DNA of 61,976 nt, counting the filler. It is 5 parts of 5 records of this genome, joined end to end, with 100 filler letters (N's around TTAATTAATTAA, not from the genome) between each part and the next. Parts side by side here need not be neighbours in the genome. Positions count along the whole stretch, not along the records: positions 26,153 to 43,697 come from SRR20825010_71; 4 more parts are not named here. One strand, given 5' to 3'. The notes under the pieces were generated by a model. The model made no database searches. It was not told where the DNA came from and worked only from the letters and a program-made list of their open reading frames with translations. Shown here one piece after another: positions 1-61,976 of this stretch. How positions within the stretch are numbered: the first letter of the stretch is position 1; every line of letters begins with the position of its first letter. Both the position numbers and the translations under genes were made by a program.

Positions 1-485
1 CAGAGCCTGTCCTGAGTTTATCGAAGGGCTTTACGTCGAAATTGATTAAAGAATCATTATTTCAATAAACCTTCGCTTCTTACTTTTTGGAGGTGATTAC
101 TTCAGTTGTAATAAATCCCTCTACGAGAAGTTTCAGAAGTTAAAAATAAACATAAAATATCCGTGTGTAAAAAATGTAGTTAGGAATTATAAAGTTTCAA
201 CAGTTTTTACTTAATAATCAAGATTTGATTCCGCTAAAGCCTGTCTATGTTTGATTAAATGGTCTGCATCGAAATGAGTCAAATATTTTTTCTTTGAATA
301 CCTCGAGGTAGTTAATTGCTGCTTAAAATTTACTTCAGTAAAAAAAGTGAAGTTTTTGCACAATAAAACAGTTTTACAATATTAACATTTATTAACATCT
401 ATAGTTTCTTTTACAGGCGTAAATAAAAAAGAGACCGCTTGCGTAAGAGGTTTTAGGAATTAAAAATTAACAATAAACAAACCCA

Positions 486-1562
486 ATGATGAAAAATCTT
501 AAAAAATTATCGCAAAGAGTATTAATGGCTTTTGCAGTTTTATTTGTAGCTGCAAGTTGTAGCGACGACGACAATAATGGTAGCGAGGTGCCTTCTTCGG
601 ATATGGCTAAAGTAACTGTTAAATTAGTAGATGCCCCTGGAGATTACGAGAAGGTAAATATTGACATTCAAGATGTTATGATTAACCGAACCGACGATGA
701 AGAAGGTGGTTGGGAAACTATAGGAGAAATAAACGCTGGAGTTTATGACTTATTAGAGTTAACAGGAGGAGCAAGTGTTGTACTTGCAGATAACGAAATT
801 CCTGCTGGAGAAGTAGAGCAAATTAGACTTGTTTTAGGAGATAATAATACGGTTGTAATTGATGGAGAGGAGTTCCCTTTAAAAACTCCAAGCGCACAAC
901 AATCTGGATTAAAAATAAAGCTTGAAGATACAGAATTAGAAGGCGGTTATACGTATGAATTAATTCTTGACTTTGATGCAGATAAGTCGATTGTTAACGC
1001 TGGGAATTCAGATAATATTATTTTAAAACCTGTAATTAATGCAAGTACAGTAGTTAATTCAGGGAGAATTATGGGAGCTGTTACCCCAGTAGATTTCCAG
1101 ACATTGGCTTGGGTGGTTGCAGATCAAGATACTATTTCAACCTATACAAACGAGGAAGGACTTTTTGTTTTAAACGGAGTTCCTGCTGGAACGTATAACG
1201 TTATGCTAACTCCAGATGAGGCTTCTGGTTATGCCGAAGCAACAGTGGAAGAGGTAGCAGTAGAAAATGGAGAAGTTGCAGATATTGGAGCTATTGAATT
1301 AATGCAAATTTCTGGTGGAAGTATTTCAGGAACAGTTGTAAATGCCGATGCTACAGTTACAGCATCTATTGTGGTAGATGAAGAAATTGTTTCTGCTGAT
1401 ACAAATGCAGAAGGAGTGTTTACACTAGAAGGGGTTCCTGCTGGTACATATGTTTTAACACTAACACCAGCAGAAGGTTCTGCTTTTAACATTAAGGAGA
1501 TTACAGCTGTAGAAGTTGTAGACGGAGAAGCTACTGCTTTAGGCGATATTACCTTAGAATAG
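486..1562 (+). CDS. DUF4382-type lipoprotein with two C-terminal carboxypeptidase-regulatory-like beta domains
   Basis: Lipobox VAASC; V-x-L-x-DAP...L-L-E-L-T-G-G and LKTPSAQQSGLK motifs typical of DUF4382; duplicated (T)NxEGxFxLxGVPAGTY module. Confidence 0.75.
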   Translation: MMKNLKKLSQRVLMAFAVLFVAASCSDDDNNGSEVPSSDMAKVTVKLVDAPGDYEKVNIDIQDVMINRTDDEEGGWETIGEINAGVYDLLELTGGASVVLADNEIPAGEVEQIRLVLGDNNTVVIDGEEFPLKTPSAQQSGLKIKLEDTELEGGYTYELILDFDADKSIVNAGNSDNIILKPVINASTVVNSGRIMGAVTPVDFQTLAWVVADQDTISTYTNEEGLFVLNGVPAGTYNVMLTPDEASGYAEATVEEVAVENGEVADIGAIELMQISGGSISGTVVNADATVTASIVVDEEIVSADTNAEGVFTLEGVPAGTYVLTLTPAEGSAFNIKEITAVEVVDGEATALGDITLE

Positions 1563-1582
1563 TTAAAAATCCATAAAAATAT

Positions 1583-1622
1583 ATTAAGAGTAGTCTAATC
1601 TTTAGGCTACTCTTAATTTTTT
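1583..1622 (+). terminator. Intrinsic terminator-like hairpin after the DUF4382 gene
   Basis: ATTAAGAGTAGTCTA / TAGGCTACTCTTAAT stem followed by a T-run. Confidence 0.7.
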
Positions 1623-1714
1623 AACCTATTGTTAACAGCCACAGTCTAAATAAATTTTCAATTTGCGTCCTAATATAGATGGTGTTATATTGATGCCTCA
1701 AAAAATTAACATAA

Positions 1715-2716
1715 ATGGAGCAAAATACTACGTTGGATATTAACGCTATTAACGAAAAAATTGAAAAAGAAAGTGCTTTTATCGATGTATTAACCTTGGA
1801 AATGAACAAGGTTATTGTTGGTCAAAAACACATGGTAGAAAGATTGTTGATTGGTCTTTTAGGTCAAGGACATATTTTATTAGAAGGAGTTCCTGGATTA
1901 GCAAAAACTTTAGCAATTAATACACTTGCAAAAGCAGTGCATGGAAGTTTTAGCAGGGTGCAATTTACTCCCGATTTATTACCTGCCGATGTGGTGGGAA
2001 CACTTATTTACAATATGAAGGATAATGATTTTTCTATTAAGAAAGGTCCAATTTTTGCAAACTTTGTATTGGCAGATGAGATTAACCGTGCACCAGCAAA
2101 AGTACAGTCTGCTCTGCTAGAGGCAATGCAAGAAAAGCAAGTTACTATTGGAGATGAGACTTTTATTTTAGACAAACCTTTTTTAGTAATGGCTACTCAA
2201 AACCCTGTGGAGCAAGAAGGAACTTACCCATTGCCAGAAGCACAGGTTGACCGTTTTATGCTGAAAACAGTTATTAATTACCCAAAATTAGACGAAGAGC
2301 AACTTATTATTCGTGCTAATTTAAAGGGAGAATTCAATAAAGTAAATCAAGTAGTTTCTATAGACCAAATATTAAGAGCGCAAGCTTCGGTAAGAGAGGT
2401 TTATATGGATGAAAAAATTGAAAAATATATATTGGATATCATCTTCGCAACACGTTATCCAGAGAAATATAATTTATCAGATTTAAAACCACTTATTAGT
2501 TTTGGAGCATCTCCAAGGGGAAGTATCAACTTGGCAATGGCTGCAAAATGTTATGCATTTATTAAGCGTAGAGGGTATGTAATTCCAGAAGACGTAAGAG
2601 CCGTTGTACACGATGTACTCCGTCATAGAGTTGGAATTACTTATGAAGCGGAAGCGGAAAGTATTACTTCTGAGGAAATTATTAACAAGATCGTAAACGA
2701 AATAGAGGTTCCATAG
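1715..2716 (+). CDS. moxR: MoxR-family AAA+ ATPase
   Basis: Walker A EGVPGLAKT, QFTPDLLPAD, Walker B LADEINRAP, TQNPVEQEGTYPLPEAQVDRF. Confidence 0.95.
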   Translation: MEQNTTLDINAINEKIEKESAFIDVLTLEMNKVIVGQKHMVERLLIGLLGQGHILLEGVPGLAKTLAINTLAKAVHGSFSRVQFTPDLLPADVVGTLIYNMKDNDFSIKKGPIFANFVLADEINRAPAKVQSALLEAMQEKQVTIGDETFILDKPFLVMATQNPVEQEGTYPLPEAQVDRFMLKTVINYPKLDEEQLIIRANLKGEFNKVNQVVSIDQILRAQASVREVYMDEKIEKYILDIIFATRYPEKYNLSDLKPLISFGASPRGSINLAMAAKCYAFIKRRGYVIPEDVRAVVHDVLRHRVGITYEAEAESITSEEIINKIVNEIEVP

Positions 2717-2775
2717 GATTTTTGGAATAGCTAATAATGATTTGCAATGAATGATTGTTGCGAATTAAAGATTTC

Positions 2776-2856
2776 AAATCCCGACGCTCAGCGTCGAAAT
2801 AAGTTAAATTTGTTTCGTTTAAATACTTCGTTGGCTTGCCTCGAGGTAGTTGATTT
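2776..2856. repeat. Two-hairpin intergenic repeat (REP/IS200-IS605-end-like)
   Basis: CGACGC-TCA-GCGTCG hairpin plus ATACTTCGTTGGCTTGCCTCGAGGTAGTTGA; related copies near 293-317, 16311-16390 and 25911-25944. Confidence 0.6.
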
Positions 2857-2868
2857 TTAAATCGAAAA

Positions 2869-3735
2869 ATGGATACTAAAGAGCTACTAAAGAAGGTTAG
2901 GAAAATAGAGATTAAAACGCGTCGGTTGAGCGACCATATTTTTGGAGGAGAATATCATTCTACTTTTAAAGGTCGTGGAATGACATTTAGCGAGGTGCGG
3001 AGTTATCAATTTGGAGATGACGTAAGAAATATCGATTGGAATGTAACTGCGCGTTATAACGAGCCTTTTATTAAAGTTTTTGAAGAAGAACGAGAACTCA
3101 CCATGATGCTTATGGTGGATGTTTCTGGGTCGGAACTTTTTGGAACTACAGATCAATTCAAAAAAGATATCATTACAGAAATTTCGGCCACCTTGGCATT
3201 TTCTGCTATGCAGAATAACGATAAGATTGGATTGATATTATTCTCAGACCAAATAGAATTATACATTCCTCCAAAAAAAGAAAGGTTTCATGTGTTGAGA
3301 ATTATTAGAGAGTTGATAGAATTTCAGCCAAAAAATAAAAACACAGATATCAATGGAGCGCTTAAATTCATGTCGAGTGTTAGTAAGAAAAAAGTAATTG
3401 CTTTTGTACTGTCCGATTTTATGTCAGATAAATATGAGCATGCACTTAAAATAGCCGCCAATAAACACGATATTACAGGAATTAGAATTTACGACGAAAA
3501 AGAAGAAAGCATTCCTAATATTGGTTTTGTACAAATGGAAGATGCCGAAACTGGCGAGCTTATGTTGGTAAATACAAAATCTAAAACTGTTAGAAATCAA
3601 TATGCCAAATATTATTTAGATCGTGTAAATTATTACCAAACGGTATTTACAAAAAGTGGAGCAGGCGTAATTAGTAGTCGGATTGATGAGAGTTATGTAA
3701 AAAAATTATTAGGATATTTTAAACGAAGAGGATAA
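2869..3735 (+). CDS. DUF58-domain (vWA-like) protein of the moxR/bat operon
   Basis: GEYHSTFKGRGMTFSEVRSYQFGDDVRNIDWNVTAR; MIDAS-like DVSGS. Confidence 0.92.
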   Translation: MDTKELLKKVRKIEIKTRRLSDHIFGGEYHSTFKGRGMTFSEVRSYQFGDDVRNIDWNVTARYNEPFIKVFEEERELTMMLMVDVSGSELFGTTDQFKKDIITEISATLAFSAMQNNDKIGLILFSDQIELYIPPKKERFHVLRIIRELIEFQPKNKNTDINGALKFMSSVSKKKVIAFVLSDFMSDKYEHALKIAANKHDITGIRIYDEKEESIPNIGFVQMEDAETGELMLVNTKSKTVRNQYAKYYLDRVNYYQTVFTKSGAGVISSRIDESYVKKLLGYFKRRG

Positions 3736-3758
3736 GCCAAATCTTACTATCAGGAAAT

Positions 3759-5429
3759 TTGAAAAAAATGATTAATTTAATATTTAAGAATACGTTTAAT
3801 AGGTTGCTTAACAAAAAGTCGAGCATTTTGTTGCTTGTGTTCTATTGCCTATCCTGTATTGCTTTTGCACAGTCTACCCCTCAGGTAAAATCTTCGGTAG
3901 ATTCTACTTCTATAAAAATTGGAGAGCAAATTCATTTTACTTTTGAAGTTGAAGCAGATACAACTTCGCAGGTAATTTTTCCAGAAGGACAGACTTTTAT
4001 GCCGCTAGAAGTAGTAGAAGCTTTGCCTACAGATACGCTAATCAATCAAGATAAATTCAACTTAATAAAAAAATATGCATTAACGCAATTTGATTCTGGG
4101 ACCTATACCCTACCGCGTCAACAGGTAATGATTAACAATAAGCCTTATTTTACAGATTCTTTAAAGATTGAAGTAAATACAGTTGTGGTAGATACTACTA
4201 AGCAAAAAATGTACGACATTAAAGGCTTGGCACAGGTAGAAAAACCATTTGGCGATTGGTGGAAATGGGTGTTAGGAGGACTTGTTATTGCTGCTATTGT
4301 AGGAGGCTTATTATATTGGTTTGTTTTCAGAAAAAAACCATTAACACAAGAAGAAAAAATAGCATTGCTTCCGCCATACGATCGTGCCATTGCTGAATTA
4401 AAAAAACTAGACGAATCAAAATATCTAATTCAGTCTGAATACAAAGAATACTATTCTGAATTGACAAATATTGTACGTTCTTATTTAGAAGAAGATGTAC
4501 ATATTTCGGCTTTAGAAAGCACCACCGACGAATTAATTACCAAAATGGAAATGCTTAGAGATGCTGGAAGTTTAAAAATAGATAACGATACTATTAGTCA
4601 GTTTAAAAATGTACTTCAAACAGCCGATTTAGTAAAATTTGCAAAAAACACTCCAGAAAATTCTGCTATTGATCGCGATAGAAAATCAATAGAACAAATA
4701 GTTGTTAAAACTAAAGAAGCGCTTCCAGAACCAACAGAGGAAGAGCTAATGGAGCAAGAAGAGTATGTAGCCAATTTTAAACGTAAAAAGAAGCAACAGC
4801 AAATTAAATATGCAATTGCGGCTGGAATTGGAGTTTTAATTATTGTGGCTGGAATTTTTACCTACAAATATGGCTTTAGCAATGTAAAAGATTCTGTTTT
4901 TGGTCACCCAACAAAATCTTTATTAGAGGAGCAATGGGTAGGAAGTTCTTATGGATTTCCAGCTATTTATTTAGAAACTCCAAAAGTGCTTAAACGAAAT
5001 AATAAAATCCCGAAAAGTATAGAAGGCGCTGGAACAAATAGTTATCAGGTCTTTGAATATGGAGGCTTGCAAAGTAATTTTTATATTCAAGCTACCATTT
5101 CTACTTATAAAAAGGAAGCCGATTTTGATGCTAAAAAAGCAATAGATGCTGCTTTGGCAAAAGTGGAAGAAGCGGGAGCTAAAAATATGGTTGTAAAACA
5201 AGATGAGGTAGTTACACCAACAGGAAAGAAAGGGAATAAAGTATTTGGAACACTGGAAATAGACAGCCCAGAAAGTAAAAAAACTAGAGAAGCAGCGTAT
5301 GTTATTCTCAGTTTTGTGCAAAATGGAGGGTTTCAGCAGCTAATTATGGTGTATCCTAAAGATGATCTTTATGCAGAACAGATTGTTGAGAAAATTACCA
5401 ATTCTATAGATTTTAAAACAGAAAGCTAA
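3759..5429 (+). CDS. Bat-operon membrane protein (BatD/DUF4381-like); start codon uncertain
   Basis: Signal-like N-terminus, beta-rich domain, TM segment, YYSELTNIVRSYLE...ESTTDEL...ADLVKFAK, second TM; lies between DUF58 and batA. Confidence 0.75.
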   Translation: MKKMINLIFKNTFNRLLNKKSSILLLVFYCLSCIAFAQSTPQVKSSVDSTSIKIGEQIHFTFEVEADTTSQVIFPEGQTFMPLEVVEALPTDTLINQDKFNLIKKYALTQFDSGTYTLPRQQVMINNKPYFTDSLKIEVNTVVVDTTKQKMYDIKGLAQVEKPFGDWWKWVLGGLVIAAIVGGLLYWFVFRKKPLTQEEKIALLPPYDRAIAELKKLDESKYLIQSEYKEYYSELTNIVRSYLEEDVHISALESTTDELITKMEMLRDAGSLKIDNDTISQFKNVLQTADLVKFAKNTPENSAIDRDRKSIEQIVVKTKEALPEPTEEELMEQEEYVANFKRKKKQQQIKYAIAAGIGVLIIVAGIFTYKYGFSNVKDSVFGHPTKSLLEEQWVGSSYGFPAIYLETPKVLKRNNKIPKSIEGAGTNSYQVFEYGGLQSNFYIQATISTYKKEADFDAKKAIDAALAKVEEAGAKNMVVKQDEVVTPTGKKGNKVFGTLEIDSPESKKTREAAYVILSFVQNGGFQQLIMVYPKDDLYAEQIVEKITNSIDFKTES

Positions 5430-5431
5430 TT

Positions 5432-6433
5432 ATGTTTGAAAATATACAATTTGCAAATCCACAATTTTTCTGGTTGTTTTTAATACTTCCAGTGGCTATT
5501 GTTTGGTATTTTTTTAAACGAAAAAAAGAAACAGCTTCTTTAAAAATATCGAGTATAAAAGGCTTTAAAGGAGCGCCTTCAATGCTGGCTAAATTAAAAC
5601 CTTTGTTATTTGTTTTAAGATTATTGGCGTTATCAGCATTGATTGTTGCAATGGCAAGACCACAAAAAGAAGATATTTCAACACGTACTAAAACTACACG
5701 AGGAATAGATATTGTAATGGCAATTGATGTTTCTTCAAGTATGTTAGCACGAGATTTAAAACCAAACAGACTAACTGCCTTAAAAAAAGTAGCTGCGGAC
5801 TTTATAAAAGAACGTGTTAACGACCGTATTGGGCTGGTGGTTTATGCAGCAGAAAGTTTTACTAAAACCCCTATTACAAGTGATAAAGCTATTGTGCTAC
5901 GCTCTTTAAACGATATTAAATACGGACAATTAGAGGATGGAACAGCAATAGGAATGGGATTAGCTACTTCTGTAAATAGATTAAAAGATAGCAAGGCTAA
6001 AAGCAAAGTAATTATCTTACTAACCGATGGAGTGAATAACTCTGGATTTATAGAGCCGCAAACTGCTGCAAGTTTGGCAATTGAGTATGGAATAAAAACC
6101 TATACCATTGGCTTGGGAAGTAATGGGATGGCGTTGTCTCCAATTGCATACAATCCTGATGGAAGTTTTAGATATGGAATGAGTAAGGTAGAAATTGACG
6201 AAGCTTTGCTTAAAGATATTGCAGAAAAAACTGGAGGGGTTTATTTTAGAGCTACCGATAATGAAAAGCTATCGGAGATTTACGAAGAGATTAATAAATT
6301 AGAAAAAACCGATATTGAAGAGTTTAAATATTACAATTATGAAGAGGAGTTTAGAATGTTTGCACTTTTAGCATGCGGACTCTTAATGTTGGAATATTTA
6401 TTGAGATATACTGTTTTTAGAAGTTTTGTATAA
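5432..6433 (+). CDS. batA: BatA, vWA-domain membrane protein
   Basis: N-terminal FANP TM, DVSSSM MIDAS motif, GTAIGMGL, LLTDG, C-terminal TM; operon order. Confidence 0.92.
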   Translation: MFENIQFANPQFFWLFLILPVAIVWYFFKRKKETASLKISSIKGFKGAPSMLAKLKPLLFVLRLLALSALIVAMARPQKEDISTRTKTTRGIDIVMAIDVSSSMLARDLKPNRLTALKKVAADFIKERVNDRIGLVVYAAESFTKTPITSDKAIVLRSLNDIKYGQLEDGTAIGMGLATSVNRLKDSKAKSKVIILLTDGVNNSGFIEPQTAASLAIEYGIKTYTIGLGSNGMALSPIAYNPDGSFRYGMSKVEIDEALLKDIAEKTGGVYFRATDNEKLSEIYEEINKLEKTDIEEFKYYNYEEEFRMFALLACGLLMLEYLLRYTVFRSFV

Positions 6434-6436
6434 GTT

Positions 6437-7492
6437 ATGGATATATATCAGTTAGACGAAAAAATATATTTCTACGTACTGGTTTTAATTCCAGTATTGT
6501 TATTGCTCTTTTTAGGGTTTAAGTTTTGGCAAAAAAGAACTCAGAAAAAGTTTGCCAATGCGTTATCATTAGAAAGATTAAGTCCAAACAAATCAACGTT
6601 TAAATCGTTGCTAAAGTTGGTGTTTATTATGCTAGCAATTGCATGTTTGGCAATTGCTTTGGTAAATCCTAAAATTGGCACAAAGCTTGAAACAGTTAAA
6701 AGGGAAGGGGTAGATATTGTTTTTGCTATTGATGTTTCAAAAAGTATGGAGGCAGAAGATATTGCTCCCAACAGATTGGAAAAAGCAAAGCGAATAGTTT
6801 CTGAGATTATAAATAATTTGGCGAGCGATCGGATAGGGATTATTGCATATGCGGGACAGGCGTATCCGCAGTTGCCAATTACAACAGATTATGCGGCAGG
6901 GAAAATGTTTTTACAGAGCATGAATACAGATATGATGTCGTCTCAAGGAACAGCCATAAATGAGGCTATTGATTTGGCAACTACGTATTATGACGATCAA
7001 GATCAGACAAATAGGGTCTTGTTTTTAATTTCCGATGGAGAAGATCATTCGGATATGGCATTAGAGTCTGTAGAAAAAGCTGAAAAAGCAGGGATAAAAA
7101 TTTTTACCATTGGTGTAGGAACCAAAAAAGGAGGTCCGATACCTATCAGAATAAATGGAATTATAGATTCTTATAAAAAAGACCAGCAGGGAGAGGTTGT
7201 AATTACACAGCTTAATGAAACTGTTTTAAGAGAAATAGCTTCGGAAGGAGATGGGGAATATATTAACGGATCAAATACCGAATCTGTAATTGATTTTGTA
7301 ACGGATACGTTAACAAAAATGGATAAAACTGAATTTGAATCCAAGCAATATGCCGATTTTAAAGATCAGTTTCAGTGGTTTATTGCAGCTGCAATTTTGT
7401 TCTTGTTTCTAGATATTTTCTTATTGGAAAGAAAAACAGTTTGGATTCAGAAGTTAAACTTGTTTAATGAAACGAAGAAAGATGAAAAGTAA
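6437..7492 (+). CDS. batB: BatB, vWA-domain membrane protein
   Basis: DVSKSM MIDAS motif, QLPITTD, ISDGEDH; follows batA. Confidence 0.9.
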   Translation: MDIYQLDEKIYFYVLVLIPVLLLLFLGFKFWQKRTQKKFANALSLERLSPNKSTFKSLLKLVFIMLAIACLAIALVNPKIGTKLETVKREGVDIVFAIDVSKSMEAEDIAPNRLEKAKRIVSEIINNLASDRIGIIAYAGQAYPQLPITTDYAAGKMFLQSMNTDMMSSQGTAINEAIDLATTYYDDQDQTNRVLFLISDGEDHSDMALESVEKAEKAGIKIFTIGVGTKKGGPIPIRINGIIDSYKKDQQGEVVITQLNETVLREIASEGDGEYINGSNTESVIDFVTDTLTKMDKTEFESKQYADFKDQFQWFIAAAILFLFLDIFLLERKTVWIQKLNLFNETKKDEK

Positions 7493-8432
7493 CACAAAAA
7501 TTATCAGCATAAAAGAGATTTCTGTTAGCGGAAAAATGATTTTTTTAGCTATTTTGGGACTTTTTTCATTTTCAGTAGTAAAAGCACAAGACACAGAATC
7601 GATAGAAAAGGCTAAGCAAAAAGCTTTAAATGAATCTGTTGAGTATACTTATAAAGGAAATGAAGTGCTTGAAGAGAGTTCTGATGCTATTGCAGCAGAA
7701 ATGGAGTATAGAAAAGCAGTTTCTAAAAGTTCGGACAATGCAAAAGCAAAGTACAACTTAGGAAATGTGTATTATAAGCAAGAAAGTATGGGAGAGGCCT
7801 TTATGCGTTATAAAGAGGCTGGAACTACTGCAAAAACTAAAGAAGAAAAGCATAGTGCATACCATAATTTAGGGAATGTATTTATGAAAAATAAAGAATA
7901 TCAAAAGGCGGTAGAGGCTTATAAAGAAGCGTTGAGAAATGATCCAGCGGATGAAGAAACTCGCTATAACTTAGCATTGGCAAAAGAAATGCTAAAGAAA
8001 CAGCAAGACGAAAATAAGAATAATCAGGATCAAAATAAAGACGATAAGCAAGACGAGAATAAAGATAACCAAGATCAGAATCAGGATAATAAAGACAATC
8101 AGGATAAGAAAGATGGGGATGAGGGAGATGAAAAAAAAGACGATCAAGGGAAGGAAGATGATAAAAATAATGAAGGCGACAATAAGGACGAGCAAGGCGA
8201 GAATCCTGAAGATCAAAAACAAGACGAAGGAAAGAACGATAAGCAAGATCAAAAGCAGAATCCTGGAGATAAGCCTCAAGAGCAACAGCAACAACCTCGT
8301 CCTAATCAATTATCACCTCAGCAGGTAAAAAATATTTTGGAGGCGATGAACAACGAAGAAAAGAAAGTTCAAGAAAAAATAAATGCTGAAAAAGTAAAAG
8401 GAGCACCAGTAAAATCTGAAAAAGATTGGTAA
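7482..8432 (+). CDS. batC: BatC, TPR protein with Q/D/N/K low-complexity tail; start codon uncertain
   Basis: TPR motifs YNLGNVYY and YHNLGNVFM, ETRYNLALA, low-complexity linker, ends EKDW. Confidence 0.88.
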   Translation: MKSNTKIISIKEISVSGKMIFLAILGLFSFSVVKAQDTESIEKAKQKALNESVEYTYKGNEVLEESSDAIAAEMEYRKAVSKSSDNAKAKYNLGNVYYKQESMGEAFMRYKEAGTTAKTKEEKHSAYHNLGNVFMKNKEYQKAVEAYKEALRNDPADEETRYNLALAKEMLKKQQDENKNNQDQNKDDKQDENKDNQDQNQDNKDNQDKKDGDEGDEKKDDQGKEDDKNNEGDNKDEQGENPEDQKQDEGKNDKQDQKQNPGDKPQEQQQQPRPNQLSPQQVKNILEAMNNEEKKVQEKINAEKVKGAPVKSEKDW

Positions 8433-8435
8433 AAA

Positions 8436-10223
8436 ATGAAAATTAAATTTTTAATACTTACTTTTTTTATATGTTTCTCGGGAGTTTTATTCTCTCAAGA
8501 GGAAGAAGTGCAGTTTGAGGCCAATGCTAGTAAGAAAAAACTTGGCGTAAATGAGCGCTTACGTGTAGAATTTAGCATGAATAAGGATGGCGATAATTTT
8601 GTGCCACCTTCTTTTGAAGGTTTTAGAGTTTTAATGGGACCAAATCAATCTGTTAGTCATTCTTGGGTAAATGGAAAACGTTCTTTTTCAAAATCGTATT
8701 CTTACGTTTTAACACCTTTGTCTAAAGGGAATTTTACAATTCAGCAGGCTAAAGTTGAAATAGAAGGAAATACGTATAAAACAACGCCTATAAAAATAGA
8801 GGTAACCGAAGCGGTTAACGACCCGAATGCGCCGCCTTCTGCCGATGATATTGCAGATGATAATTTGCATTTAGTAGCTGAGGTATCTAATGGGAGTCCG
8901 TATTTAAATGAGGCAGTAAGTGTGGTTTACAAATTGTATGTGAGTCCAAGCATTAATGTTTCTAATTTTCTTCCGAAGGCAAATCCAACGTATAATAATT
9001 TTTGGTCTCAAGATATAAAAGTTACCAGATTTCAGGTAGAGAATGGTTTGTACGAAGGAAAACAATACCGTTATGTGGTTTTAAAACGTGTGGTATTATA
9101 TCCTCAAAAAACGGGCTCTTTAGAAATTGAACCGCTCTCATTGGATGTAACTGTAGATGTTCCAACTAATAGGAGAGATGTTTTTGGCGGAAGATTGTTT
9201 ACGCAAACTAATAAAACAGTTACTGCTGGGCAACGTATTATTAAAGTAAAACCACTTCCAGAGGCTGGAAAACCAGCAGGATTTACAGGTGCTGTTGGAC
9301 AATTTGATTTTGATGTAATTACTTCAAAATCCGATTTAAAAGCGAACGAATCTTTAACTGCTAAAATTCAGGTAACTGGAAAAGGAAACTTAAAACTTTT
9401 TAACTTGCCAAAGCTTACGCTTCCAAGTTCGTTGGAGGTTTATGAGCCTGAACATGAAGAAAATGTTTCTACGAATTTATCTGGAATGAGCGGAAAAATT
9501 TCCGACAATTATACTATTGTTCCGCAATTCAAAGGGAAGTATCCTATTCCTGGCGTAGCATTCTCTTATTTTGATCCTAAAGAAGAGAAATACAAAACAG
9601 TTACTTCACAACAATCCCTAGTAAATGTTTATGAAGGACCGTCCAGTGCTGCGGTAGCAAATGAAGCGACCAGAGATAGTGATGCTATCAATAAGCAACC
9701 TATAGCTACCTTGGGCGACCAATTTAGATTTATAAAATTAGACACCAATTTATATGCTAAAGAAGCTTCTGTTTTCTTCGGTTCTATTTTGTATTATATA
9801 TTGCTACTAGTTCCTTTACTTTTAATTCCTATTGCTATTTTAATAGGGAAGAAAAGAGCAGCTATGGCTGGAGATGTAGTTGGAAATAGAGTTAGAAAGG
9901 CTAATAAGTTGGCTAAGAAATATTTATCAGAAGCAAAAAGAAATCTTGGTAATAAAGAGGCATTCTACGAATCTTTAGAAAGAGCGCTACATAATTACTT
10001 ACGAGCAAAATTGAAGTTGGTAACGTCTGAATTTAGTAAAGAAAAAATAAGCGAATTACTACTTTCTAAAAATGTAGAAAAGCAGGGGGTAGATAATTTT
10101 ATAGCATTACTAAAAAGTTGTGAATTGGCAAGGTATTCTCCAAGTACAACAGCAGAAATGCAAAGCGATTACAATAAAGCAGCCGAAGTTATTTCGTTAA
10201 TCGATAAACAGTTTAAATCATGA
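8436..10223 (+). CDS. batD: BatD
   Basis: Signal peptide, FTGAVGQF, GKGNLKL, FSYFDP, C-terminal TM and CELARYSP. Confidence 0.9.
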   Translation: MKIKFLILTFFICFSGVLFSQEEEVQFEANASKKKLGVNERLRVEFSMNKDGDNFVPPSFEGFRVLMGPNQSVSHSWVNGKRSFSKSYSYVLTPLSKGNFTIQQAKVEIEGNTYKTTPIKIEVTEAVNDPNAPPSADDIADDNLHLVAEVSNGSPYLNEAVSVVYKLYVSPSINVSNFLPKANPTYNNFWSQDIKVTRFQVENGLYEGKQYRYVVLKRVVLYPQKTGSLEIEPLSLDVTVDVPTNRRDVFGGRLFTQTNKTVTAGQRIIKVKPLPEAGKPAGFTGAVGQFDFDVITSKSDLKANESLTAKIQVTGKGNLKLFNLPKLTLPSSLEVYEPEHEENVSTNLSGMSGKISDNYTIVPQFKGKYPIPGVAFSYFDPKEEKYKTVTSQQSLVNVYEGPSSAAVANEATRDSDAINKQPIATLGDQFRFIKLDTNLYAKEASVFFGSILYYILLLVPLLLIPIAILIGKKRAAMAGDVVGNRVRKANKLAKKYLSEAKRNLGNKEAFYESLERALHNYLRAKLKLVTSEFSKEKISELLLSKNVEKQGVDNFIALLKSCELARYSPSTTAEMQSDYNKAAEVISLIDKQFKS

Positions 10224-11002
10224 TGAAGGCTTGTAAAAGTTTACTTAGCGGATTTGTTTTTACGTTGTTTTTATTGACAGCTTATGTTGGGGTAGCCCAA
10301 AATGAAGCGGTGTTTAAGCAAGGTAACGATTTATACAACGAGGGGAAATATCAAAAAGCAATAGAAAAATATCTTGAGGTATCTCAAAGTGGAGTTCATT
10401 CTGCTGCTCTTTATTATAATTTAGCCAATGGATATTATAAATTAAATCAAATAGCACCAAGTATCTATTATTATGAAAAAGCTCTCTTGCTTTCTCCTAA
10501 TGATGCAGATATTAAAAATAATTTGCACTTTGCAGAAAACATGACGGTAGATGCTATTGATGTGATGCCGCAAACTGGTTTAGCAAAATTAGCCACCAAT
10601 ATAATCTTTAAATTATCATACAATACATGGGCTATTCTGTCTATTTTATTTATGGTGTTGTTTGTTGTTGGTTTCTTACTGTATTACTTTGCTAGCTACC
10701 ATACAAGAAAGCGGATTTATTTTGCGCTAAGTATTTTATTCCTGTTATTTTCTATAGCTAGTTATGGTTTTTCATATTACCAATACGGAGTAGAAAACAA
10801 TAGAAAACCTGCCATAATTTTTGCTAAAGAAACTTCTGTAATGTCAGAACCTAATATGGGCAGCACCGAGGTATTTTTATTGCATGAAGGGACTAAAGTT
10901 AATATTTTGGAAACCTTAGGAGGTTGGAAAAAGATTAAGCTAGCAGATGGTAAAATAGGTTGGCTACCCGATACTGATTTAAAAGAAATTAAAGACTTTT
11001 AA
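10220..11002 (+). CDS. batE: BatE, TPR plus C-terminal SH3-like domain
   Basis: TPR YYNLANGYY, two TMs, LHEGTKV...GKIGWL. Confidence 0.9.
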   Translation: MMKACKSLLSGFVFTLFLLTAYVGVAQNEAVFKQGNDLYNEGKYQKAIEKYLEVSQSGVHSAALYYNLANGYYKLNQIAPSIYYYEKALLLSPNDADIKNNLHFAENMTVDAIDVMPQTGLAKLATNIIFKLSYNTWAILSILFMVLFVVGFLLYYFASYHTRKRIYFALSILFLLFSIASYGFSYYQYGVENNRKPAIIFAKETSVMSEPNMGSTEVFLLHEGTKVNILETLGGWKKIKLADGKIGWLPDTDLKEIKDF

Positions 11003-11035
11003 AAAATCCTTAACAGATAATTCAGTAACAAACAT

Positions 11036-11043
11036 TATATTTG
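11036..11043 (+). promoter_or_regulatory. Bacteroidota -7 promoter element (TAnnTTTG)
   Basis: TATATTTG about 18 nt upstream of the 107-aa ORF. Confidence 0.55.
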
Positions 11044-11060
11044 TTATTGATGTTAATTAA

Positions 11061-11384
11061 TTGTCAGTATTGAATACGAATAAGAAAATATTTGTGGGTT
11101 TTTTCCTCTTTATATTTTGCTCCTTCTTAATAACTCCAGCTATATTGACTGTTGTTGAGAAAGATGCAGACGTATCCTACTTTTATAGTATGACAGAAGA
11201 AGAGAAGAAGGACAATAATACTAGCAGTGAATTAAAAGAACTCAAAGAGTTACCTTACCCAAAAGAGGAAGGTTTTTATATTTCTCAGATTATTACAAAA
11301 AGAAAAAATTACCATTACTTCGTAAAACATCACTATAGTCAAGTGATGGATGTTATTATTCCACCTCCAGAATATATTTCCTAA
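11061..11384 (+). CDS. Small membrane/exported protein ending IIPPPEYIS; possible leader peptide
   Basis: Hydrophobic N-terminal segment, acidic linker, His/Tyr patch, C-terminal PPP; own promoter motif; upstream of sulP. Confidence 0.6.
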   Translation: MSVLNTNKKIFVGFFLFIFCSFLITPAILTVVEKDADVSYFYSMTEEEKKDNNTSSELKELKELPYPKEEGFYISQIITKRKNYHYFVKHHYSQVMDVIIPPPEYIS

Positions 11385-11569
11385 TTAGATTTAAGGAATA
11401 TTATTTCCAATAGTTTCTACTTTAAGAGTAAAAATTGGGTTATTTCCAATATGCTAACTATTGTTTATTATTCTATTTAAAATCTGATTACCTACACGTT
11501 TTTCACGCAAATTTTAAGTAAAATTTTAATAAGTTTTCACCTCTTGTGAAAACAAAAATATAGTTAGTT

Positions 11570-13150
11570 ATGTTTAAACATCTAAAAAATGATTTACCGG
11601 CGAGTCTTGTCGTGTTTTTCGTAGCCCTACCATTGTGTTTAGGGATTGCATTAGCCAGTGGTGCCCCTTTATTTTCTGGTTTAATAGCTGGTATTGTTGG
11701 AGGTATTGTAGTTGGTAGTATAAGTGGTTCTTCCATTGGAGTAAGTGGACCAGCAGCTGGATTGGCAGTTATTGTATTAGCTGCAATAGCCTCTTTAGGA
11801 TTTGAGAATTTTTTAGTTGCGGTAATTATTGGAGGTGTAATTCAAATTCTCTTAGGTGTTTTAAAAGCAGGTATTATTGGGTATTATTTTCCTTCATCTG
11901 TAATTAAGGGGATGTTGGCTGCCATAGGGGTTATTATTTTTTTAAAGCAAATACCGCATGCTTTTGGATATGATTCCGATTATGAGGGAGATTTAGATTT
12001 TTTCCAATTGGATGGTGAGAATACGTTTTCGGCATTAGGTTCTATGTTAGATTTTATCTCTCCAGGAGCCATTTTAGTAACGTGCATTTCGTTGTTTATT
12101 TTACTGTTTTGGGAAAAAGTATTATCAAAAAAACACGATATATTTAAAATTATCCCTGGACCATTAGTAGCCGTAATTGTTGGGATTTTATATTATATGT
12201 TAGTAGATTCTAACTCTAGTTTTGGAATAGCTACAGACCATTTAGTATCGGTACCTGTACCAGAAAGTGCTTCAGATTTTATTGGGCAGTTTACGTTTCC
12301 TAATTTTGCAGCAATTACAAACCCGCAAGTATGGGTAACTGGTGTTACAATTGCGATTGTAGCAAGTTTAGAAACACTTTTGTGTGTGGAAGCAACAGAT
12401 AAAATGGATCCAGAAAAAAGAACAACACCTACCAATAGAGAGCTTTTTGCACAAGGGGCAGGAAACATTGTTTCTGGATTTATAGGTGGACTTCCAATTA
12501 CACAAGTTATTGTGCGTAGTTCTGCTAACCTTCAATCGGGAGGTAAAACAAAATTATCGGCAATTATTCATGGAGTGTTGCTCCTTGGATCTGTAATTTT
12601 AATTCCATTATTACTTAATAAAATACCACTAGCTGTATTAGCGGCAATCTTACTTATTGTAGGTTATAAATTAGCAAAACCAGCATTGTTTAAGCAGATG
12701 TTTAAGTTGGGAAAAGAACAATTTATTCCTTTTATTGTAACTGTTTTAGGAGTAGTGTTTACAGATTTATTAATGGGAATAGGATTAGGATTGGCTGTAG
12801 GGATTACAATGATTTTAATAAAGAACTATCAAAACTCACACTTCTTACATATTGAGAAAACAGATGAAGGGAGTCATATTGTAAAAATGACTTTAGCAGA
12901 AGAAATTTCTTTTCTGAATAAAGGAGCAATTCTGAAAGAGTTAAATGCGTTGCCAAATGATACTCTTCTGGAGTTAGATGTTACAAAAACGCTACGTTTG
13001 AACTATGACATTTTGGAAATTCTAGATGATTTTGCTATTAAAGCGAAAGATAAAAATATAGAAGTTAAGTTAATTTCCAACAAAGGAGTTGTGTACAACC
13101 CTAAAAATTACACTTCATTTTTTAGAGCAAAAAATAGCGAAGCAGCTTAA
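11570..13150 (+). CDS. SulP/SLC26 inorganic anion (probably bicarbonate) transporter
   Basis: DLPASLVVFFVALPLCLGIALASG, VSGPAAG, NRELFAQGAGN, VIVRSSAN; adjacent to carbonic anhydrase. Confidence 0.92.
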   Translation: MFKHLKNDLPASLVVFFVALPLCLGIALASGAPLFSGLIAGIVGGIVVGSISGSSIGVSGPAAGLAVIVLAAIASLGFENFLVAVIIGGVIQILLGVLKAGIIGYYFPSSVIKGMLAAIGVIIFLKQIPHAFGYDSDYEGDLDFFQLDGENTFSALGSMLDFISPGAILVTCISLFILLFWEKVLSKKHDIFKIIPGPLVAVIVGILYYMLVDSNSSFGIATDHLVSVPVPESASDFIGQFTFPNFAAITNPQVWVTGVTIAIVASLETLLCVEATDKMDPEKRTTPTNRELFAQGAGNIVSGFIGGLPITQVIVRSSANLQSGGKTKLSAIIHGVLLLGSVILIPLLLNKIPLAVLAAILLIVGYKLAKPALFKQMFKLGKEQFIPFIVTVLGVVFTDLLMGIGLGLAVGITMILIKNYQNSHFLHIEKTDEGSHIVKMTLAEEISFLNKGAILKELNALPNDTLLELDVTKTLRLNYDILEILDDFAIKAKDKNIEVKLISNKGVVYNPKNYTSFFRAKNSEAA

Positions 13151-13191
13151 TAAATTATATAAAAAAGTTTAATTTTAAGAAAAATATTAGA

Positions 13192-13818
13192 ATGAATTTA
13201 GATAAGGTATTTGACAATAATAAAAAGTGGATTGAATCTAAACTTGATGTAGATTCAAATTATTTTGAAGATTTAGGAAAAGGACAAAGTCCAGAGTTAC
13301 TATACATAGGTTGTTCAGATAGTAGGGTAACTGCAGAGGATTTAATGGGTTTACAGCCAGGTGAGGTTTTTGTTCATAGAAACATTGCAAATATGGTTGT
13401 AGGAACAGACTTGAATGCAATGTCTGTATTAGATTACGCCGTTAACCATTTAAAAGTAAACCATGTAGTGGTTTGTGGACATTTTTCTTGTGGAGGTGTA
13501 AAAGCAGCTATGCAATCGGCAGATTTAGGAATTTTAAATCCATGGTTAAGAAATATTCGAGATGTATACCGTTTACATAAAACCGAATTAAATGCTATTG
13601 ACGATGAAGATAAGCGTTACGACCGTTTAGTGGAGTTAAATGTTCAAGAGCAATGTGTAAACCTTATTAAAACTGCAACTGTACAAAAAGCGGTTCGTAG
13701 TAGAGGACTTAAAGTTCATGGTTGGGTATTTGATATTCATACTGGAAAATTAATTGACTTAAAGATTGATTTAGATGGTATTTTGAAAAATATTATGGAA
13801 ATCTATCATTTAGATTAA
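13192..13818 (+). CDS. can: Beta-class carbonic anhydrase
   Basis: Zn ligands in IGCSDSR and CGHFSCGGV; FVHRNIAN. Confidence 0.93.
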   Translation: MNLDKVFDNNKKWIESKLDVDSNYFEDLGKGQSPELLYIGCSDSRVTAEDLMGLQPGEVFVHRNIANMVVGTDLNAMSVLDYAVNHLKVNHVVVCGHFSCGGVKAAMQSADLGILNPWLRNIRDVYRLHKTELNAIDDEDKRYDRLVELNVQEQCVNLIKTATVQKAVRSRGLKVHGWVFDIHTGKLIDLKIDLDGILKNIMEIYHLD

Positions 13819-13839
13819 GCTATCATTTAATAATTGAAG

Positions 13840-13968
13840 TGGCTGTCTAAAAAGTATCTAAACTTTAAATGTTATCCTGAGCTTGTTGAAGGATGCTTTT
13901 GAGTATTAGTTGTTTAAAACTTCGAAAAGCTTAGTTTTAACAATTATAAATTACTTTTTAAACAGCCA
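13840..13968. mobile_element. MITE-like 129-bp element with 17-bp terminal inverted repeats and an internal REP-like inverted pair
   Basis: TGGCTGTCTAAAAAGTA / TACTTTTTAAACAGCCA (1 mismatch); inner GTTATCCTGAGCTTGTTGAAG / CTTCGAAAAGCTTAGTTTTAAC. Confidence 0.6.
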
Positions 13969-14098
13969 TTTTTTTGTTTAAAATAGAAAAGAAACGAAAA
14001 ATTTCCTCTATAAATAATAACTTGTGGGAACTATAATTTATTCTTTTCTCCTATAGTATAGGGTCTTGTATCTTTATTCAGATACTATATTTAATATT

Positions 14099-14587
14099 TT
14101 AGGAAGTTTCTCTAAGCACCCAATCAAAAACAAAGCCTCCAATCTCTTTAACGGGTTTATAGGTAGCTGAGCTGTCTATAGTTTCTTGCTTTATAAACTC
14201 AATAGTTTGATTGGTTCTGTCTATAAAAATTAAAATAGCTCCTAAAATTACCACTATTTTTAATCCGCCAAAAGCAGCTCCAAAAAACCTATTTAATAAG
14301 CCTAAAGCAGCTAAATTAGCAATTTTTGTAAGTAGTTTTCCTATAAGAGAGACAGCCAATATTATAACGATAAAGGTGATAGCAAAGGCAGTAAGGCTAA
14401 CGTATTTTTGTTCCCAGTCGACTTTTTCTTGAAGGAAATCGCCCACAAAATATGAAAAGTGGATGGCGCCATAGATTCCAAGAATAAGTGCAACTAAGGA
14501 GGCTACTTCTATAAAAAGCCCTTTCATAAATCCGCGTACAATTCCGAAGATAATAAGTCCGCCTAAAACGATGTCAATGTAATTCAT
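14099..14587 (-). CDS. cvpA: CvpA (colicin V production) family membrane protein
   Basis: MNYIDIV...RGFMKGLFIEV...LNRFFGAAFG; TATATTTG promoter element on the minus strand at 14605-14612. Confidence 0.85.
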   Translation of the reverse strand: MNYIDIVLGGLIIFGIVRGFMKGLFIEVASLVALILGIYGAIHFSYFVGDFLQEKVDWEQKYVSLTAFAITFIVIILAVSLIGKLLTKIANLAALGLLNRFFGAAFGGLKIVVILGAILIFIDRTNQTIEFIKQETIDSSATYKPVKEIGGFVFDWVLRETS

Positions 14588-14690
14588 TCAGAAAATCATT
14601 TTAACAAATATACATTTTAGATTTTTAGAAATTAAAATGCTATGATGTTAATAGAAAAATTATCTTCTTACTTTTGCACAAAATTATAAA

Positions 14691-15047
14691 ATGGCAAGAG
14701 ACGAGGTTTTAAAAATGAAATGGGATTTGTTGGTTGGAAAACTCTCAAATCAATTTGCAGATGGGGATGAATTAGAGCTTGATGCTATTATTTACTTAAT
14801 AGGGGTTCAAGAGCTTGGGCAACTTAATAGAAAGTTTAAAAAGGACGAAAAGCTTAATTTAATGCATATTGCTATTTGCCGACTTTTAGAGCCTTATGGA
14901 TATTATGAGTTTGATTTTTTTGATGATGATGGTTGGCCACATTATACAATGAAAGAGCAATTACCTACCCTAAAAGCAGGAGAACAGTCGGTTTTGATGA
15001 AAGAAGCTATTGTACAGTATTTTACAGATAGTGGTTATATAGAATAG
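14691..15047 (+). CDS. Conserved Bacteroidota hypothetical protein
   Basis: 118-aa ORF, LIGVQELG...KLNLMHIAICRLL...DGWPH; TACTTTTG promoter element at 14669-14676. Confidence 0.75.
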   Translation: MARDEVLKMKWDLLVGKLSNQFADGDELELDAIIYLIGVQELGQLNRKFKKDEKLNLMHIAICRLLEPYGYYEFDFFDDDGWPHYTMKEQLPTLKAGEQSVLMKEAIVQYFTDSGYIE

Positions 15048-15084
15048 TAAAAAAAACAATATAGAGTGCGCTAGTTATAGCTGC

Positions 15085-15160
15085 TAGCCCCGATTGAGCC
15101 AACTACCCCGTCTGTTTGGCAGAGACAAACAGCCGTGTAGTGGGGAAAGCGGGAAACAGC
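15085..15160 (+). ncRNA. Structured intergenic RNA resembling the Flavo-1 motif
   Basis: TAGCCCCGATTG...GGAAAGCGGGAAA ends with nested stems CCCG/CGGG, CTAC/GTAG and CTGTTTG/CAAACAG; family assignment is from memory. Confidence 0.5.
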
Positions 15161-15265
15161 GATTTATATTTTCGCAAGCTAAAAAGCTTCTAAAAAAGAA
15201 TTATAAGTTGAAGGAAACGGCAAATATTCTTTAGAAATCTTTAAATTTGCCCTTCCAAAGAAAAA

Positions 15266-16291
15266 ATGGTTATGATTGATACTATTAAGGAACATATTGA
15301 GAAAGTAAAAGGCTTTACAGCGGTTACTTTAGATGAGGTTGAAGCATTTAGAATTGAATATCTAGGAAAAAAAGGACTTTTAAATGACTTTTTTGCTGAA
15401 TTTAAGAATGTTCCTAATGAGCAGAAGAAAGAATTTGGACAGGTAATTAACCAGTTAAAAAATACTGCACAGGAAAAGGTGAATTCTTTAAAAGAAGCTT
15501 TAGAGAGTGCTCAGCCTACAGAAAATTTGTATGGCGATTTAACGCGACCTGCAATGCCATTGGAATTGGGAGGAAGACATCCAATTTCTATTGTTAAAAA
15601 TCAAATTATTGATATATTTTCTCGGATTGGATTTAATGTTTCTGAAGGGCCAGAAATTGAAGACGATTGGCATAATTTTACGGCATTAAATTTACCAGAA
15701 TACCATCCTGCTAGAGATATGCAGGATACGTTTTTTGTGCAAACTAATCCGGATGTTTTATTGCGTACGCATACGTCGTCTGTGCAAGTGCGTTATATGG
15801 AAAATAATAAACCGCCAATTAGAACAATTTCTCCTGGGCGTGTTTTTAGAAATGAGGCTATTTCTTCTCGGTCGCATTGCTTTTTCCATCAAGTAGAAGG
15901 ATTGTATATTGATAAGGGAGTTTCGTTTGCCGATTTAAAACAAACTCTACAGTATTTTACTACAGAAATGTTTGGGAAGTCTAAGATTCGTTTACGTCCA
16001 TCTTATTTTCCATTTACAGAACCTAGTGCTGAGGTAGATGTGTATTGGGGCTTAGAAACCGAAACCGATTACAGAATGACCAAAGGTACAGGATGGTTGG
16101 AAATTATGGGTTGCGGAATGGTAGACCCTAATGTGTTAGAAAATTGTGGAATTGATTCTAAAGAATATTCTGGATTTGCCTTTGGAATGGGAATAGATAG
16201 AATTGCTTTATTGTTGCATCAAATTTCGGACATTAGAATGCTTAGTGAAAACGATATCCGTTTCTTAAAACAATTTAAATCTGTTTTATAA
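15266..16291 (+). CDS. pheS: Phenylalanine--tRNA ligase alpha subunit
   Basis: HPARDMQDTF, LRTHTS, FHQVEGL, RPSYFPFTEPS, GFAFGMG; TAAATTTG promoter element at 15242-15249. Confidence 0.98.
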   Translation: MVMIDTIKEHIEKVKGFTAVTLDEVEAFRIEYLGKKGLLNDFFAEFKNVPNEQKKEFGQVINQLKNTAQEKVNSLKEALESAQPTENLYGDLTRPAMPLELGGRHPISIVKNQIIDIFSRIGFNVSEGPEIEDDWHNFTALNLPEYHPARDMQDTFFVQTNPDVLLRTHTSSVQVRYMENNKPPIRTISPGRVFRNEAISSRSHCFFHQVEGLYIDKGVSFADLKQTLQYFTTEMFGKSKIRLRPSYFPFTEPSAEVDVYWGLETETDYRMTKGTGWLEIMGCGMVDPNVLENCGIDSKEYSGFAFGMGIDRIALLLHQISDIRMLSENDIRFLKQFKSVL

Positions 16292-16310
16292 TTACTCAAT
16301 AATCGAAATT

Positions 16311-16390
16311 TGAATGCTCCGAAGCTTGCTTTGGAATGTTTTTGGTTTTTCCTTTTAATGCCCCGTGAATTGCTCTGAGGTAGTTTACTT
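16311..16390. repeat. Two-hairpin intergenic repeat copy
   Basis: TCCGAAGC-TT-GCTTTGGA hairpin, then ATGCCCCGTGAATTGCTCTGAGGTAGTTTACTT; same layout as 2776-2856. Confidence 0.55.
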
Positions 16391-16477
16391 ATAATAAATA
16401 CCATGTCTATATTTTTAGACACATAGCAGAATGATTATTTGGAGGTTCCATGTAACCGTTAAAACGATAAATAGAAC

Positions 16478-16873
16478 ATGAAAAAAGATATAGAAATCCC
16501 TATTGCTGAAGAAGTTTATGTTGCTGCTGTAAATGAGTGGGACGAAAAGCACCTTTCAAAAACTTGGTATGTCTATCTTATAAATAATAGGGAAAGTGCA
16601 ATAGAAGGAACTATTTTGGTTTCTAAGGGTTATGGAGAAGCGCTAAAAACTACAACTATGCGCCATGGACTTGGAGATTTGGAAGCTAAATCTTTTAGGA
16701 AAGTAGAACTTATCCAAGAGGAGGTTTTTAAACTGAAAAACGAGTTTTTTCTTACTTTTTTTGCTGATAATAAATTATACGAAAAAAAATTCCTTTTTAA
16801 CGAGTATCAGATTTCAGAGAGCAATGAGGTTGCTGTTCCTGTGTTAGGAATAGCAGGTGTTTTGGCGAATTAA
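16478..16873 (+). CDS. Conserved Bacteroidota hypothetical protein
   Basis: MKKDIEIP...WYVYLIN...VSKGYG...TTTMRH; 131-aa ORF. Confidence 0.75.
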   Translation: MKKDIEIPIAEEVYVAAVNEWDEKHLSKTWYVYLINNRESAIEGTILVSKGYGEALKTTTMRHGLGDLEAKSFRKVELIQEEVFKLKNEFFLTFFADNKLYEKKFLFNEYQISESNEVAVPVLGIAGVLAN

Positions 16874-17065
16874 GTCACTTCTTTTTAATGTTAAAATTGA
16901 GATAAAATAATCTTTTTTTTAACATTTATGATTAAAATATCACAATATATCCGTTTTATTTTATAAATCTTAAAATTTAACAGCTTCGGTTTTAATTTTT
17001 TCTCATAGGAAATTTTGTTAGCCTGCTATAACTTGTAGCAACTTAACTTAATTAATCTACAAGAA

Positions 17066-18265
17066 ATGAAAAACCTAAAGAATAACAGCCGAAGAGAATG
17101 GTTTAAAAAAGGAGCATTAGCTGCTGGAGCATTAGCTTTAACACCAATAGATTTATGGAGTGCAACGGCAGATTATGCGCATGGAAATAAACAGCCTTTT
17201 ATGTTTAATTCCAATTTAACTAGCTTTAAAGAGTTTACTCCCCCTAGATTTCCAGATTTAAGTACGGTAAAAGCTAGATTGGTATGGAATGAAAATCCAT
17301 ATGGGCCATCCTTAAAAGCATCAAAGGCCTTTCAAGAGGCTGTTACAGAAGGGAATCATTATTCATGGCGGTCTTTAGGAGAATTAGTAGGAAAAATAGC
17401 GCAAAAAGAAGGAGTTACTACAGATAATATTATGATGGGACCTGGGTCGTCTGATTTATTAGAGAAAACCGCCTTGGTTTATTTTAGAGAAGGAGGAAAT
17501 GTTATTAGTGGAGACCCTTGTTATATGTCTTTGGTTCAAGTGGCAAAAGCTTCAGGCGGCAACTGGAAACCTATTAAGCTCACTAAAGATTTTCAACACG
17601 ATCTAGATGCTATGGAAGCTGCTATAGATGCAGATACAAAGTTAGTGTACATTACAAATCCTAATAACCCAACAGGAACATTAACAGACACCAAAAAGCT
17701 TTATGATTTTTGTGATCGCGTATCAGACAAGGTTCCTATTTTTATTGATGAAGCTTATATAGAATTGTCAGAAGGTGGGTTAAATAATAGCATGGCTCCT
17801 CTGGTTGCAAAAGGAAAAAATGTGTTTGTAGCTCGTACTTTTTCCAAAATATATGGAATGGCTGGACTGCGCATTGGATATATGTTAGGAAATAAGAATT
17901 CTTTAGATGAAATTAATAAAATTACTAGAGGTGGAATGGGGATTACAGGGCCTACAATAGCTGCTGCCAACGCTAGTTTAGACGATGTTGATTTTGTGGA
18001 AGATTGTAAGTCAAAAATTACTGAAGCAAAACAATTTACCTACAACTTATTAGAGAAAAAAAATATTTCCTACCTCCCATCTCAAACAAACTTTGTTCTA
18101 TTTCCTATAGAAATGGCAGGAGACGAATTTCTTGATAAAATATATGAAAGGAAAGTGGTGGTTAGGGCCTTTAAATTTTGGGATCAAGATTGGTGTAGAG
18201 TGAGTATGGGAACAACGGAAGAAATGAAATATTTTGCTGAGGCAATTAATCAAATACTTGTTTAA
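17066..18265 (+). CDS. HisC-like class I/II PLP aminotransferase with Tat signal peptide
   Basis: SRREWFK Tat motif; NENPYGP, NPNNPTG, DEAY, RTFSKIYGMAGLRIGY (PLP lysine). Confidence 0.88.
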   Translation: MKNLKNNSRREWFKKGALAAGALALTPIDLWSATADYAHGNKQPFMFNSNLTSFKEFTPPRFPDLSTVKARLVWNENPYGPSLKASKAFQEAVTEGNHYSWRSLGELVGKIAQKEGVTTDNIMMGPGSSDLLEKTALVYFREGGNVISGDPCYMSLVQVAKASGGNWKPIKLTKDFQHDLDAMEAAIDADTKLVYITNPNNPTGTLTDTKKLYDFCDRVSDKVPIFIDEAYIELSEGGLNNSMAPLVAKGKNVFVARTFSKIYGMAGLRIGYMLGNKNSLDEINKITRGGMGITGPTIAAANASLDDVDFVEDCKSKITEAKQFTYNLLEKKNISYLPSQTNFVLFPIEMAGDEFLDKIYERKVVVRAFKFWDQDWCRVSMGTTEEMKYFAEAINQILV

Positions 18266-19395
18266 TGGAGTTTGCTTTACAAAAAACCATATCATTACTG
18301 CTATTTATTTTAATAGGATTTCTACTCAAGCTTAAGTTTAAAAGTCCAGAAGAAGTTACAGGGTTAAAAAAAATAATTTTAAACCTTGCATTGCCTGCCA
18401 CTATTTTTATTGCTTTATTAAAGGTGAATATTAGTATGGCATTAATTTCACTTCCATTTTTAGCAATTTTATTAAATGTAGTTTTATACTTTATTACTGG
18501 TTTAATGCTTCCTTTGGTGGGGATTGAAAAAAATACTGCCATAGGAAGAACAAGTAGGTTGCTTATCCCTTCTCTTGCTCCTGGTTTATCGTCTTTTCCG
18601 TTTATATTAGAATTTTTAGGAGACGATTATTTAGCTAAAGCTGCAATGGCAGATTTAGGAAATAAAGTTTTTGTACTTGTTGTATTGTATATTATTGCAA
18701 TGAAATGGTATTATCAAAACAATCAAGATGTAGTTGGAGTTATTGGGAATTCAAGGAAGATTAAAAATCTATTTATTTCAATTCTAAAAGAACCCGTTAA
18801 TATTTTTATTTTTGCCGCCTTACTCTTTGTAGTTTTTGGTGTTAACCTTACTATGCTTCCTAGTTTTTTTAAGGATACCTTTTCAAGGCTAAGTATTATT
18901 ATGACTCCATTAGTACTTATTTATATTGGTTTGGCATTTAAAATTAAACGAATGCAGTTTGTGCAAATATTTTCTTTATTAATGTTACGCGCAGGAGTAA
19001 TACTTGTATTAATTGCTTCGTTAGCTATGCTGTTTGGAGGAATAAATAGCAATACTATTCTTTTAATAGTTTCATTTGCTCTTAGTGCTTGTAGTTTTTG
19101 GCCATTTGCACATATTTCTTTAATAGATTCTTCAGAAAAAAATAAAAACACTAATGCTAAAACATTTGATTCCAATTTTGCAATTGGAGTTTTAGCACTT
19201 TCATTACCTATTTCTACATTACTAATATTATGTATTCTCTCTGCAGGAAATACATTTTCGGATATGTTTAATTTATTAATATTAGGTCTAACATGCTGTT
19301 TTTTAGGTGTTTTTGTGGTAATTTGCAAAAGTTTTAAATCGTTTATTAAAGCTTCCTCCACTACCTCAAAAAAATATTCTGAAAGTAACGCTTAA
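18265..19395 (+). CDS. AEC (auxin efflux carrier)-like membrane permease
   Basis: About 10 hydrophobic segments, ILNLALPATIF; start overlaps the aminotransferase stop (TAATG). Confidence 0.7.
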   Translation: MEFALQKTISLLLFILIGFLLKLKFKSPEEVTGLKKIILNLALPATIFIALLKVNISMALISLPFLAILLNVVLYFITGLMLPLVGIEKNTAIGRTSRLLIPSLAPGLSSFPFILEFLGDDYLAKAAMADLGNKVFVLVVLYIIAMKWYYQNNQDVVGVIGNSRKIKNLFISILKEPVNIFIFAALLFVVFGVNLTMLPSFFKDTFSRLSIIMTPLVLIYIGLAFKIKRMQFVQIFSLLMLRAGVILVLIASLAMLFGGINSNTILLIVSFALSACSFWPFAHISLIDSSEKNKNTNAKTFDSNFAIGVLALSLPISTLLILCILSAGNTFSDMFNLLILGLTCCFLGVFVVICKSFKSFIKASSTTSKKYSESNA

Positions 19396-19430
19396 TTTTT
19401 AAGCTAAAGTTTAACATACTATTAACTGCT

Positions 19431-19467
19431 GTTTAGTTCGGTAATTACCGAACTAAACGTAGTTTTG
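19431..19467 (+). promoter_or_regulatory. Perfect 28-bp palindromic operator next to a TAnnTTTG promoter element
   Basis: GTTTAGTTCGGTAATTACCGAACTAAAC (19431-19458) equals its own reverse complement; TAGTTTTG at 19460-19467. Confidence 0.75.
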
Positions 19468-19484
19468 CATCTTATTTATAAAAT

Positions 19485-19997
19485 ATGATAGAAGATGTAG
19501 AATTAATAAAGCTAAAAAAAGAGCTAATAGAAGAAATGGGAGTGTATTTTGAATGTCAAGATATGCTATCTCCACTGTCTTCAAGAATCTTTGGGTATTT
19601 AGCTTTAGCAGGAGATAAAGGTGCAACTTTTGACGAGATTTTGGAAGAGTTGCAAGTGAGTAAAAGTTCGCTTTCAACAAATCTTCAGCTTTTACAGTCG
19701 ATGGGAAGGATTGGTTATTACACAAAACCGGGAGACCGTAGAAGGTATTTTAAGGCTTCGGTTGATAATATGATAAATCGTTTAGATGATAAGATTAATT
19801 CTTGGAAAAAAGAGCGAGAACTGCATGTTAAGGTTCTTAATTATCGAGAAAAAACATTATCAGCAGATGATAAATTAACAATGAAAAACAGAAAAGATCT
19901 TTCTTTCAATAAGCACTACATTGAGTTTGTGGATGCCATGATTGAAAATTTATGTAAACTAAAAAATAATTTAATAACAGTCAATCAAGTACAATAA
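19485..19997 (+). CDS. GbsR/MarR-family transcriptional regulator
   Basis: LIEEMGVYFE...SRIFGYL...TFDEILEELQVSKSSLSTNL...GDRRRYF winged HTH. Confidence 0.85.
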   Translation: MIEDVELIKLKKELIEEMGVYFECQDMLSPLSSRIFGYLALAGDKGATFDEILEELQVSKSSLSTNLQLLQSMGRIGYYTKPGDRRRYFKASVDNMINRLDDKINSWKKERELHVKVLNYREKTLSADDKLTMKNRKDLSFNKHYIEFVDAMIENLCKLKNNLITVNQVQ

Positions 19998-21121
19998 TGA
20001 GTTCAAAATTATATTCTAAACTATTCCTAGTAGGTCTTGCAATAGTCCTTGTAAGTTGTGGGAAGAAGGAAAAAGCGCAACAAGCAGCTCAGGCAATGCC
20101 TTATCCTACTGTAAAGATAGAAAGTAAAAAAATTACTGGTTATAAAACTTATCCTACAAGTATAGAAGGGGTTATAAACAGTGGGGTTCGAGCAAAAATA
20201 TCTGGTTATATAAAAGATGTTTTAGTAGACGAAGGACAGCAAGTTAGCAAAGGGCAAGTTTTATTTCGTTTAGAAACAGAATCTTTAACTCAAGATGCTG
20301 GTGCTGCTCAAGCTAGTGTAAATGTAGCCCAAGTGGAGGTTGATAAATTAAAGCCACTAGTAGAAAAAGGAATTATTAGTGAAGTTCAATTAGAAACTGC
20401 CAAAGCTAATTTAGCACAAGCAAAGAGTAATTATAGCGCCATAAATGCTAATATAAATTATGCTACGGTTAAAAGTCCTGTTGATGGTTTTGTAGGGGCA
20501 ATACCTTATAGAGAAGGAACTTTAGTAAGTCCGAGTGACCAAATACCGTTAACAACAGTTTCTGATATAAAAGAAGTATATGCTTATTTTTCAATGAATG
20601 AAGAGGATTACTTAGATTTTGTTCAGAATACAAAAGGAGATTCCCGTCAGGAAAAACTTGACAATTTTCCAGAAATCAATTTGGTTTTAGCTAATGGCGA
20701 ATTGTATAAGCATAAAGGAAAAATTAAAACTGTAACTGGGCAAGTAAACCAAAATACAGGTACAGTTAGCTTTAGAGCTACATTTCCTAATCCAGAAAGA
20801 CTTTTAACAAATGGAAACAGTGGGGTAATACAAATCCCTACCGTTTATACAGATGTACCTGTTATTTCTCAAGAATCTACTTTTGAGCGTCAGGGGCAAA
20901 CATTAGTTTTTCATGTAGGAAGTGATAATAAAGTAAAATCTGAAGTAATTAAAATTACAGACCACATAGAAAACTTATATGTAGTAGAATCTGGTGTTAA
21001 AATTGGAGATGTTATAGTGGCTAAAGGAGTGGATAAACTTAGAGATGGAGCTGAAATTGTACCACAAGAAACGTCATTTGATAGTATAACAAAACCGATA
21101 AAAACATTATTTAGAAACTAA
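19997..21121 (+). CDS. RND efflux periplasmic adaptor (lipoprotein)
   Basis: Lipobox LVSC; ISGYIKDVLVDEGQ, SPVDG, TGTVSFRATFPNP. Confidence 0.93.
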   Translation: MSSKLYSKLFLVGLAIVLVSCGKKEKAQQAAQAMPYPTVKIESKKITGYKTYPTSIEGVINSGVRAKISGYIKDVLVDEGQQVSKGQVLFRLETESLTQDAGAAQASVNVAQVEVDKLKPLVEKGIISEVQLETAKANLAQAKSNYSAINANINYATVKSPVDGFVGAIPYREGTLVSPSDQIPLTTVSDIKEVYAYFSMNEEDYLDFVQNTKGDSRQEKLDNFPEINLVLANGELYKHKGKIKTVTGQVNQNTGTVSFRATFPNPERLLTNGNSGVIQIPTVYTDVPVISQESTFERQGQTLVFHVGSDNKVKSEVIKITDHIENLYVVESGVKIGDVIVAKGVDKLRDGAEIVPQETSFDSITKPIKTLFRN

Positions 21122-21144
21122 CAAAAAAGCTTAAAAAGTAAGTT

Positions 21145-24100
21145 ATGCTAAAAACATTTATAGAGAGACCTGTATTATCTACAGTAATCTCCATTATATT
21201 AGTAATTTTAGGAGGGTTAGGGGTTTTAACCTTGCCTATAGAGCAGTATCCAGATATTGCCCCTCCTACTGTTCAGGTAAATGCTACCTATCCTGGAGCC
21301 AGTGCCGAAACTATATTAGAGAGTGTAATTATTCCTATTGAAGAGCAGATAAATGGAGTGGAAGGAATGACGTACATTACTTCTACCGCTACCAATGCTG
21401 GTACAGCAAATGTTACGGTTTATTTTGATCAAAATACAGATCCAGATATTGCTGCTGTAAACGTACAGAACAGGGTGTCTAGAGCCAATGCCTTGTTGCC
21501 GCAAGAGGTTGTACAAACAGGAGTTATAACACAAAAGCAACAAACGAGTTCGCTGATGTTTATTTCTTTTTTCTCATCTAATGAGGATTACGACGCTACG
21601 TATGTTCAGAATTACTTAAAAATTAACGTTATTCCAGAATTACAGCGTGTAAATGGGGTTGGAGATGTTAATGTATTTTCTAGTCAAGATTATGCAATGC
21701 GTATTTGGTTAAAACCAGATAAATTATCGGCATATAATTTAATTCCATCAGATGTTTCGGCAGCTTTAAGAGAGCAAAGTTTAGAAGCAGCTGCAGGTTC
21801 TTTAGGAGAGAATAATGGAGAGGCTTTTTCTTACGTAATAAAATACAGTGGGCGTTTTAAAACTGAAAAACAATACGAAGACATCATTATAAAAGCGCTA
21901 GGGAATGGTCAGTATCTACGTTTAAAAGATGTTGCAGATATAGAATTGAGTGCGCAATCTTTTGCTTCGAGTTCTATTACAAATGGGTATCCAAGTGTAA
22001 ACATGGCGATATACCAAACAAAAGGATCCAATGCACAAGAGATTATTGAGACTATTCGCGAAAAATTGGAGAATCTGAAGCCAGATTTTCCAAAAGGGAT
22101 AGATTTGTTTATTCCGTATGATACAAACGACTTTTTAACTGCATCGATAGATAAGGTGGTGCATACACTTATTGAGGCGTTTATATTGGTTTTCTTGGTA
22201 GTATTTATTTTCTTACAAGATGTTAGATCTACTTTAATTCCTGCTATAGCAGTTCCTGTTGCAATTATAGGTACTTTCTTTTTTCTGAATGTCTTCGGAT
22301 ATTCCATAAACTTACTAACATTATTCGCTTTAGTGCTGGCTATTGGTATTGTGGTCGATGATGCTATTGTAGTGGTGGAAGCGGTGCATGCCAAGATTGA
22401 AGAAGGGAATGAGAAATCTGCAAAATCTGCAACTATAAATGCAATGACAGAAATATCAGGAGCTATTATATCTATTACCTTAGTAATGGCAGCTGTATTT
22501 ATTCCTGTTACATTTATCCAAGGACCAACAGGGGTTTTTTATGAGCAATTTGGGGTAACGCTAATTGTAGCGATTATGATTTCTGCTGTAAATGCCTTAA
22601 CCTTAAGCCCTGCATTGTGTGCATTATTCTTAAAAGTTCATACGGAAGAGGAGAAGAAAAATACAACATACTTACAACGTTTTTATGACGGTTTTAATAA
22701 GGGATTTAGTGCTACTACAGAACGTTATGGAAGATCTTTAGGCTTTCTATACAAACATAAATGGATTACTGGAGTTGCATTATTGGCGTCTATAGCTGGT
22801 ATAATTTGGGTTTCTTCAACTACTCCAACTGGTTTTGTTCCTAATGAAGATCGTGGGATTATTTTTGCGAATGTAGAATTACCTGCGGGTTCATCTATAG
22901 ATAGAACTGGAGAAGTAAACAGATTATTATATGAAAAAACTAAGGATTTACCTGGTGTAGAAGGTGTGTCTGTAATTAGTGGATTTAGCTTATTAGGAGG
23001 ACAAGGTAGTAACTACGGATTAGGATTTATTAAATTAAAAGACTGGGAAGAACGTGGAGAAGATTCTCTTTCTGTAGATGCGCTTACCAAGAAGTTATTT
23101 GGAATAGCTACTACAATTCCAGAGGCAAATATTATATTTTTTGCACCGCCAAGTATTCCTGGTTTTGGAATTTCTTCTGGTTTTGAAGTGAATTTATTAG
23201 ATAGATCTGGAGGTGCTTTTACGGAACTAGATGAGGCTAATCGTGATTTTATGATGGCCTTAATGAAACATCCTGAAATTCAATATGCGCAATCTTCTTT
23301 TAATACTGAATATCCACAGTATGAGATGGAGATTAACGTGCCTGTTGCTAAAGAAAAGGGAGTGCCTATTAGCTCCATATTCTCTACCTTACAAGGATAT
23401 ATAGGAGGTATTTATGCAGCCGATTTTGCTAGATTTGGTAAACAGTATCGTGTGTATTTACAAACACTTCCCGAAAGTAGAGATAATAAACAATCTTTAA
23501 ATGAATTGTATGTTAGGACCGGAGAAGGGGAAATGGCACCTATTACTCAGTTTGTAAAACTAAAAAGAGTGTACGGACCTCAGTCGGTTACCCGTTTTAA
23601 CTTATTTAATTCTTCTAAAATTACTGGAGCTTCAAATCCTGGCTATAGTACTGGGGATGCAATTGCTGTAGTAGAAGCTGAAGCGGCAAACTTACCATCA
23701 AATTATGATATTGCTTATTCTGGACTAACTAGAGAAGAGGTAAATGCAGGAAGTCAGACAATTTTAATATTTATTTTAAGTATTGTGTTTGTGTACTTTT
23801 TATTATCGGCACAGTACGAAAGTTATTTGCTGCCTTTTTCGGTAATCTTATCATTACCATTAGGGGTATTTGGAGCTTATTTTACAACCAAAATGGTTGG
23901 ATTGGAAAATAATATTTTCTTCCAAATTGCACTTATTATGTTAATTGGGCTTTTAGCCAAAAATGCAATTCTTATTGTGGAGTTTGCACTTCAACGTCGA
24001 AGACGAGGAGAGAGTCTTGCAGATGCTGCAATTCATGGGGCTAAAGCTAGGCTTAGACCAATTTTGATGACTTCATTTGCTTTTATTTTGGGATTAATGC

Positions 24101-24294
24101 CATTAGCATTAGCAGGTGGTGTTGGTGCCGCTGGTAACCGTTCTATAGGAACTGGAGCAGCAGGAGGGATGTTAATTGGAACAATTTTAGGAGTGTTTGC
24201 AATCCCAATTCTTTTTGTAGTATTCCAATGGTTACAAGAAAAAATTTCAGGAGCTCCAGAAGCTATTGTTGAATCTGAAGATAACTTAAATTAA
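21145..24294 (+). CDS. RND efflux permease, HAE1 (AcrB/MexB) family
   Basis: 1049 aa; QYPDIAPP, GIVVDDAIVVVE, AKNAILIVEF, RLRPILMTS. Confidence 0.95.
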   Translation: MLKTFIERPVLSTVISIILVILGGLGVLTLPIEQYPDIAPPTVQVNATYPGASAETILESVIIPIEEQINGVEGMTYITSTATNAGTANVTVYFDQNTDPDIAAVNVQNRVSRANALLPQEVVQTGVITQKQQTSSLMFISFFSSNEDYDATYVQNYLKINVIPELQRVNGVGDVNVFSSQDYAMRIWLKPDKLSAYNLIPSDVSAALREQSLEAAAGSLGENNGEAFSYVIKYSGRFKTEKQYEDIIIKALGNGQYLRLKDVADIELSAQSFASSSITNGYPSVNMAIYQTKGSNAQEIIETIREKLENLKPDFPKGIDLFIPYDTNDFLTASIDKVVHTLIEAFILVFLVVFIFLQDVRSTLIPAIAVPVAIIGTFFFLNVFGYSINLLTLFALVLAIGIVVDDAIVVVEAVHAKIEEGNEKSAKSATINAMTEISGAIISITLVMAAVFIPVTFIQGPTGVFYEQFGVTLIVAIMISAVNALTLSPALCALFLKVHTEEEKKNTTYLQRFYDGFNKGFSATTERYGRSLGFLYKHKWITGVALLASIAGIIWVSSTTPTGFVPNEDRGIIFANVELPAGSSIDRTGEVNRLLYEKTKDLPGVEGVSVISGFSLLGGQGSNYGLGFIKLKDWEERGEDSLSVDALTKKLFGIATTIPEANIIFFAPPSIPGFGISSGFEVNLLDRSGGAFTELDEANRDFMMALMKHPEIQYAQSSFNTEYPQYEMEINVPVAKEKGVPISSIFSTLQGYIGGIYAADFARFGKQYRVYLQTLPESRDNKQSLNELYVRTGEGEMAPITQFVKLKRVYGPQSVTRFNLFNSSKITGASNPGYSTGDAIAVVEAEAANLPSNYDIAYSGLTREEVNAGSQTILIFILSIVFVYFLLSAQYESYLLPFSVILSLPLGVFGAYFTTKMVGLENNIFFQIALIMLIGLLAKNAILIVEFALQRRRRGESLADAAIHGAKARLRPILMTSFAFILGLMPLALAGGVGAAGNRSIGTGAAGGMLIGTILGVFAIPILFVVFQWLQEKISGAPEAIVESEDNLN

Positions 24295-24295
24295 G

Positions 24296-25696
24296 ATGAA
24301 GAACTTAAAAATATATAAAATCATACTAGGGCTTAGCGCGCCATTGCTGTTGCAATCGTGTTTTGTGGCTAAGAATTATGAAAGACCTGAGGTTGAAACG
24401 GAAAATCTTTATAGAACCGATCAGCTATCTCAAGACAGTACTTCATTAGGAATGGTTTCATGGAGAACTTTATTTAAGGATCCAATTCTAGAAAGATATA
24501 TAGATACTGCACTTGTTAATAATTTAGATATCAGAATGGCGCTACAGCAAATTGTGGCTTCAGAGGCTTATTTAAAACAAGGAAAGGCTGGCAATTATCC
24601 AACTTTAAATTTAAATGGAACAGTTACGCGTCAGGAAAATTCTGAAAACAGTCAGTTTGGAAGTATTTTTAATGCCCCTTATGAGCAATACGATTTAACG
24701 GCAAGTTTATCATGGGAAGCAGATATCTGGGGAAAAATACGAAGTAATAAAAGAGCTTTCGAAGCAACGTATTTGCAAACTATCGAAGCGCATAAAGCTG
24801 TTAAAACAGAACTTATTGCAGCACTTGCTTCTACCTATTATCAATTACTTTCTTTAGATGAACAGTTAAAAATCACTAATGAAACAGTAGAAAATAGAGA
24901 AGGGAGTTTAGAAACAACAAAGGCTCTTAAAGATGCTGGAATGGTTACAGAAGTGGCGGTTAAACAAACCGAAGCTCAGTTATACACAGCAAAGGCGATA
25001 AAAATTGATTTAGAAAATCAAATTAAATTATTAGAAAATGCCTTTTCTATTTTATTAGCGCAACCTCCACATGCTATAGAGCGTAGTGTATTGGAATCTC
25101 AAGAAATAGACCAAGAATTAACTACAGGAGTTCCTTATTTGATGTTGCAAAACAGACCCGATGTAGCTTCAGCAGAATATGGATTAATAAATGCTTTTGA
25201 GCTTACTAATGTTGCTAGAAGTAGCTTTTATCCTTCTATTACATTAAGTGCTAGCGCTGGTTTCCAAAGTTTAAATTTTGATGATTGGATTGATGCGAGC
25301 TCTATTTTTAACTCGCTAGTTGGTGGTTTGGCTCAGCCTATTTTAAATGGAAGGAAAATACGTACTCAATTTGAAGTTTCTAAAGCGCAACAAGAGTCGG
25401 CTTTATTAAATTATAAGCAAACATTATTAACCGCTGGAAGAGAAGTTTCAGATGCGTTGTATAGTTATCAAGCTGCAGTAAATAAAATTGAAGCTAGACA
25501 AAAAGAGTACGAAGCATATAGTTTGGCTACAGAGTATTCTGAAGAATTACTTAATCAAGGTTTAGTAAATTACTTGGAAGTACTTACAGCTAGAGAGAAT
25601 TCTTTAAACTCTGAATTGCTTTTGGTTGAAAATAAATATTTACGTTTAAATGCTGTTGTAACACTGTACCAAGCACTTGGTGGAGGTTGGCAATAA
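24296..25696 (+). CDS. Outer-membrane efflux lipoprotein (NodT/OprM type)
   Basis: Lipobox LLQSC; WEADIWG, RPDV, C-terminal LYQALGGGW. Confidence 0.93.
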   Translation: MKNLKIYKIILGLSAPLLLQSCFVAKNYERPEVETENLYRTDQLSQDSTSLGMVSWRTLFKDPILERYIDTALVNNLDIRMALQQIVASEAYLKQGKAGNYPTLNLNGTVTRQENSENSQFGSIFNAPYEQYDLTASLSWEADIWGKIRSNKRAFEATYLQTIEAHKAVKTELIAALASTYYQLLSLDEQLKITNETVENREGSLETTKALKDAGMVTEVAVKQTEAQLYTAKAIKIDLENQIKLLENAFSILLAQPPHAIERSVLESQEIDQELTTGVPYLMLQNRPDVASAEYGLINAFELTNVARSSFYPSITLSASAGFQSLNFDDWIDASSIFNSLVGGLAQPILNGRKIRTQFEVSKAQQESALLNYKQTLLTAGREVSDALYSYQAAVNKIEARQKEYEAYSLATEYSEELLNQGLVNYLEVLTARENSLNSELLLVENKYLRLNAVVTLYQALGGGWQ

Positions 25697-25772
25697 GGCA
25701 ATAACAATAAAATCAATTTACCTGTTAATGATTTAACTCATTTAATGGATTAAATAGATTTCATTCATGGTT

Positions 25773-25799
25773 AGCCCTTACGAAAGTGAGGGCTTTTTT
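25773..25799 (+). terminator. Intrinsic terminator of the RND operon
   Basis: AGCCCTTAC-GAAA-GTGAGGGCT followed by TTTTT. Confidence 0.85.
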
Positions 25800-26052
25800 A
25801 TGTGTTTATAAATAAAACTCGTTAATCCCTCATAGAGGGTTTAATTATTTCAAAGCCTGTTTTGAGTTTGCTGAAGGATTTCTGCACCGTAATAAACTAA
25901 ACTCCATTGGTTTGAATACTTCTTGGGCTTGATTCGAGATAACTATTTTTTGAAAATAAAATGATTTATTGAATTGTAATTTAACGTGAGTTCTATATAA
26001 GAAAACTAACTTATTTAAATAATTTTTAAATCAGTCTTGACTTTTTTGTTTC

Positions 26053-26152
26053 NNNNNNNNNNNNNNNNNNNNNNNNNNNNNNNNNNNNNNNNNNNNTTAA
26101 TTAATTAANNNNNNNNNNNNNNNNNNNNNNNNNNNNNNNNNNNNNNNNNNNN
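26053..26152. other. Artificial contig linker
   Basis: N44-TTAATTAATTAA-N44; abrupt GC shift across it. Confidence 0.97.
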
Positions 26153-26611
26153 ATGGTCAACGCCCAGCACCACGTCTGAATACATCTGAATAAAGCGGCG
26201 GTAGCTATCCCATGCGAAACGCGCATTACCGCTTTGTTTGGCCAGGCCTTCAACTGTTTTGTCGTTAAGGCCAAGGTTGAGGACTGTGTCCATCATGCCA
26301 GGCATGGAAACCCGGGCACCAGAGCGAACAGAAACCAGAAGCGGGTTTTCTTCATCGCCAAACTTAGCACCTACGCTTTTTTCAATGGCAACGATAGCCT
26401 GATTAACTTCGCTCTCAAGCGTATCAGGGTACGAATGGCCGTTGGCGTAATAATATGTGCAGACCTCGGTGGTGATGGTCAGACCCGGCGGAACCGGAAG
26501 ACCCAGCGAGGCCATTTCCGCCAGGTTGGCACCTTTGCCACCCAGCAGGTTTTTCATATCGGTGCGCCCTTCAGCAGCACCGTCGCCAAATCGATATACC
26601 CATTTGCTCAT
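26153..26611 (-). CDS. ppdK: Pyruvate, phosphate dikinase (5' part, cut by contig end)
   Basis: [36 protein letters not shown]. Confidence 0.95.
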
Positions 26612-26712
26612 GTTAAGCAGTCCTTTACCGCACCACTTAGTCCCCTTGGTGGCGCTGAGTTAGGTCTTTAAACTGGGCCGTTGTGTTTTCTGTTGGTCCA
26701 GTACGTTCAGTT

Positions 26713-28833
26713 CTAGCCTTCAATCAGGCTGAAATCGGCAACGGTGTTCACCGCTGACCGGATTGCACTTAAAAGCGCAAGACGGTTAGCCCTCAGCGCC
26801 GTGTCATCAGCGTTGACGGTTACTTTGTCAAAAAATGCATCGATAGGGGCACGCAGCCTCGAAAGAGCAGCCATCGCGCCTTCAAAATCTTCTGTACCAA
26901 GGCTGGCTTCCGCATCTGCAACGGCAGAAGTGAGCGCGGCCGCTAGAGCTTTCTCTTCCGCATCAACCAGCACGGTCTCGTCAACCGCTTGGTCAAATGT
27001 AATGCCGTCCTTCTTCTCTTCAATACGAAGGATATTGGCCGCGCGCTTATAACCCGCGAGCAGGTTTGCGCCGTCATCCGTGTCAAGGAACGCAGAAAGA
27101 GCAGACACCCGCGCAAGAACGCGTACAAGATCATCGTCACCTTTTGCAAAAACCGCATCGATAAGGTCATGCCGCACACCAAGGTCACGCTGCTGCACCT
27201 TCAGCCGATCCGCAAAGAAGGGGAGCAAATGCTCTTCAATCGTTGCGGAAACATGGTTGAGGATCGCTTCGTCACGGTCCCCGTCTTTTTCCACGCTTAC
27301 CTGAAGGCCAAGGTATGGCTTCAGTGGTTTCGCAGCATTAAGAAGTGTTTCCGCGAGCTCAAGACGAATACCGTTTTCAGTGATCAGGCGAATGATGCCG
27401 AGGGCTGCCCGCCTGAGCGCATATGGGTCCTTGGAGCCTGTGGGCCGTTTATCGATCGCGAAGAAACCAACAAGCGTGTCGATCTTCTCAGCCAGAGCCA
27501 CGGCAACAGAAACAGGCGCGCTCGGGCATTCGTCATTTGGCCCGGCAGGTGCGTAATGGTCACGCACAGCGTCGGCAACCGCATCGCTCTCGCCCTGGGC
27601 CTTGGCGTAATAACGCCCCATAACACCCTGAACTTCAGGAAATTCGAAAACCATGCCTGAGACGAGGTCCGCTTTTGCGAGCATCGCGGCACGGTCTGCT
27701 TCTGCTGCGTCGCAACCCGGGATAAACTGCGCCATATGCTGCGCAAGTGCACGCATGCGGGCCACCCGGTCAGACACCCGGCCAAGCTCGATATGGAAGA
27801 CAATGTCTTCAAGGGCTGGCAGGTTATCTTCCAGCTTGTGCTTCAGGTCCTGTTCCCAGAAGAATTTGGCGTCAGAAAGCCGAGCCGTGAGCACACGCTC
27901 GTTACCAGCAGTGACGATCTTGCCACCGTCAGATGGTTCGATATTCGCGGTAAAGATAAACTTGTTCGCGAGCTTGCCGGTTGATGGGTCGCGGGTCACA
28001 AAATATTTCTGGTCCTTCCGCATGGTCAGGATCAGAACTTCTTCGGGCACGCTAAGGAAAGCAGAGTCAAACGAGCCCATCATCGGCACAGGCCATTCAA
28101 CAAGCCCGGCAACCTCATGGAACAGGCCCTGATCTTTCACCAGCTCGAGCCCTGCAGCACTTGCAAGCGTCTGCGCTGTATCGTGGATCAAGGTCGCGCG
28201 GCGGCCAGCATCAAGGATCACTTTGTGATCAAGCAGCTTCTGCTTGTAATCGTCAAAACCTGCAACTGAGAACTCATCCGGCGCCATGAAACGGTGCCCG
28301 CGGGTGGTATCACCGGCTTTGATGCCATCGATCTCAACATTAACCGTTTTGCCGTCAAAAATGCATAGAATGCTTTGCAGCGGACGCACCCATTTAAGGC
28401 TGCCGCTACCCCAGCGCTGGGATTTAGACCACGGGAAGTTACGCACCGTGGTTTCAAGCGCCTCAGCAATCACATCTGTGGTTGCGCGGCCTTTCTTCTC
28501 AATCACAGCGAAAAGGAAAGTGCCTTTGGCTTCTTCCCGCTCTTCACATTCATGGCGCGCTACCTTGGCCCCACGCAGGAAACCCTCAATAGCTTTCTCA
28601 GGCGCGTCTGTGCGAGGCCCACGGCGCTCTTCGCGTACATCTGGCGTGCTTTCCGGCAAACCAGAGATTGCAAGCACAAGCCGCTGCGGCGTTGCATAGG
28701 CTCGCTCAAGGTCATAACTCAGGCCCGCTGCCTTGAACGCGTCACCCATCATGCGCATCAGGTCATCAGCGGCCTTTTTCTGCATGCCCGCCGGAATTTC
28801 TTCCGAGAAAAGTTCGATAAGGAGATCAGCCAT
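26713..28833 (-). CDS. glyS: Glycine--tRNA ligase beta subunit
   Basis: LLIELFSEEIP, WVRPL, KADLVSGMVFEFPE, TGSKDPYALRR. Confidence 0.97.
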   Translation of the reverse strand: MADLLIELFSEEIPAGMQKKAADDLMRMMGDAFKAAGLSYDLERAYATPQRLVLAISGLPESTPDVREERRGPRTDAPEKAIEGFLRGAKVARHECEEREEAKGTFLFAVIEKKGRATTDVIAEALETTVRNFPWSKSQRWGSGSLKWVRPLQSILCIFDGKTVNVEIDGIKAGDTTRGHRFMAPDEFSVAGFDDYKQKLLDHKVILDAGRRATLIHDTAQTLASAAGLELVKDQGLFHEVAGLVEWPVPMMGSFDSAFLSVPEEVLILTMRKDQKYFVTRDPSTGKLANKFIFTANIEPSDGGKIVTAGNERVLTARLSDAKFFWEQDLKHKLEDNLPALEDIVFHIELGRVSDRVARMRALAQHMAQFIPGCDAAEADRAAMLAKADLVSGMVFEFPEVQGVMGRYYAKAQGESDAVADAVRDHYAPAGPNDECPSAPVSVAVALAEKIDTLVGFFAIDKRPTGSKDPYALRRAALGIIRLITENGIRLELAETLLNAAKPLKPYLGLQVSVEKDGDRDEAILNHVSATIEEHLLPFFADRLKVQQRDLGVRHDLIDAVFAKGDDDLVRVLARVSALSAFLDTDDGANLLAGYKRAANILRIEEKKDGITFDQAVDETVLVDAEEKALAAALTSAVADAEASLGTEDFEGAMAALSRLRAPIDAFFDKVTVNADDTALRANRLALLSAIRSAVNTVADFSLIEG

Positions 28834-28836
28834 GAC

Positions 28837-29715
28837 TTATACCTCCCAACCGTTTTTCTTGATCCATGCGGCGCAGCATCCTTTGGCCAGGTCTCGCACA
28901 CGTCCGATATATGCCTGTCGTTCCGTTACCGAAATAACCCCTCGTGCGTCTAGCAAGTTGAACGTATGGCTCGCACGGATGCATTGCTCATAGGCCGGAA
29001 GTGGCAACTCCGCTTCCAGAAGGGCAGCGCATTCGTCCTGCGCTTTCTTAAAGTCGTCGAACAACTTATCAGTATTCGCAAATTCGAAATTATAAGCCGA
29101 CTGCTGGCGCTCGTTCTCAAGGAACACGTCGCCGTATGTTGCACCAGCGCCATTAAAGTCGAGGTCATAGACATTATCCACGCCCTGAACAAACATCGCC
29201 AAGCGCTCAAGCCCGTATGTCAACTCACCGGAAACCGGTTTGCAGTCAAACCCACCCATTTGCTGGAAATAGGTATATTGGCTGACTTCCATACCGTCGC
29301 ACCAAACTTCCCAGCCGAGGCCCCATGCGCCAAGCGTTGGGCTTTCCCAGTCATCTTCAACAAAACGGAAATCGTGCAGGCTGCTATCAAGACCAATAGC
29401 CTTCAGGCTGCCGAGGTATAGCTCCTGCATGTTGGCAGGGCTTGGTTTCAGGATCACCTGAAACTGGTAATAATGCTGCAACCGGTTCGGGTTTTCGCCA
29501 TAACGGCCATCGGTTGGGCGACGGCACGGCTGCACAAACGCAGCGTTCCAGCTATCTGGCCCAAGCGCTCGCAAGGTTGTTGCGGTGTGGAAAGTGCCTG
29601 CCCCCATTTCCATGTCGTAAGGCTGCAGGATCAAACAACCCTGCTCTGCCCAGTAATTCTGGAGTGTCAGAATAATCTTCTGGAACGGCATTCCGCCGGT
29701 TTTGGGGGATGACAT
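28837..29715 (-). CDS. glyQ: Glycine--tRNA ligase alpha subunit
   Basis: [36 protein letters not shown]. Confidence 0.98.
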
Positions 29716-29813
29716 TATTGTTGACCAACTCTTAAATGGGCGAATCTGTTACTCAAAATTATTGCGCGCAACGTAACGGTCAGGCCAGCACCGGTCAAGC
29801 AAGAGAATGCTTG

Positions 29814-30554
29814 TTATTCGGTAAGAACAATTGGTGCGCCTTTAGTCACAACAAAAGTGTGCTCAAACTGTGCGCCGAAACCTCCATTGGCGAGGCGCAA
29901 TGTCCAGCCATCCATGTCTTCCGCATAGGTCCTGCTTTTGGTGGCCAAGAAGGGCTCGATCGTCATGACCTGACCTTCCTGCAGCTTCTGGCGATTGCTT
30001 GGCTGATATATATTTGAAACTGTTGGTTCTTCGTGAATCCAGGCCCCAACACCGTGGCCATTAAGGCCTTCGATGATATGATACCCGTGTTTTTTGGCTT
30101 CTTTTTCCACGGCTTTGCCGATGGCATTTAGTGGCTGGCCAGCGCGGGCCGCAAACATCGCTTTGCGCTGCGCAGCTTTTGTTGCGTCCAGAAGCTTTAT
30201 CAGCGCGGGATCAACCTTCCCAACCGGGAAGCTCGCACCAGTATCGCCGAAAAAGCCGTCTTTCTCTGCGGACACATCAATATTAACAAGCTCACCTTCT
30301 TTCAAAGGCACATCGCTTGGAATGCCATGCGCGATAGCGGAACCGACAGAAATACATGTATAGCCCGGGAAGTCATATGCAAGCATAGGTGCGGATTGTG
30401 CGCCGCGCTCTTTCATCATTTTTTCAGCGATAGCATCCAACTGGCGCGGCGTAACACCCGGCTTCACCGCAGCCCCCATGGCGCGAAGAACATCGCGGCA
30501 GATACCGCCAATGTCTTTGAGTTTTTCTAGCTGCTCTGGGCCATCAATTGTCAT
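29814..30554 (-). CDS. map: Type I methionine aminopeptidase
   Basis: AHGIP, NIDVS, GDTG, GHGVG, HEEP, TIEPF, AQFEHT. Confidence 0.92.
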   Translation of the reverse strand: MTIDGPEQLEKLKDIGGICRDVLRAMGAAVKPGVTPRQLDAIAEKMMKERGAQSAPMLAYDFPGYTCISVGSAIAHGIPSDVPLKEGELVNIDVSAEKDGFFGDTGASFPVGKVDPALIKLLDATKAAQRKAMFAARAGQPLNAIGKAVEKEAKKHGYHIIEGLNGHGVGAWIHEEPTVSNIYQPSNRQKLQEGQVMTIEPFLATKSRTYAEDMDGWTLRLANGGFGAQFEHTFVVTKGAPIVLTE

Positions 30555-30856
30555 ATCTCACCTTTTTCACGAATGCGCTCATGGTGCTGGATCACTTCCC
30601 TGATCACGAACTGGAGGAACTTCTCACTAAATTCAGGGTCCAGATTGGCAGACTTTGCGAGATCGCGTAGCCGTTCAATCTGCTTTTGCTCGCGGCTCGG
30701 GTCTGCTGGTGGCAGATCGTGTTCCTTCTTATAGAAACCAACTGCCTTGGTAATTTTAAACCTCTCCGCCAACATGAACACCAGCGCCGCATCGATATTG
30801 TCGATACTTTCGCGGTACGCTGTTAGCTGGGCCTCATGGGTTTGCGCCTCTGTCAC
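30551..30856 (-). CDS. Chorismate mutase (AroQ/CM_2 type); GTG start
   Basis: YRESIDNIDAALVFMLAERF...DPSREQKQIERL; GGAGGA RBS before GTG at 30856. Confidence 0.88.
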   Translation of the reverse strand: MTEAQTHEAQLTAYRESIDNIDAALVFMLAERFKITKAVGFYKKEHDLPPADPSREQKQIERLRDLAKSANLDPEFSEKFLQFVIREVIQHHERIREKGEI

Positions 30857-30875
30857 GCGGTCCTCCGTCACAAAT

Positions 30876-31757
30876 TTAAAGTCCAAACCGGTTCCAGAAG
30901 AGCCGTTCTTCAATCGCTGATAGCATCTCTTGCGGTAAGTCGGCCATCGTGTTGCTCTCTCCCCCGTCACCCATGCTGCGGCCAAGGCCAAGCAGTGCAG
31001 AGAAACGAGGCTTCCTTTCGCCAATCACGCGCATACGCACCTTTTTGCCGAACCGGTCCCGGAGTACTGTCCGAATGTCACCAATGCCGTCAATGAGACC
31101 CATTTTGACAGCATCCGTACCAGTGAACACATCCCCGGAGAAAATACGCGCCCTCAGCCCTTTCAGGCGCTTGCCCCGGCGATCCTTCACCAGGGTCTTG
31201 AAATGTTCGTGGATATCAAGCTGGATGGCTTTAAGCCGCTCAACATCTTCTTCCTTTTCTTCTGAAAAGGAATCCAGCATCGCCTTGCTTTCACCCGCTG
31301 TATACAGCCGCCGCTCAATACCAAGTTTTTTAATCGCCTCGGTGAAACCAAAGCCGCTGGAGATTACGCCTATGCTGCCCACGATTGAAGATTCGTTGGC
31401 GTAAATCTCATCACCCGCCAGCGCGAGCATATAACCACCGGAGGCCGCAACATCTTCAGCAAACACCAGCACGGGGATATCTTTCTCCCGCGCGAGAGCG
31501 CGGATGCGCCCTGTAATAAGCGCCGACTGCACTGGCGAGCCACCAGGTGAGTTGACCTGCAGCGCAACCGCCGCAACACCCGGCATGGAAAAGGCTTGCT
31601 CGAGCTGTCCGGCAACCGAAGCCATATTGATGCCACCCCGGAAACGCTTACCCGCCGCAATAACACCATAGAGCCGCACGACAGCAACCTTGGGAGGCGG
31701 GTCCCCAAACAGAGTGCACCTGAGGGTGTGGATGAATTTTGAAATTTTCCGTTGCAT
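30876..31757 (-). CDS. S49 family peptidase (SppA-like)
   Basis: VNSPGGSPVQS, DVAASGGY, GSIGVI. Confidence 0.92.
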   Translation of the reverse strand: MQRKISKFIHTLRCTLFGDPPPKVAVVRLYGVIAAGKRFRGGINMASVAGQLEQAFSMPGVAAVALQVNSPGGSPVQSALITGRIRALAREKDIPVLVFAEDVAASGGYMLALAGDEIYANESSIVGSIGVISSGFGFTEAIKKLGIERRLYTAGESKAMLDSFSEEKEEDVERLKAIQLDIHEHFKTLVKDRRGKRLKGLRARIFSGDVFTGTDAVKMGLIDGIGDIRTVLRDRFGKKVRMRVIGERKPRFSALLGLGRSMGDGGESNTMADLPQEMLSAIEERLFWNRFGL

Positions 31758-31783
31758 ACGGCTGCTTTGCTTTCGTTTCGCCC

Positions 31784-32626
31784 TCAATAACGGCTTTGTC
31801 GTTGTCGTGCAAAGTCTTTCAGGTCCAGCGCCGCGCCGTCACGCAGAATAGCTTCAGCCTCACGGGTATATCGCGCCACCTCACCATGCAGGGCAAGGCC
31901 CGGCAAAATACTGGCTGCACCGTGCACACCTTTGCGACCTTGAATGATAACGCGTTTTGCCGGTGCCCCAAAACGCGGCCACAACGGCATGATTTTCAGT
32001 TCCCCCACCCGCCGGTGCAGGTGCGCAATCACTTCATCCACCCGGTCAGCCCGATAGATGATGGAAACAGTGCCTCTGTTCTTGACTACATGAATGCAGA
32101 ATTTGATCCAGTCAGAGAGCGCGGCGGACGAATCCATATGCGCGAGCCCCTTGTTCTCAACGGGTGGGCGAATGCCTCGGCCATCGGCCAAATAGGGCGG
32201 GTTCACCATCACATGATCAAAGGTGGCCTCACCAATGTCGCGGCCCTCAATACAGCCTTTTGCCACACTGACCTGATCCCCCAAGTTGTTATAATCGATA
32301 TTACGCTGCGCATAGGCGAGCATGTCATCTTGAATATCGATTCCAAAGACCTGTACGCCAGGCACTCGACGCGCAAGGCATAGCGCGGCGCCCGCAGACC
32401 CAACTCCACCCTCAATCACGCGTTCACCGGCCTTCGCGGGAACAGAGGCCGCCAGCATCACCGTATCCATCGAGACCCGGTACCCATCTTTGGGTTGAAT
32501 GAGCTTGATCGCGCCCCCCAAAAAATCATCAACCGTAAAGGTTTGGCCCTCAGCCTCACCCGCGGTGATTGTAGTATCCTCTAGTGTCACTTGCTGTGTC
32601 ATCGGGCCTGTCACCGCCTGGTTCAC
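31784..32626 (-). CDS. tRNA1(Val) A37 N6-methyltransferase-like SAM methyltransferase; start codon uncertain
   Basis: QPKDGYR...D, GGVGSAGA SAM loop, NPPY; familiar ispB-MTase-S49-glyQ neighbourhood. Confidence 0.85.
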   Translation of the reverse strand: MNQAVTGPMTQQVTLEDTTITAGEAEGQTFTVDDFLGGAIKLIQPKDGYRVSMDTVMLAASVPAKAGERVIEGGVGSAGAALCLARRVPGVQVFGIDIQDDMLAYAQRNIDYNNLGDQVSVAKGCIEGRDIGEATFDHVMVNPPYLADGRGIRPPVENKGLAHMDSSAALSDWIKFCIHVVKNRGTVSIIYRADRVDEVIAHLHRRVGELKIMPLWPRFGAPAKRVIIQGRKGVHGAASILPGLALHGEVARYTREAEAILRDGAALDLKDFARQRQSRY

Positions 32627-32771
32627 GTTTTATTCATTTTTCATGGGTGATTGTACGTGGAAATTATCTGCGGTCAAATGACACACATGTGGCCGCTATA
32701 CCTTGCCTTCACTTTATCCCGGCGGTATTGTCCGCCAACAAAAAAAGAACACCAGCAGCGTTGAGGTCACC

Positions 32772-33800
32772 ATGCCAACTAATGTCGTTCCCATTCACGG
32801 TCGCCGCGAAGCGGATGCAACCGAAAACCCGATCAAGGTCCTCCAGGATCTTGTCGCCGATGATATGAATCTGGTGAACGAGCTTATTCTTGACCGCATG
32901 CAAAGCCCTGTTGCGCTCATTCCCGAGCTTGCAGGCCACCTCATCTCATCTGGCGGGAAGCGCCTGCGTCCGATGCTCACGCTCGCATCCGCACTTATGC
33001 TTGGCTATGAAGGCAAACGGCATATAGGCCTCGCGACAGCCGTTGAATTTATTCACACCGCAACCCTTTTGCATGACGATGTTGTTGATGAAAGCAATAT
33101 GCGGCGTGGGAAAAAAACCGCAAACCTGATCTGGGGCAATCAGCCCACAGTCCTGGTTGGGGATTTCTTGTTCAGCCGCGCATTTGAATTGATGGTGGAG
33201 AGCGATTCGCTTCGCGTGCTTAAAATTCTTTCAAACACCTCCGCTGTCATCACGGAAGGTGAAGTGCTGCAGCTTACCACCGCCAACGACCTGACAACGC
33301 CTGAGGAAAAATACCTTGAGGTGATCACCGCCAAAACCGCTGTGCTTTTCGCCGCCGCGTGTGAGGTGGCCGGTGTGGTCTCAGAGCAAGGCCGTGAAGT
33401 TGAAGAAGCGCTGGACGCATACGGCAAATATCTTGGCATCGCGTTCCAGTTGGTTGACGACGCCCTGGATTATTCTGCGGTGCAGGCAACGCTCGGTAAA
33501 GAAATTGGCGATGATTTCCGCGAAGGCAAAGTAACGCTGCCTGTTATCCTCGCCTTCCGCCGCGGAACAGATGAAGAGAAAGCCTTCTGGAAACGCACAG
33601 TCGAGCGTCGCCGCCAGGAAGACGGAGACCTGGAGAAAGCCATCCGCTTACTTGGCGAGCATGATACGCTGAACGGTACGATTGACCGAGCGCGCCATTA
33701 CGGCTCCATGGCCAAAGATGCGCTCGCCATTTTTAAAGACCACCCTGCCAAAACCGCACTGCTCGACATCGTGGATTTCTGCATCGACCGGGCATATTAA
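32772..33800 (+). CDS. ispB: Long-chain trans-polyprenyl diphosphate synthase
   Basis: GGKRLRP, HDDVVD and VDDALD DDxxD motifs, GDDFREGK; GAGG RBS before ATG at 32772. Confidence 0.93.
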   Translation: MPTNVVPIHGRREADATENPIKVLQDLVADDMNLVNELILDRMQSPVALIPELAGHLISSGGKRLRPMLTLASALMLGYEGKRHIGLATAVEFIHTATLLHDDVVDESNMRRGKKTANLIWGNQPTVLVGDFLFSRAFELMVESDSLRVLKILSNTSAVITEGEVLQLTTANDLTTPEEKYLEVITAKTAVLFAAACEVAGVVSEQGREVEEALDAYGKYLGIAFQLVDDALDYSAVQATLGKEIGDDFREGKVTLPVILAFRRGTDEEKAFWKRTVERRRQEDGDLEKAIRLLGEHDTLNGTIDRARHYGSMAKDALAIFKDHPAKTALLDIVDFCIDRAY

Positions 33801-33811
33801 AGACCAAGGCC

Positions 33812-34396
33812 TCACTTAAGGATTTCCTGTACTCTCGCTTTGAGAACCGGCAAAACGGCCGCCTCAAACCAATCGTTCTTCTTCAGCCAGATATTGTTGC
33901 GCGGGCTTGGATGCGGCAACAAAAGCGCATTGGGCAATTGGTCCTTGAATTGTTTCACGCCGTCCGTGAGCGACAGTCCCTTGAGCGCAGGCAGATGCCA
34001 GTCTTTCGCGTAAGCACCAATCACAAGCGTGAGCCCGATTTTGGGCATCAGATCAAGCATCCGTTGCCGCCATTTGGGTGCACACTCTGGCCTTGGCGGC
34101 AAATCACCTGAGCGGCCACGCCCTGGGTAGCAAAAGCCCATTGGCAAGATAGCAACATGCTCGGGGTTATAAAAAATGTCTCGAGTGATGCCCATCCAGT
34201 CACGCAGACGCGCGCCGCTGGCATCGTCAAACGGTATTCCACTGGCATGAACCTTTGTGCCCGGTGCCTGCCCGGCGATTAGGATACGGGCGTTTGCATG
34301 CACCTGAAACACAGGCCGTGGGCCAAGTGCTAGCTCACCAGCACATATCTGACAGGCCCGCGCTTCCTCGCTTATTTTTCCCAGTGCATCACTCAT
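33812..34396 (-). CDS. Uracil-DNA glycosylase superfamily protein
   Basis: GQAPG, PFDDASG, MGFCYPG, LPHPSPRN. Confidence 0.88.
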   Translation of the reverse strand: MSDALGKISEEARACQICAGELALGPRPVFQVHANARILIAGQAPGTKVHASGIPFDDASGARLRDWMGITRDIFYNPEHVAILPMGFCYPGRGRSGDLPPRPECAPKWRQRMLDLMPKIGLTLVIGAYAKDWHLPALKGLSLTDGVKQFKDQLPNALLLPHPSPRNNIWLKKNDWFEAAVLPVLKARVQEILK

Positions 34397-34562
34397 TTCC
34401 AGATGCCTCCTCCATGTGAACTAACGCGCACTGGCCGCCATGATCAAATCACAACTAGTTGCCTCAAAACCGAACCTTTGCCCTAAACACAAGCGCAATT
34501 GACCTCAAAGCAGCTTTAAGTGTCTGCTACTTGTCAATCAAAAGGGGATGTGAGGAAATGAT

Positions 34563-35516
34563 ATGAAGAAGAACACGATCACTCTGGCGCTGGCGCTCTG
34601 CCTGTTTTCGCTACCTGCCGTTCAGGCCGACGACGATGGGAAAACAGCAAAAGTTCACCGCTTTGTCGCCAATCATCTTGCGTGGAGCACAAATTCCTAT
34701 TGGATTGAGGGGCCCGACGGCATTGCGCTTATTGATGCCCAGTTGGTGCCATCAGATGCAACGCTTCTGGCCGCGCAAATCAAGGCAAGCGGTAAAATCC
34801 TCAAAGGTGTGATCATCACCCATCCGCACATGGATCATTTCGGCGGTTTGCCAACACTTAAGGATGAACTCGGTGACTTTCCAGTCTATGCGAGCCAGGT
34901 AACGGCAGACAACCTGGCAAGCGTGCACACACAAATTCTTGGTTTTTACCCGATGCCAAATGCTTTTGGTGAAGCGTTAGATGAAAGACTGGGTGTCATT
35001 ACCGATATCATAAGCGATGGTGAAGAGCTCTCCATCGCAGGGCTTTCCTTCAACATTCATCTGCTTGGTGCCGGTGAGGCGGCAGACAACGCCGCCATTT
35101 ACCAGAAAGACCTGAATGTTATTTTCGCAGGCGATACCTACTATCCGCACACCCACTATTATGTTGGTGAAGGGCATTTGGACGGCGCAATCGCGCATCT
35201 AGAGTTCCTTAAAAACACCTATCCTGCTGATACATTTGTTTTGCCGGGCCACAATGATGTCTCCCGCCTGACATCTGCGGACGAACAGATTTCTTACATC
35301 AAATCCGTGCAGGAACTAACGTTCGATGCAATGTCCAACCCTGAAAACGTGGCAGAAAACGGCTATCTGACCCAAAACGCCAGGCGGGCTGTGGTGGATA
35401 GCCTGCTTGAGAAATATCGCTCTTATGACGACTTCGGCTTCAACCCGCGCCAACTGGTAGCTGGCAACGTGTTTGGGGCGGAGAAGGAAATCGTCACAAA
35501 GCAAAAGGGCATGTAA
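34563..35516 (+). CDS. Secreted metallo-beta-lactamase-fold hydrolase
   Basis: Signal peptide; THPHMDH, AGD, PGH. Confidence 0.85.
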   Translation: MKKNTITLALALCLFSLPAVQADDDGKTAKVHRFVANHLAWSTNSYWIEGPDGIALIDAQLVPSDATLLAAQIKASGKILKGVIITHPHMDHFGGLPTLKDELGDFPVYASQVTADNLASVHTQILGFYPMPNAFGEALDERLGVITDIISDGEELSIAGLSFNIHLLGAGEAADNAAIYQKDLNVIFAGDTYYPHTHYYVGEGHLDGAIAHLEFLKNTYPADTFVLPGHNDVSRLTSADEQISYIKSVQELTFDAMSNPENVAENGYLTQNARRAVVDSLLEKYRSYDDFGFNPRQLVAGNVFGAEKEIVTKQKGM

Positions 35517-35525
35517 GCCCGCCCA

Positions 35526-36671
35526 CTATGGCTTCTGCCGCGACCAGGTTTGTGGCAAGGCTTCCCGAATGCGGCGCACACTATCGAGTAGGCACACTTC
35601 AGTTTTCGCAAGTGGGCCAGAGGTGAAGCTTGAGGAGGCCATACCGTCCTGCACCCGGTTGATGATAGCCGTATCTTCGGCATTCACTTCCCGGTTGATG
35701 CGCCAGTTCAGGTATCGCGCAGCCTTCATTTCGCGCCTATCGTCCGGCAACACATAAGCAACTTCACGGATCAGCGTTTCAAACGGGGAAACCGGGATAA
35801 ATTGCATGAAATCCACTTGGTCAGGATAGATATCCAGCGCAACGTTTGGCCAAAGGCGATAGTACGCCCAGTGGCGCTGTTTATCGGCCGTCAAATGAGC
35901 CACTTCGGGCAATATTTTTCTATAGGCGCGGGTCGACCAGCAGTCTTTGCGCGTTTCCATCACGTCGCCCCACATCTTGTGAATATCGCCCTTCACTTCC
36001 ATGCCGTAAGTGTTGCCCACAAGGCCCGAAAGACCAGGGTGTGCAACCGGGATATGAAGTGCATCCACATAATTGTCCGCGATCTGTTTCCAGTTTACTG
36101 CACGCGGGCGCAACGTCACACGGCCAAGCGGCTGCATTTCATCGATACGGTAAGGAAGTATCTCATCAAGGTAAGGTGCAAACTGGTCGGCAACGCCAGG
36201 GCCGTCCACCTTTCCGTCAAGCCGTGCCCAAATGAAACCCACAAACATTTCGCTCGGCAGCGTCGCCAGACCGTGCTCATTTCTATCAAATGCCTCGAAA
36301 TCCCGTTCATAAGGTACATTGATTAGCGTACCTTCAAGGTCCCATGTCCAGGCGTGATAAGGACACCGAATGCGCTGTCCGCATTCCCCCTGACCGCCTT
36401 CCAGAAGTCGTGAACCACGGTGCCTGCAAACATTGTGGAATACCCTAACGGCGCCATCTTTTCCACGCACCGCCACCACACGCTCGTTCAGGATATCAAG
36501 GGTGACATAATCACCCACATTCGGCAGGTCATTCTGGTGGCAAACTAATTGCCAGGACGGGCGAATAACCGCCTCCATCTCATCCTTGAAGTACCCGGCA
36601 TCGGAGTACGTCCAGGACGGCAGGCTTTCATAAGCGTTTGTGACTGAGGTCATTTTATTGCTCTCATCCAT
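35526..36671 (-). CDS. Rieske non-heme iron oxygenase alpha subunit (choline monooxygenase/N-demethylase-like group)
   Basis: Rieske CRHRG...CPYHAW; mononuclear Fe site NWKQIADNYVDALHIPVAH; C-terminal ED...VQDG. Confidence 0.9.
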   Translation of the reverse strand: MDESNKMTSVTNAYESLPSWTYSDAGYFKDEMEAVIRPSWQLVCHQNDLPNVGDYVTLDILNERVVAVRGKDGAVRVFHNVCRHRGSRLLEGGQGECGQRIRCPYHAWTWDLEGTLINVPYERDFEAFDRNEHGLATLPSEMFVGFIWARLDGKVDGPGVADQFAPYLDEILPYRIDEMQPLGRVTLRPRAVNWKQIADNYVDALHIPVAHPGLSGLVGNTYGMEVKGDIHKMWGDVMETRKDCWSTRAYRKILPEVAHLTADKQRHWAYYRLWPNVALDIYPDQVDFMQFIPVSPFETLIREVAYVLPDDRREMKAARYLNWRINREVNAEDTAIINRVQDGMASSSFTSGPLAKTEVCLLDSVRRIREALPQTWSRQKP

Positions 36672-36677
36672 CGCACA

Positions 36678-37553
36678 CTATTCCCGTACAAGCGGCCGGG
36701 TGAGACAGGTTGGGCCGCCTTCCCCCTTACGGCTGATTTCATCGCCTTTATAAGTCTGCACCTTACATCCCGCAGCTTCAAGCCGCGCCTTGGTTTTCGG
36801 CAGGCCGTCAAGCATCAACAGGTCTCTGGGCCTGAGAGCGAGCACGTTGCAGCCCATGGGAATGAATTCTTCTTCCGGCACCTCCACAAAGGCGATGCCA
36901 CGGGCTGTGAGCCAAGCTATGAACGTATCCGGCACCAAAGGCGCATATATCAGGGCCAAATCTTTATCCAGCGGGCTGATCATCGACATGAGATGAAATA
37001 CATCTTCCGGATGGCTTGGGGCCGGCAGCGGCACCACATGTACCTCAACCTTGCTGCCCAATATTTCCCTCAATTGCCGAATACCCTCTGCATTGGTGCG
37101 CGGGCCTTCGCCCACAGCCAAGGCGTTGTCGTCAAGCCAGATCATATCACCACCCTCAATGGTGCCGGGTGGTGTGATTTCGCCTGCTACCTCATAGCCA
37201 AGTGCCTGCAGTTGCGCAGCGTTTTGTGCAGGTTCACCCCAGCGGCTCACACGTCCCATATTACAACGGATAAGCCCTTTGGGGCTAACGAGCAGCGCGT
37301 CACGCGCATAAATGCTATCTAGCGTCAACTCACCGCTGCACTCAAGCTCCACCACCTCAGCCCCAGCGTTTGAAAGCGCGGCCCTAAGCACATCATGTTC
37401 CGCGTTCGCTGCCATAAGATCAGGAGCTTCATAGAACCTCAGGGCCTGCCACTCTTTGGCGATTTTCTCTGCTGATCGATATGCCTGCGCGGGTGTCCGC
37501 ACCGCTACCGCCTTGATAACCCCATATTCGTTCATTCCAGACAACGCTCTCAA
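36678..37553 (-). CDS. Amidinotransferase/dimethylargininase (DDAH/pentein) family protein; start codon uncertain
   Basis: DSIYARD, IEGGD, RTNAEG, FHLMS, catalytic GEGGPTCLT. Confidence 0.87.
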   Translation of the reverse strand: MRALSGMNEYGVIKAVAVRTPAQAYRSAEKIAKEWQALRFYEAPDLMAANAEHDVLRAALSNAGAEVVELECSGELTLDSIYARDALLVSPKGLIRCNMGRVSRWGEPAQNAAQLQALGYEVAGEITPPGTIEGGDMIWLDDNALAVGEGPRTNAEGIRQLREILGSKVEVHVVPLPAPSHPEDVFHLMSMISPLDKDLALIYAPLVPDTFIAWLTARGIAFVEVPEEEFIPMGCNVLALRPRDLLMLDGLPKTKARLEAAGCKVQTYKGDEISRKGEGGPTCLTRPLVRE

Positions 37554-37554
37554 C

Positions 37555-38883
37555 CTACGTTTCCTTCAAACTAGCTTGCACACGTCGCTGCGCTGTGACC
37601 CATACGTAGATCGGCACACCTGCCAGCAATAGAAGCAGCGCCCAATACACGCTGTCTCGTCCTGAGCCTGCAATCACCCACACAGCGTAGGCGAAACCTA
37701 TCGCCGCAACTACCGTATCGCGCAAATGCCCAACCTTTGAGGCTGATGGGTCGCGCACTGCAAACAACCACGCAGACGCGGCCGACATCGCCACGGGTAA
37801 AATTGCCGTTATAGTCGCCAGCAAAATGAGGAACTCAAACGCGACGATCAGTCCATCAACAAAATTCAGTGCAAGCGAGATAGATGCCAACACACCACCA
37901 ATAATGAAGGATATAGCTGGCGTGCCATATCGTGTCAGCTTGCCGAACGGGCTAGGGAATAAACCATCAAGCGCCGCCGCCATGGGCATCTGGCCAACCG
38001 CAAAAACATTTGCGTTCACGCCGCTACCCGTCGCGACCAAGGCAATCAACGCCACAATAGTCGCGCCCATTGGGCCAACAAGAGCTGAAGCGGCATCCGC
38101 AAGCGGTGCTGTTGATTGCATCAACTGCTCGGCAGGCAATAACCCAAACGCAGCCATGGTCACCGCAAAATAGAGCACTACCACAGCCAGTACGCCAGCC
38201 ATCGTTGCGCGTGGAATGGTACGCGCCGGGTCTTGCACCTCGCCAGCGGGTATGGTGCAAACTTCAAAGCCAATAAATGCCCACATGGCCAAAGCACTGG
38301 CTGCCGCTGTGGCGGAGAGCGGACTTTGGGGCTCAATCATGCCGGCGTAATTCGCGCTTTCAACACTCACCAGCCCAAACAAGGCCAAAAACAACAGCGG
38401 CAGGAACTTTGCCAGGCTGGTTATAAGCTGCAGAGCGCTGGAGCCTCGTACACTGCGGCAGTTGATAATTACCAGCCCCCATATAAGAGCGAGGCCACAA
38501 GCAAGAGAGGCGTTTGGCGATGATCGAAGCGTGGGGAAAAACTCAGCCAAGTATCCGATGAAAGCGACAGTCACCGCAGCGACAGAAACCCACACGGAGA
38601 CCCAATACCCCCACGCCATCAAAAAACCAGTGAAGTCACCAAACCCCGCCCTTGTATATGCATAAGGACCACCACTGACGGTAACGCGCCGGGCCATATA
38701 GGCGAGCGAGAACGCAAGCGCCACAGTGCCACCACCGGTTACCAGCCAGCTCAGGAGTGCATATTTACCAAAAGGCGCCAGAACTGTTGGCAACATGAAG
38801 ACACCGGAGCCCACCATCATGCCGATAGACAGGCCCCACGTGCGCCAAAACCCCATGACGCGCTTTTTCTCTTCCACCAGCAC
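37555..38883 (-). CDS. APC-family amino acid/polyamine permease (AdiC/ArcD-like)
   Basis: MVGSGVFMLP, GGPYAY, WGYW, WAFIGFE, about 12 TMs; GGGGGAG RBS before GTG. Confidence 0.9.
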   Translation of the reverse strand: MLVEEKKRVMGFWRTWGLSIGMMVGSGVFMLPTVLAPFGKYALLSWLVTGGGTVALAFSLAYMARRVTVSGGPYAYTRAGFGDFTGFLMAWGYWVSVWVSVAAVTVAFIGYLAEFFPTLRSSPNASLACGLALIWGLVIINCRSVRGSSALQLITSLAKFLPLLFLALFGLVSVESANYAGMIEPQSPLSATAAASALAMWAFIGFEVCTIPAGEVQDPARTIPRATMAGVLAVVVLYFAVTMAAFGLLPAEQLMQSTAPLADAASALVGPMGATIVALIALVATGSGVNANVFAVGQMPMAAALDGLFPSPFGKLTRYGTPAISFIIGGVLASISLALNFVDGLIVAFEFLILLATITAILPVAMSAASAWLFAVRDPSASKVGHLRDTVVAAIGFAYAVWVIAGSGRDSVYWALLLLLAGVPIYVWVTAQRRVQASLKET

Positions 38884-38944
38884 TTCTCCCCCACTGATTT
38901 AAACCGAGCCTAGCGCAAGGGGATGAAATGTCACGGAAATAGAG

Positions 38945-39007
38945 TGTCCCATATTGAGACATCAAAAACTGTATCATTTCAGGACATCTCTGTCCCCGCC
39001 TGATACA
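38945..39007. promoter_or_regulatory. Three tandem TGT-N11-ACA sites (candidate enhancer-binding-protein UAS)
   Basis: TGTCCCATATTGAGACA (38945), TGTATCATTTCAGGACA (38970), TGTCCCCGCCTGATACA (38991). Confidence 0.6.
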
Positions 39008-39058
39008 GTCAAGTGTTCATCATTCCCTATCTATCTGAAATCACTTAATATTTATTTC

Positions 39059-39074
39059 TGGCACACCCGTTGCG
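39059..39074 (+). promoter_or_regulatory. Sigma-54 -24/-12 promoter
   Basis: TGGCAC-ACCCG-TTGC with exact GG-N10-GC spacing; predicted TSS about 39085. Confidence 0.75.
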
Positions 39075-39084
39075 AATACAAAAA

Positions 39085-39245
39085 CGAACCTGGTGCTCCG
39101 GCTGCCACCTGGCACAGGTTTCCAAGTTTAAGGGTTGCATCTAGCTGCCACTGCCTGCGACCTGACGAAATCGAAGTCCGACTACACCTCAATGCCCCAC
39201 CTCAATCCGCTGGTGTAGTCGGCTTCGACCCATTTTCCTTTCCCC
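39085..39245 (+). ncRNA. Candidate sigma-54-dependent three-hairpin small RNA (or structured leader)
   Basis: Stems 39087-39120, 39132-39163 and 39171-39228; GCTGCCAC in loops 1 and 2, TGCCCCAC in loop 3; pyrimidine tail. Confidence 0.6.
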
Positions 39246-39289
39246 AACACCAGATACCGTTTAGTCATAAGCGCAGATCCGACTAAGGA

Positions 39290-40204
39290 ATGCAGTTTAT
39301 GAGCCCCGAATTTATTCAGGATTTTAAAGCGCCGTACGGCAAAGCTGAAAGCTTAAGCCCGCTAATCACCCGCGTGCTGTGCGAAAACCCAAGCCCGTAC
39401 ACTTACACTGGCACCGGGACATATCTTGTAGGCAACAACTCCAGCCTCGCCGTGATTGACCCAGGCCCGATGATGCCTGAACACGGCGAAGCAATATTGC
39501 GGGCGGTGGGCGACCGATCCATCAGCCATATTCTTGTAACTCATACCCACATTGACCACTCGCCCCTGTCAGCCTGGCTAAGTGAGCGCACTGGTGCACC
39601 AATATATGCGTTCAGCACACACGGCGCAGGCCGTAAGGGCGGGCTGGATGGTGAAGATGTTGAAGCCGGTGCAGATACCCACTTCAAACCAGACTATCTG
39701 ATCGCGGACGGCCATGTTTTCACCGGGAACGGATGGACACTGCGCGCAATTCACACGCCGGGCCATACCGCAAACCATCTTTGTTTCATGCTTGAAGAGG
39801 AAAAAGCGCTGTTTGTGGGTGACCACATCATGGGGTGGGCCACGACGGTTATCGCACCACCTGACGGAGACATGCGCGCCTATTTCGCCAGTCTGAAACG
39901 GGTGACAAAGGAGGCTCCGTCAGTTTTATACCCTACCCATGGCCCAAAAATTGAAAACGCAGCCCCTTTTGTGCGCGGTATAATAACGCACCGACGCATG
40001 CGTGAAGGGCAAATCCTCAAACATCTTGAAGATGGCCCCATGGATATCAATATGATGGTCAGCCGCATGTATAAGGATGTGGATGTAAGGCTTCATCCGG
40101 CCGCCGCGCGGTCCGTACTTGCCCATCTTATTGCGCTCGTGGACGAAGGCCGGGTCAAGGCGTCAAAGCCGCCATCGTTGTCAGCATTGTTTGAACTTGG
40201 CTGA
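39290..40204 (+). CDS. MBL-fold hydrolase (LACTB2-like) with C-terminal winged helix
   Basis: NPSPYTYTGT, THTHIDH, HTPGHTANH, GDHIMGW, PTHG. Confidence 0.88.
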   Translation: MQFMSPEFIQDFKAPYGKAESLSPLITRVLCENPSPYTYTGTGTYLVGNNSSLAVIDPGPMMPEHGEAILRAVGDRSISHILVTHTHIDHSPLSAWLSERTGAPIYAFSTHGAGRKGGLDGEDVEAGADTHFKPDYLIADGHVFTGNGWTLRAIHTPGHTANHLCFMLEEEKALFVGDHIMGWATTVIAPPDGDMRAYFASLKRVTKEAPSVLYPTHGPKIENAAPFVRGIITHRRMREGQILKHLEDGPMDINMMVSRMYKDVDVRLHPAAARSVLAHLIALVDEGRVKASKPPSLSALFELG

Positions 40205-40296
40205 ACGCGCAAAAATCCTTAATTGCCTTTGTGGCTTTAGGTCGGTATTTATGCCGCTGCACGAAGTTATTAGTCATGTCCGCGCAGGAGAAACAG

Positions 40297-41295
40297 ATGA
40301 ATATGGTATCGCATCCGGCAGTCGATCCCACCCTTGATTTGGTGGCAGAAATCAAACGCCTGCGCGAAGAGAAGAATGCTGTCATTCTTGCGCACTATTA
40401 CCAGGCGGGCGAAATTCAGGATATCGCAGACTTTGTTGGCGATAGCCTTGATCTCTCCCGCAAGGCTGCTGAAACTGACGCAGACATGATCGTTTTTTGT
40501 GGCGTGCGCTTCATGGCTGAAGTTGCCAAGGTCCTGAGCCCACAGAAAAAGGTTGTTCTGCCCGACATGGCCGCTGGCTGCAGCCTGGAGGACAGCTGCC
40601 CGCCTGACGAGTTTGAGAAATTCGTCAAGGCGCACCCTGACCATATGGTATTGAGCTACATCAATTGCTCCGCTGCGGTGAAGGCACACACAGATATTAT
40701 TGTGACAAGCTCAAACGCAGAGCATATCGTGAAGCAGATCCCCGAAGACCAGAAAATCATTTTCGCACCAGACCGTCATTTGGGCGGCTTCCTTTCACGC
40801 AAGTTAGGCCGTGACATGCTGCTATGGCAGGGCACCTGTATCGTGCATGAGATGTTCAGCGAAAAAGAACTGATCAAGCTGAAAGCCAAGCACCCGGACG
40901 CGCCGGTCGCTGCGCATCCTGAATGCCCGGACAATATTGTCCAGCATGCAGACCATGTGGGCTCCACCAGTTCGATCCTCAAATTCTGCACCGAGCATGA
41001 GGCCGATACCATCATCGTTGCAACAGAGCCCGGCATCATTCACCAGATGGAAAAGGCGGCACCAGGGAAAACCTTCATCGGTGCGCCTGGCGCGGACGGC
41101 AATTGCAGCTGTAACACCTGCCCGTTTATGGCCTTGAACACGATGGAAAAGCTGTATCTCTGCCTGCGTGACGAAGGCCCGGTTATTGAACTGGATGAAG
41201 AAACACGCATTGCGGCTGAAAAACCACTCCGTAAAATGTTGGAAATGAGCCCGACTACTGGCCCATCAAAAGACGTTTCAGCCATCAGCGCATAA
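40297..41295 (+). CDS. nadA: Quinolinate synthase
   Basis: ILAHYYQ, CGVRFMAE, AGCSL, HPEC, CPFM; AGGAG RBS before ATG at 40297. Confidence 0.96.
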   Translation: MNMVSHPAVDPTLDLVAEIKRLREEKNAVILAHYYQAGEIQDIADFVGDSLDLSRKAAETDADMIVFCGVRFMAEVAKVLSPQKKVVLPDMAAGCSLEDSCPPDEFEKFVKAHPDHMVLSYINCSAAVKAHTDIIVTSSNAEHIVKQIPEDQKIIFAPDRHLGGFLSRKLGRDMLLWQGTCIVHEMFSEKELIKLKAKHPDAPVAAHPECPDNIVQHADHVGSTSSILKFCTEHEADTIIVATEPGIIHQMEKAAPGKTFIGAPGADGNCSCNTCPFMALNTMEKLYLCLRDEGPVIELDEETRIAAEKPLRKMLEMSPTTGPSKDVSAISA

Positions 41296-41314
41296 GCCCA
41301 GTACGGAGAGCCTC

Positions 41315-42154
41315 ATGGTCGCATTTCCCTTAACAGATGCGGAAGTCCAAGCGTTTATAGACACTGCGTTTGCGGAAGATATTGGTGAGGGCGATGTGAC
41401 CTGCGCCACCGTCATCCCGGAAAAGGCCACGCTATCTGCGACAATGAACGCACGTGAGACAATGGTTCTCGCGGGCCTTCCACTTGTTGAGCCTATTTTC
41501 AAACGTCTGGACCCTGCCTGCCTAATCACCTTTTATGTTTCTGATGGTGACCGAGTAGGCCCCGGCACCCGTATCATGAAGGTTGACGGCAAAGCCCGCG
41601 CACTGCTTTCTGCCGAACGTACAGCGCTCAATATCGTGCAACACATGTCTGGCATTGCCACATTAACACGCAGATATGTTGACCTCATTCGTGATACCGG
41701 CACGGTGCTTCTTGATACCCGCAAAACCATTCCTGGCCTCAGGAGCCTTGGTAAATACGCCACGGCCATGGGCGGTGCTAAAAACCACCGTATGGGGCTT
41801 TACGATGCCATCATGATTAAAGACAATCATATCGCTGTAGCAGGCTCGGTTGAGAAGGCCGTTGCCGGCGCGAAGGCCGCAGGACGAAATGATATACAGG
41901 TTGAGTGCGATACTCTTGAGCAGTTGCGCCAAGCGTTAGCAGCCGGCGCCAATAGCCTGCTCCTTGACAACATGCCGCCTGCAATGCTGCGGGACGCCCG
42001 CGCCATCGTTAACGGAAAGATCCCCTGTGAGGCTTCCGGCGGCGTAAACCTCGACACCATCAGAGCCATCGCCGAAACCGGCGTCGAGTATATTTCAGTT
42101 GGGCGCCTGACACAGTCTGCCCCGGCCGTCGATATCGGGCTGGATTACGCTTAA
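41315..42154 (+). CDS. nadC: Quinolinate phosphoribosyltransferase
   Basis: ERTALN, DTRKT, HRMGL, KDNH, LLDN, EASGG. Confidence 0.96.
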   Translation: MVAFPLTDAEVQAFIDTAFAEDIGEGDVTCATVIPEKATLSATMNARETMVLAGLPLVEPIFKRLDPACLITFYVSDGDRVGPGTRIMKVDGKARALLSAERTALNIVQHMSGIATLTRRYVDLIRDTGTVLLDTRKTIPGLRSLGKYATAMGGAKNHRMGLYDAIMIKDNHIAVAGSVEKAVAGAKAAGRNDIQVECDTLEQLRQALAAGANSLLLDNMPPAMLRDARAIVNGKIPCEASGGVNLDTIRAIAETGVEYISVGRLTQSAPAVDIGLDYA

Positions 42155-42169
42155 ACGGGCGAGCTACCG

Positions 42170-42592
42170 TCAGGACAATGACGCCCTGCCATCTTTGAGG
42201 TGTTTGCCGTGGAATGCCCGTATGCCCGGCAGTTCTTCGGCAAGCCTGTTCCAGGCATAGTCGTCCAGGGCATTTTTCCACACACACGACAGTGCGATGC
42301 AGAAGTTTACATTCTCTCGCGCAGCCTCAATAAGAAGGCCAACCACATCACCGCCATGAAAATTGATCAGGTCCTCAAGCGGGCCGGTACCAAGAAACGA
42401 CAAGGCCCGACTGTTTTCAGCCTCGATCATGTTCACGGCAACCCATATGGCCCGGAATCCTGTTTTGGGTTCGTCCCGGCATAGGCGCCACATGGTTTCA
42501 ACTGCTTTAAACTCATGCGCTTCAATTGCGCCATCATGAAGAAAGTAGCCAAGATAGTCCTTGGCCAACTCCTGTATTTCGGCTTCAGTCAT
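42170..42592 (-). CDS. Hypothetical helical protein (DUF6869-like)
   Basis: 140-aa ORF with LGTGPLEDLI motif. Confidence 0.6.
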   Translation of the reverse strand: MTEAEIQELAKDYLGYFLHDGAIEAHEFKAVETMWRLCRDEPKTGFRAIWVAVNMIEAENSRALSFLGTGPLEDLINFHGGDVVGLLIEAARENVNFCIALSCVWKNALDDYAWNRLAEELPGIRAFHGKHLKDGRASLS

Positions 42593-42699
42593 TCGTGCAC
42601 CCCTGTTGCCCCAACCAGCAACATTAAGTTCCCCTTATAGTTGAAAGGTGCACCGAATCGGGACAACTCGCAAATCACTAAACCGTTTTTATTAAAGGT

Positions 42700-43476
42700 T
42701 TAATTATTTTTATATTCAGCCATATAGGTAGACATCTTCGCGTTGATACGCGCAATGCGTTTATCGTCAGATGGGTGCGTCGACAGAAACGCCGGTTGGG
42801 AAGCACCATCTTTCATCGATTTCATCTTTTGCCATAACCGCACGGCGGCCCGAGGGTCATACCCTGCTCGGGCCATATAGAGGGTACCGATATCGTCCGC
42901 CTCGAGCTCCATGGCCCTGCTGTGTGGTAGCTGGACAAACCCTTGCGCCGCCAAAGCACCCAATGTCACCGCCATTTGTGCCATTTCACCATCCTGCGTG
43001 GTTGCACCGACAGCAGCACCTACTCCCACAATTGCAAGATTTTGAGCTTGTGCACGGCTCATTTGCTCAGCACCGTGGCGAAGAATAGCGTGCGCAATCT
43101 CATGCCCCATCACAGCAGCAAGTTCATCGTCATCCGGGAAGCTATCAACCATTTTCTGGTACATGGCTATTTTACCCCCAGGCAGCGCCCAGGCATTGAG
43201 CACGTCCTCATCAATAACCACAAACTCCCACGGCATGTCTGGCTTGTCCGAGATTGCTGCGATGCGAGCCCCAATCCTTTGCACGCGCTGAGCCGCCGGA
43301 CCGCTGGTTTTCACGTCCGCAGTTTTTTTCACTTCCTTCATAGCCTCAAGCCCAAGAGCTGCGTCCTGGCTTGGCGGAATGGTAATAAACTGTGACCGGC
43401 CCGTTACGGTATTCGTGGTCACACAGGCAGCCAGGAACAGTCCGGCAGAAAGGGCGAGGATATTTCTAGTACGCAT
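42700..43476 (-). CDS. M48-family metalloprotease lipoprotein
   Basis: Lipobox LAAC; NAWALPGG, HEIAH, ELEAD, FLSTHP. Confidence 0.92.
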   Translation of the reverse strand: MRTRNILALSAGLFLAACVTTNTVTGRSQFITIPPSQDAALGLEAMKEVKKTADVKTSGPAAQRVQRIGARIAAISDKPDMPWEFVVIDEDVLNAWALPGGKIAMYQKMVDSFPDDDELAAVMGHEIAHAILRHGAEQMSRAQAQNLAIVGVGAAVGATTQDGEMAQMAVTLGALAAQGFVQLPHSRAMELEADDIGTLYMARAGYDPRAAVRLWQKMKSMKDGASQPAFLSTHPSDDKRIARINAKMSTYMAEYKNN

Positions 43477-43565
43477 TTCGTGTCCCCATTGAAGTGAAGT
43501 GTTGCTCCAGAATACCAAACACGATGGCAACCAAAAGGCAATTCTCTGAATAAAGAAGATTTGGC

Positions 43566-43601
43566 AAAAGAAAACCGGCGCCCCACAAGGAGACGCCGGT
43601 T
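43566..43601 (-). terminator. Intrinsic terminator downstream of rpmF
   Basis: Minus strand: AACCGGCG stem / CGCCGGTT followed by TTCTTTT. Confidence 0.8.
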
Positions 43602-43630
43602 GTCAGAATTCGCGTTGAAGCGTTAAAGGC

Positions 43631-43697
43631 TTAGTAGTCGCCTTTTGGCTCCAGAACCTGCTTGCCACGGTACATGCCTGTCTTCAGGTCGATGTGG
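43631..43697 (-). CDS. rpmF: 50S ribosomal protein L32, C-terminal fragment (not in ORF track)
   Basis: Translates as HIDLKTGMYRGKQVLEPKGDY*, the alphaproteobacterial L32 tail. Confidence 0.88.
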
Positions 43698-43797
43698 NNN
43701 NNNNNNNNNNNNNNNNNNNNNNNNNNNNNNNNNNNNNNNNNTTAATTAATTAANNNNNNNNNNNNNNNNNNNNNNNNNNNNNNNNNNNNNNNNNNNN
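43698..43797. other. Artificial contig linker
   Basis: N-TTAATTAATTAA-N; GC shift across it. Confidence 0.97.
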
Positions 43798-44098
43798 AGC
43801 TAACAGTAGTTATAACCTTTTATGAGGTTTTAAAAGCTGGACCCCTCCTTCCAAGTGTATATCAAAACACACATATTAAGATAGTCTTTATTTTAAATTC
43901 CCTTTTCCTGAAAAACTATTTTTATTCCATAATAATTTAATTCATGCCGCCATCTTGATAAAGATGATATGGAAATATCAAAGTCTTTACAGGTCTGTTT
44001 TAAACTACCTTTTACATAACTAAGTTCTACAATTTTTTACTTCTAAAAAGCTCGTTCTACACTATCAAAACCCTTGATACTGTAAATTTTAACTTATA

Positions 44099-44164
44099 TG
44101 TAACATAAGGTAAAGAATGTGTAACATAACTCCCTAAATAATTCAATGTTAAAAAATAGTTTTG
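44099..44164 (+). promoter_or_regulatory. susC promoter: TGTAACATAA direct repeats plus TAnnTTTG element
   Basis: TGTAACATAA at 44099 and 44120 (21-bp period); TAGTTTTG at 44157-44164. Confidence 0.55.
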
Positions 44165-44338
44165 TTCATAACTCACATGTAAAGGAGTAAAAACGCTCTG
44201 AATTCGAAAACGTTTGAGTTCAGACATTTCCTAACTTTTCAGTATTGACTTCCATTAGGTAAATACAATTATTGGAATAATTAATAACTGTTATTGCCAA
44301 GTGAAATACTGAGTATAAACTATCTAACATTTTAATTT

Positions 44339-47300
44339 ATGAAACATTTTAAATTTAAAAAATTACCGTTAGTAATGAGTCTGTTCATTTTTGGGCTGAT
44401 TCATGCGCAACAAGAAATCACTGTTTCTGGAACAGTGCAAGATGGGACAACTCCTATGCCAGGTGTCAATGTATTTTTACAAAATGAAAATACAGGAACT
44501 ACCACAGATTTTGATGGTAATTATACGCTTAGCGGAGTAAGTCCAGACGCTACACTGGTATTTAGTTATATCGGTTATAAAACGAAGGAAATTCCTATTA
44601 ACAATAAAACAACCATTAATGTAACAATGGAAATTGATGCACAGTCTCTGGAAGATGTAGTGGTGGTTGGTTATGGTACTCAAAACAGAGATGATGTTAC
44701 TGGAGCTATTTCTTCAATTGACTCAGAAGCTATTGAAAGTGTCCCAGTGGCAACAGCAGATCAAGCTTTACAAGGGAGAGCTCCTGGTGTAAATGTAGTT
44801 AACAGTGGTGCTCCAGGGAACGCCCCTGTAGTAAGAATTCGTGGTTTGGGAACCCCAAATAATAATACGCCACTTTATGTAATTGATGGAATTATTTCTT
44901 CTGGTATGGGAAATTTAAACCCAAACGATATAAAATCCATTCAGGTTTTAAAGGATGCTGCTACAACTGCTGTATATGGTTCTAAAGGATCCAATGGGGT
45001 TATTTTAATAACCACCAAGAGTGGTAATGCTAGTGAAAAGGCAACATTAACTTTTGATACCTATACAGGGGTAAACTTCATTGATGCTCGTTATGATATT
45101 TTAAATACAGATCAATACATTCAATACGCCAGTGAAATTGGTCCTACTCCAGAAAGAATTTCTAATCCTGAGTATGCAGACATGATTGCTAATAACACCA
45201 ATTGGCAGGATGCATTATTTAGAAATGGATTAATGCAAAACTATAACATAGGCCTTTCAGGCGGAAACAAAAACAGTAATTACAGATTTTCAGGAGGGTA
45301 TTTAGGTCAAGAAGGTGCTGTAGTAGAAACTGAATATGAGCGCTTTAATTTTAGAGCGAATAGTAATTTTACCTTTGGAAACTTTAAAATAGGTGAAACT
45401 ATGGGCTTGTCATTCGACAAACAAAACCCAGAGCGAGACAGCGGTGGACGCTCAATTTTTGAGCATGCTATTAAAATTGCTCCATATATTCCTATCTACA
45501 ACCCAAATAACCTAGGTGGATTTCAGGGACCTAGCAGTTCTATAGACGGTCAGGATGCCGAGAATCCAGTGAGAGCACAAACTATAGGGAGTGTAGATAA
45601 CAAATCTATTGATATTGTAGGAAGTATTTTTGCTGAATATGAACTTTTTAACTCGCTTACTTTTCGGACGCAAGTTGGTTTAGATTACAGCAACTATAAA
45701 AATAGCTCTTTTATTCCTTCCTATAATGATGATGAAACATCCACCAATAGCACCAACTTTGCTCAAATTATAAAAAATACTGGAATATATCAGTCGCTTA
45801 CATACACCAATAGTCTTACATATAAAAGCACTTTTGCAGAGGTTCATAACTTGGAATTACTCGTTTTATCAGAACGTCAAGAAATTAAAAACGAAAATGT
45901 AAATGCAAGGAGTACCAATGAAATCTCAGACAATGTGGATCAATTATCTACTAGTGGAGTTGATTTAAGTTCCGCTTCATCCGAGTATTTAAGAATTGGT
46001 TATTTAGGACGTATAAATTATAATTATGACCGTAAATATTTATTTGCTGCCTCCATACGTAGAGATGCATCATCTAGATTTGGAGCTAATAACCGTTGGG
46101 GATGGTTTCCTTCGTTTTCAGCAGGATGGAATATTGGTAAAGAAGCATTTATGGGAAATACTCCATTTAGCAACCTAAAGTTAAGAGGAAGTTGGGGAAA
46201 AACTGGAAATGATAATATTGGAGATTATTTATATAGCTCTACACTCCTTACTAATTTTATTTACCCTATTGGAGGAAGTGCTGTTCAAGGAACAACCGCT
46301 AGTGGTCTAGCAAATCCAGACCTTAAATGGGAAGAAACAACCATGAGAAATTTAGGGTTGGATCTAGGACTTAATAATGACCAATTTACAGTATCGTTTG
46401 AGTACTTTAATAATAAAAGTGAAGACCTCCTTATTAACAGACCTTTGCCTTTATCTCAAGGTTTTAATAATCCTGATGTTACAGAAAATGTGGGTTCTGT
46501 TAGAACAAAAGGTATCGAATTTAATGTAGGGTATAACGACTATAATGGAGATTTTACTTGGTCGGCAAACCTTAATTTTAGTTCCACTAAGAACGAAGTA
46601 ATATCCTTAGGAGAAGGTGGAGAAAATAGAGAATTAACTGGTGGAAATTTTGAAGGCGAAAACATTTCTAGAATTACAGTAGGAGAACCGTTATTCTATT
46701 TCTATGGATTACAAACCGATGGTATCTATCAAAATGATGCCGAAGTTGCTGAAGTTTTAACAGCAAATCCAGGTCAAAGTGTTGTTCAACCAGGAGATAT
46801 TCGGTTTATAGATTTAAATGGAGATGGGATGATTAATGCAGATGATAAAACTAAAATAGGAGATCCGTATCCAGATTTTATGCTCGGATTAAACCTAACC
46901 GCGGCCTACAAAAATTTTGACTTTAATTTATTCATCAACGGTTCTTATGGAAACGATGTGTACAATACCAATATTTATGACCTACAAGGAATGACACGCT
47001 TATTTAATGCCGGTACAGAAGTACTTAACAGATGGACTGGACCTGGAACTTCTAATACCATCCCACGTGCCCTTGGTGCCGATCAAAATGCGGGAGCATC
47101 AGATAGGTATGTAGAAGATGGATCTTATACCCGTTTAAGAAACTTGGTGATAGGGTACACCATTCCAACTAGTGTTTTTAATGATGCTATTTCAAAATTT
47201 AGAATTTATGTAAGCGGACAAAATTTAATCACTATTACCGACTATTCTGGATTGGATCCTGAGATTGGACAGTATTCTCTAAATAATCAAAATACGAGAA

Positions 47301-47380
47301 CACAATTTGAAATAGGAATTGATCGCGGAAATTACCCGCAACCAAAATCAGTTTTATTAGGTCTTCAACTTGAATTTTAA
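44339..47380 (+). CDS. SusC/RagA TonB-dependent transporter
   Basis: VVVVGYGTQ, PLYVIDG, VLKDAATTAVYGSKGSNGVILITTK, NPDLKWE, YVEDGSY, C-terminal Phe. Confidence 0.96.
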   Translation: MKHFKFKKLPLVMSLFIFGLIHAQQEITVSGTVQDGTTPMPGVNVFLQNENTGTTTDFDGNYTLSGVSPDATLVFSYIGYKTKEIPINNKTTINVTMEIDAQSLEDVVVVGYGTQNRDDVTGAISSIDSEAIESVPVATADQALQGRAPGVNVVNSGAPGNAPVVRIRGLGTPNNNTPLYVIDGIISSGMGNLNPNDIKSIQVLKDAATTAVYGSKGSNGVILITTKSGNASEKATLTFDTYTGVNFIDARYDILNTDQYIQYASEIGPTPERISNPEYADMIANNTNWQDALFRNGLMQNYNIGLSGGNKNSNYRFSGGYLGQEGAVVETEYERFNFRANSNFTFGNFKIGETMGLSFDKQNPERDSGGRSIFEHAIKIAPYIPIYNPNNLGGFQGPSSSIDGQDAENPVRAQTIGSVDNKSIDIVGSIFAEYELFNSLTFRTQVGLDYSNYKNSSFIPSYNDDETSTNSTNFAQIIKNTGIYQSLTYTNSLTYKSTFAEVHNLELLVLSERQEIKNENVNARSTNEISDNVDQLSTSGVDLSSASSEYLRIGYLGRINYNYDRKYLFAASIRRDASSRFGANNRWGWFPSFSAGWNIGKEAFMGNTPFSNLKLRGSWGKTGNDNIGDYLYSSTLLTNFIYPIGGSAVQGTTASGLANPDLKWEETTMRNLGLDLGLNNDQFTVSFEYFNNKSEDLLINRPLPLSQGFNNPDVTENVGSVRTKGIEFNVGYNDYNGDFTWSANLNFSSTKNEVISLGEGGENRELTGGNFEGENISRITVGEPLFYFYGLQTDGIYQNDAEVAEVLTANPGQSVVQPGDIRFIDLNGDGMINADDKTKIGDPYPDFMLGLNLTAAYKNFDFNLFINGSYGNDVYNTNIYDLQGMTRLFNAGTEVLNRWTGPGTSNTIPRALGADQNAGASDRYVEDGSYTRLRNLVIGYTIPTSVFNDAISKFRIYVSGQNLITITDYSGLDPEIGQYSLNNQNTRTQFEIGIDRGNYPQPKSVLLGLQLEF

Positions 47381-47390
47381 AAAAAATATT

Positions 47391-48857
47391 ATGAATACTA
47401 TAAAATTAATTATTGCATCATTTTCAATAGGACTGCTATTATATTCTTGTGATACGGATGGCTTAGAATTAGAAAATCCAACCGAATTATCTCCAGAAAC
47501 CTATTTTGAAAATGAAAACCAAGTAAGATCAGCAGTAAATGCTGTATATGCAAACTTACAAACTATTGGAATGTATAGTAGAAATTACTATTATATCATG
47601 GACAATATGGCGCATGATAATGAAGGAAATCCTCAATTGGAGGCTAATAAAAGACTCTTTTTAAACTTTTCTTTTGATTCAAGTTCTGAACTTGTAAATC
47701 AATTATGGGATAGTTCCTTTAGAGGAATCAATAAGGCTAACTTCGTTATTGGAAATGAAGAAAAAATAAATGCAATTCCAACGTCTTTTATGAGTCAAGC
47801 CTTAAAAGATAAATACATTGGCGAAGCTAAATTTTTAAGAGCCTTGTATTACTTTAATTTAGTGAGCAGATATGGGGGAGTTCCGTTAATTACTAATGTT
47901 CCAGAAAATGGACAAGGATTTCCTAGAAGTTCTGCAGACGAGGTATACAATCAAATTATTTCAGATTTAAAAGATGCATCGCAAACTTTATTATCTAAAG
48001 AGGCAGAAGAAAGCGGTAGAGCCACTAAAGGAGCAGCATACGCGCTACTTGGAAGAGTATATTTATACAGAAAAAATTATACTGAAGCACTTAATGCATT
48101 CAATAATATCTATGGAGTGTATGCTTTAACAGATGAATACTTTGATAATTTTAGAGAAGAAACCGAACATAATTCTGAATCTATATTTGCTGTAGAATTT
48201 GATGATGATATGGGGAACAATGCATTTTGGAACTCTACAGTCTCTGGAGAAGGACCAAATGAAGCGAGCCTAAGAGGACAATCTTATGGAATGTTTGATT
48301 GGTTCAATGCGTATCCGTCTGATGATCTTCTGGATGAATTTGAAGCTGGAGATCCTCGTTTTCAAGCTAGTTTCTATGTGGTTGGAGATGAATATGCTGG
48401 CGGAACAATTTCAGAAATTAGCTTGGGGAGAAGGGCTGGATGGAGAAAATACCAAAATTATTATAAGGAAGCCAATGAAGATTTACAATCTGGAATAAAT
48501 TTCGGTATTATTCGCTATGCCGATGTACTTTTAATGATGGCCGAAGCTGCCAATGAAGTAGTAGATCAACCAACAGCAATTGGTTATATAAACGAAGTTA
48601 GAGATCGTGTTAGTATGCCCTTATTACCAGATAATTTATCAAAAAATGAAGTTTTTGAAGCAATCATTCATGAACGAAAAGTAGAATTGGCTGGAGAGCA
48701 AGTTCGTTTTGCCGATTTGGTTCGTTGGGGGCTTGCATCACAAGAATTAAGTCAATATGGATTTCAGGAAGGAATACATGAATTATTACCAATTCCTGAA
48801 GCAGAACTTAATTCAAATGAAAATATAAATAGCGAAGACCAGAATCCTGGATACTAA
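47391..48857 (+). CDS. SusD/RagB lipoprotein
   Basis: Lipobox LYSC; GEAKFLRALYYF, IRYADVLLM, ERKVELAGE, LPIP...QNPGY. Confidence 0.95.
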   Translation: MNTIKLIIASFSIGLLLYSCDTDGLELENPTELSPETYFENENQVRSAVNAVYANLQTIGMYSRNYYYIMDNMAHDNEGNPQLEANKRLFLNFSFDSSSELVNQLWDSSFRGINKANFVIGNEEKINAIPTSFMSQALKDKYIGEAKFLRALYYFNLVSRYGGVPLITNVPENGQGFPRSSADEVYNQIISDLKDASQTLLSKEAEESGRATKGAAYALLGRVYLYRKNYTEALNAFNNIYGVYALTDEYFDNFREETEHNSESIFAVEFDDDMGNNAFWNSTVSGEGPNEASLRGQSYGMFDWFNAYPSDDLLDEFEAGDPRFQASFYVVGDEYAGGTISEISLGRRAGWRKYQNYYKEANEDLQSGINFGIIRYADVLLMMAEAANEVVDQPTAIGYINEVRDRVSMPLLPDNLSKNEVFEAIIHERKVELAGEQVRFADLVRWGLASQELSQYGFQEGIHELLPIPEAELNSNENINSEDQNPGY

Positions 48858-48962
48858 ATAGCACAAAATATAAATAATCAAAGTAATTACTTATAATAAA
48901 TTACATAAAAACAGCCTTAAAACTGGATTATATAAATTGATTAGTTTGTTTAGTTAGCTGAT

Positions 48963-49008
48963 AGAAATAGAGCTATTTTTACTTTAGTAGCTCTATTTCT
49001 TTCTATTT
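48963..49008 (+). terminator. Hairpin between susD and GH115 (terminator/attenuator)
   Basis: AGAAATAGAGCTA / TAGCTCTATTTCT 13-bp stem plus T-rich tail. Confidence 0.65.
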
Positions 49009-49042
49009 TAAATAGATCTAGAAACCAAAAGAATTTAAATTC

Positions 49043-51898
49043 ATGAGAATTATTAATAAAAATACACTTCTTTTATTGCTCTTTTCTTTACTTATTTCAA
49101 AAAATCTTAGGTCTCAAGAAAAATACGTAACAACTACAAATACTAAAGATGCTTTTGCTATTGCAGAAAATCAAAATGTAGCTCCTATTCTATATAGTAG
49201 CCAAGATTATCAAGGTGTACAAAAGGTTATTCTGAACCTTCAAAGCGATCTTGAAAAAGTTACAGGCATCCCTCCAAAGCTTTATACCGATGTTAGCAAA
49301 GTAAAAGACCTCCCTATTATTATTGGTACTATTAATAAGAGTCCGATTATAGATCAATTAATAAAGAATAAACTCATTGATGAGAATAGCTTGAGTGGAA
49401 AATGGGAAAAATTCATTATAAAAACACTAAAAAACCCTTTTCCAGGAATAAAAGAAGCAGTTGTTATTGCTGGCTCTGATAAAAGAGGTACTATTTACGG
49501 TATATACGATTTATGCAAACAAATGGGCGTTTCTCCATGGCATTTTTGGGCAGATGTTCCTGTAAAAAAATCCGATAAATTATATGTAATACCAGGGGTT
49601 CATACCATGAACGAACCTAAAGTTAAATATCGTGGAATTTTTATTAATGATGAAGCTCCAGCGTTAGCTGGCTGGGTACATGAAAATTATGGCTCTTTTA
49701 ATGCTGAATTCTACGAAAAAGTGTTTGAACTTATATTAAGATTGAAAGGAAATTACTTGTGGCCTGCTATGTGGGGAAGAATGTTTTATGTAGACGATCC
49801 TAAAAATAAAGAACTTGCCAATCTATATGGTATTGTAATGGGTACCTCTCACCATGAACCCTTAACAAGAGCGCATGCAGAATGGAAAAAATTTGGGACT
49901 GGAGCATGGGACTATCGTACCAATGCAGAGAACTTAGCTGCATTTTGGAAAGCAGGCATGGAAAGAATGGAAAATACAGAAACCATTGTTTCTATTGGTA
50001 TGCGAGGGGATGGAGACGAACCTATGACAGATGGAACGGCTATAGAACTTTTAGAAACTATTGTAAAAAAACAGCGGGAAATTATTAAGAATGTTACTCA
50101 AAAAAACATTCAAGAAACCCCACAATTATGGGCATTATATAAAGAAGTACAAGCTTATTACGATAAAGGGATGCGTGTTCCCGAAGATGTAACATTATTA
50201 CTTTGTGATGACAATTGGGGAAATATTAGAAAACTACCTAATCCATCTGATGCTCCCCGAAAAGGAGGATATGGTGTGTATTATCATTTTGATTATGTTG
50301 GAGATCCTAGAAATTACAAATGGATAAATACCAACCAAATTGAACGGACATGGGAGCAAATGCATTTGGCATATAAACATGGTGTAAAGGATATTTGGAT
50401 TGTAAATGTTGGCGATATCAAACCAATGGAATTCCCCATTTCATTTTTTTTAGATTATGCATGGAATCCTGAACAATGGAAAGCTAAAGATCTTCCTAAA
50501 TATTATTTGCAATGGAGTAGTGATACTTTTGGAGCTAAGTATGCTGAAGAAATAGCTGATATCCTAATGAAATACACAAAATATAACGCCAGAAGAAAGC
50601 CTGAACTACTTTCTTCAGAAACCTATAGCCTCCTTAATTACCAAGAAGCGGAAACTATACAAATGGAATTTGATTCCTTAACAGCAAAAGCAAAAAATAG
50701 CTATAAAAAAATACCCACGGCATATAAAGACGCGTATTATCAATTGGTATTATTTCCCGTTTTAGCGAGTGCTAATCTTAACAAATTGTATTTTGAAACC
50801 GCTAAGAATAAGCTTTACACTACGCAAGGAAGAGCCCTTGCCAATCAAACAATTAAGAATGTAGAAAATCTATTTGCTAATGATTCTATCCTTACCGCAT
50901 ATTATCATAAAAAACTTGCAGCTGGTAAATGGAATCATATGATGTCTCAAACTCATATTGGCTATACGTCTTGGCAAGAGCCAAAAAATAATTCTATTCC
51001 AAAAACCAACAGCATTATCCTTAAAGAAAAGGCCGAAATGGGAATTTCGGTTGAAGGTACTCATAAATGGTACCCTAAAAGCACTAATGCATTAGAACTA
51101 CCAGCATACTTGTCTCTTGATGATGAAAAACACTTTATTGAAATATTCAACAGGGGAAAAGAAAACTTTACTTATAGTATCAAAACAATTAATAATTGGT
51201 TGCAGTTTTCTCAAAAGAAAGGTACTATCAAAAATCAAAAAAGAATATGGGTTAGCCTTAACCAAAAAGAACTTCCTCCTGGTAAAAACGAAACCTATTT
51301 TTTTGTAGAAAAAGGCAAAGAACAGGTTAAAATTAAAGTAAAAATTAATAATCCCAAGCAAAATAAAATTACTGGTTTTATAGAAAACGACGGTTATATT
51401 TCTATGGAAGCAAAAAACTATACCCGTTCTAAAACTATGGAAGATTTTGAATGGATTACAGTTCCAAATCTAGGAAAAACCTCATCGGGGGTTACTACAT
51501 TTCCCGTTACCAAAAGCATTAAAAAAATAACTGATGCTTCTCCAAGATTAGAATTCGATTTTCATTTATTTACTTCTGGAGCTATAAAAATTCATGCCTA
51601 CTTCTCCCCTACGCTAAATTACAACACTAATGTTGGTCATTATTACGGCATTGGCATTGATAATCAACCCCCAGAAATTGTTGACTTTCATTTAAATGAC
51701 ACCAAATCGAATTGGAACCAATTAGTAGCAAACAATAGTAAGATTATAACAACCTCTCTAACAGCCACTAATGGAAATCACACCCTTAAATATTACATGA
51801 AAAGTAGTGGATTAGTATTACAAAAAATAGTAATAGAAACAACATCTATAAAAGAAAGTTATTTAGGTCCCAAAGAAAGCTTCGAAATAAAAAAATAA
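49043..51898 (+). CDS. Glycoside hydrolase family 115 (xylan alpha-1,2-glucuronidase-like)
   Basis: GSDKRGTIYG, YRGIFINDE, NYLWPAMW, GTSHHEP, GMRGDGD, DDNWG, YYHFDYVG, NVGDIKP. Confidence 0.93.
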   Translation: MRIINKNTLLLLLFSLLISKNLRSQEKYVTTTNTKDAFAIAENQNVAPILYSSQDYQGVQKVILNLQSDLEKVTGIPPKLYTDVSKVKDLPIIIGTINKSPIIDQLIKNKLIDENSLSGKWEKFIIKTLKNPFPGIKEAVVIAGSDKRGTIYGIYDLCKQMGVSPWHFWADVPVKKSDKLYVIPGVHTMNEPKVKYRGIFINDEAPALAGWVHENYGSFNAEFYEKVFELILRLKGNYLWPAMWGRMFYVDDPKNKELANLYGIVMGTSHHEPLTRAHAEWKKFGTGAWDYRTNAENLAAFWKAGMERMENTETIVSIGMRGDGDEPMTDGTAIELLETIVKKQREIIKNVTQKNIQETPQLWALYKEVQAYYDKGMRVPEDVTLLLCDDNWGNIRKLPNPSDAPRKGGYGVYYHFDYVGDPRNYKWINTNQIERTWEQMHLAYKHGVKDIWIVNVGDIKPMEFPISFFLDYAWNPEQWKAKDLPKYYLQWSSDTFGAKYAEEIADILMKYTKYNARRKPELLSSETYSLLNYQEAETIQMEFDSLTAKAKNSYKKIPTAYKDAYYQLVLFPVLASANLNKLYFETAKNKLYTTQGRALANQTIKNVENLFANDSILTAYYHKKLAAGKWNHMMSQTHIGYTSWQEPKNNSIPKTNSIILKEKAEMGISVEGTHKWYPKSTNALELPAYLSLDDEKHFIEIFNRGKENFTYSIKTINNWLQFSQKKGTIKNQKRIWVSLNQKELPPGKNETYFFVEKGKEQVKIKVKINNPKQNKITGFIENDGYISMEAKNYTRSKTMEDFEWITVPNLGKTSSGVTTFPVTKSIKKITDASPRLEFDFHLFTSGAIKIHAYFSPTLNYNTNVGHYYGIGIDNQPPEIVDFHLNDTKSNWNQLVANNSKIITTSLTATNGNHTLKYYMKSSGLVLQKIVIETTSIKESYLGPKESFEIKK

Positions 51899-51920
51899 TC
51901 ATTTTTTCAGTCATAAAAAC

Positions 51921-52749
51921 ATGCGATACACACAAACATTTATAAAATTATCTTATCTCATTATCATCGTCTTTTTAGGATGTAAAACATCAAATAAAAA
52001 AGAATCAGAAAATAAAGATACCGCCCAAAAAGAAATTATAAAAAAAGAAGAGGCAATTCAAAATCCTTTGATAACACATATGTACACTGCCGACCCATCT
52101 GCGCATGTGTTTAACGGAAAACTATACATATATCCTTCGCATGATATTGAATCTACAGTAACTAACGATGAAGAAGGGAATCATTTTAATATGAAAGATT
52201 ATCATGTCTTTTCTATGGATAGCATTCCTGGAGAAGTAATAGATTATGGAAAAGCATTAGATGTAAAGCAAGTGGCGTGGGCAAAAAAACAACTATGGGC
52301 ACCAGATGCAGCAGAAAAAAACGGCACCTATTATTTATATTTTCCAGCTAAAGATTCTGAAAATATATTTAGAATTGGCGTGGCTACTAGCAAAAAACCC
52401 ACTGGTCCTTTTACTCCCCTTCCTAATCCAATTCCTGGTAGTTTTAGTATCGACCCAAGTGTCTTTAAAGATAATGATGGAAGTTATTATATGTATTTTG
52501 GAGGGATTATGGGCGGTCAATTACAACGCTGGACTACTGGAGTTTACCTTCCTAAAGATGAATATCCAGCCAATGACAGTGCTGCTTTAAGTCCAAAAAT
52601 AGCAAAACTAGCTACAGACATGGTTCATTTTGAAACACCTCCAAAAGATGTTCAAATTCTTGATAAAGAAGGAAATCCAATACGCACAGGCGACCATGAC
52701 AGACGATTTTTTGAAGCTGCATGGATGCATAAATACCAAGGAAAATATT
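51921..52749 (+). CDS. GH43 beta-xylosidase/arabinofuranosidase (GH43_1-like lipoprotein), cut by contig end
   Basis: YTADPSAH, YPSHD, WAPDAA, SIDP, YFGG, RRFFEA. Confidence 0.9.
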
Positions 52750-52849
52750 NNNNNNNNNNNNNNNNNNNNNNNNNNNNNNNNNNNNNNNNNNNNTTAATTA
52801 ATTAANNNNNNNNNNNNNNNNNNNNNNNNNNNNNNNNNNNNNNNNNNNN
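52750..52849. other. Artificial contig linker
   Basis: N-TTAATTAATTAA-N; GC shift across it. Confidence 0.97.
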
Positions 52850-52916
52850 CGACGACATCTCCTGCTGGTCGCAGAACCGCCGTGCTGTCACGGTGCTGAA
52901 TGGTGGCAGCAGCTAA
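52850..52916 (+). CDS. pal: Peptidoglycan-associated lipoprotein Pal, C-terminal fragment (not in ORF track)
   Basis: DDISCWSQNRRAVTVLNGGSS*, the Rhizobiales Pal/Omp16 C-terminus. Confidence 0.85.
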
Positions 52917-52934
52917 GCTTCTGCACCAGGAACG

Positions 52935-52974
52935 AAAAAAAGCCGCGCCGGACATTGTCCGCGCGGCTTTTTTT
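52935..52974. terminator. Bidirectional intrinsic terminator between pal and rpe
   Basis: A7-GCCGCGC(C)GGAC-ATT-GTCCGCGCGGC-T7. Confidence 0.9.
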
Positions 52975-52991
52975 ATTGGCGCAATCGAGGG

Positions 52992-53663
52992 TCAGCGGTC
53001 TGCCGCCTCGCGGATTGCGGCGATGTTTTTCGCGTAGGCCTCTTCGCTGTTGCCCTTGAAGACGGCGGATCCGGCGACCAGCACATTGGCGCCTGCGGCA
53101 GTCAGCTCCCCGGCGTTTGCAGGCGAGACACCGCCATCGATCTCGATGTCGATGGGGCGTTCGCCGATCATTGCCTTGATGCGGCGCACCTTCTCGACCA
53201 CGGACGGGATGAAGGCCTGTCCACCGAAGCCTGGGTTGACGGTCATCAGGAGCACGAGGTCGAGCTCGTCGAGCACATATTCGATGACGTTTTCCGGAGT
53301 GGAAGGATTGAGCGAAACGCCGGCCTTCTTGCCGAGATTCCGGATCGTCTGGAGGGACCGGTGGAGATGCGGACCGGCTTCGGCATGAACAGTGATGATG
53401 TCGCAGCCCGCATCTGCAAACGCGGTGAGGAACGGATCCGCTGGCGTGATCATCAGGTGGCAATCGAACACCTTGTCGGTGCGGTCACGAATTGCCTTGA
53501 TGATCGGCGGGCCGAAGGTGATGTTGGGGACGAAATGCCCGTCCATCACGTCAAGATGTATCCAGTCAGCGCCCGCCTTTGCGACGGTTTCGACCTCTTC
53601 GCCGAGACGAGAGAAATCCGAAGCGAGAATGGAAGGGGCGATGAGCGTGTTGCGCGCAGTCAT
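52992..53663 (-). CDS. rpe: Ribulose-phosphate 3-epimerase
   Basis: [37 protein letters not shown]. Confidence 0.96.
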
Positions 53664-53728
53664 TGCGATTTCCCGGAACGATGAGACTGGCCTGCCCTAA
53701 CGCCTCTGCCGGCGCTTGTCGAGGTGCC

Positions 53729-54427
53729 TCACAGATGTGTCACCATGCGATGCGAGGACGGATGGACAAGGTGGGCCAGCGTGATCGGCTCACCCTTCAT
53801 CCAGGTGATACGCTCGCCGATGAATACGGGGTCGCCTTCCCTAATCTGCAACAGGGACGCCTCATCGGCACTGGCAGCACCCGCCATGAACGTAAATTCC
53901 GCATTCGAGAACGGAGCGTGGCCGACAAGCCATTCGTTCGGCCCCATCAGCGTGAAGTCGGCCGTGCGGGCATCGGGCACGGTGTTCAGATTGATCCAGC
54001 GATCTTCAAACTGGTAGGGAACGCGGTCCGCCAGATGGAGGCAGCGAACATGCAGCATGTTGGACTTCGTCAGCAGGCTGAGCCGGGCACAGATGACTTC
54101 CGGTGCATTGGCCTCTTCCACGCTCAAAAGGCGGTACTGATATTCGGAACCGCGCGCTTCGATCTCCTGGCGGATGCGTGGAATGACGAAGCGGGCTTCA
54201 CGCACCGGATGGAGGGCGACGCGGGTGCCCGCGCGGCGCTTTCGCTCGAGGATTCCGGCGCGGGCCAGCTCCTGCAGGGCCCGATTGACCGTGGCACGGG
54301 CGGCGCCAAATTCCTCGGCCAGCGCTTCCTCTCCAGGGATGAGTGTTCCCGGCAGCCAAACTCTCTCGGCAATGCGCCGGGAAAGCTCGTCGCGTATGGT
54401 GCGAAATGAAGCGCGTCGGCCGGTCAC
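53729..54427 (-). CDS. hutC: Histidine utilization repressor (GntR + UTRA); GTG start overlaps hutF stop
   Basis: IPGEEALAEEFGAARATVNRAL HTH, RRAGT, EDRWIN, PNEWLV. Confidence 0.88.
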   Translation of the reverse strand: MTGRRASFRTIRDELSRRIAERVWLPGTLIPGEEALAEEFGAARATVNRALQELARAGILERKRRAGTRVALHPVREARFVIPRIRQEIEARGSEYQYRLLSVEEANAPEVICARLSLLTKSNMLHVRCLHLADRVPYQFEDRWINLNTVPDARTADFTLMGPNEWLVGHAPFSNAEFTFMAGAASADEASLLQIREGDPVFIGERITWMKGEPITLAHLVHPSSHRMVTHL

Positions 54428-55794
54428 AGCAACTCCATCAGATTTTGTATCGTCTGCGCATAGCGCGCAGCGATGGTTTCGCGTTCGATGTGGGACCCTT
54501 CGCGTACGCAATGGCGCCCTGCCGACCAGACGTCGCTGACAGCGCCATTGTCACCTGTAAAGATCCAGCCGTCCAGCAAACCATCGTCATGGGCTGCGCC
54601 CGCGTAACTGGACTGCTTGATCGCGACGAGGTCGGCCCAGTATCCCGGCTGGATCGCTCCGGAAGCACGGCCGAGGGCCTGTGATCCGCCTGCAAGCGCA
54701 GCATCATAAAGCGTGCGACCGCAGGATTGCCCGTGCCCGGCCAGCACCACGCGGGCGGTATCGCGCAGGCGCTGGGAGTATTCGAACTGGCGCAACTCCT
54801 CGGCAACGGTGATGCGAATGTTGGAGTCGGAACCGATACCGAGTGCGCCACCGGCCTGCCGGTATTGCGGACCGTTGAAAATTCCGTCTCCCAGATTGGC
54901 TTCGGTCACCGGACATAGTCCGGCAACAGCGCCGGTTTCGGCCAGATTTGCGGTTTCTTCGTCGGTCATGTGGGTGCAATGGATCAAGCACCAGCGCTCG
55001 TTGACGCCGCAATTGTCGAGCAGCCATTCCACCGGACGTTGTCCGTAGGCCGCGCGCACCTCGTCGATCTCCGGCAGTTGCTCGGCGATGTGCATGTGGA
55101 TCGGTGTATCCGGGCGCATGGACTGAGCCTCGCGAAGGTCATCAAGGCCGACCGCGCGGAGTGAATGCGGCGCGACGCCGAGATGCGCATCCGCTGACAG
55201 ATTGGCCACGCACTCTTCGGCGCGGGCAAGCAGCTTCTGGTATCGGTCGAGATCGTTGCCAAACCGCTGTTGGCCACCTTGAAGTGGTCGCTGGTCAACG
55301 CCGCCATAGCGATACAGGACTGGCAGCAGTGTGAGGCCGATCCCTGTCTGCTCTGCGGCACTCGCGATGCGTGCTGACAGTTCTCCGACGTCACTGTAGG
55401 CCGCACCGCCCGGCTGATGGTGGACATAATGAAACTCCGCAACGGCGGCAAAGCCCGCTTCCTGCATTTCCATGAAGGCGAAAGCGGCAATGGCTTCCAC
55501 ATCGTCTGGCGATAGCAGGTCCAGAAAGCGGTACATGATTTCCCGCCAGGTCCAGAAGCTGTCGCGGCCAGCCGGGCCCCGCCGCTCGGCAAGGCCAGCC
55601 ATGGCGCGCTGGAAGGTATGGCTATGCAGGTTGCACATGGCGGGAAGGAGGAGCGGAACACTGGTCGTTCTGCCATCGACCGGTTGCGCTTTGACTGTCA
55701 CGTTGCTGATGCGGCCCGAATCACTAAGCTCGACAAGCACATCTTTTTGCCAACCGTCTGGTGTGAGAGCATTCTGCGCAAAAATGGCTTGCAT
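54424..55794 (-). CDS. hutF: Formimidoylglutamate deiminase
   Basis: NLHSHTFQRAMAG, SFWTWRE, EFHYVH, APHSLRAV, HIAEQ, TEANLGDG. Confidence 0.95.
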   Translation of the reverse strand: MQAIFAQNALTPDGWQKDVLVELSDSGRISNVTVKAQPVDGRTTSVPLLLPAMCNLHSHTFQRAMAGLAERRGPAGRDSFWTWREIMYRFLDLLSPDDVEAIAAFAFMEMQEAGFAAVAEFHYVHHQPGGAAYSDVGELSARIASAAEQTGIGLTLLPVLYRYGGVDQRPLQGGQQRFGNDLDRYQKLLARAEECVANLSADAHLGVAPHSLRAVGLDDLREAQSMRPDTPIHMHIAEQLPEIDEVRAAYGQRPVEWLLDNCGVNERWCLIHCTHMTDEETANLAETGAVAGLCPVTEANLGDGIFNGPQYRQAGGALGIGSDSNIRITVAEELRQFEYSQRLRDTARVVLAGHGQSCGRTLYDAALAGGSQALGRASGAIQPGYWADLVAIKQSSYAGAAHDDGLLDGWIFTGDNGAVSDVWSAGRHCVREGSHIERETIAARYAQTIQNLMELL

Positions 55795-55816
55795 CGCGTG
55801 CCAGTCCTAGATTAAT

Positions 55817-55830
55817 TATGTCTATACATA
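55817..55830. promoter_or_regulatory. HutC operator
   Basis: Near-palindrome TATGTCTATACATA between divergent hutF and hutI, matching the TGTA-N2-TACA-type HutC box. Confidence 0.75.
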
Positions 55831-55902
55831 TAGGAATAATACTAGACAATAAAGCGCGCTTAGGCAATATGCCCTGTACAAGGAGGGAGGGGTCTTCCTG
55901 TC

Positions 55903-57111
55903 ATGAAGCAGAGTGTCATCAGCGGTATCCGCTTGGCAAGCATGTGCGAGAATTCCGGATCCTACGGGCTGACAGAGGATGCAGCTATCGCGATCAGCGA
56001 TGGTAAGATCGCCTGGTCCGGTGTGTCGAATGAATTGCCCGACGCATTTCTCGATTGGAAACGTGTCGATTTCGACGGGCGGCTTGCGACGCCAGCGCTG
56101 GTGGATTGCCATACGCACCTTGTTTTCGGAGGCAATCGGGCAAGAGAGTTCGAGATGCGGCTCGAGGGTGCGAGCTACGAGGAAGTGGCGCGCGCGGGCG
56201 GCGGCATTGTTTCCACCGTCGCGGCGACCCGTGCGATGAGTGAGGACGCGCTGGTCGAAGATGCGCTGAAGCGGCTTGACGCGCTTTTGGCCGAAGGTGT
56301 CGCAACAGTTGAAGTGAAGTCGGGCTACGGGCTCGCCATTCAAGATGAATTAAAGATGCTGCGTGCTGCGCGCCGTCTGGCAACGCTGCGCCCGGTGCGG
56401 ATCAGGACGAGCTATCTTGCCGCCCATGCGGTGCCGGCGGAATATCGCGGCAAGGAAGACGCTTATATCGATGAGGTCGTGCTTCCGGGCATGGAGATGG
56501 CCCAGGCCGAGGGACTGGCTGATGCGGTTGACGGGTTCTGCGAAGGGATCGCGTTTTCGCCGGAGCAGATGGCCCGGGTGTTCGATAAGGCGCGGGCGCT
56601 TGGTCTGCCGGTAAAACTACATGCCGAGCAACTTTCCAACCTGGGTGGAGCGAGACTGGCGGCATCCTACGGTGCGCTGTCAGCGGACCATCTGGAATAT
56701 CTCGACGAAGAGGGCGTTGCGGCCATGGCCGCGGCGGGGACGGTGGCGGTGTTGCTGCCGGGCGCTTTCTATACTTTGCGCGAGACGCAGCATCCTCCGC
56801 TTGCCGCGCTCAGGAAGCATGGGGTGCGGATTGCGGTTGCCACCGACTGCAATCCTGGCTCCTCGCCGCTCGCCTCACTGCTTTTGACCATCAACATGGC
56901 TTGCACGCTGTTCCGCATGACGCCGGAAGAAGCGCTGGCCGGGGCGACGCGTGAAGCGGCACGCGCTCTGGGGCTCGCCGATGAGATTGGCACGATCGAG
57001 GCCGGCAAGCGCGCCGAGATCGCCATCTGGGATGTCGAGCATCCCGCCGAGCTTGCCTATCGCATCGGTTTCAATCCGCTGCATCGCCTTGTTTCAGGAG
57101 ATCATGCATGA
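55903..57111 (+). CDS. hutI: Imidazolonepropionase
   Basis: [43 protein letters not shown]. Confidence 0.96.
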
Positions 57112-57587
57112 CGCTTGTTCTGTCGCCCGGTGCGGTGACGATCCGGGATCTGGAACATATCTGGCGCGATGGCACACCTGTACGCCTCGACAAGGGCTGC
57201 CATGCTGGCATCGAGGCGGCAGCGGAGCGGATAGATCAGATCGCGCGCGGCAATGCGGCTGTCTATGGCGTCAATACCGGTTTCGGAAAACTCGCCAGCG
57301 TGAGCATCCCGCCGCACGATGTGGAGACGCTTCAGCGCAATCTCATTCTGTCCCATTGCTGCGGCGTCGGTGCGCCGCTTGATGAAAGCATCGTGCGGCT
57401 GATCATGTCGCTCAAGCTTCTGTCTCTCGGACGTGGAGCCTCCGGTGTCCGCATGGAGGTGGTGAAACTGATCGAAGAGATGCTGGCGCGGGGTGTCGTG
57501 CCGGTGATTCCGGAAAAGGGCTCGGTGGGCGCCTCGGGCGATCTGGCGCCGCTTGCCCACATGGCCGCTGCCATGATGGGCGAGGGC
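57108..57587 (+). CDS. hutH: Histidine ammonia-lyase (5' part, cut by contig end)
   Basis: [21 protein letters not shown]-forming GASGDLAPL. Confidence 0.95.
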
Positions 57588-57687
57588 NNNNNNNNNNNNN
57601 NNNNNNNNNNNNNNNNNNNNNNNNNNNNNNNTTAATTAATTAANNNNNNNNNNNNNNNNNNNNNNNNNNNNNNNNNNNNNNNNNNNN
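57588..57687. other. Artificial contig linker
   Basis: N-TTAATTAATTAA-N. Confidence 0.97.
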
Positions 57688-58275
57688 TCGATCAACCATG
57701 TGGTCTGTCACGGTATTCCCGGCGACAAGAAGCTTGGCAATGGCGACATCATGAATATTGATGTCACGGTGATTCTTGATGGTTGGTATGGCGATACGTC
57801 ACGCATGTATATTGCGGGCACGCCAAAGGTTATGGCGCAACGCCTTGTCGATGTGACCTATGAGTCGCTTTGGCGCGGGATCAATGCGGTTAAGCCGGGT
57901 GCGACCCTTGGCGATATTGGTCATGCCATTCAGTCCTATGCCGAAAGCGAACGGTTTTCGGTTGTGCGTGATTTCTGTGGTCACGGCCTTGGTCAGGTGT
58001 TTCATGATGCGCCAAATATCTTGCATTACGGCAAGCCGGGCGAAGGGCTTGTTCTGGAACCGGGCATGATCTTTACGATTGAACCCATGATCAATCAGGG
58101 CACCTATGCGTGTAAAATTTTGCCCGATGGCTGGACAGCTGTGACGCGAGACCGCAAACTGTCGGCACAGTTTGAACATTCGCTGGCCGTGACGGAAGAC
58201 GGGTTTGAAGTTTTCACCCGATCCCCGGCCGGTCTGGACAAACCGCCCTATGACATCAGCGCGGCAGCCGAGTAA
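57688..58275 (+). CDS. map: Type I methionine aminopeptidase (5'-truncated)
   Basis: SINHVVCHGIP, GDTSRM, FCGHG, TIEPMIN, SAQFEH. Confidence 0.95.
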   Translation, partial: SINHVVCHGIPGDKKLGNGDIMNIDVTVILDGWYGDTSRMYIAGTPKVMAQRLVDVTYESLWRGINAVKPGATLGDIGHAIQSYAESERFSVVRDFCGHGLGQVFHDAPNILHYGKPGEGLVLEPGMIFTIEPMINQGTYACKILPDGWTAVTRDRKLSAQFEHSLAVTEDGFEVFTRSPAGLDKPPYDISAAAE

Positions 58276-58297
58276 GGCAAAAACGGAGGAAGCAGAT

Positions 58298-59185
58298 TTG
58301 AGCGAGACAGAAGATCGCAAGCCTGCTTCCACTTCCCCGGCTGACATCAATCCGGCTGAAATCAATGACGGCACGCGGGTCTTTTTTAATCAGACCCGCG
58401 ATCCTGCATCTTCGGGAACCACGCCCGCTTTAACGCCAGATGTGGCTTCGCAAAATGCAGCTTCGTCCGCAATGACTGCCGCTGGCAAAGCCACAAATCC
58501 GTCCAAGACAGCAAAGCCGCATTATCACGGTCACCGTCAACGGTTGCGCGAACGGTTTGTCAAAGGCGGCCCAACTGCACTGGCCGATTACGAACTGCTG
58601 GAACTGATGTTGTGCATGGCGATGCCGCGCGGCGATGTCAAACCATTGGCAAAAGCGTTGATTGCGCAATTTGGCAGCTTTGCCAATGTGCTATCAGCCC
58701 GGGCGGAAGACCTGCAAACTGCCAAGGGGCTTGGCGAAGCCGGCATTGCCGCAATTAAAATCGCCGAGGCCAGCGCACAACATCTATCGCGTGAACGGGC
58801 AATGGAATTGCCGGTAATTGCCAGTTGGGAACAGTTGATTGACTATTGCCGGGTGCGCATCGGGCATCTTAAGACCGAAGAATTGCATTTGCTGTTTCTC
58901 GACCGCAAGAACCGCCTGATTGCCGATGAATGCCATCAACGCGGCACGGTCGATCATACCCCGGTCTATCCGCGCGAAGTGATCAAACGTGCGCTGGAGC
59001 TTCATGCCAGTGCAATCATTCTGGTTCATAATCATCCCAGCGGCGATGCCACCCCGTCAAAGGGTGACATCGATATGACCCGTAAAATCATTGATGCCGC
59101 CAAGGCGATGGAAATGAGTGTTCATGACCACATCATCATCAGCCAAGCGGGATATAATTCGTTTAAAAGTCTTGGCCTGATCTGA
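58298..59185 (+). CDS. radC: RadC/UPF0758 JAB-domain protein with N-terminal low-complexity extension
   Basis: GHRQRLRERF, ADYELLE, VYPREV, VHNHPSG, HDHIII; GGAGGA RBS before TTG at 58298; familiar map-radC adjacency. Confidence 0.92.
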   Translation: MSETEDRKPASTSPADINPAEINDGTRVFFNQTRDPASSGTTPALTPDVASQNAASSAMTAAGKATNPSKTAKPHYHGHRQRLRERFVKGGPTALADYELLELMLCMAMPRGDVKPLAKALIAQFGSFANVLSARAEDLQTAKGLGEAGIAAIKIAEASAQHLSRERAMELPVIASWEQLIDYCRVRIGHLKTEELHLLFLDRKNRLIADECHQRGTVDHTPVYPREVIKRALELHASAIILVHNHPSGDATPSKGDIDMTRKIIDAAKAMEMSVHDHIIISQAGYNSFKSLGLI

Positions 59186-59213
59186 CCAAGACCACCTTCA
59201 ACATCACCACGCA

Positions 59214-59256
59214 CAAAAAACACGGACCAGCATAATCCCATTAAGGTGCTGGTCCG
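59214..59256 (-). terminator. Terminator-like hairpin between convergent radC and mipA
   Basis: CGGACCAGCA / TGCTGGTCCG 10-bp stem; T-run on the minus strand. Confidence 0.65.
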
Positions 59257-59315
59257 CTTAGATCACAGCGACATCATTGGAAAGTTCCCAAGATGTTTGG
59301 CGACGGTAGTCGGTC

Positions 59316-60182
59316 TTAGAAGGTATATATCAGAACGATACCGCCACTCAGGACATAGTCTTCGTCAATCAACGGACTGTCGGAATATTCGGCTGGCAGG
59401 AATTCGACCCCGCTGGTGCCGACGATGGCGAAAGACTCGGTGAGCGGATAGATGATGCTTAGATCAAGATGGGGGATGAAAGCAGCGTCAGGTGCATAAA
59501 AGGCCCGGTCACTGCGCACTTCGTTACGGCGAACGCCAACATTGTGATCCGTCAGGTCCTTGCTTTGCCAGGTGACACCACCGCCAAAATTGAAGTTGGC
59601 CTTGCCCCAGTCCGTCGGGACGTAATACCCGACATCAACTTCGTGCCCGCCATAGGCATCATTCACATCGGTCAGATAGCTTGCCTGCAACTCACCACGC
59701 CACAAGCGCAATGATCCGCCAACACCGAGCTCATAGGCCATGTCACGGTCTTTAAGCCCGTTCAGATATGGTGAGTCACCAGAATCAAACGGCTCCATGC
59801 GAAGATTGCCAATCAAGGACACACTGACAAAATCGTTTGTCCAGACTTTGGCATCAATACCATCAATACCGATATGCAAACGTTCCGCATCATAGGCCAG
59901 CATCGGCAATGCATCGAGATCCGTTGAATCTGCCCCGCGATACGGATTGCTGCTAATACCCCCCAAAACCCCGATTTGCCAGTCCCCGCCCAACCATGGC
60001 TTAAGGGCATCTTCTTCCTGAGGATTAACCTGTTCGCGGATCAATTCACGTTGCCCGGGATTTGCTGTCTGGGCATAGGCCGAACCAGACGACAGAACCA
60101 TAAACAGGGCTGCGGAACAAATACCAAGCCCGGCAACCAACATCACAACGTCATACCGACGCAAATAATCACGTAACAACAT
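59316..60182 (-). CDS. MipA/OmpV-family outer-membrane beta-barrel; start codon uncertain
   Basis: Signal peptide, PYRGAD...LP, LNGLKDRD, YxPDA, DSPLID, terminal YTF. Confidence 0.85.
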   Translation of the reverse strand: MLLRDYLRRYDVVMLVAGLGICSAALFMVLSSGSAYAQTANPGQRELIREQVNPQEEDALKPWLGGDWQIGVLGGISSNPYRGADSTDLDALPMLAYDAERLHIGIDGIDAKVWTNDFVSVSLIGNLRMEPFDSGDSPYLNGLKDRDMAYELGVGGSLRLWRGELQASYLTDVNDAYGGHEVDVGYYVPTDWGKANFNFGGGVTWQSKDLTDHNVGVRRNEVRSDRAFYAPDAAFIPHLDLSIIYPLTESFAIVGTSGVEFLPAEYSDSPLIDEDYVLSGGIVLIYTF

Positions 60183-60332
60183 TATGTCTAAACACCCCTA
60201 GTTTGTTTGATGGCCAGACCATGCCGTACAAAAACGGGGGTGGCGTCCGATGCTACAGGCTCGAACGTGAAAAGGATCGATCAGGCGTATCAATGCGCAT
60301 TCACACGCCCTAAAGCATATTGCATTTAATCG

Positions 60333-61547
60333 TTATTTTTCGGGATTTTGCTGCCGATATGCGCTTGGCGTCTTGCCGGTGATTTTTTTGAAGGCAAGAT
60401 TGAAGGTCGACTTGGAATTAAAGCCGACACTGGTGGCAATATCGAGGATCGTTCGTTCGGGTTGCTCAACCAAAAGGCGTGACGCTTCAAGCGTCCGAGC
60501 TTCATTGATGAAGTCGAAAAATTTCTTATCGAGATGCTGGTTCAAAACATAGGACAGCTGGTTTGGCGTTGCCCCGACGGCGCTGGCAAGCTTTGGCAAT
60601 GACAGCAACGGATCAAACAGCAAATCTGTCTCGCCAACAATCCTGTTCAGACGGTCCCGGATACGGACGACTTCTTCTTCATCAAGAAATGGTCGTGCTG
60701 CGTCTGAAGGCGCGAATTCGCCGGAATTTTCACGAGAAACGCCACGGTCTGTTTCCTCGACCGTGTCCTCATCACCTTGCTGCCATTCAGCTTGAACAAA
60801 CAGGGTGGGCGTGGATGCCATCAGGTGACACAGGCGGAAGAACACCAGAACAAAGCTTCCCTGTACGAATGTCGTCAGCCAAGTGCCATCAGCAACAAAG
60901 ACATCAATTAGTGACGCGAGCGTGAATATGACAAAGATCGTCGTAATGCCGATCAGAATTTCCAGCGTCCAGCGCCGCAAAGCGTTCTGATCCGCGCCAA
61001 GCTGTTCTTTTGCCTGAAGCAGATAAGCCAATGCGACTTTCCAGATTTTAGGCATGTAAATGAAAAGCTGGATGTAAAGAGCGGCAAACACGACCACAAT
61101 CAGAACCGTCAGTGGCAAGTGCTGATCAAGCGCACTATCGATATCAATGCCATCCTGCCGGATTATGTCGGGCACAAATTGTGCAAACAAAATCCAGACA
61201 ACGACGGACATCGCAACAAAGACCGGTCCGAGGGGGGCGAAATGAAGAATCGGTTTTTCGACAGGGCGGTCGGCAATTTCACGGAAATAAAGATAAATCG
61301 ACGGCACAAAGGCAAAAACCGCTGCCATGAAGAGTGGCGCAAGGAGTAAAACCAGCCGGGCATCAAGGATAACATCCGTGATGTCTTCGATGAAGCTCAG
61401 GCAGGCTGCACCGGCAAACACCATCAGCCAGCGATTTGCCCGGAATGCACACTTCCCCTCGTGACGGAGCAACAACATCAGAAAGGCCGCCTGCCCCAAC
61501 CCGACAACAGCAATAATCATCAGGGTTATCTTCGATGTTTCTATCAT
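60333..61547 (-). CDS. Membrane-anchored AraC-family regulator (multi-TM sensor plus C-terminal HTH); start codon uncertain
   Basis: About 7 hydrophobic segments; LSYVLN...FFDFINEAR, VGFNSKSTFNLAFKKITGKTPSAYR. Confidence 0.88.
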   Translation of the reverse strand: MIETSKITLMIIAVVGLGQAAFLMLLLRHEGKCAFRANRWLMVFAGAACLSFIEDITDVILDARLVLLLAPLFMAAVFAFVPSIYLYFREIADRPVEKPILHFAPLGPVFVAMSVVVWILFAQFVPDIIRQDGIDIDSALDQHLPLTVLIVVVFAALYIQLFIYMPKIWKVALAYLLQAKEQLGADQNALRRWTLEILIGITTIFVIFTLASLIDVFVADGTWLTTFVQGSFVLVFFRLCHLMASTPTLFVQAEWQQGDEDTVEETDRGVSRENSGEFAPSDAARPFLDEEEVVRIRDRLNRIVGETDLLFDPLLSLPKLASAVGATPNQLSYVLNQHLDKKFFDFINEARTLEASRLLVEQPERTILDIATSVGFNSKSTFNLAFKKITGKTPSAYRQQNPEK

Positions 61548-61741
61548 TGTCCTGTCATGTCCGGTGCGGATGTCATGCGGGCGTATGTGCCGCCGGGAAG
61601 ATGATCGAATGGGCCAAATGTATTTAGGGTCAGGACCTGTTAATTGTCCGTGGCTGTCTGGTGAATCCATCTGCGTGATAACCCGTAGCCCGGAGAAATT
61701 CAATTCTCAACGGCTAAATGTCATATTCTGGAAAAGGTTGA

Positions 61742-61976
61742 TCAGCGCGAAATGATGAATTGTTCGATATCGACTTCATCGCACTGGTCCGGGCGCAGGT
61801 ATTTGCGGCCATATTCGATATAGGTGCCACTGACCAGAAACAGTTCGAACAAATCATTGTCGATCTGTCCTTTGTCGCGCATATCGCCAAGGATGGAGAT
61901 ACATTCGGATAGAAGCTTGGGCCGTTTGTAAGGCCGGTCAACGGCTGTCAGGGCCTCGAATATATCGGCAATCACC
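61742..61976 (-). CDS. HD-GYP phosphohydrolase, C-terminal fragment
   Basis: IADIFEALTAVDRPYK...GQID. Confidence 0.8.
   Translation of the reverse strand, partial: VIADIFEALTAVDRPYKRPKLLSECISILGDMRDKGQIDNDLFELFLVSGTYIEYGRKYLRPDQCDEVDIEQFIISR

Follow-up and report, generated by a model that had tools for sequence, protein, structure and literature searches.

Enhancer-dependent small RNAs and the Kordiimonas locus

Several major decision circuits of bacteria are headed by small RNAs transcribed from enhancer-dependent promoters: Qrr acts in quorum sensing, GlmY/GlmZ in the synthesis of the envelope, CrcZ in the choice of carbon source and NrsZ in the nitrogen response. To our knowledge, few such RNAs are known in Alphaproteobacteria. 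Here we describe RNA-1, a conserved, previously uncatalogued candidate small regulatory RNA predicted between two genes of a marine Kordiimonas bacterium. It lies in a window (the whole stretch of DNA that was analysed) of 61,976 nucleotides, filler included.

NrsZ of Pseudomonas resembles RNA-1 in having, according to PMC4253122, an RpoN-type promoter with an NtrC-family activator, and in its hairpin modules, whose loops all carry one and the same short motif. These modules number one to six in Pseudomonas (PMC4253122) and one to three in RNA-1. However, the two RNAs have no sequence or covariance-model similarity (no Rfam match on either strand), the activator here is not NtrC, the upstream sites are different ones and the hosts belong to different classes of bacteria. 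The NrsZ loop motif is given in that text as ACAGGCAG (PMC4253122), whereas the loops here carry CUGCCA and UGCCUG/UGCCUGAG. Both CUGCCA and UGCCUG resemble the complement of the NrsZ motif, which is probably a coincidence.

GlmY and GlmZ of Enterobacteriaceae offer a parallel in promoter design. As described in PMC3045617, they are two homologous small-RNA genes with sigma-54 promoters, three activator sites, IHF sites and one shared regulator, an arrangement like the one described below. The sites of that regulator, GlrR (QseF), are 18-bp TGTC-N10-GACA elements (PMC3045617), whereas those found here are 17-bp TGTYYCA-N3-TGRRACA palindromes, and no covariance-model match links RNA-1 to GlmY/GlmZ. 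In Kordiimonas, glmS directly follows glmU and its upstream region shows no complementarity, and it was rejected as a GlmZ-like target.

The Qrr/LuxO system of Vibrio is alike in that an NtrC-family regulator targets sigma-54-dependent sibling small RNAs together with its own gene, and Hfq-dependent base pairing is the presumed mode here as well. However, the LuxO-like locus of Kordiimonas has no site of the kind found upstream of RNA-1, and the Qrr sequences differ. The LuxO box, TTGCA-N3-TGCAA, is unlike the sites described here.

Among alphaproteobacterial small RNAs, MmgR/alpha-r8 (RF00519, 'suhB') is NtrC-induced and listed with an RpoN-type motif in PMC7143759, but RNA-1 does not match this family and its CUCCC anti-Shine-Dalgarno core is missing. 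One sister RNA (from genome G107, see below) gives a sub-threshold RF00519 match of 28.1 bits against a gathering score of 41, also without CUCCC; no other of the 29 homologue loci searched reaches E = 0.1-1 with RF00519. The 17-nt PEP-CTERM box motif 1 ends in TTTACA, as printed in Haft 2006 (PMC1569441), whereas the sites here end in GRRACA. The candidate regulator also falls below the cut-off that defines the PrsR regulator of that system: it scores 350 bits against 502.6 for the PrsR model TIGR02915, and the two TIGR02915 scores, 350 and 375 bits, are both below it.

Promoter architecture and candidate activator

The region upstream of RNA-1 contains the following elements.

38945..38961, + strand: upstream activator site 1, TGTCCCATATTGAGACA, a 17-bp palindrome; 22.9 bits (75-site matrix)
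38970..38986, + strand: upstream activator site 2, TGTATCATTTCAGGACA; 15.6 bits (75-site matrix)
38991..39007, + strand: upstream activator site 3, TGTCCCCGCCTGATACA; 10.1 bits, the weakest of the three
about 39025..39057, + strand: AT-rich spacer with an IHF-like box, TATCTATCTGAAAT, at about 39028-39041
39059..39073, + strand: sigma-54 promoter -24/-12, TGGCAC-N5-TTGC, TGGCACACCCGTTGC, with exact spacing

A sequence-only reading of this DNA had pointed to three TGT-N11-ACA sites, an AT-rich stretch and TGGCAC-N5-TTGC at 39059-39073. Each was recovered, the first two sites where that reading had listed them and the third at 38991-39007; the AT-rich stretch proved to hold a box conserved in 25 promoters, and the -24/-12 element is conserved together with the sites and this box at fixed spacing.

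The family consensus of the palindrome is TGTCTCA-AAT-TGAGACA, and the weight matrix derives from 75 homologous sites. Applied to a further 157 kb of DNA from the nearest (reference) genome, G001, which is 100% identical to the window over 401 nt, the matrix found one site of at least 12 bits and none of at least 15 bits. In most of 33 scanned promoters the sites keep their distances from TGGCA, about -114, -89 and -68. A promoter pattern search of the reference genome gave 23 strict TGGCAC-N5-TTGC matches, and the RNA-1 promoter is the only one of them with TGT-N11-ACA within 220 bases upstream, where it has three.

The window element shows the GG at -24 and GC at -12 of a sigma-54 promoter, and TGGCA and TG are invariant in 25/25 aligned promoters. 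The same alignment of 25 promoters conserves the IHF-like box in the family form YAA-N4-TTGAWW; from its match to the consensus WATCARNNNNTTR, as quoted in PMC3045617, we infer that the box is an IHF site. Transcription is predicted to start near 39085, and the reference genome has an rpoN gene. No RNA run was listed for positions 38800-39500; one run of uncertain type yielded a 181-nt contig covering only 38878-39058, and three other runs yielded nothing, results that speak neither for nor against expression.

The sequence-only reading had also remarked that no activator gene is present on the contig. This agrees with a Pfam search, in which none of the 53 window ORFs has a sigma-54 activator domain, and a candidate was found elsewhere in the genome. 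It is an orphan NtrC-family response regulator gene adjoining murI (G001:1186391-1187836). In 21/21 genomes from six genera, this gene is preceded, at a distance of 43-80 nt, by the site TGTCCTGAAATGATACA or a closely similar one, and among the seven enhancer-binding protein loci of the reference genome only the murI-adjacent one has such a site. The LuxO-like protein of Kordiimonas scores 595 bits against a cut-off of 800 for the Vibrio LuxO model, and the matrix scan found nothing scoring 10 bits or more close to its gene. The two candidate regulators occur in 43/45 and 41/45 genomes of the family; both are thus near-universal, and co-occurrence with the RNA therefore does not discriminate between them. 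Judged by the shared sites, the orphan regulator is the likely activator of RNA-1 and of the sister RNA, and likely regulates its own gene. TacA was considered as a name for this regulator and set aside, as no binding motif was given in the papers found.

Fold of RNA-1 and relation to the downstream gene

Downstream of the promoter, the predicted transcript and the adjoining gene show these features.

39085..39242, + strand: predicted small RNA, RNA-1, about 155 nt; the covariance model R1 matches 39081-39242 with 150.7 bits
39087..39120, + strand: hairpin 1; hexaloop CUGCCA (39102-39107) on an apical mini-helix that closes it, within the invariant CUCCGGCUGCCACC
39133..39162, + strand: hairpin 2, with hexaloop CUGCCA (39145-39150)
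39101-39108 and 39144-39151, + strand: loop motif GCTGCCAC
39171..39228, + strand: hairpin 3, with a long stem and a C-rich loop that resembles an anti-Shine-Dalgarno sequence, UGCCCCACCUCAAUCCGC (39193-39210)
39193-39200, + strand: loop motif TGCCCCAC
39185-39193 and 39198-39206, + strand: doubled CACCTCAAT
39229..39245, + strand: pyrimidine tail, CCCAUUUUCCUUUCCCC, a weak U tract
39258..39271, + strand: box between RNA-1 and the start of the next gene, CGTTTAGTCATAAG; similar by eye in relatives (GGTTTAGGCCTAAG, CAGGTTACCCATTGG)
39299..40204, + strand: MBL-fold hydrolase gene with a BLACT_WH domain (Pfam PF00753, PF17778)

Among 32 sequences, compensatory (two-sided) changes occur in 21 of the 24 modelled pairs of RNA-1, comprising 7/7 in hairpin 1 and 14/17 in hairpin 3. 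Owing to a loss of register in the alignment, the stem of hairpin 2 was left out of R1 and of these counts; its two sides vary by clade and still pair (GGUUGCA/UGCGACC, GGAUCGCA/UGUGAUCC and GGGUCUUC/GAAGACCC). Overall, 93.9% of the alignment cells in the 32 sequences form pairs, compared with 77% after shuffling and 28-50% with shifted partners, and a 205-nt stretch folds with z = -2.9 relative to shuffles.

The tips behave differently from the stems. In folds, CUGCCA is wholly unpaired in 52/52 copies, and the median number of pairs enclosing it is 12, which drops to 5 when the flanks are shuffled. The second pair of its mini-helix covaries (G-C 26, A-U 20, C-G 2, U-A 1), and the copy number of CUGCCA in RNA-1 ranges from one to three. 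The loop of hairpin 3 is invariant in 15/15 sequences at all but one position, and the invariant stretches around the loops measure 14 and 18 nt. By sequence comparison, covariation shows that the predicted hairpins fold with conserved, unpaired tips. A G-C-closed hexaloop on a covarying mini-helix also resembles a protein-binding hairpin.

These results bear out what had been claimed of the transcript: three stem-loops follow the promoter at 39087-39120, 39133-39162 and 39171-39228, loops 1 and 2 share GCTGCCAC at both positions with the CUGCCA hexaloop in each, and the proposed checks of stem covariation and loop-motif conservation returned compensatory changes in the stems and fixed loops. 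The doubled CACCTCAAT of hairpin 3 was confirmed in part. Both copies are present, but the doubling is confined to the clade of the window; the first copy lies partly in the stem, and only the second, within UGCCCCACCUCAAUCCGC, is conserved.

The same comparison bears on whether this is an RNA gene at all. The conserved stretch could be regulatory DNA only or a small protein gene, and a 110-codon ORF with a TTG start (38954-39286) does span the region. However, a Pfam search of this ORF gave no match, indels of one to three bases separate the homologues, and the substitutions are compensatory within helices. We regard either form of this explanation as highly improbable.

Hairpin 3 is a probable terminator hairpin. 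It is followed in the clade of the window only by CCCAUUUUCCUUUC and in the sister clade by GGUUUUUAUUUUGC. A simple terminator scan made no call on the tail of RNA-1 in the window because it accepts only loops of 3-8 nt. The downstream MBL gene probably starts at the ATG at 39299, preceded by AAGGA at 39285-39289, and the box at 39258-39271 may be its promoter or a leader element.

The neighbourhood raises the alternative that the promoter serves the MBL gene, with the hairpins forming a cis-acting leader or attenuator gated by a protein or ligand. In all RNA-1 loci examined, the next gene downstream is this MBL gene in the same orientation, and this arrangement is kept while the upstream neighbour varies, which could mean a link in cis. 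Given that the tail consists only of CCCAUUUUCCUUUC and that no sigma-70-like promoter was called between RNA-1 and the MBL gene, read-through into that gene is possible, and the sister RNA likewise precedes a co-oriented gene, in that case acyltransferase-like. Against this, the GGUUUUUAUUUUGC after hairpin 3 in the sister clade makes an ordinary terminator, as does the end of the sister RNA, a GC-rich hairpin followed by 6-8 U. Hairpin 2 showed no alternative pairing with the terminator, the genes downstream of the two RNAs are unrelated, and the box preceding the MBL start may, by eye, be that gene's own promoter. Moreover, the MBL gene occurs without the element in 7 of 10 genomes checked; in relatives lacking RNA-1 at this position it is still present, directly after the preceding gene. 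We consider a cis-acting leader quite unlikely.

In terms of distribution, R1 finds one RNA-1 copy in 30/32 Kordiimonas genomes and RNA-1 in 26/151 genomes of a sample of the order, all within the family. Similarity to relatives starts at the promoter and stops after hairpin 3. A scan of a genome collection for the promoter plus GGCTGCCACC gave at least 7 R1 matches among the 80 loci listed, all in Kordiimonas or MAGs, and a metagenome scan for two UUGCCUGAG loops showed a sigma-54 promoter upstream in 0/80 among the matches listed, which was uninformative. K. gwangyangensis and K. lacus are among the carriers of RNA-1. The check for novelty proposed by the sequence-only reading, a search of Rfam, gave no family match: Rfam 15 has none in the window at gathering thresholds, a search of 38850-39350 at E up to 10 returned nothing beyond two matches at chance level, both on the opposite strand, and searches with homologues returned nothing relevant.

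Sibling RNAs, mode of action and significance

A sequence-only model, R2, identifies in each genome a second full-length promoter of the same kind, with three sites, an IHF-like box and a sigma-54 element laid out as for RNA-1. It precedes a sister RNA with UUUGCCUGAG loops, which in 20/20 loci examined has two to three hairpins with UGCCUGA loops and a strong terminator. The hairpin units are repeated, each after a GUUUUGAGUA-like linker. The core YUGCCW is common to RNA-1 and the sister RNA, and hybrid RNAs bear both loop types. The sister RNA is found throughout the family and in two further families of the order; the promoter layout recurs there as well, and among the RNAs behind it is one whose loops carry a third motif, UUAGACACCUU. 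A class-wide search for the sister-RNA pattern matched 2/401 genomes, namely the reference genome itself and a glnK-type promoter without activator sites.

Taken as a whole, the stretch from 39085 to about 39242 is best explained as the gene of a trans-acting, multi-seed small RNA activated by the orphan regulator, a reading to which we give a probability of roughly 0.55. Sigma-54 RNA polymerase would bind TGGCAC-N5-TTGC, and the regulator would bind the three TGTYYCA-N3-TGRRACA palindromes, with DNA bending at the IHF-like box. The regulator would also drive the sister RNA and would regulate its own gene through one such site in a sigma-70-type promoter region. RNA-1 presents at its tips two G-C-closed CUGCCA hexaloops and the C-rich, anti-Shine-Dalgarno-like loop of the probable terminator hairpin, and these loops would act as repeated seeds for base pairing to mRNAs, probably assisted by Hfq. 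In the best reading, RNA-1 would thus act like NrsZ, Qrr or GlmY/GlmZ, and the regulator would control translation or stability within its regulon indirectly, as LuxO does via Qrr and GlrR via GlmY/GlmZ. The earlier proposal of an enhancer-controlled small RNA or sponge in a new circuit gains support from the promoter conservation, the covariation, the candidate activator and the sister RNA.

Hfq is present in 5/5 genomes. Possible targets were sought in the whole reference genome as sequences complementary to the loops. The pattern GTGGCAGCYRG has 7 matches, two of them the RNA gene itself, against 19 in the control, and is not enriched. CTCAGGCAAA occurs in 27 copies against 1 in the control, nearly all inside ORFs, which looks like codon bias, and GATTGAGGTGGGG matches are mostly coding, for example in a conserved ...VIEVG... 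stretch of one protein. Duplex folding without constraints, run against translation starts, produced long-range pairings that made no sense and was discarded. Four further ideas found no support: a leader with two ANTAR-type hairpins, a tandem hairpin resembling guanidine-II, base pairing to the anticodon loop of tRNA-Ala(GGC), and a sigma-54 promoter mimic.

The repeated tips could instead act as a protein decoy, with the CUGCCA and UUGCCUG loops as repeated sites of an RNA-binding protein that the RNAs titrate. CsrB/RsmZ titrate CsrA in this way and CrcZ titrates Hfq/Crc, while GacA-Rsm and CbrB-CrcZ exemplify regulators that seem to target only small RNAs. Consistent with a decoy, the motif always sits at a hairpin tip on a short helix that keeps pairing as its sequence changes, RNA-1 carries one to three copies, the sister RNA is likewise made of linker-spaced units, and the shared YUGCCW core and the hybrid RNAs connect the two. 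The targets of the regulator also seem, in the R2 search, limited to small-RNA genes. However, the partner would have to be a new protein other than CsrA, because CsrA (PF02599) was found in 0/5 genomes and GGA is absent from the loops. The invariant stretches of 14 and 18 nt exceed the usual length of a protein site, the loci have no linked gene for a candidate protein, and the paralogue in another family has the unrelated loop motif UUAGACACCUU. A decoy is unlikely in our estimate, and it seems doubtful that the CUGCCA and UUGCCUG loops dock an as yet unrecognised protein in a Csr/Rsm-like sequestration cascade without CsrA, headed by the orphan regulator and its two RNAs. The divergence of loop motifs among paralogues is easier to reconcile with base-pairing seeds that diversify than with one protein site, in keeping with the multi-seed small RNA that we favour.

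RNA-1 represents a new family for RNA databases, with siblings that have kept the promoter but differ in their loop motifs. What emerges from sequence alone is a candidate circuit comprising an orphan regulator, its binding site, autoregulation and two to three sibling RNAs with loop motifs, which spans at least three families of marine bacteria. This circuit makes testable the signal of the regulator, the genes controlled by the RNAs, and whether the hexaloops pair with RNA or bind a protein.

RNA-1 behind an enhancer-dependent promoter

A conserved structured RNA gene, RNA-1, sits behind a conserved enhancer-dependent promoter in the gap between genes for an amino-acid permease and an MBL-fold hydrolase. 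Both ends of the RNA are predicted.

Features of the RNA-1 locus in the window
37555-38883, minus strand: amino-acid permease gene, left border of the gap
38945-38961, 38970-38986 and 38991-39007: three 17-bp TGT-N11-ACA sites, read in the sequence (upstream sites)
39059-39073: sigma-54 promoter TGGCACACCCGTTGC, after an AT-rich stretch
39085-39242, plus strand: RNA-1
39087-39120, 39133-39162 and 39171-39228: hairpins 1, 2 and 3, then a pyrimidine tail
39101-39108 and 39144-39151: loop motif GCTGCCAC
39299: probable start of the MBL-fold hydrolase gene, right border of the gap

The elements proposed by the sequence-only reading (sites, AT-rich stretch, promoter, three hairpins and pyrimidine tail) are all present in this gap. 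No Rfam 15 family reaches its gathering score anywhere in the window; a permissive search of 38850-39350 returned no relevant match. The 205 nt that follow the predicted start form a more stable fold than shuffled sequences (z = -2.9).

Covariation bears out the proposed stems. In 32 sequences aligned to R1, a covariance model of RNA-1 built from 15 sequences, both-sided changes are found in 7/7 pairs of hairpin 1 and 14/17 of hairpin 3. Pairing is kept in 93.9% of cells, versus 77% in shuffles (0 of 500 reach 93.9%) and 28-50% with partners slid; the 93.9% is favoured by the alignment having been fitted to R1. An independent MAFFT alignment agrees on hairpin 3 (11 of 17 pairs). Hairpin 2 was out of register in the alignment and was therefore inspected per sequence; its stems vary in sequence among clades, with pairing always kept.

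The hexamer CUGCCA is wholly unpaired in all 52 copies from 29 RNAs, enclosed by a median of 12 pairs versus 5 with shuffled flanks. The first pair of its closing helix is canonical in 47/52 copies (G-C in 44) and the second in 50/52 (G-C 26, A-U 20, C-G 2, G-U 1, U-A 1). Of these RNA-1 sequences, 19 have two such hexaloops, 8 have one and 2 have three. This motif, a hexaloop on a covarying mini-helix whose copy number varies, makes a protein decoy a real alternative to base pairing, the mode of action that we favour. The loop of hairpin 3 is conserved and C-rich, reading UGCCCCACCUCAAUCCGC in the window's clade and CCCCCUUUCCCAUUCCACCG in a sister clade. A clean U tract lies directly 3′ of hairpin 3 in the sister clade; in the window's clade the tract is weak, and there RNA-1 could instead be a leader of the MBL gene, which we consider unlikely.

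The upstream sites lie at fixed distances of about -114, -89 and -68 from TGGCA in 33 homologous promoters, and their consensus, from 75 sites, is the palindrome TGTCTCA-AAT-TGAGACA. Between them and the promoter is a conserved YAA-N4-TTGAWW box, read as a putative IHF site because of its likeness to the consensus quoted for glmY in excerpts of PMC3045617. In G001, the nearest genome, TGGCAC-N5-TTGC has 23 matches, and solely the RNA-1 promoter has TGT-N11-ACA within 220 upstream bases.

Elsewhere in the window, 44339-52805 encodes a TonB-dependent receptor with a carboxypeptidase-regulatory-like domain, a SusD/RagB-family protein, GH115 and GH43, a Bacteroidota-style polysaccharide utilisation layout, though the window is alphaproteobacterial. 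Within the GH43 gene, a lone TGGTTCATTTTGAAACA at 52621-52637 (18.4 bits on the site matrix, without a nearby sigma-54 promoter) is probably a chance match. A complete BatA-BatD-type operon occupies 1715-11002 (MoxR ATPase, DUF58, 556-aa ORF, BatA, second VWA-domain protein, TPR protein, BatD and another TPR protein). Two stretches hold gene fragments. At 57108-58275, an aromatic-amino-acid lyase covers just positions 2-152 of its 466-position profile, and the M24 peptidase after it just positions 61-208; at 26105-26611, a 168-aa ORF aligns to the PPDK N-terminal profile (328 positions) at positions 2-40 alone. Rearrangement, gene decay or a join made in assembly may explain them.

Distribution of RNA-1 and its sister RNA

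G001 is identical to the window over 401 nt (100%), and among the matches listed in a collection scan the carriers are members of Kordiimonas such as K. gwangyangensis and K. lacus. BLAST of the stretch found it in 15/25 genomes of the genus and in 0/16 from other genera of the order, with alignments spanning the sigma-54 promoter to just past hairpin 3. R1 found exactly one copy per genome in 30/32 genomes of the genus and matched 26 of 151 in an order-level sample, every one in the same family; these genomes are kin, not independent, and the counts overstate the statistical weight. Three R1-negative genomes, one each of the same genus, genus g18 and genus g24, keep the sites, the promoter and a diverged RNA, again 5′ of this MBL gene. 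In the g24 genome that RNA forms three hairpins with GCUGCCAC in each. In the remaining 7 of 10 genomes checked, the MBL gene immediately follows the preceding gene, with no RNA upstream. Full-text literature searches on Kordiimonas sRNA and on alphaproteobacterial sigma-54-dependent small RNAs yielded no account of RNA-1.

Searching all of G001 with the site pattern brought up one further good locus, near 274,360. Here three palindrome-like sites, an AT-rich spacer and TGGCATGTCGCTTGC precede a short hairpin RNA, the sister RNA, with an acyltransferase-like gene downstream.

Further RNAs behind promoters of this kind
G001 C1:274150-274400, minus strand: sister RNA with two UUUUGCCUGAG loops (loci L241, L278)
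G026 C24:3800-4380 (L514): RNA with two UUAGACACCUU loops, third loop motif of the regulon

R2, which models the promoter region from sequence alone, found this second full-length promoter in genomes across the family, including genera without RNA-1; the sister RNA is the more widespread of the two. In 20/20 loci, the RNA driven by this promoter has between one and three UGCCUGA-loop hairpins (two in 18), followed at most of them by a strong terminator. One genome has a hybrid RNA with both CAGCUGCCACUG and UUUGCCUGA, and in several RNA-1 genes hairpin 2 contains UUUGCCUGAU. At the order level, R2 has full-length matches in two more families, one with RNAs of the sister type, the other with one RNA bearing AUGCCUGAGG loops and another whose two UUAGACACCUU loops are likewise preceded by sites of this type. 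Across the class, a pattern search gave hits in 2/401 genomes: G001 itself, and a glnK-type promoter that lacks the sites. In this sample, the family thus did not turn up beyond the order.

Candidate activator and comparison with known systems

The absence of an activator gene from the contig, as first read, was confirmed: 0/53 window ORFs have a sigma-54 activator domain. G001 encodes seven such proteins: FlbD, NtrC, NtrX, PspF, a LuxO-like protein, a PrsR-like protein and a 482-aa response regulator, the orphan regulator.

Candidate activator gene
G001 C1:1186391-1187836 (L019; L205:7392-8840): orphan regulator, NtrC family, adjoining murI and divergent from pntAB

The orphan regulator is the sole one of the seven with a matching site nearby, TGTCCTGAAATGATACA (15.6 bits), 76 nt before its ATG and with no sigma-54 promoter downstream of it; 157 kb of other G001 DNA holds one site of at least 12 bits. 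This site or a close variant lies 43-80 nt 5′ of the orthologue in 21/21 genomes from six genera, and murI (glutamate racemase) follows and divergent pntAB precedes the gene in most of six genomes. Public records annotate it just as a sigma-54-dependent regulator, and other marine alphaproteobacteria have relatives at ~57% identity. Because the upstream sites are shared, we infer that the orphan regulator is likely the activator of RNA-1 and the sister RNA.

LuxO is autoregulated and has small-RNA genes as targets. The orphan regulator would resemble it, with a site before its own gene that suggests autoregulation and with small-RNA genes as the sole full-length sites detected. The LuxO-like gene itself (G001 C1:2241865-2243256; L022; L204:7863-9260, minus strand) encodes a protein to which the Vibrio LuxO model gives 595 bits, below its cut-off of 800 (next best family 389). 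A 166-codon ORF with no Pfam hit overlaps the end of this gene, which is 5 kb from rpoN and hpf.

Another pair of sigma-54 promoters, with different 16-bp sites, accounts for the PrsR-like protein. These repeated TGTTCG-N4-CGNACA sites precede promoters at L034 (~C1:1226999) and L035 (~C1:1736536) in G001, one of them beside and divergent from the PrsR-like regulator gene, and probably mark a separate enhancer regulon.

RNA-1 may resemble NrsZ in its way of working; NrsZ is transcribed from an RpoN promoter and consists of 1-6 hairpin modules that share a single loop motif (PMC4253122). The promoter layout is that of Yersinia glmY/glmZ, two homologous RNA genes for which PMC3045617 describes sigma-54 control with three activator sites plus IHF sites. 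Membership in either family was rejected, since motifs, sites and models all mismatch. CUGCCA (window 39102-39107) and the sister UGCCUG resemble CUGCCUGU, the complement of the Pseudomonas NrsZ loop motif ACAGGCAG, probably by coincidence. MmgR, NtrC-induced and listed with an RpoN motif in a portion of PMC7143759, has a model that one sister RNA matches below threshold (28.1 bits vs 41); the core motif is absent from that RNA and no further homologue searched matches. The PEP-CTERM-box site, as quoted from PMC1569441, ends in TTTACA, whereas the consensus here ends in GAGACA.

Mode of action

Pattern searches for loop complements in G001 and a glmS check identified no target. Base pairing is the favoured action of RNA-1 and the sister RNA, as suggested by the long invariant stretches around the loops (14 and 18 nt), the anti-Shine-Dalgarno-like loop of hairpin 3, loop motifs that differ among paralogues, and genomes encoding Hfq without CsrA. 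The orphan regulator, phosphorylated by its signal, would activate RNA-1 and the sister RNA, and both would then work in trans via their exposed loops.
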